DNA from: Thermomicrobiales bacterium
Lineage (GTDB): Bacteria > Chloroflexota > Chloroflexia > Thermomicrobiales > UBA6265
Length of the DNA: 64,000 bases
Reading direction: 5' to 3'
Assembly: GCA_965218235.1 (NCBI GenBank)
Contig: OZ244595.1
Coordinates: 1,062,561 to 1,126,560, forward strand
Of this stretch, positions 1 to 64,000 are shown piece after piece. Positions within the stretch are counted from its first letter, which is position 1. The number at the start of each line of letters is the position of its first letter. Made by a program: the position numbers and the translations under genes. Under the pieces are notes generated by a model, which ran no database searches, was not told the origin of the DNA, and saw only the letters and a program-made list of their open reading frames with translations.

Positions 1-71
1 CGCGATACACGGCCGGTGCCCTTCGATCGCCGGACCACCGACGCGCAGTTACGACGAAAGGGAACGCTCCT

Positions 72-752
72 ATGTCAAAGCAGGAACTGATCCGGCTCTA
101 CTCCAAGGGTCTACTCCCACGGCGCGACTTCGTCAGGCGACTGACCCTCACCGGCGTCTCGGCCGGGGCGGCGATCGGCTACGCCCAGAGCCTTGCCCCA
201 TCCGCCAGTGCTGCCGTTCGGCCGCTCGATCTCCGCCGGCAGGCCGATTACGGTGGGCCGATCAACTCGGGAGATCTCGACGAGGCGATCCAGACGCTGA
301 ACGCGATCCTGGACACGCTCATCGATTACTTTTCAGGGGCGTTCGAGCAGTTCAACTCGGGGGACTTCGCCGACTTCCTCGGCGGTGACGTGGATGTATT
401 CGGCCAGTTGCAGACGCTGCTCGATCAACTTCAGACCGAGCGGGATACGCTCGGTGCCGAGACAGGGTCGGGCACCTCACTGGACGTCCAGCCGGCTCAG
501 TCCGGATCGGTGGACGACTTCCTCGCGGATCTCGGCGATGTGCTCGATGTCATGGTTCAGCTCTATGCCGGCCTGATTGGCGCCGCTGAAGATGTGGAAC
601 TCCGTCAGACCCTAGCCAGCCTGGGGCTCGTCAAGGGGGAGCAGGCATCCTTCGTGCGGACCCTTCGCGGTCTGGGTGCGTTCCCAAGCGCGCTGGAGAC
701 GCCGATCGACGCTGCGGAAGCCCGCAATCAGATCGCGTCGATCCTCGCCTGA
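72..752 (+). CDS. Tat-signal secreted protein, ferritin-like-domain flavour (family tentative)
   Basis: 226-aa ORF. Twin-arginine leader RRDFVRRLTLTGVSAGAAIGYAQSLAPSASA. Acidic helical body. GC-rich third codon positions. Confidence 0.5.
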   Translation: MSKQELIRLYSKGLLPRRDFVRRLTLTGVSAGAAIGYAQSLAPSASAAVRPLDLRRQADYGGPINSGDLDEAIQTLNAILDTLIDYFSGAFEQFNSGDFADFLGGDVDVFGQLQTLLDQLQTERDTLGAETGSGTSLDVQPAQSGSVDDFLADLGDVLDVMVQLYAGLIGAAEDVELRQTLASLGLVKGEQASFVRTLRGLGAFPSALETPIDAAEARNQIASILA

Positions 753-782
753 TCTCGTAAATCGCGTCAACCTTCGTCTCTT

Positions 783-821
783 GCCGCGCCCCCCAGCGCC
801 CTGGGGAGCGCGGCACTTTTT
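783..821. terminator. Hairpin plus T-tract between convergent genes (putative intrinsic terminator)
   Basis: GCCGCGCCCCCCAG / CTGGGGAGCGCGGC arms with 1 mismatch and a 4-nt loop, followed by ACTTTTT. Lies 30 nt after the stop of the 72..752 ORF. Confidence 0.5.
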
Positions 822-843
822 CCGGAGAGGCCGGAGACCTGCC

Positions 844-3009
844 CTACTGTGACATCCGACCCGGTACGCGGTTGCGCGGTTGCGGGGATGCGGCACCCTG
901 TAAACCACCGTCAATGCTGGCAGATGATCGGACGACGGTGAACGGCCGTGTCAGCGCCGCGACGATGACGAACCGCCGGACGATCGACATGGGGCGATTG
1001 CGACATCCGCCGGCTAAGAGGATCGTTGGGACCATTCGCCAGTATCGACCTTCGACCGATGTGGATTGGGCAGCGCGGGGCTCGTGCAGAACGATGTGCG
1101 CTCGCAGGCCAGTGGCCATCTCGATTGCCGCAATGCGATCGCCTGTTGACAGATGACGATCGACCGCGCCGAGGGACGGTCCATCCGAACCACGCCACGA
1201 CTCAAGGGTCAGGACCTGTGCATGACGGGTCGTCAGATCGAGCCGGAGTAAATCGGCCTCCCACTCATCACCCTCCGAGACCGTGAGGACGACGACGTCG
1301 CGGTACCCAGTCAACCGTGCGAGTTTGCCGGGTCGGGGCCGTAGGATCTCCAGCCACATCCCTGCCCATCCCGCGATGACGCCAATCTTGACTAACCAAC
1401 GCACCGACGCATACTGCGCCGCCAGCTCCGGGTCGGCCCGGGCGACGCCGTCGTCGATCCGAGCCATCCAGCCGGGAATGTGCCTGAACAACCGCTGTCG
1501 AAGGAATGACCAGTCGATCACTGCCGCGTCGGCCGGTGGGTCCGCGGTCGCGAGCCGGCCCCACCCCCGGCCGCGGGTCAGGTGATGGCCGATCAACCCG
1601 CGGGTGCTCCGGCAGGGGCTGCTGTGATTGAACCGGATGGCAGGCTCGCGAAAGGCCACGTATCCCTGACGAACGAGGGTTTGGTTGACTTTCGTGTCCT
1701 CGGCTGAGCGAACCCCCTCCGGAAAGCCGCCGGTCTGGACCAGCGGCTGCCGGGCGTAGGAGCAGTGGGCGGGCGGTCCGTCGATCCGGGCGGGCCGGTG
1801 GCCGGGTAGGCCGGCATGATGGTCGATGAAGTACGACGCCCAGCCAGCCGGGGTCCGATTGCCGTTGACCGCGACCCCCGTCACCATAGGATAGCCACGC
1901 CGGTGAGCATCGAGCCGCGCCTGGAGGCTGCCCGGCGGGAGTTCGACATGGGAGCCGGGGAAACTGATGTACGTCCCCGAGGCAACCCGCAGACCGGCGT
2001 TGCGGGCTTCTCCCGGCAACGCCCGGCGGGGCAACTCGACCAGTCGGACCCGCGGGAATCGCTGCCGAACGATCGCTGCCGTCCGGTCCGTCCCGCTGGT
2101 CACGACGATCACCTCGAACGGCTCCGACACCACCTGACCGACGATGGAGGCGACGGTCCGCTCGATCGTCCGTTCATCGTTGTAGGAAATCACGACGACC
2201 GACAGTGGCAATTCGGCCTCTGGCGGGAGAACCGGGTCAAGACCGCTGTCAAGCCCGAAGGGAGCGGGAGTCGGACCGGGATCGTGGGCCACGGCTTCGG
2301 CCAGCAGGACCGGTTGTCCCGCTGGCCGCGGTTCCCAGCGTCGCAGCTCCGTGGTGCGAGGACCGGCCAGGAGCCGATCGTAGTCCGCCCGAAAGAATCG
2401 CTCGGGGTCCGCCTCGACGTACTTTGCGAACCGCTCAAGTCGCCGGGCGTCCGTCATTCCGCCGAGATGCTGGATGCGCAGTGTCGTGCGGACCCATAGC
2501 GAGCGGGGCAGATCGGTCGGCACGGGAACGAAGTGCAGGCGCTGGTCGGTGAACCGCTGGCCCCGCTCCCAGGCGAATAGCCGGTAGACCCATTGATCGT
2601 CCGGCAGAAACCACCCGTCCCTCTCCCGCATCGGAACGTGCCGGAAGCCGTAGGCGCAACCCGGTAACGCGTCCGTCCCGAGGAACTGGCGCAGGGCGGC
2701 GGCGTCGGCGGCGTCCATGCGTTCGTCTGCGTCCAGCGACAGGATCCAGTCGGGTTCGTACTCCGCGGAGGCCGTAAGGAGCCGGTTCCGGTTGACAGCA
2801 TCGTCCCAACCAGCGTATGACGTCCGGATCGGGTTGATCAGGATGTCCCGGACGAGCGGTTCCCGCTCGAGCAACCGGCGAGTGTCGTCGGTGCTGCCAT
2901 CGTCCAGTGCGACGATTCCGTCGCAGAGTGGTCGTAGGCAATCGAACAGGCCGGGCAGGTCCCGCGCAGCGTTTCGTACCGGCAGAAGAACGATGAGTCG
3001 TTGCGACAT
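844..3009 (-). CDS. Two-domain family-2 glycosyltransferase (722 aa from the internal ATG)
   Basis: The ORF track gives 844..3228. I prefer the start MSQRLIVLLPVRNAARD at 3009. Two GT-A modules are present. The first is VLLPVRNAA...ALDDGSTDDT...LSLDADE. The second is LSVVVISYNDERTIERTVASI...GEARNAGL...YISF. Confidence 0.8.
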   Translation of the reverse strand: MSQRLIVLLPVRNAARDLPGLFDCLRPLCDGIVALDDGSTDDTRRLLEREPLVRDILINPIRTSYAGWDDAVNRNRLLTASAEYEPDWILSLDADERMDAADAAALRQFLGTDALPGCAYGFRHVPMRERDGWFLPDDQWVYRLFAWERGQRFTDQRLHFVPVPTDLPRSLWVRTTLRIQHLGGMTDARRLERFAKYVEADPERFFRADYDRLLAGPRTTELRRWEPRPAGQPVLLAEAVAHDPGPTPAPFGLDSGLDPVLPPEAELPLSVVVISYNDERTIERTVASIVGQVVSEPFEVIVVTSGTDRTAAIVRQRFPRVRLVELPRRALPGEARNAGLRVASGTYISFPGSHVELPPGSLQARLDAHRRGYPMVTGVAVNGNRTPAGWASYFIDHHAGLPGHRPARIDGPPAHCSYARQPLVQTGGFPEGVRSAEDTKVNQTLVRQGYVAFREPAIRFNHSSPCRSTRGLIGHHLTRGRGWGRLATADPPADAAVIDWSFLRQRLFRHIPGWMARIDDGVARADPELAAQYASVRWLVKIGVIAGWAGMWLEILRPRPGKLARLTGYRDVVVLTVSEGDEWEADLLRLDLTTRHAQVLTLESWRGSDGPSLGAVDRHLSTGDRIAAIEMATGLRAHIVLHEPRAAQSTSVEGRYWRMVPTILLAGGCRNRPMSIVRRFVIVAALTRPFTVVRSSASIDGGLQGAASPQPRNRVPGRMSQ

Positions 3010-3320
3010 GAACCTGCTCCGGTGGGACGTCTGGGTCGCTCTGGAGCATAAACGACCGACCGATCCTGGGAACGGATGGCGCGGAGGGAGCGACCCTTGG
3101 TCCCTTCCGTCCGGCCTGGCCTGGCGTGGCGGTAACCATCGGTCAGCCGACCAGCAGATCGGATGAGACGTTTGTGCTACGGAAGAAGGCGCCAACACGA
3201 TAGTACACTCTGGACCATGCGCCCTCATCGGGGCGCCCGTACCAATCTCCGCGACCCGACCCGGACGATCCCCGCGGCCACCTGGCGTCCGCCAGTTTCC
3301 CTATCAGGAGACAGCCTCCC

Positions 3321-4943
3321 TTGAACCTCGATCTCAGAACGCTGCTGCGGTTCGCGCGACGCTGGTGGTTCCTACTGCTGCTCGGTCCCCTCGTCGCTGG
3401 CGGAGCGGCCTACTGGACGTCCTCCCAGCAGGAGGAGATGTACGCGGCGACCGCGACGCTGTTCATCTCCCAGACCGATCCCAGCCAGCAGGACCTGAGC
3501 GGTCTTCAGGCGGGTGAACGGCTCGGGTCGACTTACCAGCAATTGGTGAACACCGATCCAGTTCTCCAGGCGGTGATCGACCGGCTTCAGCTTCCAGTGA
3601 TGATCGGCGATCTGCGCGGCAGTGTCAGCGCCTCGGTCGTGACGGGAACACAGCTTCTCCACGTGTCGGTCTCCGACTCGGACCCGCGCCGCGCCGCTCA
3701 GGTCGCCGACGCAGTGGCGGAGGAGTTCGCCCGCGTGCTGAGCGAGCGATCCACCCAGCTCTCGAGTGCCTCGCGCGAAGCGCTGCAATCGCAACTGGAC
3801 AGGGCCGAGGGGCAGATCACGGACGTCACGACGCAGATTGATCAGCTCGAGGCATCCGGGACGGTCGGGTCGGCGGAGGTGCAAACGCAGCTCAGTTCGC
3901 TCCGCGTCACGCTCAGCCAGGCTCAGGTCGTTTACGGCGACCTGCTCAGCCAGCAGCAGCAGATGGACCTGGCTGAGGCCGCCCTCCAGAGCCGGGTCAC
4001 GGTTTGGGAACACGCCCGACTCCCAGGTACCCCGTACGCACCGCGCACGTCGCTGTACACGCTGCTGGCTTTGATCGCGGGGATGATCGTCGCGGCCGCA
4101 AGCGTCTTCCTGCTGGAATACCTCGACAACACGGTCAAGAGCGAACAGGACATCGTTGATCTGACTGGCGTCCCGATGCTCGCCGAAGTTCGCGTCGTGC
4201 CCAAGCTGCTTCCGGGCCGGGACCAACTCTATGTTTTGAACCGTCCGGCATCGGCCGCGTCGGAAGCGATTCGGCTGCTTCGGACCAACCTCGAGTTCGC
4301 TTCGGCATCGAAGGAGGTCGCGGTCATGCTGGTCTCCAGTGCGGGGCCATCCGAGGGCAAGAGCACGGTGACGGCGAACCTGGCGGCGGCGATGGCAGGG
4401 ACGGGACTGGTCACGGTCGTGATCGATGCCGATCTGCGGCGACCCACTCAGCATCGCATCTTCGACTTGTCCAACGAGCGTGGACTGACGTCCCTGCTGA
4501 CGCATCCGGCGCAACCGTGGAGCTGGGCCGCGGCCGAAGTGATCCCTGGTCGCCTGTTCGTCGTTCCGAGCGGCCCACAGCCCCCGAATCCGTCCGACCT
4601 GCTGAGTACCGAGCGGATGCGTCGCCTGCTCGAGGATCTTCGGTCGACCGTCGACCTCGTCATCATCGACTCACCGCCCCTACTTGCGGCGGCGGACGCT
4701 CTTGTCCTCGCCCCCCATTCCGACGGCGTCGTGCTGCTCTGCCGCGCCGGTCAGACGCGTCGTGAGGCCTTGCAGCGGGCGGTCGGCGCCCTCCGCAACG
4801 GTTCGATTCGGGTGATCGGCACGGTCCTCAACGGGCAGTCCAGTTCGGGTGAGAGCGGCTACTACTATGCCGGCTACTACTCGAGTGAGACCACGGACCA
4901 GCGGCCCAGCCTTCCGGCTCGTGAACCCGCAACGCAGCCGTAG
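3321..4943 (+). CDS. Polysaccharide co-polymerase / BY-kinase fusion (Wzc/CpsCD-like tyrosine autokinase)
   Basis: N-terminal TM segment plus a long coiled periplasmic region and a second TM segment. Walker A is SSAGPSEGKST, Walker A' is VVIDADLRRP and Walker B is LVIIDSPP. C-terminal Tyr cluster GYYYAGYYS. TTG start. Confidence 0.85.
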   Translation: MNLDLRTLLRFARRWWFLLLLGPLVAGGAAYWTSSQQEEMYAATATLFISQTDPSQQDLSGLQAGERLGSTYQQLVNTDPVLQAVIDRLQLPVMIGDLRGSVSASVVTGTQLLHVSVSDSDPRRAAQVADAVAEEFARVLSERSTQLSSASREALQSQLDRAEGQITDVTTQIDQLEASGTVGSAEVQTQLSSLRVTLSQAQVVYGDLLSQQQQMDLAEAALQSRVTVWEHARLPGTPYAPRTSLYTLLALIAGMIVAAASVFLLEYLDNTVKSEQDIVDLTGVPMLAEVRVVPKLLPGRDQLYVLNRPASAASEAIRLLRTNLEFASASKEVAVMLVSSAGPSEGKSTVTANLAAAMAGTGLVTVVIDADLRRPTQHRIFDLSNERGLTSLLTHPAQPWSWAAAEVIPGRLFVVPSGPQPPNPSDLLSTERMRRLLEDLRSTVDLVIIDSPPLLAAADALVLAPHSDGVVLLCRAGQTRREALQRAVGALRNGSIRVIGTVLNGQSSSGESGYYYAGYYSSETTDQRPSLPAREPATQP

Positions 4944-5070
4944 CGACCGGTGTGCCTCCGTGGACGGCCGAGGGAGTGGTCGGAACCGATCATCGCTCCG
5001 GTGGGTTCCGCGCGGGATGGCCATGCCCGGGGTTGGGTACGGACCGATCCCGACGATTGCCTTGGGGCCG

Positions 5071-5880
5071 TTATCGGGCGCCCCGCCCAATCGGCCACCA
5101 GCGACGCGGGCGTCGCTGGAAATCACCTTCACCGGCTTGCTCGCCCAGGGCAATGTCGTCGCCGGAGAGGATCGCCACCGGGTTGCGGTTCACGATCCGG
5201 TCCCGCCGTTCTCGCCCGACGATCTGCTCCAGGCGACGCAGCGCGTCCGGGACGGCCGCCAGCCGGTGATCGTCCCCGTGGGCGTCCGAGGCAACCAGAG
5301 TGATCGCGCCGGCCTCGAGTAGCCGCGTGGATACCTTCTGGATCCGACGGGACGATCCAGTCAGGCTCTGCAGCGTCAATTGCAGCTGGACCCCGCGACG
5401 GGCCAGGGCGATCGCGAGGTCGGGCTGCTCCTGCACCGCGCGGTAGCGTTCCGGGTGGGCGAGGATCGGGCGGTAGCCGGCCGCCTGAAGGGCGAACATC
5501 GTCGCCTCGGTGTAGGTCGGCCAGCCGACGAACGGCAGTTCGACCAGGATTGCCCGAGTCCCGGCGATCGTCGAAGGTTCCCCCGCCTCGAGCCGGCGGG
5601 GCAGATCGGGCGACAGGAAGACCTCGTAGCCACCGATCACGCTGATTCCATATGGCCCGGCCTCATGCCGCACCTCAGCCAATCGGGTCTCCACAGCCAA
5701 CCGATAGTCCCCGGCGAGCTGGACATGCAGGTGCGGCGTGGCGACGATGGTCCGGTATCCCAGCTCAACCGATCTGGCTAGCAGGAGCCGTGTGCCGGCC
5801 ATGGATGAAGCACCGTCGTCAACCCCTGGGAGCAGATGATTGTGCAGGTCTATCACAGGTTTACTCCGATGCTCACCCAC
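5071..5880 (-). CDS. CpsB/YwqE-type PHP-family protein-tyrosine phosphatase
   Basis: N-terminal motif IDLHNHLLPGVDDG, then ATPH and a later HPER/DAHG His cluster. Convergent with the BY-kinase gene. Confidence 0.8.
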   Translation of the reverse strand: MGEHRSKPVIDLHNHLLPGVDDGASSMAGTRLLLARSVELGYRTIVATPHLHVQLAGDYRLAVETRLAEVRHEAGPYGISVIGGYEVFLSPDLPRRLEAGEPSTIAGTRAILVELPFVGWPTYTEATMFALQAAGYRPILAHPERYRAVQEQPDLAIALARRGVQLQLTLQSLTGSSRRIQKVSTRLLEAGAITLVASDAHGDDHRLAAVPDALRRLEQIVGRERRDRIVNRNPVAILSGDDIALGEQAGEGDFQRRPRRWWPIGRGAR

Positions 5881-6304
5881 TAGCGGGTATCGCCGCAGTC
5901 TGGTTCTACCACGTGGGCGCCAGATGGGTGCCAGACAGGGGGCCGTGGTCGGCCCGCCCCTGTCCTGATGATGGCGCTCCGAGCCCGATCATGACTCTTG
6001 GGGGGTTCGATCTATACCTTCTGGCCTAACCCGACTGTCGAATCGTGGCGTGCTCGATCCCAGAACCAGTCCATGCCATGGCAGGAGGACGGGCTCGGGT
6101 TCAGGAAGGGTGCCATTCGGACTGTCAAGTCCGGTTTCATGCGGGACCAGAAATGACTATGCCGGCAGGATGAATGGCCTATTTCCAGTCGATGGTGCCA
6201 TTGCGTAGGGTTAGAGAGGTTCCCGCTCGGTCCAGACTCGCCTATCCATTGGCGGCCTGCACAGCGCGGCATCATGCCGGATTCGGACCCAGTGGATTCA
6301 GGCG

Positions 6305-7198
6305 ATGTCCACGCGCTGGACGTCCAGGCATCTTCGCCTCAGTCTCGGGCGCATCCCAATGGAGGTCGCGATGTCGGTTGGTGCCCTCGAGGTCGATGAT
6401 CAGATCGCATCCCGTGTGGAGCGTGTGACTGGCTCGGATCTCTACATCGTTCCGGGCGGCCGGGTCGTGTCCGGCGACATCCATGAGGTCCCGCCTCGTT
6501 CCTGGCAGGGTGCGGTCGTCGCGATTCCCGTCGGTCCAGACACGGTCCGGGTCGAGGCGACGTTGCCGATTGGGGGCGTCATGGACCCCGGTGTCGCCTA
6601 TCACCTGATCAAGCGATCGCTCGACATCGTGGTGGCTCTCCTCGCCATCGTCCTGCTCCTCCCGTTGATCTTGATGATCGCCATAGCTATCCGGGTCAAT
6701 AGCCCTGGACCGATCCTGTTTCGTCACCGCCGTGTAGGGCGGGACGGAGTTCCCTTCTCGTGCCTGAAGTTTCGAACGATGGTGGCGGACGCCGATACGC
6801 GACTCAAGACCGATGCAACGCTTCAGGCGGAATTGATGCTCAAGTGGAAGTTGAATCGTGATCCTCGCGTGACGTCAGTGGGTCGAGTCCTCCGCAAGAC
6901 GAGCGTCGACGAACTTCCCCAACTCCTGAATGTTCTCAAAGGACAGATGAGCCTTATTGGTCCTCGGCCGGTGCCTCGCGTTGAGTTCGATGCGAATTAT
7001 CATCGACATGGCCATCTGATCTTCAGCGTGCGACCGGGGATTACCGGCCTCTGGCAGGTGTCGGGAAGATCGAGTCTCACCTACGAGGAGCGAATCGCGC
7101 TGGACCTCGATTATGTCCGAAGCCGCTGCTTCTGGATGGAACTTCGGATTCTCGTGATGACCATTCCCGCGGTTCTCCTGAGGCGGGGAGCAGTCTGA
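6305..7198 (+). CDS. Bacterial sugar transferase (polyprenyl-phosphate glycosyl-1-phosphate transferase, priming enzyme)
   Basis: [21 protein letters not shown] helix. Motifs [42 protein letters not shown] and [14 protein letters not shown]. The true start may be downstream at MEVAMSVG. Confidence 0.85.
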
Positions 7199-8546
7199 TG
7201 ACCCTTGAGAGGCTCAATCTCCTGATTGTCGGCCTCAACTATTGGCCGGAAGACACGGGAAGCGCTCCCTACACGACAGGCGTGGCTGAAGCCATGGCGG
7301 CGCGCGGGGCAAACGTCACGGTGCTGGCAGGCATGCCCTATTATCCAGGCTGGCGGGTTTCGGCGTCCTATGCCGGCCGGCTCTCCATGACCGAACGACA
7401 CAATGGTGTCACGATCCATCGAGTTCGTCAGTATGTCCCGGGCCGGCAGTCGGCGGCTCGTCGTGGTTTCTCGGAACTCTCCTTCCATTCGCACCTGCTA
7501 AGACTGTCTCGTCTATCCCGACCTGATCTCATCCTTGCCTCGATGCCGTATGTCGCGAACGGCGTCCTGGGTAGATGGGCGAGTCGGCGCTTTCACGTGC
7601 CGTATGGGCTCATCATCCAGGACCTGTCCAGTCAGGCAGCTGCTCAGTCATCCATTCGTGGGGGAACACGAGTCGCAACGATATTACGGTCAGTCGAAGG
7701 TCGAATGCTTCGCGATGCCGCTGGCGTTGGTCTCGTGGCGGACGGCTTCCGGGCCAGCGTCGAGGCGATGGGGGTCGCGCACGACCGGATCACGATGCTC
7801 CCGAACTGGTCGCACGTCTCGTCGCCGACCGGTGACCGGACGCGGACCCGGGCCGAGCTGGGCTGGGACGACGCGACGCAGGTCGTCCTGCACGCCGGGA
7901 ACATGGGGCTGAAGCAGGGGCTGGAGCACGTCGTCGCGGCCGCGCGGGTCGCGGAACAGCGCGAGGATCCCGTCCGGTTCATACTGATGGGGGATGGCAA
8001 CCAACGGGTCGCCCTGACGATACTCGCCCGTGGAACCGCCGCCATCGAGTTCCTGCCCCCGCAGCCCGCCGACCGGTTCATGGATGTCCTTGCCGCTGCC
8101 GACGTCCTGCTCGTCAATGAGCGAGCGAGCGTCGTCGACATGTCGCTACCCAGCAAGCTGACGTCGTACTTCATGGCGGGCCGCGCCGTCGTAGCCGCGA
8201 CGAACCCGCTGGGAATCACCGCCCAGGAGGTGTCGCGGTCCGGGGCGGGAGTCTCGGTCCCGGCGGAGGATCCGGAGTCGCTGCTGGCGGCGCTGGGAGC
8301 GCTCCGGGCCGACCCGGCGCTGGCCGGCGAGCTCGGCGCCAACGGCCCGCGTTACGCCGCCGCTCACCTCGGGGCGGACGCCGCCTACGATCGGGTCGAG
8401 CGGTTCCTGGAGGGGTTGCTCGGCGACGCGCCAGCGCGAACTGTCGTGGGCGGTCCGGTTCCCACCCCGACCCAAGCCTCAGCCATGCCCGTCGCCGGAC
8501 GCGACGTCGCGGCGGCGAGCACCGTACGGATTGGAGACATCGGGCG

Positions 8547-8550
<4 letters not shown>
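7198..8550 (+). CDS. GT4-family glycosyltransferase, WcaI-like
   Basis: [39 protein letters not shown]-terminus is typical of WcaI-type GT4. Its start overlaps the upstream stop (ATGA). Confidence 0.8.
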
Positions 8551-10591
<2,041 letters not shown>

Positions 10592-10682
10592 GACCATCGA
10601 GGCTTGGATGGACGTCGACTGGGGCGACGGGACACACCGTTGAAGACGAGGGTTCTTGCGTTCGACGCTGGGGGTGCCGGTC

Positions 10683-11348
10683 ATGCAGGTATTGACGAAA
10701 GTTCTGGGGTCCGGCGATCACCGCAAGTCACGGTTCCATACCAGACGCGGCCAATTGCTGCCGATTCACGCCTGGCCACAGCTGATCTCATCTGCGCGCC
10801 AGAGGGTCTCCCGTCACCAACCGACTACGCCATGGCTAGCGTCATCCGCAGTCGCATTCCTGGATGAGTCGATTCAGGCAACGTGGAATGTCTTTGAGTT
10901 CGGTTCCGGTGCGTCGACAGCCTGGTATGCTCAACGGGCCGGAACAGTCGAGAGTGTCGAGAACAACCCGGAGTGGCACCGCCAAGTGAGCGAGCAGCTT
11001 GCCCATGCTGGGGTCGAGAATTGCACGCTGACTTGGCTGGATTCGTCTCGGGATTTCCCGAGTTATCTCGAGCAATACAGCGATGACTCGTTCGATCTCG
11101 TCGTCGTCGACGGCTACGAGGCTCGATCCGGGCATCGAATAGAGTGCCTGAAGGTCGCAAAATCTAAGACAAAGCCGGGAGGGTTAATTGTGCTCGACGA
11201 TTCCGACCGGCTCGAGTACCGCGCCGCTGATGACATTTTGATGGGGTGGACGGTTAGGCGCTTCATCTCAGTGAAACCGTTCCCTCTGGCTTCAGTTGAG
11301 ACAAGTGTCTTCATTCGGCCACTCGAGCCGACGGAGTCTACCGAATGA
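10683..11348 (+). CDS. Class I SAM-dependent methyltransferase
   Basis: VFEFGSGASTAWYA (motif I) and an acidic loop VESVENN. GGLIVLDD. First gene of the lower-GC cassette. The track ORF begins at 10656 (TTG); I prefer the ATG at 10683. Confidence 0.6.
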   Translation: MQVLTKVLGSGDHRKSRFHTRRGQLLPIHAWPQLISSARQRVSRHQPTTPWLASSAVAFLDESIQATWNVFEFGSGASTAWYAQRAGTVESVENNPEWHRQVSEQLAHAGVENCTLTWLDSSRDFPSYLEQYSDDSFDLVVVDGYEARSGHRIECLKVAKSKTKPGGLIVLDDSDRLEYRAADDILMGWTVRRFISVKPFPLASVETSVFIRPLEPTESTE

Positions 11349-11434
11349 GCTCAAGTGGCCTTTTGGAGCATAGGAGTCCGTGGCACCGGCAAATGTATCG
11401 TGCTACCCCGATGGTGCGTCCGATGTCCAGTTCG

Positions 11435-11620
11435 CTCGCTGGAGCGTTCGCCGGACAGAGTGCATTACTCGTAGGGGATAACGTCTGGGCCCCTGCCAAA
11501 GCCGATGGCCACCCCCGCGCTGGCTCCGATACCTCCCGCGCCAGGCAGGAGTTCGGCTTAACAGCCAGCACGAGCTTCGAGGATGGACTACGTGGAACGA
11601 TCGATTGGTACGAGGAGTGC
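11435..11620 (+). pseudogene. Relic of the 3' end of a second, diverged fcl gene
   Basis: Translation ...[45 protein letters not shown] aligns with the fcl C-terminus [46 protein letters not shown]. Shared nucleotide blocks are GATACCTCCCGCGC, GAGTTCGGCTT, ACGAGCTTCGAGGATGGACT and GATTGGTACGA. No upstream Rossmann part is present. Confidence 0.65.
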
Positions 11621-11666
11621 CTCGATGAGAGTTCGATCCGGATGCAGGACTCACTGGACAAACGTC

Positions 11667-12272
11667 ATGGTTGATACATCGCCTCTTAGACAGCAGCTCT
11701 CGTATTTACGAGAGGATTGGAAACAGAACAGCTCACTCGTCGTGCGCACAGCACTCGTCAACTATCGGCTGGGTAGGGGCGTTTCTCTATCCTCATTGCC
11801 AGCTCCGGCGAAGAGGATTGTACGACTTATCGGGGCGATTGTTGACGCGCTGATTGTGATACCAATGGGCTGCGGCAAGATATTCTCGACCTCCGAGATC
11901 GGCCCAGGGTTCATCATGGCTCACCGAATGACTGGTTCTGTCATCCACCCGCACGCTCACATCGGGAAGGCCGCCAAGATTTTCCATCAAGTGACCATCG
12001 GCAACGCCGGGAGCAAGAACGGAGGCGCCCGCGTGCCAATAATCGGCGACGGCGTCACGATTTATCCGGGAGCCATTCTGGTGGGAAAAATCACGATTGG
12101 CGACAATGTCGTGATTGGTCCGAACGCGCTGGTCAACCAGGACGTGCCGTCTGGCAGCAGGGTGGTGGCACCGAGGGCCACCGTACTCGCTTCCATCATT
12201 GATAGCCGTGCGGGCGAACTCAAGTATGAACAAGCCTGGGAGGTAGTGGCACGGATACCGCCCGACGATTGA
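11667..12272 (+). CDS. Hexapeptide-repeat O-acetyltransferase (serine acetyltransferase/EpsC-like)
   Basis: Left-handed beta-helix repeats IGKAAKIFHQVTIGN..., PIIGDGVTIYPGAILVGKITIGDNVVIGPNALV. The start is trimmed to the ATG at 11667 because the upstream part of the track ORF overlaps the fcl relic. Confidence 0.7.
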   Translation: MVDTSPLRQQLSYLREDWKQNSSLVVRTALVNYRLGRGVSLSSLPAPAKRIVRLIGAIVDALIVIPMGCGKIFSTSEIGPGFIMAHRMTGSVIHPHAHIGKAAKIFHQVTIGNAGSKNGGARVPIIGDGVTIYPGAILVGKITIGDNVVIGPNALVNQDVPSGSRVVAPRATVLASIIDSRAGELKYEQAWEVVARIPPDD

Positions 12273-12385
12273 CTGATAGTGCATACCCCGTGCCCCTCAG
12301 TCCGAGCGTCTGATGCTGTTCTGGCTCGCGAGACCACGGTAGAGAGATCACATCGGAACTGGAGAGCTAGCTAAGCAAAAGGGAG

Positions 12386-13072
12386 ATGCGTGAAATGACC
12401 AATGTTGAAGATTACCTCCGACTTCAATACGCATCTGGGGTTTCGGAATACACGTGGGGGGACCGTGCGAAGAATATTGCGACCTTACTGCTCCGTCCCG
12501 TCGAGCGAAGAAAGGCGGCTCGGTTGGTGGCGAAGGGTGACCGACCTTTACGGCTTCATCTCGGCTGCGGCAATACATACAAGGCCGGTTGGCTGAATAT
12601 CGATCTCGCACGTCCAGGGCGCACGCTAGACCTGAAGTGGGATTTACGCGCTGGATTGCCTTTTTCAAACCAAAGCGTTGAGTCGATTTTCTCAGAACAC
12701 TTATTTGAGCATATTCCCCTTCCCAGTGTCATGATCTTGTTGAAGGAGTGTCGTCGCGTTCTTGCGCCTGACGGTGTAATCCGGATCGGCGTCCCGGATC
12801 TCGAACGCTATGTTCGAGCCTATCTCGGCAATGATCCCATCATCGACGAAGTCAGGCCGGGACGGCCTACGAGAGCCATCGCGATAAGCGAGATCTTCTA
12901 CTTTCACAATCATCGCGCAGCGTACGACGCAGAGACCTTGTGCTTATTGTTAACCGAGTCGGGTTTCAGTAGCGCTGGTCAAGCAAGCTTTGGCCGGAGC
13001 TCAATCAGTCCAGCTCCAGACTCGCCCAACAGGCAACGGGAAACGTTGTACGTGGAGGCGATCGCGTCATGA
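12386..13072 (+). CDS. Class I SAM-dependent methyltransferase (Methyltransf_11/23-like)
   Basis: LRLHLGCGNTYKAGWLNID, SVESIFSEHLFEHI and ECRRVLAPDGVIRIGVPD. An alternative in-frame ATG at 12395 sits behind GGGAGA. Confidence 0.75.
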   Translation: MREMTNVEDYLRLQYASGVSEYTWGDRAKNIATLLLRPVERRKAARLVAKGDRPLRLHLGCGNTYKAGWLNIDLARPGRTLDLKWDLRAGLPFSNQSVESIFSEHLFEHIPLPSVMILLKECRRVLAPDGVIRIGVPDLERYVRAYLGNDPIIDEVRPGRPTRAIAISEIFYFHNHRAAYDAETLCLLLTESGFSSAGQASFGRSSISPAPDSPNRQRETLYVEAIAS

Positions 13073-13109
13073 TTCTTCTTAGTGTGAACAAATCGTCGGA
13101 TCCGATAAC

Positions 13110-15902
13110 GTGAGAGTGAATCACAACCTCCGACCTATCGGGTCATGGCGCGATCAAATTCTTCGAGCGATGCCAATCGCTCGGACGATGCTTGGCTCGC
13201 TCGCCGCCGCGTTTATAGCGCAGGGAGCGTTACTCGTCAGTGGCATCCTCGCGGCGCGACTTCTCGGTCCAGAGAACCGGGGGCATCTCGCACTGCTCAC
13301 GTTGATCCCGGTCGTTATCTGTCAATTGGGAATGCTGGGGGTTGAAAAGGCAGTTTCATATCATATAGCCCGTAATGAGAAAGCCATCGCATCGATTGTC
13401 GCAACCGCAAGACAATTGGGAGTTATCCAGTCAATACTTTGCAGTGTTATCAACGGTGTCGTTTTATGGTCGCTGATGGGCGGCGATGCGAATGAGGTGC
13501 GGTGGAGCGCCGCGATAACGATGATGGTGCCTGTTACCATCTTCATTCGAAACTACGTTTTAGCCATCCTGCAGGGAATGCGTCTCTTCCGCGCCTACAA
13601 CTTTCAGCGAAACGTTCAACCGTTTCTGTACGCTGCGGGGTTGCTGCTCCTTTGGTCGCTCCATGAACCGTCCCTTCTGGTCGCCACTGGCATATGGACC
13701 CTAACGAGTATCGTGTCAGCGACGATTGGTATCATCTCGGTAGCCAGAGCCCTACCTCGTGATGCTAGGAGCGAAGTGCCTACACCGTCGGCCGGTGAAC
13801 TTATGCGGTTTGGTGCCAAAGGGTTCCTGGGTTCTGCCTCTCCGCTTGAGACTTTTCGCCTCGACCAAGCCGCTGTCGGACTTTTTCTCTCTCCAGCCAT
13901 GCTGGGAATTTATGTTGCGTCGCTTGCGTTCACGAACTTGCCTCGGTTCGTGTCACAAAGTGTTGGAATGATCGCATTTCCACATATCGCTGGACAGCCC
14001 AACGACAAGTTGGCGGCTCGCTCGATGTGGCGGTTCTTCTGGCTATCATTGGCTATGTCCATCATGATCGCAACTCCCCTAATAGTAGCAGCGCCAGTTT
14101 TAGTGCCATTGGCATTCGGCGAGGACTTCCGTGATGCCATTGCGCCGATGCAGATTCTCCTTATTGGCTCGGTTATCTTCGGAGCCAGGCGGACGCTTGG
14201 AGACGGAATGCGAGGCCGGGGCATGCCTCTCGCTACTACATGGGCGGAAATTGCCTCCTGGGTTTGCCTTGTACCGGCACTAGTCATTTTTGTTCAGTGG
14301 AGCGAACTCAAGGGCATCGCAGTCGCCATTGGTGCGTCAGGGGCGGTGGGACTGGCGGCCCTTGTCTTCTTGCAGCGGGCCAAAGAACTGAAGCCAACAG
14401 GAGTACCGCTGGAGAAGGAGTCATTATCGTCCCGGTTGACCGACGTACGATTCGTGCGTGCTCTGTTTAGCGTACATCGGAAGGCGCGACCGGAAATACA
14501 ACCATCTCGTAGGAACTCCTTTGGACTATCCATCAAGGTCGTGCGCATTGCGACCGTCTTGCTGCTCTTCCTTATTACTGTGCTTACGGTGGGAGCGGCA
14601 ATACCGTTACTTGGAACTGGACTCGCTATTCTTCTCGTCGTCGCGGTGATTGGCGCAGCAGCAACAGGCATTGTATGCGTTCGACTCGGCTATCCTGGTC
14701 TCATTATGATGTTATTCGCAGCGTCATTTGTTCTATTGGCGATGAATGGAGTCCGGGTCAACTCCAGTATCGCGATGAGCGATGTGCCGCTTTTGCTTGC
14801 TGTGCTTCTATCACTGCCCCTCCTAATGCAAAGTCGTCGGCAAGCAGTGCCGCGAGAACTCAAACGATTCATGATCGGTGTAACGTTACTTATTATTGGG
14901 AGTTTTATCGCCACAGCATTCTCTTCTGCAGTTACCGAAAGCTTAGTGCGGCTGATTAAGATGTCGACTTCGGTAGCAGTCGTTCCCCTCGCCATTGTGC
15001 TGCTTGCTCCTTCGACACGCTTTCTACGTCTCTTAAGTCTTCTATGGATAGCATCCGTGTCCCTGAGCGTCTTCATCGGCGTCGTTCAAGGGCCACCTCA
15101 TAACAGCAGTCGTATTATCGGCCTTGCGACGCATCAAAACGTTCTAGCATTTACTTGTATTTTGGCACTTGGACCCGCTCTAGCGTTCATGGTGGCCGGT
15201 AATCGTATCGAACGATTCATTGCCTTGGGTGGTACTGTTAGCGTCCTTATGGGCGTCTACTTTAGCGGGTCTCGGGCGGGACTGGTCGGCACGTTGGTGG
15301 TGGTTCTCATTTTCGCTATCATCACTCGCAACCGTGTACTGACGCTATTTCTCACTACAGCAACTCTACTCGGTGTGGCCGTCGGAGTGTTTGGCGTTCA
15401 AGTTCCATTCGAGCAAGGCACTTCGATCGAGAGACTGCTGCATTCAAGGAGTTCGGATGTGACGGTAGCGGCTAGTGACGAGGGACGCCAGGAGCGATTT
15501 GCGCAAGGGATTGCCAGTATTGAACAGCGACCCTTCGTCGGTATAGGTCTACAAGAAGCACGTGCCGCGCATAACGTCTACCTTCAAGTGCTATCGGCGT
15601 CGGGAGTAATTGGTTTCGTCGGATTCATTGTCGCCATCTGGGCGGCTCTTGCTCCGCTTAGGGATCGAACATTGAGGGCAAGAGCAAGAGTGGGCGAAAA
15701 GGCGCCGTTAATCATAGTCGGCTTTGGTGCTGGATACGCAGGTTTTCTGGTAGGAGAAGTGTTCAACAACAGCCTGTGGGAGCGGTTCATGTGGGCGTAT
15801 CCAATCGTTGGGCTGCTGCTCTATCTACGTTACAAGGAGGGTTCGTCCGAGATCAGCACGCTAGGCCTGGCTGACGCCAAGATTGAATGGAGAAGCCGAT
15901 GA
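13110..15902 (+). CDS. Fused Wzx-like flippase (N-terminal ~440 aa) and Wzy/O-antigen-ligase-family polymerase (C-terminal ~450 aa)
   Basis: Single 930-aa polytopic ORF. The N-terminal half looks like an oligosaccharide flippase of the MOP superfamily. The C-terminal half carries the Wzy_C-type loop YFSGSRAGLVG ... RPFVGIGLQEARAAHNVYLQVLSASGVIG. GTG start. Confidence 0.7.
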   Translation: MRVNHNLRPIGSWRDQILRAMPIARTMLGSLAAAFIAQGALLVSGILAARLLGPENRGHLALLTLIPVVICQLGMLGVEKAVSYHIARNEKAIASIVATARQLGVIQSILCSVINGVVLWSLMGGDANEVRWSAAITMMVPVTIFIRNYVLAILQGMRLFRAYNFQRNVQPFLYAAGLLLLWSLHEPSLLVATGIWTLTSIVSATIGIISVARALPRDARSEVPTPSAGELMRFGAKGFLGSASPLETFRLDQAAVGLFLSPAMLGIYVASLAFTNLPRFVSQSVGMIAFPHIAGQPNDKLAARSMWRFFWLSLAMSIMIATPLIVAAPVLVPLAFGEDFRDAIAPMQILLIGSVIFGARRTLGDGMRGRGMPLATTWAEIASWVCLVPALVIFVQWSELKGIAVAIGASGAVGLAALVFLQRAKELKPTGVPLEKESLSSRLTDVRFVRALFSVHRKARPEIQPSRRNSFGLSIKVVRIATVLLLFLITVLTVGAAIPLLGTGLAILLVVAVIGAAATGIVCVRLGYPGLIMMLFAASFVLLAMNGVRVNSSIAMSDVPLLLAVLLSLPLLMQSRRQAVPRELKRFMIGVTLLIIGSFIATAFSSAVTESLVRLIKMSTSVAVVPLAIVLLAPSTRFLRLLSLLWIASVSLSVFIGVVQGPPHNSSRIIGLATHQNVLAFTCILALGPALAFMVAGNRIERFIALGGTVSVLMGVYFSGSRAGLVGTLVVVLIFAIITRNRVLTLFLTTATLLGVAVGVFGVQVPFEQGTSIERLLHSRSSDVTVAASDEGRQERFAQGIASIEQRPFVGIGLQEARAAHNVYLQVLSASGVIGFVGFIVAIWAALAPLRDRTLRARARVGEKAPLIIVGFGAGYAGFLVGEVFNNSLWERFMWAYPIVGLLLYLRYKEGSSEISTLGLADAKIEWRSR

Positions 15903-17113
15903 AGCCACTACCGCGTGTTGTCTACTGGAACAATATCCCTAGTCCGTATGTGGTCGGGAGATTCAATGCCGTGGCGCGGCGTGGGAACATTGACCTCCAA
16001 GCGTGGTTCAACTCGCGTACGAATCCTGATCGAAGTTGGGATGTAATTGAAAGCCACTGGGAGTTTCCCGCGCGATACATTCCGTCCGTCCAGATCGCTG
16101 GGCAGTCGCTGCACTTGCCCTTCGCCGAGCTGCGTCAGTCGCAACCAGATCTGGTAATCTGCCTGTATAACCCGGTGTCGTTTGCGCTAGGAAGCGTCGG
16201 AATGGCCGCAAGCGGAGTTCGCTTCGCCTATCGTGTGCTCCCTACATACGGCAGCTGGGTGCGTCGCTCGACCGCCAAGGAGCTTTCGAAGAAGTTGCTT
16301 TTCCGCTTGGCCGATGCAGCGAAAGTACCTGGCCCGGAGGGCGCTGCTGTTGCTCTGCGTTACGGAGTTCCCGAAGAGCGGATTTTTGCCGTTCGCCAGT
16401 CCGTCGACGTGGATCACTTTGCGACGGCATCTGACGTGCCGGTCGTCGTACGTCGTAAAGAACGAGATCGCAGAGCCCTTCATGGATGCGTCTTCATCTA
16501 TGTTGGAAGACTCTGGCGGGGTAAAGGCCTCGATTACCTGTTTGACGCATTTGACCAAGTCCGCCAACACAATCCGGAAACTTCGCTGCTGATTGTAGGA
16601 GACGGCATTGACGAGGGACGCTATCGGACGCAGGCGAGGCAAAATCCGAATATCCACTTCGAGGGATTTGTGCAGCCAGCAGATATGCCGTCGATGTACG
16701 CGCTTGCGGATGTCTGTGTGTTCCCTACGCTTGGAGATCCTCACGGATTAGTGACGGAAGAGGCAATGGCTGCTGGGCTTCCTGTGATCGTTACGGAAGC
16801 GGCGGGTGACATTGATCGACGGTTACCGGACGGTGAGGCAGGTTTCATCGTTCCGCCGAGGTCAGCAGACGCCCTCGCTGCCCGAATGCTGGATCTCGCG
16901 AATGACGCTTCTATACGCCACCGATTTGCCCGATGCGGTCAAACACTGGTCTCATCACGTACACATGATGAATATGCGCTTGATCTTGAGGTTATGGTTG
17001 ATCGCGTTTTGTCTCTCCCCCGACGACGGCAACCCAGTCCAATAAACTCCCTGGCCTTCCGCTCCTTGCATACAGGCTTACGGCGGGATCCGGCACCTAT
17101 GGTGAGTCGATGA
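15887..17113 (+). CDS. GT4-family glycosyltransferase
   Basis: C-terminal GT-B motif FPTLGDPHGLVTEEAMAAGLPVIVTEAAG. An alternative start at 15899 gives an ATGA overlap with the upstream stop. Confidence 0.8.
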   Translation: MEKPMKPLPRVVYWNNIPSPYVVGRFNAVARRGNIDLQAWFNSRTNPDRSWDVIESHWEFPARYIPSVQIAGQSLHLPFAELRQSQPDLVICLYNPVSFALGSVGMAASGVRFAYRVLPTYGSWVRRSTAKELSKKLLFRLADAAKVPGPEGAAVALRYGVPEERIFAVRQSVDVDHFATASDVPVVVRRKERDRRALHGCVFIYVGRLWRGKGLDYLFDAFDQVRQHNPETSLLIVGDGIDEGRYRTQARQNPNIHFEGFVQPADMPSMYALADVCVFPTLGDPHGLVTEEAMAAGLPVIVTEAAGDIDRRLPDGEAGFIVPPRSADALAARMLDLANDASIRHRFARCGQTLVSSRTHDEYALDLEVMVDRVLSLPRRRQPSPINSLAFRSLHTGLRRDPAPMVSR

Positions 17114-18378
17114 GCGCGAAGGTGTTTTCGTCTGCGGGTCGCGATCAACCACCCGAGGTGAGGATGTCGTGGAAGCACGAATCGGAACAAGCAGGGTTGC
17201 GCGTACTGCAAGTGGTGCCTTCAGTTGGGATAAGCGAGGGAGGACTCGCTGTAGTCGTCGTTGAGCTTAGTGACGCCCTCCAACGCGCCGGAATGGCGGT
17301 GCAGATAGTTACGACGAACTCCGCCATACCCGGGCGTTCGGGGCAACCCCGCCGAAGCGTTGCAGAAACGGACTTGCCTTATGGCGCCGAAAACCTTGAC
17401 ATCCGTTACTTCCGAGTGCGGAGACCCTATCGCTTTCTGTTCGCCCCCGATATGGCGCGCGCGCTGAACACTTCGATCAGTTCCTTCGATCTTGTGCACA
17501 TCCATGGAATATGGAGCTTCTGCGCGCGTGCAAGTTGGAGAGCAGCCAGGCGCGCCGGCGTACCGATCGTCGTCTCTACACATGGGATGCTCGATCCATT
17601 CTTACTTGGCCGAGGAAGGGCGCAGAAGTTCATTGCACTAAACGAGTGGGTTCGACCGATGTTGCAAGGCGCCGCAGCCATTCATTGTACTTCGGAGCTC
17701 GAACACGACCAGATCTCCTCGTTTGCTCCTAACACCCAGCGCGCCGTGATTCCGAATGGTTTTCATCTCGACAGACTTGCCGTAGCGGCCGACTACGGCT
17801 CGTTTCGGCGCGAAATGGGAATCGGGGAGTCCTCGGCCATAGTGCTCAATCACGGTCGGCTCTCATATAAAAAGGGTTTGGACGTTCTTTTACGCGCATT
17901 CGCGAGGGTTTGTGACCAAGTCCAAGATTGTCGCTTGGTTCTTGTAGGTCCAGATGATGAGGGGATTCGAGCCGAACTTGAGGCACTGGCGAGCGATTTA
18001 GGGATCGGAAATGACGTTATATTCACGGGCGAGCTTTCCGGCGCAAAGCTGGCTAACGCGATTGCCGCTGCGGACGTGTGGGTACTCACTTCACACGCGG
18101 AAAACTTCGGAATGGCGGTCGTCGAGGCGATGTCCGCCGGTAAACCAACGGTGATTTCGAGTGCCGTCAATATAGCTCAGGATGCTGAGCAAGCGGGCGC
18201 TACTCTGAAAGTTGATGTCGATGCGAATGCTGCAGCATCGGCCATCGTCGAGTTGCTCAACGATCAAGAATTGAGCCGTGCCATTGGCCGCAGAGCGCGC
18301 CGGTTCGTCGAGCGATTCGATTGGGGAAAGGTTTCTGATCAATACATCTCGCTTTATCGGGAAGTAAGTGCCCGATGA
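17110..18378 (+). CDS. GT4-family glycosyltransferase
   Basis: LRVLQVVPSVGISEGG N-terminus. SHAENFGMAVVEAMSAGKPTVISS. An alternative start at 17164 (MSWKH) sits behind GAGGTGAGG. Confidence 0.8.
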   Translation: MSAKVFSSAGRDQPPEVRMSWKHESEQAGLRVLQVVPSVGISEGGLAVVVVELSDALQRAGMAVQIVTTNSAIPGRSGQPRRSVAETDLPYGAENLDIRYFRVRRPYRFLFAPDMARALNTSISSFDLVHIHGIWSFCARASWRAARRAGVPIVVSTHGMLDPFLLGRGRAQKFIALNEWVRPMLQGAAAIHCTSELEHDQISSFAPNTQRAVIPNGFHLDRLAVAADYGSFRREMGIGESSAIVLNHGRLSYKKGLDVLLRAFARVCDQVQDCRLVLVGPDDEGIRAELEALASDLGIGNDVIFTGELSGAKLANAIAAADVWVLTSHAENFGMAVVEAMSAGKPTVISSAVNIAQDAEQAGATLKVDVDANAAASAIVELLNDQELSRAIGRRARRFVERFDWGKVSDQYISLYREVSAR

Positions 18379-18406
18379 TGTCCGGCGCCGATAGTGCGCC
18401 GGACAT
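18378..18406. terminator. Perfect 11-bp stem hairpin right after the GT4 stop (possible terminator or attenuator, no U-tract)
   Basis: ATGTCCGGCGC-cgatagt-GCGCCGGACAT. Confidence 0.35.
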
Positions 18407-18532
18407 AGCAACCGAAGGAGTAGAAGGGTGTAGCCGAGAAGAATCCCATTTCATACTCGTGGCTCAACTGGCATTCAGAAACGGCTACTCCTAGCTCACC
18501 CGATTCGTAAGTACCCCAAGGAGACCTACAAC

Positions 18533-19642
18533 ATGGACCTTAACGGAAAGAACGTTGTTCTTGTATCAAGCTGGTCACAAAACATCGGCAACGCTTTCTT
18601 CAGTGTGTCGGGACGATGGATCATGGAACAGGCGGCCCCTGGCGCACGTGTCACATGGTTTCAAGACCAGCCCGGATATCGCACGTTTCATAACCAAACT
18701 AGGGGAAATCCTCAAAACCATGCGAGTCTGATCGCATCCCTCGATGTTGATTACCTCGTACTTCAGGGCCCGATGCTGACCTCCACCTTCCGCGCTATTT
18801 GGGAACCTTCGTTCCGTGCGCTGCGGGAGCGCGGCACCAAGATCGTGCTCCTTAGTGCCGGACTTTTCCGATACACCTCTGAGGAGATCGCTTCCGTGCG
18901 CGAATTCTTGTCCGAGTATCCGCCGGCCATCTTGGCGACTCGCGACTCAGTGACCTATTCTCACTTCCACGACCTGTGCGAAATATCCTACGACGGTATT
19001 GAGAGCGCGTTCTGCATTCCAGATGCTTATCAACCGCCCAAGATTGACTATCCTTCGTTTGCGGCGGTTTGCTTTGACCGCTATCCGGAGCCAGAGATTG
19101 TTATCGGCGGTCAGCCCTCACCATCCGCGCCAAATGGACGTAGCGGCAGCTTCGAATTCGAGGACGCGACCTGGAACTGGACGTTTCCACGGATCCCGTA
19201 CTTGCTCGCGAAGAAGGGACAAGGCGTTGCCTATCTCGGGGCTATGGCAGACCGAAGAAAGTCAATGCCTAACGCGTTGAATGGATTGGCAATCTTGCGA
19301 CCCGAGCACCGCACGAACCCTTTCATTGGTTGGAAAGTGTATCGCCGTCCCGGCGCAGTGGCCACGGATGAGCCGTATACCTATCTAGCCACGTACGCCA
19401 ATGCGGAGTTGACTCTAACTGATCGCGTCCACTCGGGCGTAGTTGCATTGGCGTACGGAACGCCGGCGATGCTCTTTGGAGCGACCCCGCGGGATGCACT
19501 CTTCGAGCGCATGGGAATCGCTGACATTCGGCGTCACCCGGTTACGCTTCCTGAAGAGCAGCGTGTGGCTGAGCGAGAAAAGCTGGTCGATTTCCTTCGA
19601 AGCGGACTTGAACGGCTCGAATCCCGGGGCCAAAGAAGCTAA
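18533..19642 (+). CDS. Polysaccharide pyruvyl transferase family protein (tentative)
   Basis: N-terminal NIGNAFF, mid RDSVTY and C-terminal LTDRVHSGVVALAYGTPAMLF resemble the PS_pyruv_trans pattern. RBS AAGGAGA lies upstream. Confidence 0.55.
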   Translation: MDLNGKNVVLVSSWSQNIGNAFFSVSGRWIMEQAAPGARVTWFQDQPGYRTFHNQTRGNPQNHASLIASLDVDYLVLQGPMLTSTFRAIWEPSFRALRERGTKIVLLSAGLFRYTSEEIASVREFLSEYPPAILATRDSVTYSHFHDLCEISYDGIESAFCIPDAYQPPKIDYPSFAAVCFDRYPEPEIVIGGQPSPSAPNGRSGSFEFEDATWNWTFPRIPYLLAKKGQGVAYLGAMADRRKSMPNALNGLAILRPEHRTNPFIGWKVYRRPGAVATDEPYTYLATYANAELTLTDRVHSGVVALAYGTPAMLFGATPRDALFERMGIADIRRHPVTLPEEQRVAEREKLVDFLRSGLERLESRGQRS

Positions 19643-19723
19643 GCCCGCCGTTCGACGCTGCGTTCAGGGTGCCGCTCGACAGCCAGTCCATTGGCATCCT
19701 AAAGTAGGGAAAGAGGTGCACTG

Positions 19724-20323
19724 TTGGGTCGTATCCAATTATCGCTGACATCCCAGCGCGGTTACCAGGCAGGGCGGCCGTTCTGGTTCCGAAGCCTCTG
19801 GCTCGTGGTCGAGGCGGTCACCCTCCTCAACCCTGTTTTCGTCCCGTACGGGCTCAAGGCCCGCATCCTCCGCCGGTTCGGCGCGACCATCGGGCGGAAC
19901 GTCATCATCAAACCGTCGATCCATATCAAGTACCCGTGGCACCTCGCGGTCGGCGACGATGTCTGGCTCGGCGAGCGGATCTGGATCGACAACTTCGTCC
20001 CGGTCACCATCGGCGACGATGCCTGCATCTCCCAGGGTGCGTACCTCTGCACGGGCAACCACGACTGGGCCGACCCTGGGATGGGTCTGGTCGTCCGACC
20101 AATCGCGGTCGAGCGGGGAGCCTGGGTCGGCGCGTTCGCCCGCGTCGGACCGGGCGTGACGGTTGGCGAGGAGGCGATCGTCACCCTGGGGTCGGTCCTG
20201 CTCAGGGATGCCGCGCCGCGTGGCGTCTACCGCGGCAATCCGGCCGAGTGGGTCCGGGAGCGTACGATCCGGGACCGGCCCGGGCCCGGCGGCGGTGGCG
20301 ACGCTGGACCGGCGCCGGAATGA
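19724..20323 (+). CDS. WcaF-like hexapeptide acetyltransferase
   Basis: RFGATIGRNVIIKPSIHIKYPWHLAVGDDVWLGERIWIDNFVPVTIGDDACISQGAYLCTGNHDW. TTG start. GC returns to the high level here. Confidence 0.8.
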   Translation: MGRIQLSLTSQRGYQAGRPFWFRSLWLVVEAVTLLNPVFVPYGLKARILRRFGATIGRNVIIKPSIHIKYPWHLAVGDDVWLGERIWIDNFVPVTIGDDACISQGAYLCTGNHDWADPGMGLVVRPIAVERGAWVGAFARVGPGVTVGEEAIVTLGSVLLRDAAPRGVYRGNPAEWVRERTIRDRPGPGGGGDAGPAPE

Positions 20324-20327
20324 TCCG

Positions 20328-20621
20328 GTGAGGTGGTGGCGCATCGGGCTGGGGATCGTCCTCGCCGGCTGGTTCGTCGGCGTCCTGCTCCTCGGGCTGG
20401 TGCTCAACACCTTCCGGATCGACGAGGGGCCGACGGTGATCGTGGTCGACGCCGCGCGGGGCTGGGGGCTCCACCGGATGGACCTCGTCATGATCGCGGC
20501 CGCCGTCCTTCCGGTCCTCGTCACCGCGCTGGTCGCGACCCTGATGCTCCTCGCATCGTCTGGTTCCCCTGCGCCCCGGCCTGACCGACGGCATCGCGCC
20601 GGCAACCGGCGAGGTGGCTGA
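20328..20621 (+). CDS. Small two-TM membrane protein (hypothetical)
   Basis: A GTG lies 5 nt after the WcaF-like stop. Two hydrophobic helices: IGLGIVLAGWFVGVLLLGLVL and LVMIAAAVLPVLVTALVATLMLL. This is a trimmed version of track ORF 20163..20621. Confidence 0.35.
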   Translation: MRWWRIGLGIVLAGWFVGVLLLGLVLNTFRIDEGPTVIVVDAARGWGLHRMDLVMIAAAVLPVLVTALVATLMLLASSGSPAPRPDRRHRAGNRRGG

Positions 20622-20884
20622 CCCCGTCCGCCTCGTCGGACCACCGGCTGGCCGGTTGGCACCACGCCAGAACCAAACGACCGCTCCGTCGTTCACCGCC
20701 GCGCGAGGTGATCTAGGCAGGACCAACGGCTGGGTGGTTCCGGACGACACGGCCAGATCGGACCATGGATCTGCGTTCGCGCTACTGATACGGTGAGAGT
20801 GATCGGGGAGCTGTGCGTAGTGTTGCCGCTCGCCGGTGGGCTCCATCCGACCCGAGAACCCCTACCCAGAGAGGGACAACCTTC

Positions 20885-21481
20885 ATGGTCGAACAGTCAG
20901 GACTCCGGTTCCAGACCCGACAGTCGCGCCGCCACGTCCTGGCGACCATGGCGACGGCTGGCTCGGCCGTGATGGCCGTGGGCGCGTTCAGCGGGCCGAC
21001 CGAGAGCCATGCCCAGGTCGCTGGGACACCGGACGCGTCACCGCGGCTGGACGCCACGCCCCAGTCGAACGCCACGCCGGATGCCACGCCTCAGACGGAC
21101 GACGACGCGATCGCGCGCATCGCTCCACCCGACTGGTCGTTCACCGTTTACACCGTCCGGGACCCCTACGAGCTCCCGGAGGCGTCGATGCTGGTCGTTC
21201 CGCCAGGGACGCACTACTTCGCCACCGAGGTCGAGATCAACAACGCCTCGAATCAGCCGCTCTCGTTCGCCGCCAGTCAGATCCGTCTGCGCGCCACCGA
21301 TGGGTTCGAATACACAGCCGGTGGCGCGGCGGGCCCGGAAACGACCCTGAAGGCCCGCGTGCTCCCGCCCGGTGACCTGACGCGTGGCTGGCTCTGGTTC
21401 AACGTCCCAGACGACGCGGAGCTGACCAAGCTGGTGTTCATCGCCCAGAGCCCCGAGTTCTCCCTGTCGCTGACGGATTGA
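20885..21481 (+). CDS. Tat-signal DUF4352-like secreted protein
   Basis: Leader QSRRHVLATMATAGSAVMAVGAF. C-terminal immunoglobulin-like pattern FATEVEINNASNQPLSF...RLRATDGFEYTA...RGWLWFNVPDDA. Confidence 0.7.
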   Translation: MVEQSGLRFQTRQSRRHVLATMATAGSAVMAVGAFSGPTESHAQVAGTPDASPRLDATPQSNATPDATPQTDDDAIARIAPPDWSFTVYTVRDPYELPEASMLVVPPGTHYFATEVEINNASNQPLSFAASQIRLRATDGFEYTAGGAAGPETTLKARVLPPGDLTRGWLWFNVPDDAELTKLVFIAQSPEFSLSLTD

Positions 21482-21607
21482 GGCGGACGCGGACGGTACC
21501 GATTCGACCGGGCGGTCCTGGGACTGGCATTGACGCGACACCTGACCGTCCGTCAAAGCGTCGAACCCGGTGACCGTAGGCGCCGCCATGTCGGCCCCCT
21601 TCCATCC

Positions 21608-24600
21608 TCACCCGACGTAGGCGGTATCGCCCTGCCGGAGCAGTGCGTTGAGTTGGCCGACCTCTTCCCGGCCGATCCGCTCGACGGTTCCAACGATCTC
21701 GTCCAGCTCGCCGGTCAACCTGGTGAAGACGTCGCGCGCCTGGGCGGGCGGGGCGAAGTCAGCGCTGTCGACCGACTCGAACAGGGCGTTGAACTTCTCG
21801 TGCAGCCCGCTGGGCCAGAGCTGGGCCTCGTGTATCCCGATGTCGATCAGGCGGGGACGTAGCGGCCCCGTGGCGTCGAGGATTGCCTGGGCAGCCCCGC
21901 TCAGTGCCGGATCGGACGTCCGCGTCAGCCAGTCCGACGCCTGTGCGCGGAGCGACTCGACCCGGATGATCGTCTCGTTGGTCCGGGACAGGCTGGCGAG
22001 GATCTCCAGCAACATTTTGCGCTGGGCGACGAGGTCGGCGATCGGGGCGGTGTTGCGCGGATCGGGCAGGAGCGTGAAGGGCTGCGAGACGGTCTCGCCG
22101 TCGACAATCAGGCGGACTTCGTACTCGCCGGGGACGATCAGGGGGCCGTCGGGCCGCTCCCAGGCAGCCAGCGGAACATCGTGCAGGCTCGTCGCGCCGG
22201 GCGAGCGTAGGTTCCAGGTGAACCGGTTGACGCCGGGCGCGGCCGGAACTCCGGGTTCGCCGAGGGTGAAGCGGCGCACCTCCGTTCCGGCCGGATCATG
22301 GAACGACAGGGTCGCGTCGGTCACTGGGGAATGGGGGAGGTAGTACGTGACGACCATCCCGGCCGGTGGGTTGGTCCCGGCCGTCAGGAGGCGGACCGCC
22401 GGCTGGCCATTTTGGCCGGGGACGGTGTCCCAAAGGACGGGGCTGGTGTCGGCGCTGGCGTAGTTGATGTGGCCGGGCTTGGCATCGGCGACGTCGATCT
22501 CCTGCCGCCGCGCCCGGACCCTCGCCCTTGGCGGGAACAGCCGAACACCCCGCGAGTCGCCGGAGTCGCGGATCAGTTCCCGGAGTGGGTTCAGATCGTC
22601 GAGGATCCAGAACGACCGGCCATGGGTCGCGACGACCAGCTCGTCCCCCTTGATCGCCAGATCGTAAACCGGGACGACTGGCAGCCCACCGCTCATCCGG
22701 TCCCACGACTCGCCTTCATCCAGTGAGACATAAAGACCCGTCTCCGTCCCGGCGAACAGCAGCCCGGGCTGGACCGGGTCCTGGCGGATAACGCGGGTGA
22801 ACTCGTCGGCAGGGATGCCGCCCGTGATCCGCGTCCAGGTGGCTCCGAAATCGTCGGTCCGGAACAGGTAGGGCGTCGTGTCGTCGAGGCGGTAGCGGGT
22901 CGCGGCGATGAAGGCGGTTGCCTCGTGGTGCGGTGACGCCTCGATGATGCTGATCATCGCCCACTCCGGCAGATCCGGCGGGGTGATGTCCCGCCAGGTC
23001 GCGCCATCGTCCTGAGAGATGTGAACGAGCCCGTCGTCGCTCCCGGCCCAGAGGACGCCCTGCCTCAGGGGCGCCTCGGCCAGCGCGTAGACCGTGCAGT
23101 AGACCTCGGCGCCAGTGTTGTCGCGGGTCAGCGGGCCGCCCGACGGTTTCAACTTGTTCGGATCGTTCCGGGTCAGGTCCGGCGAGATCACGCGGAAGCT
23201 GCCGCCCAGGTCGTCGGAGCGGTGGATGTGGTTCGAGGCGACGTAGAGCGGGTGCGGAGCGTGGGGCGAGAACATGATCGGGAAAGTCCACTGGAACCGG
23301 TACTTCATCGACTCCGCGCCGGCGCCCCAGCCGAACAGCTCCGGCCAGACGGTGATGTTGCGCGGCTGCCCGGTCCGGCTGTCGTGGTGCGACATAACGT
23401 CGTTGTAGGCCCGCGGCCCGACCGGACCAGAGGCGACGACGTGCCACGGCTCGTCCGGCTTGATGGCGATGTAGCCGCTCTCACCGCCACCAGGGGCGTA
23501 CCACGTCCGTTCGTGGATCGCGACGTCGTCGGTCGCGCTCGGCAGGGTGATGGCGGTGTTGTCCTGCTGCGAGCCGTAGACGCGATAGGGGTACTGGTCG
23601 TCGGTGATGACGTGGTACATCTGCGCGGTCGGCTGGTTGACGATCGTCGACCAGCTCTGGCCACCGTTGTGGCTGACGCAGGCGCCGCCATCGTCACCCT
23701 TGATCATCGTTCGGTTGTCTCGCGGGTGGATCCAGAGCGCGTGCTCGTCGCCGTGCATCGTCGGCAGCTTCTCGAAGGTCGCGCCGGCATCAGTCGACTT
23801 CCAGATGCCATAGTTCTGGACGTAGACCGTGTCCGCGTCGACGGGGTCGGCGGTGACGTGCATGTAGTACCAGGGCCGAGTCCGCAGCGTGGACTGCTCG
23901 CTGAGCCGAACCCACGACTCGCCGTAGTCGTCGGAGCGGAACAGAGCGCCGTCTCCGGCTTCGATCAGCGTCCAGACCCGGCCCGGCTGGGCTCGAGAGG
24001 CCGCGACGCCGATCTTGCCGAGCAGACCGCCGGGCAGACCCGGCTTCCGGCTGATCTCCTCCCAGGTATCGCCGCCATCGAAGGAGCGGTGCAGGCCGCA
24101 CTCCTCGCCGCCGGAATCCAGGGCGTGCGGATAGCGCCGGACCTGCCAGGACGGAGCGTAGAGGATGCGAGGGTTGTTCGGGTCCATCGCGAGGTCGTGT
24201 GTTCCGGACCGGTCACTCCTGTGAAAGACACGCTCCCAGCTCGTGCCGCCGTCGCGGGAGCGGAAGACGCCGCGCTCGTCGTTCGGACCGAAGGCGTGGC
24301 CGAGAGCCGCGACATAGACGGTGTCCGGGTCGTGCGGGTGGATCTGGATCTTGCCGATGTGCCGCGTATCGCTCAGGCCGGCGTGCTCCCAGGACCGGCC
24401 GCCGTCGGTAGATTTGTAGATGCCGTCGCCATGAGAAACCTGGTTGCGGATCGAGGTCTCGCCGGTGCCGGCGTAGATCACGTTTGGGTCGGACTCGGAG
24501 ACGGCCAGCGCACCGATCGCGGCGGTGTTGAAGAAGCCATCCGAGACGTTGCGCCAGGTAATGCCGCTGTCGGTCGTCTTCCAGACGCCGCCGGCGCAGG

Positions 24601-24736
24601 CCCCGAACCAGAACTGGCCGGGCGTGGAGACGTCCCCCGCGACGGCGACGACTCTCCCGCCGCGATGCGGGCCGATGTTGCGCCATGCGGACGCGTGGAT
24701 GACTTCCTGGGTGAGTTGATGAGCGGTCTCGGTCAT
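21608..24736 (-). CDS. VPS10/sortilin-like BNR (Asp-box) repeat protein, 1042 aa
   Basis: At least 10 Asp-boxes, including TDSGITW, STDGGRSW, SRDGGTSW, SFDGGDTW, SDDYGESW, SHNGGQSW, SQDDGATW, TDDFGATW and SLDEGESW. The start is trimmed to MTETAHQL at 24736. No signal peptide is visible. Confidence 0.8.
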   Translation of the reverse strand: MTETAHQLTQEVIHASAWRNIGPHRGGRVVAVAGDVSTPGQFWFGACAGGVWKTTDSGITWRNVSDGFFNTAAIGALAVSESDPNVIYAGTGETSIRNQVSHGDGIYKSTDGGRSWEHAGLSDTRHIGKIQIHPHDPDTVYVAALGHAFGPNDERGVFRSRDGGTSWERVFHRSDRSGTHDLAMDPNNPRILYAPSWQVRRYPHALDSGGEECGLHRSFDGGDTWEEISRKPGLPGGLLGKIGVAASRAQPGRVWTLIEAGDGALFRSDDYGESWVRLSEQSTLRTRPWYYMHVTADPVDADTVYVQNYGIWKSTDAGATFEKLPTMHGDEHALWIHPRDNRTMIKGDDGGACVSHNGGQSWSTIVNQPTAQMYHVITDDQYPYRVYGSQQDNTAITLPSATDDVAIHERTWYAPGGGESGYIAIKPDEPWHVVASGPVGPRAYNDVMSHHDSRTGQPRNITVWPELFGWGAGAESMKYRFQWTFPIMFSPHAPHPLYVASNHIHRSDDLGGSFRVISPDLTRNDPNKLKPSGGPLTRDNTGAEVYCTVYALAEAPLRQGVLWAGSDDGLVHISQDDGATWRDITPPDLPEWAMISIIEASPHHEATAFIAATRYRLDDTTPYLFRTDDFGATWTRITGGIPADEFTRVIRQDPVQPGLLFAGTETGLYVSLDEGESWDRMSGGLPVVPVYDLAIKGDELVVATHGRSFWILDDLNPLRELIRDSGDSRGVRLFPPRARVRARRQEIDVADAKPGHINYASADTSPVLWDTVPGQNGQPAVRLLTAGTNPPAGMVVTYYLPHSPVTDATLSFHDPAGTEVRRFTLGEPGVPAAPGVNRFTWNLRSPGATSLHDVPLAAWERPDGPLIVPGEYEVRLIVDGETVSQPFTLLPDPRNTAPIADLVAQRKMLLEILASLSRTNETIIRVESLRAQASDWLTRTSDPALSGAAQAILDATGPLRPRLIDIGIHEAQLWPSGLHEKFNALFESVDSADFAPPAQARDVFTRLTGELDEIVGTVERIGREEVGQLNALLRQGDTAYVG

Positions 24737-24965
24737 GGTCGTGTCGACCTCCTCGTCGTGTGGGGCTGGAGTGGGTCTGGATCGGATGGACGCCATTGCA
24801 AACGCCATCGTCTCAGATGGCGCGCGGTTCCGCGATCCGGTAGCCGGCCGGCGGATCGGCGCCGAGCAGATGGCGAACGAAGAAGTCCCAACGACGGCGG
24901 GTGACACACCAGTCGTCGTCCATGCGGGGGGCGTCTTCGAGATCATCTGGGGGACAAACTATCGC

Positions 24966-25394
24966 TCAGGTCCGGCGCTGGATCTCCGCCCAGGAACCGA
25001 CCGTGTCCCAGCCATCCAGCGGCGTGTCCGACGTGTCGGCAATCAGGACGATCGCGAAGGTGAGCACGGTGCAGCCTTCGTGCATGTGGCCGCCCATCGC
25101 CGTCTGCTGGTCCGAGAAGGTGATGTGGGAGTGGACCCGGCCGCCCATGATCGCTCCGGTAACCGTCACGATGTCGAACGGGCCCTCGCCGCGAACGTGG
25201 GCGTTCTCCGGCGGAATCTCGGCCGTCCCGACGACGTGGTAGTGATAGGCGCTGAGCGAGCCGACGCCGCAGAGGATCGCGCCGTGGCGGATGCCCTCTC
25301 GTTCGGCGGCGGCCCGCAGGACCTCGAGCAGATCCTCGCCCGGGTCGGCCCGGACGTAGATGAGCCGGCGCTGGGTCGCGATCTCGGTGTGCAT
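24966..25394 (-). CDS. PPC (DUF296) domain protein
   Basis: AILCGVGSLSAYHYHVV...FDIVTVTGAI...HSHITFSD...GGHMHEG pattern. Confidence 0.7.
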   Translation of the reverse strand: MHTEIATQRRLIYVRADPGEDLLEVLRAAAEREGIRHGAILCGVGSLSAYHYHVVGTAEIPPENAHVRGEGPFDIVTVTGAIMGGRVHSHITFSDQQTAMGGHMHEGCTVLTFAIVLIADTSDTPLDGWDTVGSWAEIQRRT

Positions 25395-25799
25395 GGTGAC
25401 CGCTCCTGATTTTCTGATGGAGTCCTTGGCGGCAACGTCGCGCGGTCAGCTTACCGCCATTCCGGCGTCGCCAGAATGGCGTGCTGTCGAACGTCTGACG
25501 GCCGTGCGGAATCGTCGTCGCCAGCTCGTCGCCCCAGCCCGGGTTGCGCGCCCGACCCATGGGTCGCTCCGGAAGGACGGCCGCCTTTCCGCCATCGGCG
25601 ATGACCTCTTGGCCATCCGGGACGGGATTGTCTGTTCGTCATCGAAGATGGAACGGCTTCTGCGTCACCACCGTTCGAGCACGCGACCAGGTTGGCCAGC
25701 GAGCCGGACGCACCGTGACGATATCGACCACCGTCCGCCGACGAGGAGCGTGGTCGGCAATACCGAACCGCCGGGATGTCCGGCAGAGGGAGATGAGAA

Positions 25800-26135
25800 G
25801 TGGATACGAATGGGATGCGCGAACTACTGCGGGGCTATCTCGGCGACCTGGACTGGTCCGGCGGCGCGACCCAGGATCGGGTCGTTGGCCACCTGGTCGG
25901 GCGCGACCCCGCGCTCGCGACGATGGTCAACCAGTATGTCGTGGATGGGTCATACCGGGACGCCGCCCACCTGATGACGGTCATCCCCGAAGAGGCCTGG
26001 CAGAACGTCCAGGGCGACGCCTGGCGAGGTGGGGACAGCCTGGATCCGGCCGACGTCCCGAGCAACTTCCGGGGCGGAGCGACCGACCGGACCGAGCGGG
26101 ATGCATCCCGCACGAGGCGGGGTGGCGACGCATAG
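25800..26135 (+). CDS. Hypothetical protein
   Basis: 111-aa ORF with GC-rich third positions and GGGAGATGAG upstream. GTG start. No recognisable domain. Confidence 0.35.
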   Translation: MDTNGMRELLRGYLGDLDWSGGATQDRVVGHLVGRDPALATMVNQYVVDGSYRDAAHLMTVIPEEAWQNVQGDAWRGGDSLDPADVPSNFRGGATDRTERDASRTRRGGDA

Positions 26136-26237
26136 GTCTGCGCCCGGTCTGCATGGAGACTTGAAGTCATCAACGTCGACAGGGAAGGCTTGACATCTGG
26201 CCCTCCCTGTTCCGTATTGCCCGGGCGCGGGGATGCC

Positions 26238-28193
26238 TCAGCCGAGATGGATCGCCGGTCGCTTCTTTGGGTCCGGCTCGGCCTGCCGCAGGATCTCATG
26301 GGTCAGCGGCGCGATGTCGCCCTCGCCGAACAGGACGAACCGGGTGAGATACTTGAGCGGATTGCCTTCGGTCCAGCCGAAGTAGACGTGTGGCTTCGTG
26401 CCGGTCCGGTCGCGCAGGTAGAGCAGGACGGCGGCGATCGTGTTCGGCACGGCGGCCCCGTCGGCCCGGAGGATCTGGTAGTCGCCGATCTGGACGCCCC
26501 TGATCCGCACGACCTGAGTGAACTCCGACGCGTCCGGGACGTTGACCTCGAGAAAGAGGATCGGGTCCCTCACCGGGATATGGCTGGCCTCCCGTTCCTC
26601 GCGCTCCTTGATCAGATACTCCCGCCGCGAGCGGCCGTCGGGATTGTTGGCGACGATCCGCAGCTCACGCCCGTTCCGGGCGGCCGCCGAGATCATCTGC
26701 TCGGCGGCCTTATCCAGCACGACGCTCTGGACCCGCAGCTCGGTCGAGCGCCAGACCCGCGAGACGAGCGACACTACCACGATCGCGGCGATGAAGACCA
26801 ACGCGATCTTCAGCCCTTCGGGCCGGCTGACGAGCGTGTCGGCCGTGGTGTAGATGAAGATCACGGCCACGGTTCCAAAGAAGAACGTCGCCCTCCGCTC
26901 CCGGTGTCGCCGGACGGATAGCGTGACCGCGATGGTGGCAGAGGTGATGATGACGAGGACGCCGGTCGCGTAGGCGCCGGCCTGGGCATCGACGTTGGCC
27001 CGGAACAGAATCGTGACGGCGAAGCAGACCAGGGTGAAGATCAGGACCAGCGGGCGGGTCGCGAGCGCCCAGTCCGGTGCCATGCCGTAGCGCGGCAGGT
27101 AGCGCGGCACGATGTTCAGCAGGCCCGCCATCGCCGAGGCGCCGGCGAACCAGAGGATCAAGACCGTGCTGACATCGTAGACCGTTCCGAACGCGTTGCC
27201 GATGTGCTCATGGGCGAGGTACGACAGGGCCCGGCCGTTGGCCTCGCCGCCGTTCTCGAAGGCCTCGGACGGAATCAGCGTGATCGTGATCAGGCTGGTC
27301 GAGAGCAGGAATACGCTCATGATGGTCGCGGCCGTGGTGAGAAGCAGCTTCGAGTTGTGGATCCGACCGGCCGGCCGGATGACGGTGTCCTCCGGAGCGC
27401 CCTTCACCAGCGGCATGACGAGGACGCCGGTCTCAAACCCGGACAGGCCGAGCGCGAGGGCGGGGAACAGCACCAGCGCCGTCCCGAACATCAGGAACGG
27501 ATTGTCGTAGCTGTTGGTCACCTCCTGCCGCCAGCTGCTGAGTTCGGATGGATCCTGGATCAGTTCGATGAACCCGGAGACGACCACCACGGTGTTCAGC
27601 AGCAGGTAGATCGCGACCAGCACCACGGCGATCGAGATCGCCTCGCCGAACCCCTTGAGGAAGACCGCCCCGAGCAGGCCGATCAGGACGAGCGTGACGA
27701 TGATTTCCTGCCCATGGAGAAAGCTCGTTACCGGGTTCTCGACGATGTGCGCCGTCGCGTCGGCAGCGGACAGGGTGATCGTGATGACGAAGCCGGTCAC
27801 GACGAACCCGAGCAGGGCCAGGACGAACAGCTTGCCCTGCCACCACGGCAGCAGGCGCTCGAGCATCGAGATCGAGCCGTCGCCGTTCGGGCTCTTCTCG
27901 GCCACCCGCTTGTACATCGGCAGGGCGCCGAAGAGGGTGATCAGCACCAGGATCAGCGTCGCGATCGGCGACAGCACGCCAGCGGCGAGGGCGGCGATCC
28001 CCGGCTGATAGCCCAGGCTGGAGAAATAGTCCACTCCGGTCAAGCAGACGACCTTCCACCAGGGATAGGTCTCCGCCTGCCGCTTCTTCGTCATCGGGCC
28101 GGGAACGCTCTTCCGGTGTCCCTGGAGGAGCCAGGTCTTGATGCGGTCATTGGATCGTGCCGGACGGAGCCGGGGGATGGTCGCCATCGACAC
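26238..28193 (-). CDS. APC-superfamily permease with a long C-terminal soluble extension
   Basis: About 12 hydrophobic segments are followed by a roughly 190-aa hydrophilic tail. An alternative start MTKKRQ lies at 28094. Confidence 0.6.
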
Positions 28194-28295
28194 CCTGCGT
28201 TTCGATGTGTTGCGAGTGGTGTCCGGGCACGGTGTCTGGACGGGAGTCGGGTCAAGGGTCGTCAGATTCGGTGCGGCGACCGCCGGGCGCGTGGC

Positions 28296-28585
28296 TCACA
28301 GCATCGAAGTATGCCACCAAGCGAGTGCAGAAACATGCGATTCAGCGTCCGGGAATCTTCGATCGGTTGCAGTGCCGTCCCACCCGATGAACCGACGCAT
28401 CGTGACCGCGACGGTCTGGGTGGTGGCGTCCAGCAGATGGGTCGGTGGAGAGCCGTCCCCCCAGCGTCTACCTCTGACGGCCTCCGAATCGTCCAGCGGG
28501 AGAACACGCCACCGCCGGGCTAGCTGGACGGCGAGGTAGATCAGCAGCTTGTCCCGTTCCCGCTCAGACAGACGTGTGTCTGGCA
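28296..28585 (-). CDS. Orphan urease-gamma (UreA)-like small protein, strongly diverged and possibly a relic
   Basis: MPDTRLSERERDKLLIYLAVQLARRWRVLPLDDSEAV resembles the canonical UreA start M.LTPREKDKLLLF.A..A.RR.ARGLKLNYPE.VA. A distal RRFPDAES resembles ATFPDG.K. Rare codons accumulate toward the 3' end. No ureB or ureC is nearby. Confidence 0.3.
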
Positions 28586-28632
28586 TCTCCCGCCGAGACG
28601 GTTCGCGTCGAATAGCCGACCGTTCAGGAGGC

Positions 28633-29664
28633 TCAAGCTGGATTGAGCATCGGCAGCAAATCGCGGCCGATGGCCTCCAGCCAGGTAGCCGGATCGGCGC
28701 TCGGCGGCGCGACGAAGACGACCGAGTCCGCGCCGGCCGCGACCAGCCGTTCGATAGTCGCGGCGGCCTGCTCAGGCGTGCCCGCGGCGGCCAGGTCGTC
28801 CAGCCAGGCATCGGGCATCTCCCGCTGGACGGCATCCTCCCCACCCTGGGCGATCAGCTCGGACAGCTCGTCGGCGAAGGGCAGGGCGGCCATGTGCGCC
28901 GTGAACCCTCCGCCAGCGAGGCCGCCGGCGATCACCGGGCGCAGCGCGTCGCGGGCGGTCCCCGGGCCGTCCTGATCGACCGCCCCGTGCATGTAGACCG
29001 TCAGACGATGGGGGGCCGTTCGACCGGCTTCGGCCATCCCGGCCGCGATGTGGCGACGAGCCGCCGCGACGTAGGCCGGCGACGAGTACTCCGAGAGGAC
29101 CGTGCCGTCGGCCACCCGCCCGGCCAGTTCCAGCGACCGGTTGCCCATGACTCCGACCGAGACCGGAGGAACCACCGCCGGAGCCTGATCCAGCCGCACA
29201 TCGCTGAGCCGGACCGTCCGCCCGTCCATGGTGACGGTCTCGCCGGCCAGCAGCGACCGGACGGCCGTCGTCGTCTCCTCCAGAGCCGCAAGCCACGATG
29301 GCGGCCGAGCGCCAATCTGAGTCATCCATGCCGCGACGCCATGGCCGATCCCGGGGAGGAATCGACCGGGATGCATCCGCGCCAGGGTGGCGAACTCCAT
29401 CGCCAGGATGGCTGCGTTGTGCGCGACCGCCGGGGCGATGCCGAGCCCGACGCGTAGCCGGTGCGTCACGGCCAGCGCGGTCGCCGCCTGGGCGATCCCG
29501 GCGGAGTAGAGCGTGTCCTCGATTACCCACAGTTCGTCAAGGCCGATCGCCTCGGCCCGGCGCGCAAAGGGGATCAGCGTTTCGGGAGACCAGTCCCGCA
29601 GGAACATTGCGCCGACGTCAGGTCGCCTGGCCATCATCATCCCTTCCGTGCGACCGGCCTCCAT
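28633..29664 (-). CDS. LLM-class (luciferase-like) flavin/F420-dependent oxidoreductase
   Basis: TIM-barrel LLM pattern AEAIGLDELWVIEDTLYSAGI...GLGIAPA...GRFLPGIGHG. Confidence 0.8.
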   Translation of the reverse strand: MEAGRTEGMMMARRPDVGAMFLRDWSPETLIPFARRAEAIGLDELWVIEDTLYSAGIAQAATALAVTHRLRVGLGIAPAVAHNAAILAMEFATLARMHPGRFLPGIGHGVAAWMTQIGARPPSWLAALEETTTAVRSLLAGETVTMDGRTVRLSDVRLDQAPAVVPPVSVGVMGNRSLELAGRVADGTVLSEYSSPAYVAAARRHIAAGMAEAGRTAPHRLTVYMHGAVDQDGPGTARDALRPVIAGGLAGGGFTAHMAALPFADELSELIAQGGEDAVQREMPDAWLDDLAAAGTPEQAAATIERLVAAGADSVVFVAPPSADPATWLEAIGRDLLPMLNPA

Positions 29665-29692
29665 CTTGTGGTTGTAGCGTATCGCAGGCTGC

Positions 29693-29740
29693 CCGGTTCC
29701 GGTTCCGGTTCCGGTTCCGGTTCCGGTTCCGGTTCCGGTT
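29693..29740. repeat. Perfect hexanucleotide microsatellite (CCGGTT)x8
   Basis: Counted directly: 8 uninterrupted units over 48 bp. Intergenic, 29-76 nt upstream of the LLM start codon on the minus strand and 244 nt upstream of the LuxR-type regulator ATG. Confidence 0.95.
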
Positions 29741-29983
29741 GGGCTCGACTTTCACGTCGAGGCCATTGTTGGGTCGTCCGCGAGCGGTCCGGCGATCTGG
29801 CCGATTGGACCGCTCATCCAACGCAGCGTGCATTTCGTGCCATCATCGGCACGTCATGCGATTATCAGGAATCCATGTGCCGGTCCAGGAACATGGAGAC
29901 GGTTATCATAGGATGCACCGAGGCATGGTAACCGCATACGTGACGGCTTTGGTTGGGCTTCGAACCAGTGGGAGTGGCGATCG

Positions 29984-32416
29984 ATGTCGATTCCGCGACC
30001 CGCCCGGACCGCGAGGACGACCCAAACGCCAGTTGTGCCGTGGAACGGACTGACCATCGCTCCGCTACCGGTCGCCCTGACCCCGATGATCGGTCGCCAG
30101 CACGAGATCGCGGTCGTCACCGGACTTTTTCAGCGCGGAACGTCCCGCCTCGTGACGCTGACCGGGCCGGGCGGGATCGGCAAGACGCGCCTCGCGATCG
30201 ATCTCGTTCATCATCTCCAGACCGAGCTCCGCTGTCAGGTCGCCTTCGTCCCCCTCGAGGCCATCCGACGTCCCCAGGACGTCGTTCCCGCGATCCTCGA
30301 GGCGATCGGCCTCAGCGATCAGGGGCTGATCGACCCTCCGGCGTACCTCGTGTCGGCCCTCGTCCACGCCGAGATGCTAATCATCATTGACAATTTCGAG
30401 CAGGTCCTCGGGGCGCGAGGCAACCTCGCCGAACTCCTGGCCGCCGCTCCTCGCGTGCGGCTGCTCGTCACCAGCCGGTCCCGCCTGCGACTGCGCGGCG
30501 AGCACGTCGTTCACGTCCCGCCACTGGGGTTGTCGGAGCTGGCCGAACCGGGCCCGGCTGATCCCGAAGCGCCTGGCTCGGACGCGGTGCGCCTGTTCGT
30601 CGAGCGGGCCACCGCGGCGGTCTCAGGACTGAGCGTCTCCGGGGCAGAGGCCACGCTGATCGCGAGCATCTGCCGCCGGCTGGACGGGGTACCGCTGGCG
30701 ATCGAGCTCGCCGCCGCCCGGGTGACGCACCTGTCGCTCGCGATGCTCGACCAGCGACTCGGCCGGAGCCTCCCGCTGCTGATCACGGGTGCCGAGGACC
30801 TGCCGGAGCGCCACCGGACCCTCCGGGACACCATCGCCTGGAGCTACGATCTCCTGACGACCAGCCAGCAGCGCATCTTTCGGCAGGTGGCCGTCTTCCG
30901 GGGCGGCTTCTCCCTGGAGGCGGCCGAGATGGTCATGGGCGAGACGCCGGAGGCCTCGTCACTGGACACGGCGGTCCTCGACGGGTTGCAGACCCTGGTC
31001 GAGGCCAGTCTCGTCATCCACGCGACTGAGGCGGGCGGGGAGTCGCGCTACAGCACCCTGGAGACGATCAGCGAGTTCGCTGGCGAGGTCCTGGCCGCCG
31101 CCGGGGCGCTCGATTCGGCACGGCAGCGCCACGCGGACTGGTATCTCGTGTTCGCCGAATCGCGGGAGGTTCGGCCGTTCAGCCCCGAGGCGACGGAGCG
31201 ATCCCGCCAGCTCGCCGGCGAGCAGCCCAACATGATCGCGGCGATCGAATGGTTCGAACGCACCGGCGATCGAGTTGGTTTCGCCCGGCTGGTCGCGGCG
31301 CTGAGCTGGTCCTGGTGGCTTCGGGGGGAATGGCGATCCGGCCAGCCGTGGCTGGGTCAGGTCTGGGACGATCCGGAGATCCGGGGATCGCTTGCCCCCA
31401 CCGCGCTGACGTCGGTTGGGGTGGCGCTCGGTTTGATCTCGGCGGCCGGCTCGGACGATGTGCCGCGCTCGAAGGAGATCCTGGAAGTTTGCCTGGTCCT
31501 CGTTCGAGCCCGGGGCGATGCGCTCGGCATGATCTGCGCCCGGATCGGGCTGGGCTGGGTGACGGGGATGACCGGTGAAATGGACGCCGGCGCCCGGCAC
31601 CTGGAGGAGGCACTCCGGCTCGCGCGGGAACTACCGGCCTCGCGAATGGCGTCCTCCGTAATGGGGGTCATCCTGAACAATCTCGGCGCTGTCTATCGCT
31701 GGGCCGGTCGATATGACGATGCCGCGGCGGTGCTCGATGAGGGACGTGGCCTCCTGGTCGAGGCGAACAACTCGACCGCGGTCCTTTTCAACCTGATCGA
31801 CCGCGGCTATCTCGCGCGGGACATGGGACGGTACGCGGACGCCGCCAGCCTGTTCGCGCAGGTACTCGGTCCCGCTCGCGGGATCGGTGACCGGCGCTAT
31901 CTGCTCGGTGTGCTGGAGGGGATGGCGACCGTCGCCGTCGCCACCGGAGACCATGTCCGGGGCGTCCGGCTGCTGGCGGTCGTCGAAGGAGAGTACCGAA
32001 CCTTCGGAATGACTGGCCACACGCCGAAGGATCGAACGCAACGTGAGGACGCCACTGCCGCGGCCCGGACGGCCATGGGCGATGAAGCGTACGAGAAAGC
32101 TGAGAACGAGGGCGTCCAGCTGTCCATCGACCAGGCCATGGTCCTGGCCAGCGAGCCGAAGCCGATCGCTGTGGGCGTCCGACCGCCGGAACCGGGTCTT
32201 CTGACCCGCCGCGAGACCGAGCTCCTCCAGCTTCTCGCCGGCGGGCGCACCAACCGGGAGATCGCGGAGAGCCTGTTCATCGGGGAGCGGACGGTCGAGA
32301 GCCACCTCGAGCGCATCTACGCCAAGCTCGGTGTCCGGCGGCGACTGGCCGCGATCGCGGCCGCCAACCGTCTTGGTCTGCTGGGTCCGGCGTCGAACCG
32401 GGAGGACCCGAGCTAA
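29984..32416 (+). CDS. Large ATP-binding LuxR-family regulator (NB-ARC/AAA + TPR-like + LuxR HTH)
   Basis: P-loop LTGPGGIGKTRLA. Long helical repeat region. C-terminal LTRRETELLQLLAGGRTNREIAESLFIGERTVESHLERIYAKLGV. Confidence 0.85.
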   Translation: MSIPRPARTARTTQTPVVPWNGLTIAPLPVALTPMIGRQHEIAVVTGLFQRGTSRLVTLTGPGGIGKTRLAIDLVHHLQTELRCQVAFVPLEAIRRPQDVVPAILEAIGLSDQGLIDPPAYLVSALVHAEMLIIIDNFEQVLGARGNLAELLAAAPRVRLLVTSRSRLRLRGEHVVHVPPLGLSELAEPGPADPEAPGSDAVRLFVERATAAVSGLSVSGAEATLIASICRRLDGVPLAIELAAARVTHLSLAMLDQRLGRSLPLLITGAEDLPERHRTLRDTIAWSYDLLTTSQQRIFRQVAVFRGGFSLEAAEMVMGETPEASSLDTAVLDGLQTLVEASLVIHATEAGGESRYSTLETISEFAGEVLAAAGALDSARQRHADWYLVFAESREVRPFSPEATERSRQLAGEQPNMIAAIEWFERTGDRVGFARLVAALSWSWWLRGEWRSGQPWLGQVWDDPEIRGSLAPTALTSVGVALGLISAAGSDDVPRSKEILEVCLVLVRARGDALGMICARIGLGWVTGMTGEMDAGARHLEEALRLARELPASRMASSVMGVILNNLGAVYRWAGRYDDAAAVLDEGRGLLVEANNSTAVLFNLIDRGYLARDMGRYADAASLFAQVLGPARGIGDRRYLLGVLEGMATVAVATGDHVRGVRLLAVVEGEYRTFGMTGHTPKDRTQREDATAAARTAMGDEAYEKAENEGVQLSIDQAMVLASEPKPIAVGVRPPEPGLLTRRETELLQLLAGGRTNREIAESLFIGERTVESHLERIYAKLGVRRRLAAIAAANRLGLLGPASNREDPS

Positions 32417-32442
32417 CGCCGCGCACGCCTGCCCGTTCGCCA

Positions 32443-33804
32443 TCAGGGAGTTGGGAACGGGTCTCCCGCGGGCCATTCAGTCACAGACGCCGCGGCGCCG
32501 ACCAGGGCCGGACGCAGGGCGCCAAAGAACCCGAGGACATCGGCCGGAAGCGTGTTGGTCAGGAACGACAGCGTTAGCCCGGCGTCGTTGCGGAGCAGGA
32601 AGGCGGCGGTCGAGCCACCGAGGGCGCCGGTGTGGGCCCATTCCCGGCCGAGCGGACCGTCCTGGACGACCCACGCGAGGCCGGTCGCCGGCTCCGTATT
32701 GGCGGCTCCGTTGGCCCCCGTGAACGGCGCGTGCGGCGCGGTCAGCATCTGGTCGATGGTCTCGGGCGCCAGCAGGGCTGGTCCGGCCTGGCCGTCGATC
32801 GCGCCGGCGTAACGAACGAGATCGGCGGCCCGGGCGATCCAGCCGCCGTGGGCGTCCATGCCGTCCAGGAAGAAACTGCCGTAAGCGAACGGGCCGAAGC
32901 CCTCGCCAGGAAAGACCGACGGAACGGCCGGAGGGTACTCCGGGGGAGCGTAGTAGAGCACCTCGCCCTCGGCCCGCTCCGACCGGCGGGTCTTGCCCAG
33001 CACCATGTCGGGAATCCCGGCCGGCGCGAGGACCTGCTCCTGGATGTGGGTCTCGTAGCTCTGGCCCGAGACCGTCTCCAGCACGCGACCGAGGACGTTG
33101 AAGCCGAAGTTGCTGTAGACGGCCATCGTGCCGGGCTCGTAGTCCAGCCCGGAGCCAAGCATGAACCGGACGATCATCTTGGCCGATGCGGGCCCAGGCT
33201 CGCCGAACGTCGCGGCCGCCAGCTGGGACAGCGGCAGGTACTGCGGGTCGCCGGAGACGGGTGCGTTCCAGCCGCCGGCGTGGATCAGGACCTGCCCGAC
33301 CGTGACCGTGGCCATGATCGGGTCCACATACGCGCCGGTCGGTGCCTCCAGATCGAGCAGCGGAAAGACCGCATCGTCAAGCGACAGCTGGCCCGCTTCG
33401 ACGAGCCGCATGATGCCGACGGCGGTGATCGTCTTGGTGACGCTGGCAATCCGGAAGCGGTGCCCCGGCTCGACTGGCTCCAGGGCGTCCCGATCGGCAT
33501 AGCCATACCCGCGATTCAGGACCAGGCGGCCCGCGTAGCCGACGGCGAGCTGGGCGCCGGGCAATCCCCAGGTGGCGACGAGATCCCGCATGGCGGCATC
33601 GAGGGCGGCCAGTTCCGGCACCTCCTCGCCGGAGACCGGAACGTCGCTGGCCGTGGGCGTTCCGGGCTCAGGCGTCGCGCTGGTTCCGGCCGCCCAGGCG
33701 GGGTGGCGACCGACACCGGCGAGGGCAACCCCGGCTGGGATGGCCGCGACGGCGGTGCGCCTGGTGATCCGGGTCCTGGACAAGGCCTTCATCTCGTGGG
33801 TCAT
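32443..33804 (-). CDS. Secreted serine hydrolase, beta-lactamase/DD-peptidase (class C-like) family
   Basis: Tat-like leader RITRRTAVAAIPAGVALAGV. SxxK is FRIASVTKT, YxN is VYSNFGFN, and HTG is present. Confidence 0.8.
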   Translation of the reverse strand: MTHEMKALSRTRITRRTAVAAIPAGVALAGVGRHPAWAAGTSATPEPGTPTASDVPVSGEEVPELAALDAAMRDLVATWGLPGAQLAVGYAGRLVLNRGYGYADRDALEPVEPGHRFRIASVTKTITAVGIMRLVEAGQLSLDDAVFPLLDLEAPTGAYVDPIMATVTVGQVLIHAGGWNAPVSGDPQYLPLSQLAAATFGEPGPASAKMIVRFMLGSGLDYEPGTMAVYSNFGFNVLGRVLETVSGQSYETHIQEQVLAPAGIPDMVLGKTRRSERAEGEVLYYAPPEYPPAVPSVFPGEGFGPFAYGSFFLDGMDAHGGWIARAADLVRYAGAIDGQAGPALLAPETIDQMLTAPHAPFTGANGAANTEPATGLAWVVQDGPLGREWAHTGALGGSTAAFLLRNDAGLTLSFLTNTLPADVLGFFGALRPALVGAAASVTEWPAGDPFPTP

Positions 33805-33854
33805 CTCGCGCTGGCTCCTCGTCGGTACAGGCGATAGGGTGAGGACGGCAATCG

Positions 33855-35108
33855 TCAGGCGACCGGTGTGGCGACCGGGGTTCCGGTGGTCGTCGCGAAG
33901 CGATCTGGGAAGAGCATCTGGATGATCTGGATGAAGATCGGGTCGGCGCTGCCGCCGTCGTTGTTGGCCCGGTTCGTAACGATCACGACCGTGGCGTCCT
34001 CCTCCGGCGCGTGGACCATCCAGGAGCTGTAGCCGAAGATCCCGCCGCTGTGGCCGATCAGCCCGTTGACCTCCAGAATGCCGAGACCGTAGCGCACGTC
34101 CAGCACCTGGCCGGGGAAGACACCCCAGGTCAGCCGCTCCCGCTGGGTCGCCGGGCTGAGGATGGTACCGTCGGCAAGCGCCTTCGCCCAGACCCGCAGG
34201 TCGGCCAGCGTCGAGGTCATCGCCCCGGCGGTCCAGGGGACGTAGGGATTGGACGCGGTCATGTCGCGCAGGGTCGCGCCGGGAACTGCGGCCTCATAGC
34301 CGCGCACGAACGGCTCGGGCAGATCGGGCGTGGTCGGGAAGACGGTGTTCGTCAGGCCGAGGGGCCGGATGATGCGCTCGGTGATCGCCACGTCGGCCGT
34401 CTGACCGGTGATCTGCTCGATGACCAGTCCGAGCAGGACGTAGTTGCTGTTGGAATACTGGACGTGGTCGCCGGGCGCGAAGTCGGCCGGGTACTGCCGT
34501 ATGATCTCGACCGCGTTCTGCGGCGTGAATTCCATCAGCGGGTCGAGCTCGTAGTTGGCGGAGAGGATCGGGTCCTCGACGAAATCGAAGATGCCGCCGG
34601 TCATGCCCAGAACCTGACGGATGGTGATCCGGTCGCCATTGGCGATCCCCGGCACGAACGACTCGAGGACGTCATCCAGACCGAGCTTGCTCTCGTCGAC
34701 GAGCTGCAGGATCACCGTCGCGGTGAATGTCTTGGTGATGCTTGCGATCCGGACGTGGTCGTCGAGGGTGACCGGGACGGCGGTCGCCAGGTCCCTGATC
34801 CCGGCCGCGTAGGTCCAGGCGCCCCGGCCAGGATACCAGATGCCGACCATCGCCCCCGGCGTGTTCGTCTGAGCCAGGCCGGACTCGACGATCGTCGTCA
34901 GCGCGAGCTGCTCCTCCGGCCTGAAGCTCGTCTCTTCGGTGGTGGCGATCGGGGTGGCGTCCTGCGCGGTCACGGCGTTCCGTGCGTCGCCGAGGGGCGA
35001 GAGCGCGACAGCGACGATTCCGGCCAGGCCGCCGCCCAGCGCGACCCGGCGGGTCATCTGATGTCCGGTGCGACGTCTGAGCTCGGCGACGGGAAGTCGT
35101 GGATGCAT
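33855..35108 (-). CDS. Secreted serine hydrolase, beta-lactamase family (paralog of the neighbouring gene)
   Basis: VRIASITKTF (SxxK), QYSNSNY (YxN) and GHSGG. The track ORF extends to 35204; I prefer the ATG at 35108 or 35057 ahead of the RR leader. Confidence 0.8.
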   Translation of the reverse strand: MHPRLPVAELRRRTGHQMTRRVALGGGLAGIVAVALSPLGDARNAVTAQDATPIATTEETSFRPEEQLALTTIVESGLAQTNTPGAMVGIWYPGRGAWTYAAGIRDLATAVPVTLDDHVRIASITKTFTATVILQLVDESKLGLDDVLESFVPGIANGDRITIRQVLGMTGGIFDFVEDPILSANYELDPLMEFTPQNAVEIIRQYPADFAPGDHVQYSNSNYVLLGLVIEQITGQTADVAITERIIRPLGLTNTVFPTTPDLPEPFVRGYEAAVPGATLRDMTASNPYVPWTAGAMTSTLADLRVWAKALADGTILSPATQRERLTWGVFPGQVLDVRYGLGILEVNGLIGHSGGIFGYSSWMVHAPEEDATVVIVTNRANNDGGSADPIFIQIIQMLFPDRFATTTGTPVATPVA

Positions 35109-35433
35109 GGTCGTGGTGGTCCTCGCTGGCTTGCCGGGCGGTGCCGGCAATGGTCGGTCCCTGAGCGCGCCGCGGTTCGACCGGGACCGGCTCCCGCGCG
35201 GCAAGGGCGGCCGTTGGGTCGCCAGCCAGGGCGGCTACACACAGGATAGGGAGCGCGCGTGACATTGGGATGCCGTAGAAATACGGAATCGCCAGCCAGC
35301 CGGTACGGAATCGCCGGACCCGCCTTGCCGGGGCGTGAGCCGGGGTCGGGGTATCGAACGGAAACGGAGCCGGCACAAGGCGTGTGCGCGGCTCCGCTGG
35401 GGGACTCTTCGACTGGAGCGGGGTGCCGTCGCG

Positions 35434-36930
35434 TTACTCGACGACCTCGACGGTGCCCATCATGCCCGCGTCCTCGTGGCCGAGGATGTGGCAGTGGTAG
35501 ACGAACTTGCCGGTGAAGTCGGTGAAGCGCGTGCGGATGACGATCTCCCCGCGCGGTGGGATCGGTGTCGTGTCCTCGTAACTCCGTGGCACCGTCCGGC
35601 CGTTGATGGTCATGACCTGGAAGTCGTTGACATGGATGTGGAACGGGTGCCACTCCGGGCTGGCGTTCTGGATCACCCACTCCTCGAGCGTTCCGAGCAG
35701 CACCGTCTGGTCGATCCGGTCCCCGACGAAGGCCTTGTCGTCGATCGCGAAGTTGGGCGCGGTGCTGTTCTCCTGGAAGACGATCGTCCGCTGGCCGTCG
35801 ATCGGCGACGTGCTGAAGTCCTCGCGGTCGATCAGCGTCGTTGGGAGTGCCGCGGGCTCGACCGGCGCTCCGGAGGAGATCAGCGTGGCGACGAGGAACT
35901 CCGGCTGGGCCTGGCTCGGGATGTCTTCCGCCCAGACGATCGAGCGCAACTGATAGATCCCGGCCGCGCTGCCCTGGATCAGGAACTCGCCCCGCTCGCC
36001 CGGCCCCAGGAGCAGGGTCTCGGTCGTCCTCGCCTCGGGAAACGGGTTGCCGTCGGTGGCGATCATATGGAGCTGGTGCCGGGCGAGCTGGAGGTTGTAG
36101 AAGCCGTTGGCGCTCGCGTTGAGTACCCGCCAGCGCTGGGTCTCACCGGGCTGGATGTCGATCTTCGGGTTGATCTGCCCGTTGACGAGATACTGCGTCT
36201 CCCCGCCGGCGTCGCGGAACGGACCCTGAAGGACAAGCAGACGCTCCTTGACGCCGGCGATCCCCGGCAGGTCGTCAAGCCCGCCAGTGACGACGATTGC
36301 TCCGGCCAAACCAGCCGAGACCTGGGCAGAGGACATGCCGTGGGCGTGCGGGTGATACCAGTAGAGGCCCGGCGGGTGGTCGAGCGGGATGTCATAGGCG
36401 TAGCCAAACGTCTGGCCCTTCTCGACGTGGAGGAAGACATTGTCGCCGTTGTCGCTCGGCGAGACGTGCATGCCGTGGACGTGCAGATTGGTCGTGCCGT
36501 CGTCCAGCCCATTGACCAGGGCGACTCTGAGTCGGTCGCCGGGAGAGACCCGGATCGTCGGACCCGGCAACGACTGCTCGTAGGCCAGACGGCCGGCGCC
36601 TCGGGCGGGATCGGGCTGAGCCTGGAGCGTGACGGCCAGGTAGCCGTCCTCGCTGGCCAGGATGGGCGGCTCAACGAAGCCATCCGCTGCCTCCGGCGTA
36701 CCCGCCAGATTGGCAATTGGTGTTGAGACACCGGCTCCGTGGTGTGCTCCAGCCACGGCCTCGGCCGTGGGTGTGCCGCCCGTGCCGGCCAGGGTGTTCG
36801 CCTCCGACCCCAGCCAGCCGACCGTGGCGGTGGCCAGCGCGGCGACCGCGGCACCGGTCAGGTGCCGACGACTCAGGGTCGGTTGCCACGGTTCGACCTC
36901 TGTTGGCTCTGCCGTTCTGACGCGATCCAT
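35434..36930 (-). CDS. Tat-exported multicopper oxidase (laccase/CopA-like)
   Basis: Leader SRRHLTGAAVAALATATV. All four Cu motifs are present: LHVHGMH, WYHPHAHG, HPFHIHVNDF and HCHILGHEDAGMM. Confidence 0.85.
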   Translation of the reverse strand: MDRVRTAEPTEVEPWQPTLSRRHLTGAAVAALATATVGWLGSEANTLAGTGGTPTAEAVAGAHHGAGVSTPIANLAGTPEAADGFVEPPILASEDGYLAVTLQAQPDPARGAGRLAYEQSLPGPTIRVSPGDRLRVALVNGLDDGTTNLHVHGMHVSPSDNGDNVFLHVEKGQTFGYAYDIPLDHPPGLYWYHPHAHGMSSAQVSAGLAGAIVVTGGLDDLPGIAGVKERLLVLQGPFRDAGGETQYLVNGQINPKIDIQPGETQRWRVLNASANGFYNLQLARHQLHMIATDGNPFPEARTTETLLLGPGERGEFLIQGSAAGIYQLRSIVWAEDIPSQAQPEFLVATLISSGAPVEPAALPTTLIDREDFSTSPIDGQRTIVFQENSTAPNFAIDDKAFVGDRIDQTVLLGTLEEWVIQNASPEWHPFHIHVNDFQVMTINGRTVPRSYEDTTPIPPRGEIVIRTRFTDFTGKFVYHCHILGHEDAGMMGTVEVVE

Positions 36931-36981
36931 GACATCCTCCTCTGGTCTGACGGCTGGTGTGACGGCCCGAGAAGGGTCCGG

Positions 36982-38586
36982 TCAGGGTGTGACGACGACG
37001 GTCGCCTGCATCGCCGGGTCGGTGGTGCTGGTGTAGGCAAAGGTGCCGGCGGAGTCGAAGGCGTGGACCCACTCCTCGCCTGAATCGAGCGTGCCGGAGT
37101 CGAACGACCCATCGGTTGCCGTGACGGAGTGCGGACCGCTGTCGAGGTTGGTCCAGGTCACGATTCCGCCAGCCGTCACCTCGATCTGGGCGGGGGTGAA
37201 GGCGTTGCCCTGAATCAGGACGGCCAGCGACGCGATGCCCGGCTTGCCGCCGGGGTCGTCGGTCGTCGCGTTCGGCGCGGCGCCAGTCTCCGGAGTGGCG
37301 TCGGTCGTTGCCGGAGTGGTCTCCGGCGAGGCGGCCGGGACGGTGTCCGGCGTCCCCTCGGCGGAGACGGGCGGAGCGCAGGTCGAGCCGGCGAACAGAC
37401 CGGTCGGCATCGTTACCGGCCCGGCCAGCGTCGGATCGATTCGGACGATCCCGCCCAGTTCGCCGTCGGTCGCGATCGCCGGCATCGAGACGTAGAGCCC
37501 ATTGTCCGGCCCGAGCGCCATCGAGATCGGGAAGTCCATTCCCTCCACGACGACGTCGAGGCTGGCCGGTCCGGTCTGCCGGACGAGCCGGCCGGTGTTC
37601 GGCAGGATGTTGGGTTCAGTCGTCTGGTTGCCGGTCGCCATCTCCAGGGCGAAGAGGGTGCCGTCGGGCGTCACCGCCAGCCCGGTCACCGTCGTGAGCC
37701 CGGTCCAGAAGTCACTGACCGTGCCGTCCGGCTCGACCTTGATGACCTTGGCGGTCCCATCGATGTGCGGCGACGAGGTCAGGAAGCCGACGTAGACGCC
37801 GCCGTCCGGCGCAAGGGCGATTGCGGTCGGGACCGGGTGACCCTCGGAGATATCGGCCAGGACGCCGACCGTCCCGCTCGTCTCGACCCGAAGCAGCAGC
37901 CCCTGGTTGGCGTCGATGACCAGGAACCCACCGTTCCACGGCACCATGGCGAACGGCTCGCCCAATTCGAGGACGTGGTAGAGGTTGCTGGCCGGGTCCG
38001 CCGCGACGTAGGTGGAGAGGTCGCTCACCAGTCGGACGCCGCCATTCGGGGTGCGGGCGTAGAGGCCGTTGGGGAAGTCCGGCCCGACCGCCTCGTAGCC
38101 GCCCGTGGCGTCCTGCAGGATGTAGAGCTCCCCGTCGAGCATCGCCACGCCGACCGGCCCCTGGACGTCGCTGTACGGGTCCTGGGTGGAGGGTAATCCC
38201 GTCACGACCGGCGTGCCGCAGCCATCGATGATCTGAACGACGCTCGCCGACGTTCCGGTCAGCGTCGGACCCAGCACCTGATCCTCGGGCGAGGCATCCG
38301 TCGAGGTCGTGATCGTCGTTCCGCCGCTACCGGCCAGGGCAACGTAGAACTCGCCGTCCGGCCCCCAGGCGAAGCCGCGGGGATTCGCCAGCCCGGTGGC
38401 CGCGACGACGATCTCGCCGAGGCCGGCCCCTGGAGTGGCTTCGGGCGTTCCACCCGGTGTCCCTTCGGGCGTCGCGCTCTGCGTCGCGCTCAGCGTTGCG
38501 TCCCCGATCCCGGCTGCGACCACGGCGGCACCGGCCACGCCGACGAGACTTCGCCGGTTGAGCGACCCTGACATTCGAGAACTCAC
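36982..38586 (-). CDS. Secreted ScyD/ScyE-like beta-propeller fused to a C-terminal cupredoxin-like domain with a degenerate Cu site
   Basis: Tat leader NRRSLVGVAGAAVVAAG. Propeller blades GLANPRGFAWGPDGEFYVA, GLPS, ALAPDGGVYVG, LAVTPDGTLFA. The C-terminus TWTNLDSGPHSVTA...FAYTSTTDPAMQATVVV has Ser and Asp where its paralog has Cys and His. Confidence 0.7.
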   Translation of the reverse strand: MSSRMSGSLNRRSLVGVAGAAVVAAGIGDATLSATQSATPEGTPGGTPEATPGAGLGEIVVAATGLANPRGFAWGPDGEFYVALAGSGGTTITTSTDASPEDQVLGPTLTGTSASVVQIIDGCGTPVVTGLPSTQDPYSDVQGPVGVAMLDGELYILQDATGGYEAVGPDFPNGLYARTPNGGVRLVSDLSTYVAADPASNLYHVLELGEPFAMVPWNGGFLVIDANQGLLLRVETSGTVGVLADISEGHPVPTAIALAPDGGVYVGFLTSSPHIDGTAKVIKVEPDGTVSDFWTGLTTVTGLAVTPDGTLFALEMATGNQTTEPNILPNTGRLVRQTGPASLDVVVEGMDFPISMALGPDNGLYVSMPAIATDGELGGIVRIDPTLAGPVTMPTGLFAGSTCAPPVSAEGTPDTVPAASPETTPATTDATPETGAAPNATTDDPGGKPGIASLAVLIQGNAFTPAQIEVTAGGIVTWTNLDSGPHSVTATDGSFDSGTLDSGEEWVHAFDSAGTFAYTSTTDPAMQATVVVTP

Positions 38587-38627
38587 GGATCCCTTCCTCC
38601 TTCGCTGCTCGCGCGACCTGTTCGGGG

Positions 38628-40196
38628 CTACTGGACGACGATGGTGGCGACCATGTTCGGGTGGTAATTGCAGTGGTAGGCGACGCTGCCGGCTGTCGTG
38701 AAGGTGAACGTGAAGGTGGCGCCCGGTGCCATGTTGCCCGAGTCGAACGAGCCGTCATCGGCCGTGACCGTGTGCGCGGCGGTGTCGTTGTTGGTCCAGG
38801 TCACGGTAGTGCCGGCCGCGACCTGGAGTGAGGTCGGCGCGAAGGCGTAGTTGATCAGGGAGACAGCCGAGCCGCCGTCCGCGGGCGCCGCGCTTCCGGA
38901 GTCCGATCCGGCCGGAGTCGCCGTTTCCGACATGTCAGGCGTGTCCGGCGTGGCCGTGGGGGTGGGCGTCGCGACGGCTCCGGGACACGTCGAAGTTGCC
39001 AGCAGTGAGTCGCTCATCGTGAGCGTCTCGCCCTGGCTGAGGTTGAGCCGGACGATCGCTCCCATCGCGCTGGTCGGGCCGAAGGCCGGGGTGGCGACGT
39101 AGAGACCACCGTTCGGGCCGAACGCCATCGCCACCGGCCGGTCCAGCCCCGTCGCGATGTCGACCGATTCGGCGGGTCCGGTCTGGCGGACGACCTTCCC
39201 GGTCCCGGCCTCCGCGAACGGCGGCGTATCCGTATTGCCCGTGCCCATCTCAAGCGCATAGAGCGACCCGTCGGAGCCGACGGCGACACCCGTCACCGCG
39301 GTCAGACCGGTCCAGACGTCGGTGACCATCCCGTCGGGCGTGACCTGGACGATCTTCGAGTCGCCATCCGCGTAGGGCGCGGACGTCAGGAAGCCGACGT
39401 AGAGCGACCCGTCGGGCGCCAGCGCGAGCCCGCTCGGAACCCGGTGCGTGCCAGTGGAAAAGTCGACGAGACGGGTGATCGTTCCATCGGTCGTGACTCT
39501 GAGTAACTGGCCGCTGTTGGCCTCGACCAGCCAGAGTTCGTCGTCGCCAGCAACCATCGCGAACGGATCGCCGTCCGGGCTGTAATCGCCGGGCACCACC
39601 GACACGGGATTCGACGCCATCCAGGCGCTGAGGTCCGCGACCAGTTCGGCGCTGCCATCCCCGTCGAGCGCGTAGACGCCGTTGGGCGTGCTCGGGTTGT
39701 CATTGCTCGGTCCGCCCCCGGCGATCGCGACGTAGACCCGATTGTTGAGCAGGGCGACCGCGGCGGGCCCGCGAACGCTGCCAGTCGTTCCGCGCGTCGA
39801 GGGCAGGTCACCTTCGAAGGCGACTGGGCAGCCCCCATCGACGTAGGAGACGGATCCTGTCAGGCCGCCACCCGCCGGTGCCATCCCACTCGCGACCGGG
39901 GTCGCCCCGATCGGGGGCAGCCCGCCCGATCCGCCTTCCGTGACGTAGAACGAGCCGTCGGCGCCCCAGGTGAAGCCACGGGGATTTTCCAGACCGCTGG
40001 CCGCGAGCGTGATGCCCTCGGTCGAGACCACCGGTGTCGCCTGCTGGGCGAGGACGGCCAACGGGGTCGCCAGGAGGAGGAGACTGATGAGGGCCATTGC
40101 GACACCGGCCCATCGCGACCGTCTGACGTTCACGTTCACTCCTTCTGGCGAGCAGACAGACAGCAAGGGACGGTTTGGACTGGACTGTCGTTGCAC
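38628..40196 (-). CDS. Secreted ScyD/ScyE-like beta-propeller fused to a type-1-copper cupredoxin domain
   Basis: Signal peptide. Same propeller blades as the paralog (GLENPRGFTWGADGSFYVT, LPSTRG, LALAPDGSLYVG). C-terminal TWTNNDTAAHTVTA...VAYHCNYHPNMVATIVVQ gives a complete His/Cys/His/Met ligand set. Confidence 0.75.
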   Translation of the reverse strand: MQRQSSPNRPLLSVCSPEGVNVNVRRSRWAGVAMALISLLLLATPLAVLAQQATPVVSTEGITLAASGLENPRGFTWGADGSFYVTEGGSGGLPPIGATPVASGMAPAGGGLTGSVSYVDGGCPVAFEGDLPSTRGTTGSVRGPAAVALLNNRVYVAIAGGGPSNDNPSTPNGVYALDGDGSAELVADLSAWMASNPVSVVPGDYSPDGDPFAMVAGDDELWLVEANSGQLLRVTTDGTITRLVDFSTGTHRVPSGLALAPDGSLYVGFLTSAPYADGDSKIVQVTPDGMVTDVWTGLTAVTGVAVGSDGSLYALEMGTGNTDTPPFAEAGTGKVVRQTGPAESVDIATGLDRPVAMAFGPNGGLYVATPAFGPTSAMGAIVRLNLSQGETLTMSDSLLATSTCPGAVATPTPTATPDTPDMSETATPAGSDSGSAAPADGGSAVSLINYAFAPTSLQVAAGTTVTWTNNDTAAHTVTADDGSFDSGNMAPGATFTFTFTTAGSVAYHCNYHPNMVATIVVQ

Positions 40197-40339
40197 TCTA
40201 TCCGCGAAACGACAATACCGTCAATAGCTACGCGTATGACGTTCGTACTGTCCTGCTCGGCCGCTCGATCCTCCCGCCGGAGGACGGCTCGTCCTGAGCC
40301 GGTTCTGACGATCAGCGGCTGGTGCTCCCAGTGCCGTCC

Positions 40340-40564
40340 TCAAGGTTTGTCCTGGCAAAGGACCACAGCGGCTCGGAATGGGCGAAGCACATCTGGTGGC
40401 CAGTGGAGCGCGCTGGCGGCCATCGTGACGATGCCCTGGTCGAGTCCGGCGAGGCCCTGGATCTCGTCCATCGCGGCGGTCAGTTCCCGGAAGATCTGGT
40501 CGCTATGGCGCAGGAAGACTTCGCCGAACTGGTTCAGGCGAATCCCCATCGCGCCCGCCTTCAT
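40340..40564 (-). pseudogene. LysR-family regulator relic (internal fragment only)
   Basis: GIRLNQFGEVFLRHSDQIFRELTAAMDEIQGLAGLDQGIVTMAA matches the linker helix of LysR regulators. The HTH is missing (stop just upstream) and the effector domain is cut off after about 70 aa. Confidence 0.5.
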
Positions 40565-40592
40565 CGACGACGAGGCACGGCTTGGCTAGGCC

Positions 40593-41189
40593 GTGGTCGA
40601 GACCTCGAAACGGGCCGTGGTGCGCCGCTTCGTCTTCTCGTCCGTCATCCACCCGACGCTCTCAGCGCTCGAGAACCACCGGGCGAAAGGGCCGGTCGAG
40701 GAGGCGGTTCTCACGTCCGACATGGAGTTCACCTTCCTGCACCCGGCCCTCTTCTTTCAGGATCTTGATGATGGGTGGCCAAACGTGGTGAGGACCGGCG
40801 TCTTCGCCCAGCCCTGGTCGATCGGGACGCGCTTCACATGGGTCGACTACCGCGACGTCGCCGAGGTCGCGGCGATCGCGCTAACCGAGGACCGGCTGGT
40901 CGACGGAACGTTCGAGCTCTGCGCCGCGGGCAATCTCAACCGCCACGACGTGGCGGCGCTCATGAGTGAAGCGCTGGGTCGAACCATCCGGGCCAACCGG
41001 CTGGAACCGCCCGCGAGGGGCGACTCCCAGGGGGACCAGATGGTGGGGTTGCGGACGATGTTCGACTGGTACGACCACCACGGCTTGCTGGGCAATTCCC
41101 TGACACTGATGGCCATCCTCGGGCACGAGCCGCGGACGTTACGCACCTACATCCAGGAACTCGCCGCGAAACCGCTGCCGGCCGGGTGA
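40593..41189 (+). pseudogene. NmrA-like NAD(P)-binding protein lacking its N-terminal Rossmann third
   Basis: Begins inside the fold at VRRFVFSSVIHP...HRAKGPVEEAVLTSDMEFTFLHPALFFQ. No GxxGxxG segment is present. It sits only about 30 nt from the divergent LysR relic. Confidence 0.55.
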
Positions 41190-41265
41190 TGACCCGTCTT
41201 ACTGGCTGCGTCTCGCCCGTGACCGATCCGGCTCGGCATTTTCCAGATGCCAAAGGAGGACCACC

Positions 41266-41824
41266 ATGACCGACACCGCAACGACGCCGTCGCAGCCAGC
41301 CTCGCCGATTCCGACTGACGATCTATCGCGCTCGCTGACGGTGGCTCGTCCGAATGACGACCAGTCGCTGCCGCACATCGGGCTCGTGAGCGACACCTAC
41401 ACGATCCTGCTCACCGGCGACGACACCGCCGGCCGCTACTGCCTGATCGACATGCTCGTCCCGCCCGGCGGTGGTCCGGCCCCACATCGCCACGACTTCG
41501 AGGAGATGTTCACCGTGCTCGATGGCGAGTATCGAGGCCAATTTCCGGGGCGAGAGGTCGACCGTGCGGGCCGGGGAGACGATCAACATCCCGGCCAACG
41601 CACCGTATGAGTTCCACAACGTCGCGGACCGTTCGGCCCGGTTGCTCTGCATGTGCTCGCCGGCCGGGCAGGAGAAGTTCTTCATGGAGGTCGGCCAGCG
41701 GGTCGCGACACGAACGGAGGCGCCACCACTGCTCGATGACGCTGGCCAGAAGGCGTTCATGGTCAAGGCGCAGGAACTCGCGCCGAAGTACCGGACCGAA
41801 TTGCTTCCACCGGGAAGCCTGTAG
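41266..41824 (+). pseudogene. Cupin-domain protein interrupted by a +1 frameshift
   Basis: Frame 1 ends ...PHRHDFEEMFTVLDGE. Frame 2 continues IEANFRGERSTVRAGETINIPANAPYEFHNV. One extra base near 41530 (GAG-T-ATC) separates them. Confidence 0.65.
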
Positions 41825-41908
41825 GAGGATCACGGACTCGCTCCCCGTCCATCCGTCGCGGCGCGATTTCCGACGGGGACCGTTCGACGATCCGTAGAAG
41901 GGCGACCC

Positions 41909-42324
41909 GTGAGCACCAGTAACAGCCAGAATCAGCGGATCGTCGATGAATTCCGGGCCAATGGTGGCAAGGTGGGCGGTCGCTTCGCCGGGGCAACGCT
42001 GCTGCTTCTGACGACGACCGGCGCGAAGAGCGGCAAGCAGACCATCCCCCGGTGATCTGCCACGACGAGGGCGACCGGCTGATCATCTACGCCTCGGCCG
42101 CCGGCCGACCCAACAACCCGGCGTGGTACTACAACGTCGTCGCCAACCCCGAGGTGACGGTCGAGTATGGGACCGATCACTTCACCGCCCAGGCAATGGT
42201 CGTCAGCGGCGCCGAGCGGGACCGGCTCTGGGCGGAGCAGGTCGCCCGAATGCCGACCTTCGCCGCCTACGAAGAGAACACGGATCGGATCATCCCGGTC
42301 GTCGCCCTGGAACGGATCCCGTGA
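41909..42324 (+). pseudogene. F420H2-dependent (DDN/nitroreductase-family deazaflavin-dependent) oxidoreductase with a -1 frameshift
   Basis: A GTG-started frame gives IVDEFRANGGKVGGRFAGATLLLLTTTGAKSGKQTIP-stop. The next frame continues VICHDEGDRLIIYASAAGRPNNPAWYYNVVANPEVTVE...RDRLWAEQVARMP. Adding one C to the C5 run at 42046-42050 restores a single ORF. Confidence 0.75.
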
Positions 42325-42406
42325 GCGGTCGGTCTCGTCTGTCTCGTTGAGCTGGTCCCGGTGTTCCCGCATCCTGCGACCCGATACGCGTTTCGGGGCG
42401 CGGGAA

Positions 42407-42750
42407 TCACCCCCGCCGGTAGATGCGCGCCTCCCATGGCCGCAGCGTGATGCCGGTCGAGAGCACCTTGTTCATCGGGTAGTTTCCGAGCAGCATCCTA
42501 ACCGTGCCCATCCGACGGCGTCGAGGAGATCGACCAGTGCGTCCGCACCGAAGAAGTTGGCGACTACCAGCAGCGTCACGCCGTCGAGATGACGCGTGAA
42601 GGCGTAGACCGTCGGGTCGTCCGGCAGCAGCATCGTGAAGTCCCCCCATCGCCACCACCGGCAGGTCGTGCCGCAGCGAGATCAGCTTCCGGTGATGGTG
42701 GAAGACGGAGTTGACGTCCGTCCGCTCGGTCGCGGCGTTGATCTCCGTGG
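42407..42750 (-). pseudogene. C-terminal remnant of a GH13 alpha-glucosidase / oligo-1,6-glucosidase-type gene, frameshifted
   Basis: Minus-strand frames read NSVFHHHRKLISLRHDLPVVAMG / DFTMLLPDDPTVYAFTRHLDGVTLLVVANF / LLGNYP...LRPWEARIY. A frame change sits at the G6 (C6 on plus) run at 42642-42647. The catalytic core is absent. Confidence 0.6.
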
Positions 42751-43083
42751 CGTTCGGGTTAGGTGTCCGTGGTTAAAGGTATATGAGACAACGTTGGGAA
42801 CTGTGTCGTAGTGGTGGACTGCTTCGGCTTCCGAAACGAATCGGCATCCGGGCGGCTCGCTGAGCAGGTGTCCCACTGGTGGGAGGCGGCCGGGGTCCGG
42901 CGGGGAACTGGTGCTCGCTCGATGGTGGATCGGGCATCAGGTCGTTTTCCTGCGAGTGAAATTCCGCAGTCGACGCAAGTCCGCGTTGCTGATTTAGCCG
43001 AGGTTCCGGGGCTTGATACAAGCCGTGCTCGCCCGCCCAAACTTGGCCACGGGAAGACAAGGGATCTCAAGCCAGGTTGAATG

Positions 43084-43578
43084 TCAGATATCCTGAAGCA
43101 TGGATGCCCACTCAATCAACTCGTCCACTTGTCGCCGAGTTACTCCCACACTTGGGTCGGCCTCCAAGAGAAGTGTCGGCTCACGCCGACCTGAAGCCCA
43201 CGCCCGCGCCTCCTCTGTAATGATGTCATCGATCCATGCCACGCAACTATTCAAGGCAAGGCCTCTAATACTGTCAACTTTTTGCTCGGGCCTGAATGGC
43301 TTCGGTGGCATAGATGCAGCGGCGACAAAATCCGGATAATCCAGCACGGTCTTGAGCAAGCGTCTCTCCTCCTCGTTCCAGGCGGTCGCCCAAATCAAAT
43401 TGAATGACTCTGACAGTTCCGCAAGCCAATCAGCGTGTGCAGCGCAAATCCGGACTGGTTCTTCATCGTCGGGAAGCAGGTTGATTTCCACGCATCCTTG
43501 CGGGCAAGGGCCAGCGAACGGATTCAGTACACCGTCGATGTCGACGAAAAGGATGGGGGTGTGATTGGGGGGAATCAT
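43084..43578 (-). CDS. HAD-superfamily-like small protein
   Basis: N-terminal ILFVDIDGVLNP (DxDx motif I). 164 aa. Visibly lower GC than the flanks. Lies between the two GH13 fragments. Confidence 0.6.
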   Translation of the reverse strand: MIPPNHTPILFVDIDGVLNPFAGPCPQGCVEINLLPDDEEPVRICAAHADWLAELSESFNLIWATAWNEEERRLLKTVLDYPDFVAAASMPPKPFRPEQKVDSIRGLALNSCVAWIDDIITEEARAWASGRREPTLLLEADPSVGVTRRQVDELIEWASMLQDI

Positions 43579-43599
43579 AGTGACCGATCTTCTCCAAGC

Positions 43600-43985
43600 T
43601 TACAGAGCGTCATCCAAACCCAACCGCGTCGGGCATTCTTTGATTTCGCTGTGCCAAATCCGGTGGCCACTGGGCGATCCGACACAACATCGGATAGACC
43701 GTCCTTTCGACAGGAGTTGCAACTGGCCGAACCGTCTCGCGGGCAGGGCTGGTGCGCTGGTAGCGTGATGACCGGCAGGTGCACTGGACGGCTGGCTCGC
43801 TGGCCGGGCGTGGTGCCAGGCAGGTCGCCGATGCCATCGCCGTTGCTGCCGGCGAAGCTGCGCGGGTAGATGCGATGGGCAACCACGTACCGCCACCACT
43901 GCTGGTTCAGCCGAAGCGCGCTCCCGTCCGTCGGTAGTCTGGCGCCGGCGTCATGGCACGCCGCGAACGGGACGAGCGGATCCAT
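43600..43985 (-). pseudogene. N-terminal remnant of the same GH13 alpha-glucosidase-type gene
   Basis: QQWWRYVVAHRIYPRSFAGSNGDGIGDLPG matches the canonical GH13 start WW+.AV.YQIYPRSF.DSNGDGIGDL.G. The downstream sequence degenerates in all frames. Confidence 0.6.
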
Positions 43986-44025
43986 CCCGCCCTCGATCGT
44001 CTCGCCGCGCTGAGAATCGAGCTGG

Positions 44026-44895
44026 CTAGAGGTCCTCCAGCCGTGAGCCGAGCTTCACGGTGACGTCCCGGACCCAGGCGGCGGGGTCCGAGCCGGCTGG
44101 TCCGTTCCAGACCGTGTGGATGCCCATCTTCGCGTAGACCTCCATCTGGCGGAGGAAGCCGTCGGTGTCGTCGCGGGCGTCGGGACCGCCGATGATCGTC
44201 TTCTCGATCCGGTCGTAGTCGGTGCCCGCGTCGTCGCAGTGGCCCTTCAGGACGTCGAGCTTGTGCTGGATCCCGGCCGGGTCGGTCAGGAACAGGTTGC
44301 AGGCGTCGCCGTACCGCGCCACGAACCGGAGCGTCTTCCGCTCGCCCTGGCCACCAATCAGGATCGGCGGGTGCGGCTGGCTGATCACCTGCGGGTGATT
44401 CATGGTCTCGGCCAACTGGTAGTGCTTGCCGTTGTAGGGGCCGTCGTTGTCGCTCCACATCTGCCGGACGATCTGGAGGGTCTCCTCCAGCCGCTCGAAC
44501 CGCTCGGCCGTGGGCGGGTAGGGGACGCCGAGGGCGTGGTGCTCGCGCTCGTACCAGGCGGCGCCGATGCCCAGCATCGCCCGCCCGTTGGAGAGGATGT
44601 CGAGCGTCGTGACGATCTTGGCCAGCAGGCCGGGGTAGCGGTAGGTGACGCCGGTGACGAGCAGACCGAGCCGCAGGTTCTGGGTCTGGCCGGCGATGAA
44701 ACCGAGCGAGGTGTAGCCTTCCATCATCGCGTTCTCGGCCGGACCAACGTTGCTGATCTGGAAGTAGTGATCCATCAGCGTCATGGTCGAGACGCCGCCC
44801 TCGTCGGCCGCGCGGGCGGTATCGGCCAGGATCCGCGCCAGCGGCGCCGGGTTGCCGGGGAACGTCATATTGGCGAAGTGGACGGCGAGCTTCAT
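44026..44895 (-). CDS. LLM-class F420-dependent oxidoreductase
   Basis: MKLAVHFANMTF...VSTMTLMDHYFQ...EGYTSLGFIAGQTQNLRLGLLVTGVTYRYPG...GIGAAWYEREH. The start is trimmed to the ATG at 44895. Confidence 0.85.
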   Translation of the reverse strand: MKLAVHFANMTFPGNPAPLARILADTARAADEGGVSTMTLMDHYFQISNVGPAENAMMEGYTSLGFIAGQTQNLRLGLLVTGVTYRYPGLLAKIVTTLDILSNGRAMLGIGAAWYEREHHALGVPYPPTAERFERLEETLQIVRQMWSDNDGPYNGKHYQLAETMNHPQVISQPHPPILIGGQGERKTLRFVARYGDACNLFLTDPAGIQHKLDVLKGHCDDAGTDYDRIEKTIIGGPDARDDTDGFLRQMEVYAKMGIHTVWNGPAGSDPAAWVRDVTVKLGSRLEDL

Positions 44896-45040
44896 GGTGT
44901 TCCTTCTGATCTGTCCGCCGGAGCAGCGCACGGGTGGTGGGGAGGCGCGACGTGCGTAACGGTCGTGAAAGAATTCATAAGGAAGCACGCGAGATCGATA
45001 CCAGCAGGGCGACGCGAGTCGGAAAGTCCGGGCCGGAGCG

Positions 45041-45104
45041 GTCGGTCGGTCGGTCGGTCGATCGGTCGGTCGGTCGGTCGGTCGGTCGGTCGGTCGGTCG
45101 GTCG
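45041..45104. repeat. Tetranucleotide microsatellite (GTCG)5-ATCG-(GTCG)10
   Basis: Counted directly: 16 units over 64 bp with one variant unit. Intergenic, 146-209 nt upstream of the LLM start (minus strand) and 48 nt downstream of the TetR stop. Confidence 0.95.
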
Positions 45105-45151
45105 TAGTTAGCGCATCACGATCGCGTAGGGAAATGGGACTTCGGACGAGT

Positions 45152-45823
45152 TCATGGCGGCGCTGGGCGACTCGCGGGTGCCGGAGACGTCATCCGCAGG
45201 CCGATGAGCGTCAGCATGGCGTCCAGCGCGACCTCCAGTGGTCGGGTGTCGCGCTGAATCTGGGCCAGCAGGAGGCCGCCCTGGAGGGCGGCGAGGGTGG
45301 CGAGGGCGAGCTCATCCGGGTCCACATCCGGGCTGAGGGCTCCGTTCGCGTGCATGGTCCGAAGACCGTTCCCGAGGGCGGACGCCCAGCGATCGAATGC
45401 GGCGGCGACATCGAGCCGGGCCCCGGGGTCGGTCTCGGCGAGCTGGCCCCCCAGCGATCCCAGCGGGCAACCTCCGCGGCCATGGAGCCGCCGATGCTGG
45501 GCGACGATGTCGTCCCGCCAGGCCCGCAACGCCGCCAGGCCCGTCAGATCGACACGTTCCTGGTGCCCGACGATGGTGTCGGACTGGTAGGCGACGACTG
45601 CTCGCACGAGATCCCGCTTGTCGCTGAAGTAGTGGTAAAGCTGCGAACTGCTGACCGTGGCGGCCGCTCGAACCTCGTCCAGGGTCGTGCCAGTGACACC
45701 GTGGTCGAACATCAGCTCCGCCGCTGAGGCGACGATGCGCTGACGGGTGCGGGCGCCTTTGACGGTCAGCGGGTTCGGATGGGGTGCGGGCGAATCAATC
45801 GCGCCGGAATCGTTCATGGCCAT
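45152..45823 (-). CDS. TetR/AcrR-family transcriptional regulator
   Basis: TRQRIVASAAELMFDHGVTGTTLDEVRAAATVSSSQLYHYFSDKRDLV HTH. The start is trimmed to 45823. Confidence 0.8.
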   Translation of the reverse strand: MAMNDSGAIDSPAPHPNPLTVKGARTRQRIVASAAELMFDHGVTGTTLDEVRAAATVSSSQLYHYFSDKRDLVRAVVAYQSDTIVGHQERVDLTGLAALRAWRDDIVAQHRRLHGRGGCPLGSLGGQLAETDPGARLDVAAAFDRWASALGNGLRTMHANGALSPDVDPDELALATLAALQGGLLLAQIQRDTRPLEVALDAMLTLIGLRMTSPAPASRPAPP

Positions 45824-46003
45824 ACCCAAAGTGTGCCAGCTTGAAACCCGCCCCACCACCCGCGACTGCCGCCCCGGCCCGGATGAGCGGGGACGAGCAC
45901 GGCCGAACCGGACGACTGTCGAATGTGGACGAATGGGCGAGGACCGATCGCTGGCCGGACGGCCCTCCTGCATACGATCAAGCTGGCCCGGATCGACCGG
46001 CGT

Positions 46004-46513
46004 CTACGCCGCTCCCGTCTTCTTCGCGTACTGCACCATACCGAGCACATCCTGCCAGCCGAGCCGACCGATCGCACCCGAGCTGTAGAGCGCCACCAGA
46101 ATGCGTCGATCGGGACCCAGGACGAAGCCGGTCGATTGCAGGTAGGGCGACGTGTGGGCTGGGGCCTCTTCGTAGTAGGCGCCAAGGGTCCGTGCCGTCT
46201 CAAGGACCGGCAGGCCATGGGCGACCGGGAACTTGAGCCCCAGCGACTCGACGGTGGATGCGGCGTGCGCCTCATCGTCCACCGAGGCGGCGATGACGCC
46301 GATGCCTTCCTCCGTCAGCCGTGCCAAACCGGACGCATACGACTTCAACTGCGCCTGGCAATAGGGGCACCAGTGACCGCGGTAGAGCAGGACGGCCTGA
46401 AACGGATGATCGAGCTCGTCCGGCACGCGGAGTTGACGACCGTCGGGGAGCTCGAGCTTCATCGTGGGAAAGGCATCGCCGGTGTCGAGTCGATTGCTGT
46501 TGGGGATCAACAT
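46004..46513 (-). CDS. AhpC/TSA-family peroxiredoxin / thiol-disulfide oxidoreductase
   Basis: VLLYRGHWCPYCQAQL redox motif. The start is trimmed to MLIPNSN at 46513. Confidence 0.75.
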   Translation of the reverse strand: MLIPNSNRLDTGDAFPTMKLELPDGRQLRVPDELDHPFQAVLLYRGHWCPYCQAQLKSYASGLARLTEEGIGVIAASVDDEAHAASTVESLGLKFPVAHGLPVLETARTLGAYYEEAPAHTSPYLQSTGFVLGPDRRILVALYSSGAIGRLGWQDVLGMVQYAKKTGAA

Positions 46514-46707
46514 GAATGCTCCTTGTCTGACGCCTGGTCTGACAGCGTCGACGTTCGAAGGTAGCCGGGCGATGACATCAGCGCGATTTTCGGTTGGCTC
46601 GGGTGCGCGATCGCTGGACCGATTCCGTGAACCGGGCGATGGAGTCGTTCGTGAGGGGATAGAGCCACGCCCGTCGTGGTCCCCGGCCACTTCCCTAAAT
46701 GGAGTGC

Positions 46708-46739
46708 ACAATCCATTTTAGCGGGATGCAATGGATTGT
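46708..46739. promoter_or_regulatory. 10-bp inverted repeat in a locally AT-richer patch of a long divergent intergenic region
   Basis: ACAATCCATT-n12-AATGGATTGT. Confidence 0.25.
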
Positions 46740-46899
46740 CAAATCCAGAATGGTGAGATCCCTGCCACACGATCGATGGACGACTGCCTCTTGCCAGAAC
46801 GCTCGTCAGGGACCAGAGTGGGCAGCAGCATCGGGCGGCAGGCTCGGGTTGCCGGGAATACCACCTCCGCGCTCCTGAACGGGGAAAGAGGATCTCGCC

Positions 46900-47511
46900 A
46901 TGGCAGAAGGGTTCATCTCGCGCGCGTTCCGGGGGCGACGGCGTGATCCGGCGCTGGAGGGACGCCTCCCGCCCGGCCAGTATTCGACCGCCGACTTTCC
47001 GGTTCTCTCCGCCGGTCCGACTCCCCGGAGGGACCTCGGTCAGTGGGATCTCCGCCTGACCGGTGAGCTCGACGCGCCTCAACGCTGGAACTGGACGGAG
47101 TTCCTCGCCTTGCCACGCGAGACATTCACGGTCGACATCCACTGCGTGACCAAGTGGTCCAAGTTCGACACGGCCTGGGAGGGCGTCTCGCTCGACACGC
47201 TCCTCGGCACGGTCGAGACGAGCGCGACGTACCTGATCGCCCACTGCGACGGCGGCTACACCACCAACCTGCCGATCGAGGATGTGCGCAACGGCAAGGC
47301 CTGGGTCGCCTTCGGCTACGGCGGCGAGACGCTCGCAGCCGAGCATGGCGGGCCGGCGCGGCTCCTCGTGCCGCATCTCTACTTCTGGAAGAGTGCCAAG
47401 TGGGTCCGCCGGCTGGAGCTCGTGAGCGAGGATCACCCGGGGTTCTGGGAGGGTCTTGGCTACCACAACTATGGTGATCCGTGGAAAGAACAGCGATACC
47501 AGGGCGACTGA
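46900..47511 (+). CDS. Sulfite-oxidase-like molybdopterin-dependent oxidoreductase
   Basis: GRLPPGQYSTADFPVLSAGPTP...WDLRLTGELD...FTVDIHCVTKWSKFDTAWEGV...EHGGPARLLVPHLYFWKSAKW. Confidence 0.8.
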   Translation: MAEGFISRAFRGRRRDPALEGRLPPGQYSTADFPVLSAGPTPRRDLGQWDLRLTGELDAPQRWNWTEFLALPRETFTVDIHCVTKWSKFDTAWEGVSLDTLLGTVETSATYLIAHCDGGYTTNLPIEDVRNGKAWVAFGYGGETLAAEHGGPARLLVPHLYFWKSAKWVRRLELVSEDHPGFWEGLGYHNYGDPWKEQRYQGD

Positions 47512-48233
47512 GCTGGCTGCTCGGCGAAGTCGTCGAGACCATCGTGGAGACGCCGACGACCAGAAGTCTCGTCCTGTCCGTCCCCGGCTGGGGCGGGCAC
47601 CGGGCGGGGCAGCACGTCGATGTCCGCCTGACGGCGCCCGATGGCTACCGGGCGGAGCGCAGCTACTCGATCGCGTCGGCGGCGAGCGGTGAGCGCATCG
47701 AGCTCACGGTCGAGCGCCTGGATGACGGCGAGGTCTCGCCCTACCTGACCGACGAGCTCCGGGTCGGGGACAAGATCGAGCTGCGCGGCCCGATCGGCGG
47801 CTACTTCGCCTGGGACGAGGGGCAGGGCGGGCCGTTGTTCCTGGTCGGTGGCGGCTCGGGCATCGTGCCGCTGATGGCGATGATCCGGCGGCGAGCCGCG
47901 GCCGGGAGCGACGTTCCGGTCCGCCTGCTCCATTCTTCCCGAGCGTATGAAGAGATCATCTACCGGGCGGAGCTCGACCGTCTGGCCAGGGCCGACAAGG
48001 CCCTCGAGGTCTTTCACACGCTGACCCGGAGCCATCCGCCGGACTGGGCTGGCTACCAGCGCCGGATTGACGAGACGATGCTGGCCGAGGTCGCCTGGCC
48101 ACCCGCCGACCGGCCGCTGGTCTTCGTCTGCGGCCCGACCCGCCTCGTCGAGTCGGTCGCGACGACGCTGACCATGCTCGGGCATGAACCGGGGCGGGTG
48201 AAGACGGAGCGCTTCGGTCCGACAGGAGGATGA
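47481..48233 (+). CDS. FNR-type ferredoxin reductase / FAD-binding oxidoreductase
   Basis: RSYSIAS (FAD) and FLVGGGSGIVPLM (NAD(P)H). The GTG start overlaps the upstream gene. Confidence 0.8.
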   Translation: MERTAIPGRLSWLLGEVVETIVETPTTRSLVLSVPGWGGHRAGQHVDVRLTAPDGYRAERSYSIASAASGERIELTVERLDDGEVSPYLTDELRVGDKIELRGPIGGYFAWDEGQGGPLFLVGGGSGIVPLMAMIRRRAAAGSDVPVRLLHSSRAYEEIIYRAELDRLARADKALEVFHTLTRSHPPDWAGYQRRIDETMLAEVAWPPADRPLVFVCGPTRLVESVATTLTMLGHEPGRVKTERFGPTGG

Positions 48234-48508
48234 TGATGGACGACAACGATTTGCGTCTGGATGGAAACACCGCGGCCGGTCCCCTGGCCGAGATCTTCGG
48301 CCGTGAGATGACGACGGCCATCGCGGTCTGCCGAGGCTGCGGGACGGACGCGCCGGTCGGCGGCCTGGCCGCCTACGATCCCGGCATGGGCATCATCCTG
48401 CGCTGTCCCAGTTGCGACACCGCGATGATCCGCGTCTCACGGGTGCGGGGCGGGTACTGGCTCGATGTGCAGGGTGCCAGCGTCCTGCGGATTCAGGCGG
48501 ACGAGTGA
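48230..48508 (+). CDS. DUF6510-like small Cys-pair protein
   Basis: LDGNTAAGPLAEIF...CRGCG...LRCPSCD. ATGA overlap with the reductase gene. I recall this as the usual third member of this operon type. Confidence 0.6.
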   Translation: MMMDDNDLRLDGNTAAGPLAEIFGREMTTAIAVCRGCGTDAPVGGLAAYDPGMGIILRCPSCDTAMIRVSRVRGGYWLDVQGASVLRIQADE

Positions 48509-48638
48509 CGCGAAGCGGGTTCCCGCACGACCAGATACGCCGATCGGTCCGCCAGCGCCAGCGGAATCGGGTCCGGCACTCGCTAGGTGATTCACAGGGT
48601 GGATTCTGGGAGTCCGAGCGCCCGAAACGTCGTGGCCG

Positions 48639-49280
48639 TTGGCCGGAAGGACGATCGACATGGATGAAGCTTCGCGGCTGGTGGGCGAGCGGTACGTGGC
48701 GCTGGGTGATTCCTATACCATCGGGGAGGGCGTCGAGCGATCACGGGCATGGCCGAATCTGCTCACCGATCACCTCCGACGCGAGGGCGTGGCGATCGAT
48801 CTAGTCGCCAACCCGTCCGTGACGGGCTGGACGACGAGTCAGCTGATTGAGCATGAGCTGCCGGTCTTCGAGGCGAGCCGGCCGACCTTCGCGACGGTCC
48901 TGATCGGAGTCAACGACTGGGTCCAGGGGGTCCCCAACGAGGATTTTCGGTCCCGCCTGGTCGCGATCCTCGACCGGGTGCGGGCGACGCTGCCGGACAG
49001 GCGCAAGCTCCTGCTCGTCACCATCCCGGACTTCTCCGTCACGCCCGAGGCCGCCAGGTACCGCAACGGGCGGGACATCGCCCGGGAGATCTCCGCTGTC
49101 AATGACCTCATCAAGGCGGAAGCGTCTCGCCGGTCACTTCCCGTTGTCGATATCTTCCCGTTGTCGCAGCAACTGGTCGGTCGGGAATTCCTGGCGGAGG
49201 ACGACCTGCACCCATCGGCGGCCGCCTACGCCCGGTGGGAAGAGCTGATCTTTCCCGCCGCCCTCTCGCTCCTGAGGTAG
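48639..49280 (+). CDS. SGNH/GDSL hydrolase
   Basis: Block I YVALGDSYTIGEG, block III GVND and block V DDLHPS. Confidence 0.75.
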   Translation: MAGRTIDMDEASRLVGERYVALGDSYTIGEGVERSRAWPNLLTDHLRREGVAIDLVANPSVTGWTTSQLIEHELPVFEASRPTFATVLIGVNDWVQGVPNEDFRSRLVAILDRVRATLPDRRKLLLVTIPDFSVTPEAARYRNGRDIAREISAVNDLIKAEASRRSLPVVDIFPLSQQLVGREFLAEDDLHPSAAAYARWEELIFPAALSLLR

Positions 49281-49411
49281 TCAAGGCGGGCGATCGCCCC
49301 GTTCCGGAACGCCGGCACTGGTGCGCGTCGATTGTGGGAGAACGGCCAGCCGTCGGGATTTCGACGAGCGGTCGTCCAGAACGAGCTCGCGCTCAGAAGG
49401 GATGGCACCAC

Positions 49412-49912
49412 ATGACCAGCAGGTCCCTCACAGTCGAGCAGGTGCTGACGCTGCTCGCCGGGGCGCCGCCGCGCATCGCCGCGCTGACTGACGGTCTGAC
49501 CCCGGCCGAACTGCGAACTCCTCCCGCGGCCGATGAGTGGTCCGCGAACGACGTGCTGGCGCATCTCCGTTCCTGTGCGGACGTCTGGGGAGACGGCATC
49601 CGGATGATCCTCGCCGAGGACCATCCAACGTTCCGGGCAATCGACCCGAGGACTTGGATCAATCGGACGGATTACCCCGACCTGGAGTTCCCGCCGTCAT
49701 TCCAAGCCTTCGCGACGCAGCGAACCGACTTGCTGACCGTCCTCGAACCGTTGACGCCCGACGACTGGGCACGGGCTGTCACGGTGACGGGGGCGGGCGC
49801 GCCACTCCAGCGGACGGTCCTGTCCTTCGCTCAGCGGCTGGCTCGCCACGAACGAACGCATATCAGGCAAATCGACCGAACCGTGCATTCGGTGCGTGAG
49901 TTGCAACGGTGA
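49412..49912 (+). CDS. DinB-family (DinB_2) metal-dependent protein
   Basis: WSANDVLAHLRSCADVW...LARHERTHIRQI His triad pattern. The start is trimmed to 49412. Confidence 0.7.
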   Translation: MTSRSLTVEQVLTLLAGAPPRIAALTDGLTPAELRTPPAADEWSANDVLAHLRSCADVWGDGIRMILAEDHPTFRAIDPRTWINRTDYPDLEFPPSFQAFATQRTDLLTVLEPLTPDDWARAVTVTGAGAPLQRTVLSFAQRLARHERTHIRQIDRTVHSVRELQR

Positions 49913-50516
49913 TGACCGGAACGTGCGGATTGGCCACACCAACCCCGGTGACCAGGGCGTCCCCCGAATAATGACACCGGAAGCAAATAGCGCCAGACGT
50001 CGTCAACACCGTATCGAATGCTGCCGCTTCGTCGAAGAGGACCGGAAGGGAACAGCCCTTGGTGGACGACATCTCTGAACGAGTGCGACGCAACTGGGCT
50101 GGGTGAGCGTGGAAATCGGTCGGGTATAAGGAGTGGGTCGCGCGGGCCTGGGCGAGGAAGCACGTACCAGCTTGCGTGTGCTGAACACCTGCTCGATCGG
50201 GTACCGGTCGGGGAGTACCGGGACAGAAACCACAGCGCGCACCCCGCCGCTGCCAGCCGCTCCTCGGCTCGGGCACCCCGATGAACGCCCCGGCTCACCT
50301 GAACGCTCAGATCCTTCAGCACCACGATCTGCTGACCTGCTGCATCGAGAGTGGCACTGCGGCGAGAGACCGATAACGGTCCCCTGGTCCATCCATTGCG
50401 GCAGCGCCCACGATGTTCTCATCCCGTGCGTATGACGGCTCGATAGCAGCGGGACGATATACTGCGGCATAGTTGCGCCCTTGGGGTGCTGCCAAGCGCA
50501 ACTTGAGGGACGAAAG

Positions 50517-50948
50517 ATGAGCGTACAAGCGACGACCCACGTCAACTTCCGGGGCCGGGCCCGAGCGGCGTTTGCGTTCTATCACTCATTTTTTGGCGGC
50601 GACATCACCATCGCCACGTATACCGACATCCATGCCGTCGAAGACCCGACGCAGGCCGACCAGGTCGCCTGGGGGCAGCTGGCCGCGCCGAACGGCTTCC
50701 GGATCATGGCGTATGACGTGCAGCCGTCCAAAGGCTTCGACCCAGGCGAGAATCCCTTCTACATCGCGCTTCGCGGCACAGACGCTGACGAGATCACGTC
50801 ACTCTGGGCTCCCCTCGCCGATGGCGCGACGATCGCCACACCGCTCGCCCCGGCTCCGTTCGCACCTCTCTGCGGGATGCTCACTGACCGCTTCGGCGTC
50901 ACCTGGATCGTCGACGTCGAGGCTCCAGGACAGGACGCGAATCAATAG
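50517..50948 (+). CDS. VOC-family (PhnB-like glyoxalase fold) protein
   Basis: HVNFRGRARAAFAFYHSFFGG...CGMLTDRFGVTWIV. RBS GAGGGA lies upstream of the ATG at 50517. Confidence 0.7.
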   Translation: MSVQATTHVNFRGRARAAFAFYHSFFGGDITIATYTDIHAVEDPTQADQVAWGQLAAPNGFRIMAYDVQPSKGFDPGENPFYIALRGTDADEITSLWAPLADGATIATPLAPAPFAPLCGMLTDRFGVTWIVDVEAPGQDANQ

Positions 50949-51010
50949 ACTAACCTGTACGGGTCGTTCGCGATGCTGAGCGGCGGGCCAGACTCGCGGT
51001 CCGGCATGCG

Positions 51011-52135
51011 TTGGCTCAGCCAGTAGCGGATCCGCTAGCCGCGACTTCGGCCGTGGTGTGTATGCACGCCACTGAGCCGTCAAGTGTGTATTTGTCCTGT
51101 CGCGCCCGCTGTGGCGCGAGCCGGGCTGACATCGATCACGCGTTGTACACCGATCGTACGATTGTCCGGCAACTGGCGATGCGCCGTACGGTGTTTGCCT
51201 GTCCGCGTGACATGCTGCCTGGGGTCCTCGGTAGCGCCGCTGCCCGGGTAGCGGCTCAACAAGCCAACCAACTTGCCAGAATCATCGTCGCCGACGGAAT
51301 CGCCGACGATGGGAGCGCCTGGGTCCGCCAAACCTGCGATGCGACGCTTGCGCTGTTGAGAGAGGCGCCCGCCACGACGGCACAGCTACGTGCGCGTCTG
51401 CCGGCACTTCAAGAGCGGATCACGCCACCTGAGCGACGAGGGGCAGCTCGAATGCCAGTCGCCTCCCGAGTACTCACCGTGCTGGGAGCCGGTGGCCGTG
51501 TCGTCCGGGGGGTGAACGTCGGCGGCTGGAAGACATCGCGACCAATATGGACGATCGCCGAGGATTGGCTGAGGAGTCCAACGGTGGCGCTTCCTGAGCC
51601 GGAGGGCTACGCCGATCTGATCAGCCGCTGGCTCTGGGCCTTCGGTCCGGGTACTGAAGACGATATGACGTGGTGGCTGGGCGCAACGAGAACGGCTGTG
51701 CGCAGGGCTCTTTCCGACCTTGCTGCTGTACCTGTGCGGCTCGAGGACAGCTCGCCGGCGTGGCTGCATCCGGACGAGGTTGATGAGGTACCCGCAGTTG
51801 CGGATTGGGCGGCGCTGCTGCCAGCACTCGACCCAACGACAATGGGTTGGCGAAGGCGTGACTTCTATATCGACAAGAACACCGTCCCATCGATCTATGA
51901 CCGCGCCGGTAATGGCAGACCGACCGCCTGGTGGAACGGGCGTACCGTCGGTGGTTGGACGCAGGAAGACGATGGCACAGTTGTCGTTCTGCCTGTCTTG
52001 CCGCTGCCGCAGACCGCGATCGCAGCACTTCGAAAAGAGGCGAGAGACCTGACTGAATGGCTCAGCGGCGACGTCATTCGCTCAAGCATGCAGTCACCAT
52101 TGATCGATGGGACGGTCTGCCCAGTGATTCGATGA
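51011..52135 (+). CDS. Winged-helix AlkZ/YcaQ-like protein (putative crosslink DNA glycosylase family)
   Basis: LYTDRTIVRQLAMRRTVFACPRDMLP ... C-terminal WWNGRTVGGW pattern. TTG start. The N-terminus looks short. Confidence 0.6.
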   Translation: MAQPVADPLAATSAVVCMHATEPSSVYLSCRARCGASRADIDHALYTDRTIVRQLAMRRTVFACPRDMLPGVLGSAAARVAAQQANQLARIIVADGIADDGSAWVRQTCDATLALLREAPATTAQLRARLPALQERITPPERRGAARMPVASRVLTVLGAGGRVVRGVNVGGWKTSRPIWTIAEDWLRSPTVALPEPEGYADLISRWLWAFGPGTEDDMTWWLGATRTAVRRALSDLAAVPVRLEDSSPAWLHPDEVDEVPAVADWAALLPALDPTTMGWRRRDFYIDKNTVPSIYDRAGNGRPTAWWNGRTVGGWTQEDDGTVVVLPVLPLPQTAIAALRKEARDLTEWLSGDVIRSSMQSPLIDGTVCPVIR

Positions 52136-52264
52136 GCGGAATTGGAAGACAAACAGGTCTGAGCGGGAAAGCCAGTCGGGTTGAAGCGGTGGGGCACTGG
52201 AGGGCATAAGGCTGTTTCGATGCGACGCACCGGTGGAGGAGTCGATGCTCTCAAGCTCCGGAGT

Positions 52265-53107
52265 CTATGAGAACGCCGCGGCGTTCTCCATGGCGAACTG
52301 TTCAAAGGAACGCGCCGACCGGCCGAGGAGCCCGGGCACGTCGTCAGTGACCCAGTCGGAGTCGCCAGCCGCGAACAGAGCAAGTGCCTGCGCGTTCATC
52401 GTTGCGACCTGAGCGGGGACGCCGGAATCGATCATCGCCTGCCGCTGCTGCTCGAAGGTCAACGGACGGAAGGCGATGGGTCGGCCGAGCACGCGCGCGA
52501 GGAGTGTCGCCGCGTCCGCATATGAGAGCGAGGCCGGACCGGTCAGCCAGTAGGTCTTGCAGGCATAGCTACCCGGATTACTGGCGACTGCCGCCGCGAC
52601 CGCCGCGACATCTCGCGTGTCGACCATGCCGACGCGGCCATCACCCGTGTTCGACCCGAAGCTGTCGTTCCGGGCGATCGACGGGGCCAGCATGAGGAAG
52701 TTCTGCATGTAGGCGTTGTTTCGCAGAAGCGTGTAGGCGAGGCCGGAGGCGATCAGCCCGTCCTCGATCTCGGTCTGGGCGCGGCGCCGGGCAATGGGCG
52801 AGTCCGCTGACGCTTTGCTCGTGATCTTCACGACGTGCTCGACGCCCGCGCGGACGGCACTGTCGACGACGTTCAACTCCTGAGCCGGAATTGCCGGACT
52901 GACGAGAATCACGGCCGAGACATCGCGCATCGCGGCGTCGATGGTCGTCGGTACTTCAAGGTCGCCAGGGACGACGTCGACCCCTATCCGGGCCAGCTCG
53001 GTCACCTTCTCCGGATCGCGAACCAGGAGCCGCACGGGCGCTCCTCGCTGGGCGAGCAGACGTGCCGCCTCCCAGCCCACCTTGCCGGCGGTCGAGATGA
53101 GAATCAT
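52265..53107 (-). CDS. NmrA-like / atypical SDR NAD(P)-binding protein
   Basis: MILISTAGKVGWEAARLLAQRGAPVRLLVRDPEK Rossmann start. Full length, unlike the relic at 40.6 kb. Confidence 0.75.
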   Translation of the reverse strand: MILISTAGKVGWEAARLLAQRGAPVRLLVRDPEKVTELARIGVDVVPGDLEVPTTIDAAMRDVSAVILVSPAIPAQELNVVDSAVRAGVEHVVKITSKASADSPIARRRAQTEIEDGLIASGLAYTLLRNNAYMQNFLMLAPSIARNDSFGSNTGDGRVGMVDTRDVAAVAAAVASNPGSYACKTYWLTGPASLSYADAATLLARVLGRPIAFRPLTFEQQRQAMIDSGVPAQVATMNAQALALFAAGDSDWVTDDVPGLLGRSARSFEQFAMENAAAFS

Positions 53108-53246
53108 GGTCCTGTCTCCTCGTGGCCGAGCTGAAAACTGTCCTCGTTCAGGACAGCAACGTCAGTTGCAGGATGGCTCCGCTGGTCCCGAACGCCCGTG
53201 AACAGCGAAGAAAAGACATCCTTCACACCCAGCGCGGCGAGTCGTA

Positions 53247-54109
53247 GAGCGTGTCATGGACTCTGCGGGGGTCGTAAACTCAGCAAATGAGCACGATCTC
53301 CCGCAAGCCCTACCCGAGCGACGTGACGGACGACGAGTGGGCCTTCGTCGCCCCCTACCTGACGCTGATGACCCCGGACGCCCCGCAGCGCCGGCATGAT
53401 CCCCGCGAGGTTTTCAACGCCCTGCGCTGGATGGTGCGGACCGGCTCGCCGTGGCGCTATCTGCCCGGCGATCTGCCGCCGTGGGCAGCGGTCCACCAGC
53501 AGACGCTGCGCTGGATCGCCGCCGGCTGCTTCGAGGAGATGGTCCACGACCTGCGGGCGCTGCTGCGCGAAGCGAGCGGCCGCGATCCCGATCCCACCGC
53601 GGTGATCCTGGACGCGCGGACCCTGCGCGGCACCCCGGAGAGCGGGCACCGGGCCGGCTACGACGGGCACAAGAAGACCCGCGGCAGCAAGCTCCACGCG
53701 GCGGTCGACACGCTGGGGCACCTGCTGGCGCTGCGCGTGACGCCGGCCAACGATCAGGAGCGGGCGCAGGTGGGCGAGCTGGCGGACGCGGTGCAGGCGG
53801 CGACCGGCAACACCGTGGAACTGGCCTGGGTCGATCAGGGCTACACGGGGGAGGAGCCGGCTGACGAGGCGGAGGCACGCGGGATCGAGCTGGTCGTGGT
53901 CCGGCTGCCGGGAGCAAAGAAGGGCTTCGTCTTGCTGCCGCGGCGCTGGGTGGTGGAGCGCTCGTTCGCCTGGGCGACGCGCTTCCGGCGGCTGGCCAAG
54001 GACTATGAGCGCCTGCCCACGACCGTGGCCGGCTTGCATTTCGTCGCCTTTGCCTGCCTCATGCTTCACAAACTCTCGCTCCTGCCACTCGGAAGTCCAT
54101 GACACGCTC
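53247..54109 (+). mobile_element. Complete IS5-family insertion sequence (IS427-like size), about 0.86 kb
   Basis: Terminal inverted repeats GAGCGTGTCATGGAC (53247-53261) and GTCCATGACACGCTC (54095-54109) are perfect. They are flanked by TA on both sides (53245-46 and 54110-11). Confidence 0.85.
53287..54102 (+). CDS. IS5-family DDE transposase
   Basis: PYPSDVTDDEWAFVAPYL...REVFNALRWMVRTGSPWRYLP (DUF4096-type N-terminus). DDE_Tnp_1 body AVILDARTL...LHAAVDTLGHLLAL...VDQGYTG. Confidence 0.9.
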   Translation: MSTISRKPYPSDVTDDEWAFVAPYLTLMTPDAPQRRHDPREVFNALRWMVRTGSPWRYLPGDLPPWAAVHQQTLRWIAAGCFEEMVHDLRALLREASGRDPDPTAVILDARTLRGTPESGHRAGYDGHKKTRGSKLHAAVDTLGHLLALRVTPANDQERAQVGELADAVQAATGNTVELAWVDQGYTGEEPADEAEARGIELVVVRLPGAKKGFVLLPRRWVVERSFAWATRFRRLAKDYERLPTTVAGLHFVAFACLMLHKLSLLPLGSP

Positions 54110-54396
54110 TAGTTCTCGCGGAGCAGCGCTATTCCGTCTTCCGCGTCTCCGTCGTTCGCGAGTGACTTGCTCACCCAGTTGGCGTACCACGCCTTCGCCC
54201 GACCGGCGTTCAGCACCGCTGAGCGTCGGTCGTCGGGGAGAGGAAGGTCGAGCGTGCCGCGGTCCGGATGAACATGCCCAAGTTCGCGGCCTTCGAACAC
54301 GAATGCCGTGGCGCCTCGCGGGGTGGTTCGGGTGCTGACGCCGGGCCACAGAACGACCACGCTGAGGACCGAGACGGCAGGTGAGACAGGATTCAT
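54109..54396 (-). CDS. Luciferase-family / DUF5519-like small protein, 3' end clipped by the IS5 insertion
   Basis: WPGVSTRTTPRGATAFVFEGRELGHVHPDRGTLDLPLP...WVSKSL...ALLREN. RBS GGAAGGAG. Its TAG stop is formed by the TA target site plus the flank. Confidence 0.6.
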   Translation of the reverse strand: MNPVSPAVSVLSVVVLWPGVSTRTTPRGATAFVFEGRELGHVHPDRGTLDLPLPDDRRSAVLNAGRAKAWYANWVSKSLANDGDAEDGIALLREN

Positions 54397-54995
54397 GGCT
54401 GACTCCTTCCGGGTGAGGCTGGTGAGAACGAGGGCCGCTGATTCTGACAGGAGCCCCGGTCGCCGCGTGTCTCGTTGGGATCCAGCGGCTGGTTCGTGGC
54501 TGTCGGACCTCGCGAGCCAGCCGATGGGTCTCGCGGCCAGGCCAGCCCGATCTGCCGAGCCTGGAGGGCGGCGTCCCAGAAGGCGGCGATTTCGGTGACC
54601 TGGTCGCCGTCCCACTTGACGGTCTGGACGAATTCGGCGTCAAACGCCCCTCCGGTCGGGGCGATCACCGTGCCGTCAGGCAGGCTCATCTCCCCTGTGA
54701 AGGTCCCGGTGACGCGGGTGATCACCGTGATCCAGTCTCCGCTTCCGAACTGGATGGGGTAGGGGTCGTTCTCGACGTGAACGTCGGGGAAGATGCGGAA
54801 GAACTGCGTCATCGCCGCCGCGTGCGCCGCCCGTCCGTAGAGCGGCTCAGCGTTTCCAGTGACGTGCGCGATCATGTCCGGATGGTGTACTGCGTTCATG
54901 GCTTCGATGTCACGGGCGTTGAAGGCGTCGTCGCCCTGCTTCATCAGCGCGAGCAGGTGCGTTGTTCGGTCGGTGATGTCTGAAGGGGTCGTCAT
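54393..54995 (-). CDS. SnoaL-like ester cyclase family protein
   Basis: AFNARDIEAMNAVHHPDMIAHV...FPDVHVENDPYPIQFGSGDWITV...FVQTVKWDGDQVTEIAAFWD. It has an unusually long low-complexity tail. Confidence 0.7.
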   Translation of the reverse strand: MTTPSDITDRTTHLLALMKQGDDAFNARDIEAMNAVHHPDMIAHVTGNAEPLYGRAAHAAAMTQFFRIFPDVHVENDPYPIQFGSGDWITVITRVTGTFTGEMSLPDGTVIAPTGGAFDAEFVQTVKWDGDQVTEIAAFWDAALQARQIGLAWPRDPSAGSRGPTATNQPLDPNETRGDRGSCQNQRPSFSPASPGRSQP

Positions 54996-55044
54996 TCGGG
55001 ATCCTTCTCATGCTCGGTGGGTATCGTCATGCTCAGCTGAAAAT

Positions 55045-55060
55045 TTGTAGTTGAGTACAA
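55045..55060. promoter_or_regulatory. Candidate TetR operator, copy 1
   Basis: TTGTA-GTTGAG-TACAA palindrome in the AT-richer divergent promoter region between the cyclase operon and the TetR gene. Confidence 0.3.
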
Positions 55061-55225
55061 TAATAGTGTAGCACACAGGTAGGCCCAAGGAGATCCGACC
55101 CTGGCGACGCAACTGGATCAGGCGGCTGGAAACACGTTGACGTCCTAAACTGGTGAGTGACGTGCCGAGCGCACCCGTCGAGAAGAGCGACGAGTTCGGT
55201 CATCCAGCTTGGATCTGAATCCAAC

Positions 55226-55241
55226 TGTAGAGTTGAGTGCA
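55226..55241. promoter_or_regulatory. Candidate TetR operator, copy 2
   Basis: TGTAGAGTTGAGTGCA shares the TGTAG..GTTGAGT.CA core with copy 1. It lies 30 nt upstream of the TetR ATG. Confidence 0.3.
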
Positions 55242-55270
55242 GCCTCGGGAGTTCCGAGTAGAATCGTGTC

Positions 55271-55942
55271 ATGCCCAACCCCGGACTCCGCGAGCGCAAG
55301 AAGGCCCGCACTCGCCGACACATCGCCGATACCGCAGCCCGGCTGTTCGCCGAACGCGGCTATGAACGGGTCGCCGTCAGTGACGTCGCGCGCGAGGCCG
55401 AGGTCGCCGAGCAGACGGTCTACAACTACTTCCAGACCAAGGAGCAACTGGTCACCGACCGCGACCGGCAGATTCAGGATCGGCTGTGCGACCTGATCCG
55501 GGCACGGCCACCGGCCATGACGCCCGCAGCGGCCATCCGCGATTTCGTCCTTGAGTCCGTCGCCGGGATTCGCCGTATCCCACCGGAAATCTGGCGTGGC
55601 GAACTCGGTTACCTGGCGGCTATCAGTCCGACCGTCCATCGACTGGTGCTGGAGTTGAACGATCGTCAGGCCGTAGCTCTTTGTCGCACGATCAATGACA
55701 CGTCGACCGTTTCGCCGGAGGTCGCCAGGCTTCAGGGGATTGCGCTGGCGGGGGTCTTTCACATCATCATTACCGAGGCAGGTCGCCGCACTCGCGAGGG
55801 ACATGATCAGGCCACAATTGCCGACGAGTTGTGCGTGGTCGCGACCAGCATCCTTGATGAGCTCGACCGCTGGTTCACCGTCTCCAGTCGGACGTCATGG
55901 CTACAATCCGGTAGCCAGGACGTGTGTCGTCCCGGACATTGA
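55271..55942 (+). CDS. TetR/AcrR-family transcriptional regulator
   Basis: RERKKARTRRHIADTAARLFAERGYERVAVSDVAREAEVAEQTVYNYFQTKEQLV. Confidence 0.8.
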   Translation: MPNPGLRERKKARTRRHIADTAARLFAERGYERVAVSDVAREAEVAEQTVYNYFQTKEQLVTDRDRQIQDRLCDLIRARPPAMTPAAAIRDFVLESVAGIRRIPPEIWRGELGYLAAISPTVHRLVLELNDRQAVALCRTINDTSTVSPEVARLQGIALAGVFHIIITEAGRRTREGHDQATIADELCVVATSILDELDRWFTVSSRTSWLQSGSQDVCRPGH

Positions 55943-56263
55943 TGCACTTCGGCGGCACATTGATAGAATCTCCGTCTGACTGGAAGTTGGGGTATCAACG
56001 TATTGACGGTCGCGGCTTGACGCGTCAGACCGGAGCAAGACGTCGTTCCGGTCGCCTGGCCCTCAATTTCACCCGCAACCAGATGGAGCGCCGATAACGT
56101 CACCGCGGACAGGTGTCTGCGCTACTCTCCGGCAATCGCCCCGCTCGTCGACCCGATTCCTGAGCCAGTTGGTCTGGACTGGTTCCCGAAGTGGAGAGCT
56201 GCTTCGGATCCAATCGAACCGAATCAGGTTCATGCGTGCGAAGAAAGGCGAGCGCCAGGTCGA

Positions 56264-56821
56264 ATGGACCTGGCGCTCGCTGTCCATCTGGTACACACAG
56301 TAGACCGACACTCGAATAAGTCTACCCTGGAGCCCTCGAGCCCTCAAGAGTTGATGCAGCTGGCCCAGCAGATCCGGACCAGTAATCCGCAACCCTTACC
56401 GATCGAGCCCGCTCGAGCCCCGACGAAGAGTCTCCGGCGACGGTTCTCTCCCCAAGAGATCGAAGATCTTGTAGCTCGATACAACGCTGGAGCGGCCATT
56501 CGGGCGTTGAGTTTAGAGTACGGTGTTTCGAGGAGTGGGCTTCGGCAGCTCCTCCAAGCTGAGGGTGTGACGTTGCGGGTACAAGGGATCATGCCGGAAG
56601 ATGCCGAAAAAGCGGTGCGACTTTACGAAACCGGGCTTACGATCAGGCAGGTCGTGGACCTGGTTGGCTACTCGTATGGCACGATCCGGTCAGCGCTCCA
56701 TGAGAACGGTGTCGCCATGCGAGCAGGCCGTGGCGGCATGGGCCACGCGCTGGAACACGGCCGACACCCGCACCAAGCTGCGCCGCCTCTACCCGACATA
56801 GGACGGTTGACAGACCACTAA
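56264..56821 (+). CDS. Tandem-HTH protein resembling the C-terminal half of small serine recombinases (no catalytic domain, likely relic)
   Basis: Two repeats: FSPQEIEDLVARYNAGAAIRALSLEYGVSRSGLRQLL and PEDAEKAVRLYETGLTIRQVVDLVGYSYGTIRSAL. No resolvase Ser-domain lies upstream. The start is uncertain. Confidence 0.4.
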   Translation: MDLALAVHLVHTVDRHSNKSTLEPSSPQELMQLAQQIRTSNPQPLPIEPARAPTKSLRRRFSPQEIEDLVARYNAGAAIRALSLEYGVSRSGLRQLLQAEGVTLRVQGIMPEDAEKAVRLYETGLTIRQVVDLVGYSYGTIRSALHENGVAMRAGRGGMGHALEHGRHPHQAAPPLPDIGRLTDH

Positions 56822-57943
56822 GTACATTCACAGAATTTCTGCGGGATGTGGCTGTACGCCAATGATCGAGCGCATCTGTTTGGGTACGTGATTGTACCGG
56901 TCAAAGAAGGCGGTTGCGGCGGCGATGAGCGCCTTGACGGTCGGGAAGAGTTCGCAGTGGGTGACTTCCCGCCGGAAGTGCCGCCAGAGCATCTCGATCG
57001 GATTGAGCCATGGGCTGTAGCTTGGAAGATAGAGCAGGACGAGACGGCCCGCCGCACCACGCACCACCGCCTCGATCTCATCGCCTTCGTGGGTGGAGGC
57101 GTTGTCCCATGCCACATAGATGGTTCCGGCGGGATGCTTCTCCACCAACGCCTCAAGGAGTTCGGCGATTTCGCGCCGTCGTTTATGCCGGCGGATGAGG
57201 ACGACGGTCTGGCCGGCATGGTAATCCACCGCCCCAATGCCGTACCGTTTCTGTGGCTGGCCAGGCGTTGAAATCATCACCTGCTGGCCTTTGGGACTCC
57301 ACATGGCCGTGAGCGTTGGTAGCCAACTCAGGTTGAACTCGTCGGCATAGTAGAAGTGATCATCGGGGGCGAGGTGGTCACGCATGGCTTCAATCGTCTT
57401 TTTTTGAGCGCGTACGCCGGGTCGGGGCTGGTGATCGTGTGCTGCGGCCGGCTCAGCACGATGCCGACGGCTTTCAGATGCAGGCGCACGGTCTCGTCGG
57501 CAACCCGGATCCCGGTTTGCTCCGCCAGGTAGTCGGCAAGTCGCTGCAAGGTCCACAGTGAGAACGGCAGATCCAGGCTCCGGGGCCGGCGCCGCACGGC
57601 GGCAAGCAACTGGTCGACATAGGCCGCGGTGACCTTGCTGGGCGCTCCGGGATGGGGCTGGTCGCGCAGCCCTTCGATCCCCTCACTCAGGTAGCGTTTG
57701 AGCCAGCGTCGCACCGTGTCCTCGCTCATGCGCACGATGCCGGCAATGGCCGCCGCCGTTAGGTGCTGCTCCCCGGCCAACAACACCATCTGGACCCGGG
57801 TCCGCAGGCGGACATCGCGGCAGGTTCGGTACACCTCGTCCAAGGCGTCAAGCTGCGTCGAGGTGAGTTCGGGAATGCGTACGGGCTGCATCGCCGCCTC
57901 CTTTTTCTCAGCATACACCCCGCAACTTCTCTTTGGTTGTACT
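56821..57943 (-). mobile_element. Complete IS630-family insertion sequence, about 1.12 kb
   Basis: Imperfect terminal IRs AGTACATTCACAGAATTTCTGCGG versus the reverse complement AGTACAACCAAAGAGAAGTTGCGG. Flanked by the TA dinucleotide typical of IS630/Tc1 (56819-20 and 57944-45). Confidence 0.85.
56828..57891 (-). CDS. IS630-family transposase encoded in two frames joined at an A7 run
   Basis: OrfA (HTH) reads MQPVRIPELTS...PDPAYALKK. OrfB (DDE) reads KKTIEAMRDH...YADEFNLSW...VAWDNASTH...YLPSYSPWLNPIEMLW. The frames differ by -1 at CTCAAAAAAAGAC (plus-strand T7 at 57399-57405). RBS AAGGAGG precedes the ATG at 57891. Confidence 0.8.
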
Positions 57944-58149
57944 TAGATCGTCTGCGAGAACGAAACGGCCCTGCGGCAGTCTACAGTGTCAACAGCAAGG
58001 ACTATCCTTCCATCCGTAGGCCTGCCGAGCTGATCTCGACTATTGACGATGGGGCTGGCGCCAGGACCACTTCGGGTTTCCAGGCGGCCGACCGATTACT
58101 TGGGTGTGAGGCGATCTCTACCTCATAGCCTGGGACATGCTAGGGCGGG

Positions 58150-58980
58150 ATGCATTCTGATGGACAGGCTCGACACGGGCGAGGAGTGAGACCGAAGAGC
58201 ATGACGGAGCAATCGGCTCGGCCACCGACCACCCCAAAGCGGCAACTCAAGCAGTACAAGCGCCGCCCCGACGTCGATCTCCAGATCGACGAAGCGCTCA
58301 CCCTCGATCCCGCCGACCTGCGTCGGCGCGTCAATATCGTCTCCCCGACCGAGGAGGGATATTTCAAGGCTGAAACGATCGTCTACTTGCTACGCGAAGC
58401 TCACGCTGTGGGCGATCAGGAGCGCGTGGGCTGGCTTTGGACCTCACTCGTCAGCCGCTCCAAGGGTTACGTCAGAGGGTGGCTGGGTGGCTTGTCTCGC
58501 GAGCTGCAGGGGGAAGCCGTCGACGCTGTCTGGGATCGACTCATCGGGAAACTGCTGGCGCCTGATCACAGCGGGGACTACTACGAGGTTTCCTACTGGG
58601 ACGCGCTGGAGAAGCGGTCCGTCGACGTCTTCCGGAGCTTCACGGCGAAGACGAGTGCTTATCAAGAGACAAGTGTATCCGCCGTCCAGCTCCGCGCCGC
58701 GGACGACGCGGCTGAGCTAGATCCGGTCGATTTGGACCGTTCCTGGCAGCCCGAGTTTGCCACCCTCAACCAGGATGGGAGTCAGAGGATTCTCGCCCTC
58801 ATCCCCGAGCAGTACCGAGAGGCCTTCTACCTCTACGCCGTCGAGGGCTGGCCACTCTCGAGCTCAGATCCCCACCGACCGTCACTTTGCAAGAAGTTCA
58901 ACAGAACACCGGAAACGATACGGACGTGGCTGAGGCGGGCCCGCGCCGCTGCCAAGGAAGGGCTTGGAGAGCAACCATGA
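58150..58980 (+). CDS. Sigma-70-family-like protein (divergent, ECF-sized)
   Basis: The C-terminal IPEQYREAFYLYAVEGWPL...SLCKKFNRTPETIRTWLRRARAAAKE looks like a region-4 HTH. A region-2-like helix AVDAVWDRLIGKLL is present. An alternative start lies at 58201 (MTEQSARPP). Confidence 0.5.
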   Translation: MHSDGQARHGRGVRPKSMTEQSARPPTTPKRQLKQYKRRPDVDLQIDEALTLDPADLRRRVNIVSPTEEGYFKAETIVYLLREAHAVGDQERVGWLWTSLVSRSKGYVRGWLGGLSRELQGEAVDAVWDRLIGKLLAPDHSGDYYEVSYWDALEKRSVDVFRSFTAKTSAYQETSVSAVQLRAADDAAELDPVDLDRSWQPEFATLNQDGSQRILALIPEQYREAFYLYAVEGWPLSSSDPHRPSLCKKFNRTPETIRTWLRRARAAAKEGLGEQP

Positions 58981-59624
58981 GCGAGCGACCGCAGGACGAG
59001 CGCCTGGAGCGCATCCTCAACGAATTCGTGACGGAGGTGCCGTCACCGCACGCCTCCCACGTTGGAGCCTGGATGGCTCGCTTCCCCGAGTACGGTGACG
59101 AGATCATGGCTTTCGCCGCAAGCTGGGCCATGATGAGGGTGTCGCCCCGCAGCCCTAACGTGATCACCGAAGAAGAGGTCGAGGCGCGGGGTCTGGCTGC
59201 ACTCGAACGGTTGCGTTCAGAGTCGGGTGCGTCGAACCATGGAGCGGCATCGGGTGGCATCACGTCGTTGATGCCACCCGGCTCCTCGCTCGACGACCTG
59301 GCCGAACATGCTGGCCTGAGTGTCCCTCTGTGGCGGCAGATCAGCCTGCGCCAGATCGCGAATGTGCCACCCGATGTGATCAAGGACATAGCGGCAGCTA
59401 TCCAGACGTCGTATCAGGCGGTGGCTGACTTCATTCGACAGGGACCACCCCTCGCCGCCCCTGGACATTACAGGGCGGCGGAACAACCCCGGGTAAGCGA
59501 ACCACTCGACTTCTTCGAGGAAGTCCGGCTTGACGACGACCTCACAGAGAGCCAGAAAGCCCGCCTCCTCGCGATGGGTTCGAACACCGCAGAGGATGGC
59601 CTCACCGGCGGACTGATCCGATGA
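58977..59624 (+). CDS. HTH-containing protein (ImmR/XRE- or anti-sigma-like partner), hypothetical
   Basis: ATGA overlap with the upstream stop. Central LDDLAEHAGLSVPLWRQISLRQIANV helix-turn-helix-like segment. 215 aa. Confidence 0.45.
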   Translation: MSERPQDERLERILNEFVTEVPSPHASHVGAWMARFPEYGDEIMAFAASWAMMRVSPRSPNVITEEEVEARGLAALERLRSESGASNHGAASGGITSLMPPGSSLDDLAEHAGLSVPLWRQISLRQIANVPPDVIKDIAAAIQTSYQAVADFIRQGPPLAAPGHYRAAEQPRVSEPLDFFEEVRLDDDLTESQKARLLAMGSNTAEDGLTGGLIR

Positions 59625-62600
59625 ATGACTGGAGTGCGGAGCGACGTGCCGCCAGGTCGCTCCGCACTCGAGCTGGGGCCGAACATCTCTCGCTCGCTTC
59701 CGACGTGATCGCGGCCATCGCGATATTGACCAAGGTGAAGTCGTCGAGCGTCCGCGAGGGGCGTTCCCTTCTGGACGGCGGTCAAGCCAAGCTTGATATC
59801 GACGCGAAGCGAATCTGGTACAGCGCCGCGATCGAGCCCTCGGTACTGCCATTCTTCCTCGCCCACGAGTACGCGCACCTCGAGCTCAATCATGGCGGGT
59901 GCCGAGGTAGAGCGGGCGACGTCGACGTCGAGGCCACCGGCACGGAGATGGACGCCGGCATCGAGCGGGTTCAGGGCTACAGCCCACAGGAGCGACGAGA
60001 ACGAGCGGCCAATATCTTCGCCCAAGAACTGTTGCTGCCGACCCCGCTCCTGCGTCGGTGGTTCCTGGACGACGGGCTGGGCGCTACCGCGATAGCGAAC
60101 CGCGTCAGGCTCGACGTGGGACTCGTTCGCCGCCAGCTGATGGCCGCGCTCCTCGACGTGACCAACGACGCCGCTGTCCAGGAGGATGGTAGCAACGAGG
60201 CCGACGACGAGGTCATGGGTGCGGGTAAGGTTGCGCCGACGACGGACACCGTCCCGGCCGCTCTGGACGACAGCCAGGCCGCCGCCGCGTACGTCGACCA
60301 GGGCCCCTTCCTGCTCGAGGCTGGCCCGGGAACCGGGAAGACCCGGACGCTGATCGCACGCATCCTCCACCTCCTCGCACGGGGCGCCCGGCCTGACCAG
60401 ATCGTGGTGCTGACCTTCAGCAACCGAGCGGCAGCGGAGATCCGGGATCGGGTGGCCCTGACCATGCCGGGAGCCGAGGCGGACCTATGGGTCGGCACGT
60501 TCCACGCCTTCGGCCTTGAGCTGCTTCGCCAGTATGGTCCCCGGATCGGTCTGCCCAAGCAGCTGGACATACTCGACCCGTTCCGGGCACTGCAGTTCCT
60601 GGAGGAGAACCTGCTGCAGCTCGGGTTGGCCCACTACCAGCAGCTCTCGCGCCCGTCACAGCCGCTGCGCGACATCGCGAAGGCCATCTCGCGGGCCAAG
60701 GACGAGCTCTGCGAACCCGATGACTATCGCGGGCACGCCGAGAAGATGTTGATCCGGGCCCAGGAGCGGCGGGATGACGAGGCCATCCTCGTGGCGGAGA
60801 AGGCGATCAAGGTCGCCCACGTCTACCGCTTCTATCAGGATCACCTGGAGCGCAGCGGACTGGTCGACTTCGGTGACCTGATCGTCCGGACGGTGAAGCT
60901 CCTACGGGACGACGCCGGGTTGCGGGACGAGGTTCGCGACCGGTACCGCTACGTCCTCGTCGACGAATACCAGGACGTCAACCACGCCTCCACCGAGCTG
61001 GTCCGGGAACTGGCGGGAGCAGGGGAGGGGCTATGGGTCGTCGGCGACCCACGTCAGGCCATCTACCGCTTCCGTGGTGCCGACCCGAGCAACGTCTCCC
61101 GGTTCACCGAGCACTTCCCGACGGCTAGTCGATCAGCTCTGCGCTTTCAACTACCGCTCTCGCCCTGTGATCATCGAGGCCGTGTCGGGCCTCGCCGGCG
61201 TCATGAAGGCCGCCGACGGGTCAGTGCCTGAGCCCTGGCAGTCGACGCGGGTCGACACGCGTGGTGAGATAGGCCTCGGTATCGCCGCCACGTTCGAGGA
61301 CGAGATGGCCGGCATCGTCGCGGCTATCCGGCAGTACCAGGCGGCCAAGGTGCCGTTCAGGGACCAGGCGGTCCTCTGCCGCACCCATACGATCCTCGGC
61401 CGCGTCGCCGGGGCGCTCAAGGCGGCCGGGATACCCACGCAGTACTTTGGCAACCTGTTCGAGCGGGAAGAGACGCGCGACATGCTGGCGCTCCTCTCGC
61501 TGGCGGCCGAGGCCGACGGCGTCAGCCTGATACGCGTGGCCACCTTGCCCGAATACGCCATCCCGGCCGCCGATGTCGCCCAGCTGCTCGACGCGGCCGG
61601 GGACCGCGCGATGGCCTTCCCGCAGGCACTCTCGCTCACGTCGACCCTGCAGGATCTCTCCGCTGAAGGTCGCGCTGGTTTGGAGCGTCTCGCGGACCAT
61701 CTGGGAGATGTCCCCTTCACGACCGGCCCCTGGGGGTTCCTGAGCCGCTACCTCCTAGAGGTGAGCCAGTACCTCGCGTCCCTGGCCCGTGACGCCAGTG
61801 TCGAGGGGGCCATCAGCCGGTCAGCCCTACTGGCCTTCCTCGACGTTGTTCATGGCTATGAGCGGGCCAACCGGACACCGGACCTGCCGGGCAGGGATGT
61901 GGCTCAGTTGAAGTCCGGCTTCCTCAAGCATGTGCGCGACCTGCAGGTCTACGGCGAGGAGCGACAGTACCGGCAGCCACCCGACCTGCCTGATGGCGTC
62001 GACGCGGTCCGCGTGATGACCATGCACGCCAGCAAGGGGCTGGAGTTTCCGGTCGTGTACCTGCCCTACCTTGGTGGGCAGTACATACCGCAACCCAGGC
62101 AGTCCGACGACTGCCCGCCGCCGGACGGGATGGTCGCCAACCCGGTGTCGGACAACGACACCGACGAGCTCAATGTGTTCTTCGTCGCCGTGTCGCGGGC
62201 GCAGGATGCGCTCTTGCTGTCCCGGGCCGAGCGGTATGGCGATGCGTCCAGCAACGCGTCAAAGTTCCTTGCACACGTCCAGCCCTGGTTGCCCCGGAAG
62301 GCAGACAGCTCGCCGTGGTGGCTTTCGCAGGCCGATCCTCCCATGCCAAGGTCGGGGACAGGAGCCAACCTCGGACGTGACCTGTTCGGTGACCGGGAGC
62401 TGGAGACCTACATCCGGTGCCCCCGACAGTATTACTACGATCGCGTATTACGTCTCGAGGGGCGGTTCGGCGGGACGGCATCGCTGCGGTTCCACCGGTC
62501 GATCCAGCGCACCCTGCGTTGGGTCGAGGGTGTCCACACTGGACCAGCCGGTCAGGCGCCGGCGAACGCCGAGGTCCTTGACCAGCTGGACGCGATCTGG

Positions 62601-63116
62601 GCGGAGACCGGCCCGGTCACGCACCCCTACGAGCCGCTCTACCGGACTGAGGCCAGGCGGATGGTACTGCTGGCCGCGGGCTGGCTGCACCAGCGCGCGG
62701 GGACCTTTGAGGAAGTCACGCTGGAGATCCCGGTCGGCGATGCCCAGGTCCGGTTCCGGCCACACCAGGTCGAGCGGATCGGCACCTCCGACGCGAGGAT
62801 CCGGCGGATTCGCACGGGTCGCGTGCCGCGGAAAGCTCCTGACGACGACCGCGATGCTCTCTACATGTTGGGGACCGGCCAGATCGGGGGCCGCGTGGAC
62901 GCCGAGGCGATGTACCTTGGCGGGGCTGAGGTAAAGATCGAGCCGATCAATCTCTCCCCGAAGAAACGTGCTACACGCATCGAGCACTACCGTGAGGCCA
63001 TCGAGGGCATCAGAGCTGGCGAGTTCCCGGCTAGGCCCAGCAGCCGGCAGTGCCCAGGCTGCCCGTTCCTCTTCATCTGCCCTGCGCCGGAGCCACCCAC
63101 ACTCCCGGCCGGCTGA
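59621..63116 (+). CDS. ImmA/IrrE-like Zn-peptidase + UvrD/PcrA-type SF1 helicase + Cas4/AddB-like 4-Cys PD-(D/E)XK nuclease fusion. The reading frame is broken once near 61.12-61.15 kb.
   Basis: Peptidase motifs FFLAHEYAHLELNHG (HExxH) and ERAANIFAQELLLP. Helicase motifs I AGPGTGKT, Ia VLTFSNRAAAEI, II LVDEYQDVN and III VVGDPRQAIYRFRGA are in the 59621..61231 frame. Motif IV NYRSRPVI, HASKGLEFPVVYL and FVAVSRAQDAL are in the 61074..63116 frame. The C-terminus has YIRCPRQYYY ... RQCPGCPFLFICP. ATGA overlap with the upstream gene. Confidence 0.75.
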
Positions 63117-63256
63117 CTACTTCCGGTTTTTCTGACGGCTCCCGATTACTCCAGTGTGAGGGGATGTCGCCGGCGCCGTGCCGGCGCCCCGCACCGGTCG
63201 GCTGTCTCGCTGACCGCTTATTGGACCGCCCTCACCAGGGCAAGGAGACCGTCACC

Positions 63257-63568
63257 ATGGTCAACCCGACCACCATTTTGCGGCCGATTAAGCCGCGCAA
63301 GGAGATCAAGGTCACCGTCCGCTACCCGGCCGCCGCCAAACCCTTCAAGGACAACAACGCCGCCATCGACGAGACTGTCGGTGAGCTCAAGGTCCGGGTG
63401 CTGCGCGCGTTCGGCCTCGACGCCGGTGGCGACGCCGTGAGCTATCAGCTGTTCCACGGGCGGGCCGCCCTGGATGAAACCCGCACCCTCGGGTCAATCG
63501 AGGCCAACGAGGGCGATGCTGACCGCGAGCTTCAGCTGAAGTTCGCGCAGCAGATCACGCAGGGCTGA
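63257..63568 (+). CDS. Small beta-grasp (ubiquitin-like) candidate ending in Gly-stop
   Basis: 103 aa. RBS AAGGAGA lies 8 nt upstream. Alternating beta-strand pattern EIKVTVRY...TVGELKVRVLRAFGL...SYQLFHG...LQLKF. The terminal residues are QQITQG followed directly by the stop. Adjacent to the E2-like ORF. Confidence 0.55.
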   Translation: MVNPTTILRPIKPRKEIKVTVRYPAAAKPFKDNNAAIDETVGELKVRVLRAFGLDAGGDAVSYQLFHGRAALDETRTLGSIEANEGDADRELQLKFAQQITQG

Positions 63569-63571
63569 TCG

Positions 63572-64000
63572 GTGGACCAGCAGCTAGCCGCGCTCAACCT
63601 TCAGCTGGACCTGGAGCAGATCCGCCAGGAGGTCCTCCCGGCGGAACTGGATCGCTGGGCGATTGCGTTGGTCGGTCCTGTCTGCCTCGACGTCAGCCTC
63701 TCGCCTGGTCGCGACCCCGTCGAGCGCTACCAGGCCCGACTGACTTGGCCGGACTACCCGGACCGGCCACCCTCGGTCCGCTTCGTCGAGCCCGCGACGG
63801 GCCGCCTCGACCTGAGCCGGGCCTGGCCCGATTTTCCCGGCGTCCGCCCGCCGCAGGATATCTCCGCCCCCTGGACCAGCGACGGTCACGCAGCCCACCC
63901 CGAGTGGCACGCTGATTCCCGCTACCGGTGGTCCAGCCACGGCAACCCGCTGCTCCGGATCCTCCGCACGCTCCAGGAACAACTGGACGACGAATACCTA
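63572..64000 (+). CDS. E2/UBC-fold-like protein, 5' partial (runs off the window), Ser at the expected active-site position
   Basis: A GTG lies 3 nt after the Ubl stop, in the same frame, open to the window end (143 codons). It is not in the ORF track because it has no stop. RWAIALVGP...ARLTWPDYPDRPPSVRFVEP...AWPDFPG...DISAPW parallels the E2 pattern W.a.I.GP...F...YP..PP.V.F...HPN...G.IC. Confidence 0.55.
   Translation, partial: MDQQLAALNLQLDLEQIRQEVLPAELDRWAIALVGPVCLDVSLSPGRDPVERYQARLTWPDYPDRPPSVRFVEPATGRLDLSRAWPDFPGVRPPQDISAPWTSDGHAAHPEWHADSRYRWSSHGNPLLRILRTLQEQLDDEYL

Follow-up and report, generated by a model that had tools for sequence, protein, structure and literature searches.

Genes at the locus

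The window (the whole stretch of 64,000 nucleotides analysed here, taken from contig OZ244595.1 of a Thermomicrobiales bacterium) ends inside a gene for a BilB-like E2 with a UBC fold, which lies on the forward strand at 63572 to 64000 and is cut by the window end such that 143 of its 147 codons are visible. The gene has a GTG start codon, located 3 nt past the stop codon of a gene for a ubiquitin-like protein (Ubl), and translation of 63572-64000 on the forward strand reproduces the 143 residues quoted in a previous sequence-only reading of this DNA. On the reverse strand, an antisense ORF of 132 aa (63584-63982) runs across the E2 gene and was put down to the high GC content, as it is the forward frame that is conserved across all relatives.

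The Ubl gene (63257 to 63568, forward strand) is found upstream of the E2 gene here as in all related loci, and encodes a BilA-like protein of 103 aa which gives a weak match to the PADLOC BilA model (E=0.009) and ends at its stop codon with ...LKFAQQITQG. A free, conjugatable C-terminal Gly is thus present in the Ubl encoded just 5' of the E2. The C-terminus follows the pattern Q-Q-[IV]-[TV]-Q-G, the Gly of which is invariant in 14 relatives, and over a longer stretch the subfamily motif L-x-L-K-L-[AS]-Q-Q-[IV]-[TV]-Q-G is strongly conserved in the window and in loci L001-L016. In about half of the Ubl members 1-3 residues follow the Gly, and in the rest, that of the window included, there are none; some members of BilA have likewise been described with extra residues past the C-terminal Gly.

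In the related loci a gene for a Ubl of ~90-105 aa precedes that of the E2, and the pair is followed, where the contig reaches, by genes for proteins of ~180 aa and ~500 aa, often with 4-nt overlaps. The smaller of these matches BilC (PADLOC BilC, 1e-14; DUB(BilC) 8tyx_B, 3e-6) and has the Glu of JAMM proteins together with their H-x-H...S-x-x-D motif, whilst the larger matches BilD (PADLOC BilD, 6e-31; E1(BilD) 8tyz_A, 2.5e-17) and contains the Pfam domains BilD_N and ThiF. The order Ubl-E2-JAB-E1 is kept in all 16 related loci, barring those contigs which end inside BilD. In an alignment of 120 relatives of the E1, Cys347/350 and Cys482/484 are invariant or nearly so (119-120/120) and match the zinc-binding CxxC and CxC motifs of E. 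aridi BilD; Cys406 is invariant (120/120) and falls in the segment that holds the catalytic Cys417 of BilD. The window ends inside the E2; genes for BilC and BilD are presumably present downstream in this genome as well. No second E2 and no other Bil genes were found elsewhere in the window.

Directly upstream of the Ubl is a gene (59621 to 63116, forward strand) whose Pfam domains are those of an M78/IrrE peptidase, a UvrD-type helicase and a PD-(D/E)xK nuclease, the helicase being of the UvrD/PcrA type and GajB-like in PADLOC. It is linked to the cassette in the closest relatives only (window, L013 and L001). In the window it is present as two ORFs, 59621-61231 and 61074-63116, split by one extra T at 61146 (GCGCTTTCAAC vs GCGCGTCAAC) which was located by alignment with L013, where the gene forms a single ORF of 1164 aa; in L001 it also reads in one continuous frame. 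The frameshift could be an assembly error.

Two genes on the forward strand with weak Pfam matches precede the helicase gene with 4-nt overlaps, the first encoding a sigma70-region-4-like HTH protein (58150/58201-58980) and the second an HTH_31-like protein (58977-59624). Both are putative regulators. L013 has this pair of genes ahead of the helicase as well, and the stretch is 100% identical between the two loci. CapH/CapP regulator pairs have been reported beside Bil, Bub and CBASS operons, and the succession of HTH protein and M78 peptidase domain is reminiscent of such a pair, with the peptidase fused in this case to the helicase-nuclease. Further upstream, an IS630-family element (DDE_3 and HTH, two overlapping ORFs; 56828-57918, reverse strand) lies just outside the locus and is also found in L013, and an IS4/IS5-type transposase gene (DDE_Tnp_1 and DUF4096; 53287-54102, forward strand) is found in exact copy on two of the contigs of this assembly.

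The E2 protein and its fold

The full-length E2 was obtained (P0001, 147 aa, 100% identical) and adds only the four residues GRFP beyond the window end, so that no Cys is hidden in the C-terminus; an unseen C-terminal Cys was thereby ruled out as the nucleophile. Within the protein the segments YPDRPPSVRF, AWPDFPG and QDISAPW span residues 62-71, 84-90 and 95-101, respectively, and the Ser of the last of these is Ser98, encoded by TCC at 63863-63865. The sole Cys of the protein is C38 (GPVCLD). This is a non-conserved position, located in strand beta2 of the structural model and occupied in most relatives by Glu, and C38 was ruled out on these grounds as an alternative nucleophile.

An AlphaFold2 model built on ten homologues is confident (mean pLDDT 82, pTM 0.78) and opens with a long helix, followed by four strands, a long loop and some short helices, with a single long helix at the C-terminus. 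Together with the Foldseek matches of this model to E2s, it bears out the UBC-like fold that had been assigned from sequence; the best matches in the PDB were UbcH8, UbcH7, UbcH5b and BilB (8tz0_C, 8tyz_C; TM 0.63-0.65). The window E2 gave no match to any Pfam family, including UQ_con (PF00179) with its HPN...C signature, and with hhalign the alignment to human UBE2D2 and UBE2L3 was confined to the YPxxPPxvxF motif of beta3-beta4. The segment AWPDFPG had been read as an HPN-like element. That assignment is not established, and the invariant G90-x-R92-P93...D96, which in the model folds into a small hairpin directly before residue 98, is as good a candidate.

The residue at position 98

Cys was found at the column of residue 98 in 9/9 homologues from the first search (44-78% identity) and in 12/12 related loci, these comprising the contig of P0003 and eleven from species-representative genomes, a scan which gave distant relatives only. 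A profile search of 1.84 billion representatives with the E2 then yielded 129 proteins, of which 112 aligned sequences cover column 98; Cys is present in 106/112, and in more than 90% of alignment A2. The exceptions include three distant members ('PQLCI') whose Cys has been shifted out of the column by the alignment, a distant member that lacks the Cys (P0136) and one chimeric fragment whose match starts at column 98 itself. Ser at this column is confined to the window protein and one chimeric fragment, leaving the window protein as the single full-length member with Ser among ~110.

The closest relative (P0139, 88% identical and in the same 90% cluster as the window E2) reads QDICAPW. Its contig, L013, is 96.5% identical to the window over 56289-64000 and has TGC at the codon where the window has TCC. 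When P0002 is used as outgroup, Ser98 comes out as derived, having arisen on the window branch. Judged by these comparisons, Ser98 arose by a recent G-to-C transversion (TGC to TCC) in a single genome and Cys is ancestral. As Cys occupies the column in 106/112 members and in all close relatives, the Ser is a meaningful difference as opposed to a chance one, and the window protein is best described as a mutated member of a Cys family.

Several lines point to residue 98 as the active-site position, namely the global fold match, the near-invariant Cys of the column, its placement in the model between a hairpin and a short helix, and a C...E...H motif in common with BilB. This placement, past a small hairpin and ahead of a short helix, resembles that seen in canonical E2s. 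A conserved His is found close by, as has been reported for BilB: across an alignment of 67 E2 sequences no column other than that of H109 is fully invariant, and from the spacing of the motif this His would be equivalent to His151 of BilB. C98 excepted, each of the 40 positions that do not vary in the close family is unchanged in the window E2, D96 and H109 among them, and the protein is thus not visibly degenerating.

Since one assembly alone supports the Ser, a base-calling error is possible and the true base at 63864 could be G, restoring the Cys. The same region contains the 1-nt indel that breaks the neighbouring gene, and the sizes of the contigs are consistent with an assembly of long-read or metagenomic origin. 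However, the change is a transversion and not an indel, and the region differs from the closest relative at 30/429 positions, which indicates a genuinely different allele in which one further substitution is unremarkable. A sequencing or assembly artefact is therefore considered unlikely.

It had also been suggested that the protein could be an inactive UEV-like adaptor. In a role of this kind the Ser variant would be kept as a subunit which binds the Ubl or the E1, and might serve to hold BilA back or to control BilD instead of acting as a conjugating enzyme. UEVs (Mms2/UBE2V2, Uev1a, TSG101) are ancient, conserved Cys-less families with dedicated partners. The window E2 is similar to these in having a UBC fold devoid of the catalytic Cys, its ORF is intact with conserved surfaces, and the profile gives weak matches to UEV2/Mms2; however, these matches span only the generic YPxxPPxvxF motif of beta3-beta4. 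Moreover, one substitution in a single genome accounts for the loss of the Cys, which is present in the 88%-identical relative, and the window has no second, Cys-bearing E2 that could act as partner. Given that the loss shows no conservation and that a partner E2 is lacking from the window, such a role appears improbable. The suggestion came closer to the truth in its outcome than did the link to Bub discussed below, but what is found is a point substitution in one genome and not an adaptor family.

Relationship to Bil systems

The ORF encodes a BilB-type E2 of a Bil-like Ubl-E2-JAB-E1 operon, and is therefore of a known kind. The best PDB sequence for the E2 family profile is E2(BilB) (E=0.0045; hhalign probability 95%), and PADLOC BilB matches 40/67 members of the E2 family (best 3e-15), Pfam PF24702 (DUF7665, 'BilB-like') 25/67 and the Type II 'CEHH' model 7/67. 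The window E2 itself gives a weak match to PADLOC BilB (E=0.002), and in place of the catalytic Cys expected of a BilB E2 it has Ser98. We regard the family as a thioester-type Bil cascade and as a divergent subfamily, in which the E2 is short, the Ubl has a single domain and most members fall below Pfam thresholds.

The E2 resembles Type II BilB, for which the reference is Ensifer aridi TW10 (8TYZ/8TZ0; 'CEHH' PF14455). In common are a UBC fold without the last two helices, a long loop that leads from beta4 to the active site, the gene order Ubl-E2-JAB-E1 and a Cys...Glu...His motif (C98/E104/H109 in the family, C138/E144/H151 in BilB), and Type II BilB provides both the best sequence match in the PDB and a TM of ~0.65. 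However, identity is ~16%, the window protein has 147 aa against 204, its catalytic Cys is replaced by Ser, and just 7 of the 67 family members reach the CEHH Pfam model. Similarity to Type I BilABCD (Collimonas sp. OK412) is seen in the matches to PADLOC BilB and PF24702, in partners that match BilC and BilD, in the invariant terminal Gly of the Ubl and in the position of the loci among other defence and mobile-element genes. Here the differences are that the Ubl has one beta-grasp domain (~90-105 aa) as opposed to the two domains of the ISG15-like BilA, that the catalytic Cys (C113 in Collimonas) is Ser in the window, and that the window E2 is without a Pfam match. The cassette thus belongs to a large, mostly metagenomic and poorly annotated Bil-like subfamily, recognisable by a single-domain Ubl that ends in QQ[IV][TV]QG and an E2 of 145-147 aa.

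Comparison with Bub systems

The sequence-only reading had connected the Ser to the Bub operons. Its description of the protein holds, in that the ORF has an E2/UBC fold with Ser at the catalytic position and no alternative Cys; the link to Bub does not. The E2 of Bub has a family-wide invariant Ser (PMC11601596), with His/Asp or Lys/His nearby, for example S333/H335/D299 (PMC11601596). The operons consist of a Ubl-E2 fusion with a JAB-E1 fusion (Type I) or of an E2-E1 fusion (Type II) (PMC11601596) and always include a DUF6527 (BubE) serine protease (PMC11601596), and the Bub E1 is without a catalytic Cys and employs an invariant Tyr of the crossover loop (PMC11601596).

With BubB the window E2 shares its bacterial origin, the UBC fold, a Ser in the catalytic position and a His nearby, and the resemblance ends there. 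In place of a family-wide Ser the column holds Cys across the E2 family, with the Ser confined to the window genome. Neither the Ubl-E2 nor the E2-E1 fusion occurs: Ubl (103 aa) and E2 (147 aa) are encoded by individual ORFs, and in the relatives the E1 also has a gene of its own. Nor are the related E1s Cys-less, as Cys406 is present in 120/120 along with the zinc-type motifs, which marks the relatives as a Cys-type E1 family. None of the genes called in L001 and L013-L016 encodes DUF6527 (PF20137), and no Bub chain was present among the sequence matches of the E2 or its top fold matches. With a family residue that is Cys, separate genes in the order Ubl-E2-JAB-E1, proteins that match BilA-D, an invariant Cys in the E1 and no similarity to Bub proteins, membership of Bub was ruled out. 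A Ser in the active site of an E2 should not, on its own, be taken as a sign of Bub-type chemistry.

Probable consequence of the substitution

The explanation which we favour, and regard as probable, is that this is a BilB-type E2 of a Bil-like anti-phage operon in which a single recent change of Cys98 to Ser has given rise to a loss-of-function or strongly weakened allele. In a cascade of the Bil-like family the E1 would adenylate the C-terminal Gly of the Ubl, take the Ubl onto a Cys as a thioester and hand it to the Cys of the E2, which would then transfer it to target lysines. The TGC to TCC change in the window genome has turned this Cys of the E2 into Ser and left the remainder of the protein intact. 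An E2 with Ser98 could still bind the E1 and the Ubl and might slowly become charged, forming a stable Ubl-O-E2 oxyester, the discharge of which to lysine would be expected to be orders of magnitude slower; conjugation and defence would consequently be largely switched off, with the Ubl possibly trapped.

This biochemical effect of Ser98 is suggested by analogy with mutants of other E2s. In characterised Bil systems, mutation of the BilB Cys to Ala abolished both conjugation and phage defence. Engineered E2s in which the Cys is changed to Ser can be charged by the E1, and their ubiquitin oxyesters have half-lives of hours, a stability for which such mutants are used as mimics. The laboratory mutants UBE2D2/UbcH5 C85S and UBE2G1 C90S have the same active-site change as the window E2, and with a Cys-type E1 a Ubl-O-E2 oxyester would likewise be expected; unlike these engineered tools, the window E2 is a natural allele within a bacterial defence operon.

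A counterpoint to a crippled allele is provided by the Bub systems, which show that Ser-based E2 chemistry is workable in bacteria. It could thus be proposed that Ser98, assisted by H109 and Asp96, accepts the Ubl from the E1 thioester in oxyester linkage and nonetheless passes it on to targets, thereby representing a step from the thioester of Bil to the oxyester of Bub. Bub E2s do employ an invariant Ser with a nearby His/Asp or Lys/His, the window E2 retains every other residue that is invariant in the family (D96 and H109 included), and E2s mutated from Cys to Ser are enzymatically chargeable. However, Ser is found in one full-length member of ~110 and the 88%-identical relative has Cys, the E1s of the family keep their invariant Cys406 where those of Bub use Tyr, His and Asp stand at other distances from the Ser than in S333/H335/D299 of Bub, and oxyester adducts of E2 and ubiquitin take hours to discharge. 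A functional serine E2 is accordingly considered unlikely. That the Ser98 allele works from a Cys-type E1, perhaps with altered kinetics or specificity, and constitutes a natural intermediate between the Bil thioester and the all-oxyester pathway of Bub, would be a most unlikely outcome.

If the preferred reading of a disabled or weakened allele is correct, the event itself is an ordinary one, in which a single base change in a catalytic codon has incapacitated a defence operon, wholly or in part. The allele nevertheless provides a Cys-to-Ser E2 of natural origin, and the extent to which Bil-type E2s tolerate an oxyester bears on the origins of Bub.

Divergence along the locus and in its relatives

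Alignment of window 56289-64000 with L013 2718-10429 shows that divergence ranges from 0% to 8.6% along these 7.7 kb. The two sequences are identical over 57919-59620; divergence is 0.3-1.4% across the IS630/HTH portion, rising to 2.2% in the N-terminal half of the helicase and 8.6% in its C-terminal half, with 3.9% in the Ubl and 7.0% in the E2. This mosaic pattern suggests that alleles have recombined with one another inside the defence locus.

For the E2, 10 derived amino-acid changes were assigned to the window branch vs 3 to the L013 branch, and the nonsynonymous/synonymous counts were 9/5 and 3/6, respectively, a difference which, with such small counts, is not significant. The pairwise dN/dS between the two (0.44) still indicates constraint. 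The nonsynonymous excess and the frameshift in the helicase-nuclease gene fit relaxed selection or decay of the locus and give a faint hint in that direction; this argument from rates is further weakened by the mosaic divergence, which is probably a product of recombination.

In L013 the BilD (E1) gene, at 10983-12480, is split by a frameshift near 12260 into products of 442 aa and 60 aa. The name of this contig (…_6x_l) suggests low coverage, and the split may thus be an assembly error as opposed to a sign of decay. In the same locus (12489-20267) the cassette is accompanied by a fragment of an IS and by a type I restriction-modification system. In L001 (5588-9812) the cassette is found near DUF6602 and a CBASS set comprising SMODS, Cap2-type E1/E2 and Prok-JAB, whilst AbiEii occurs near the cassette in L015 (2344-4152) and L016 (4309-9632), the latter locus also containing an MmeI-type enzyme.
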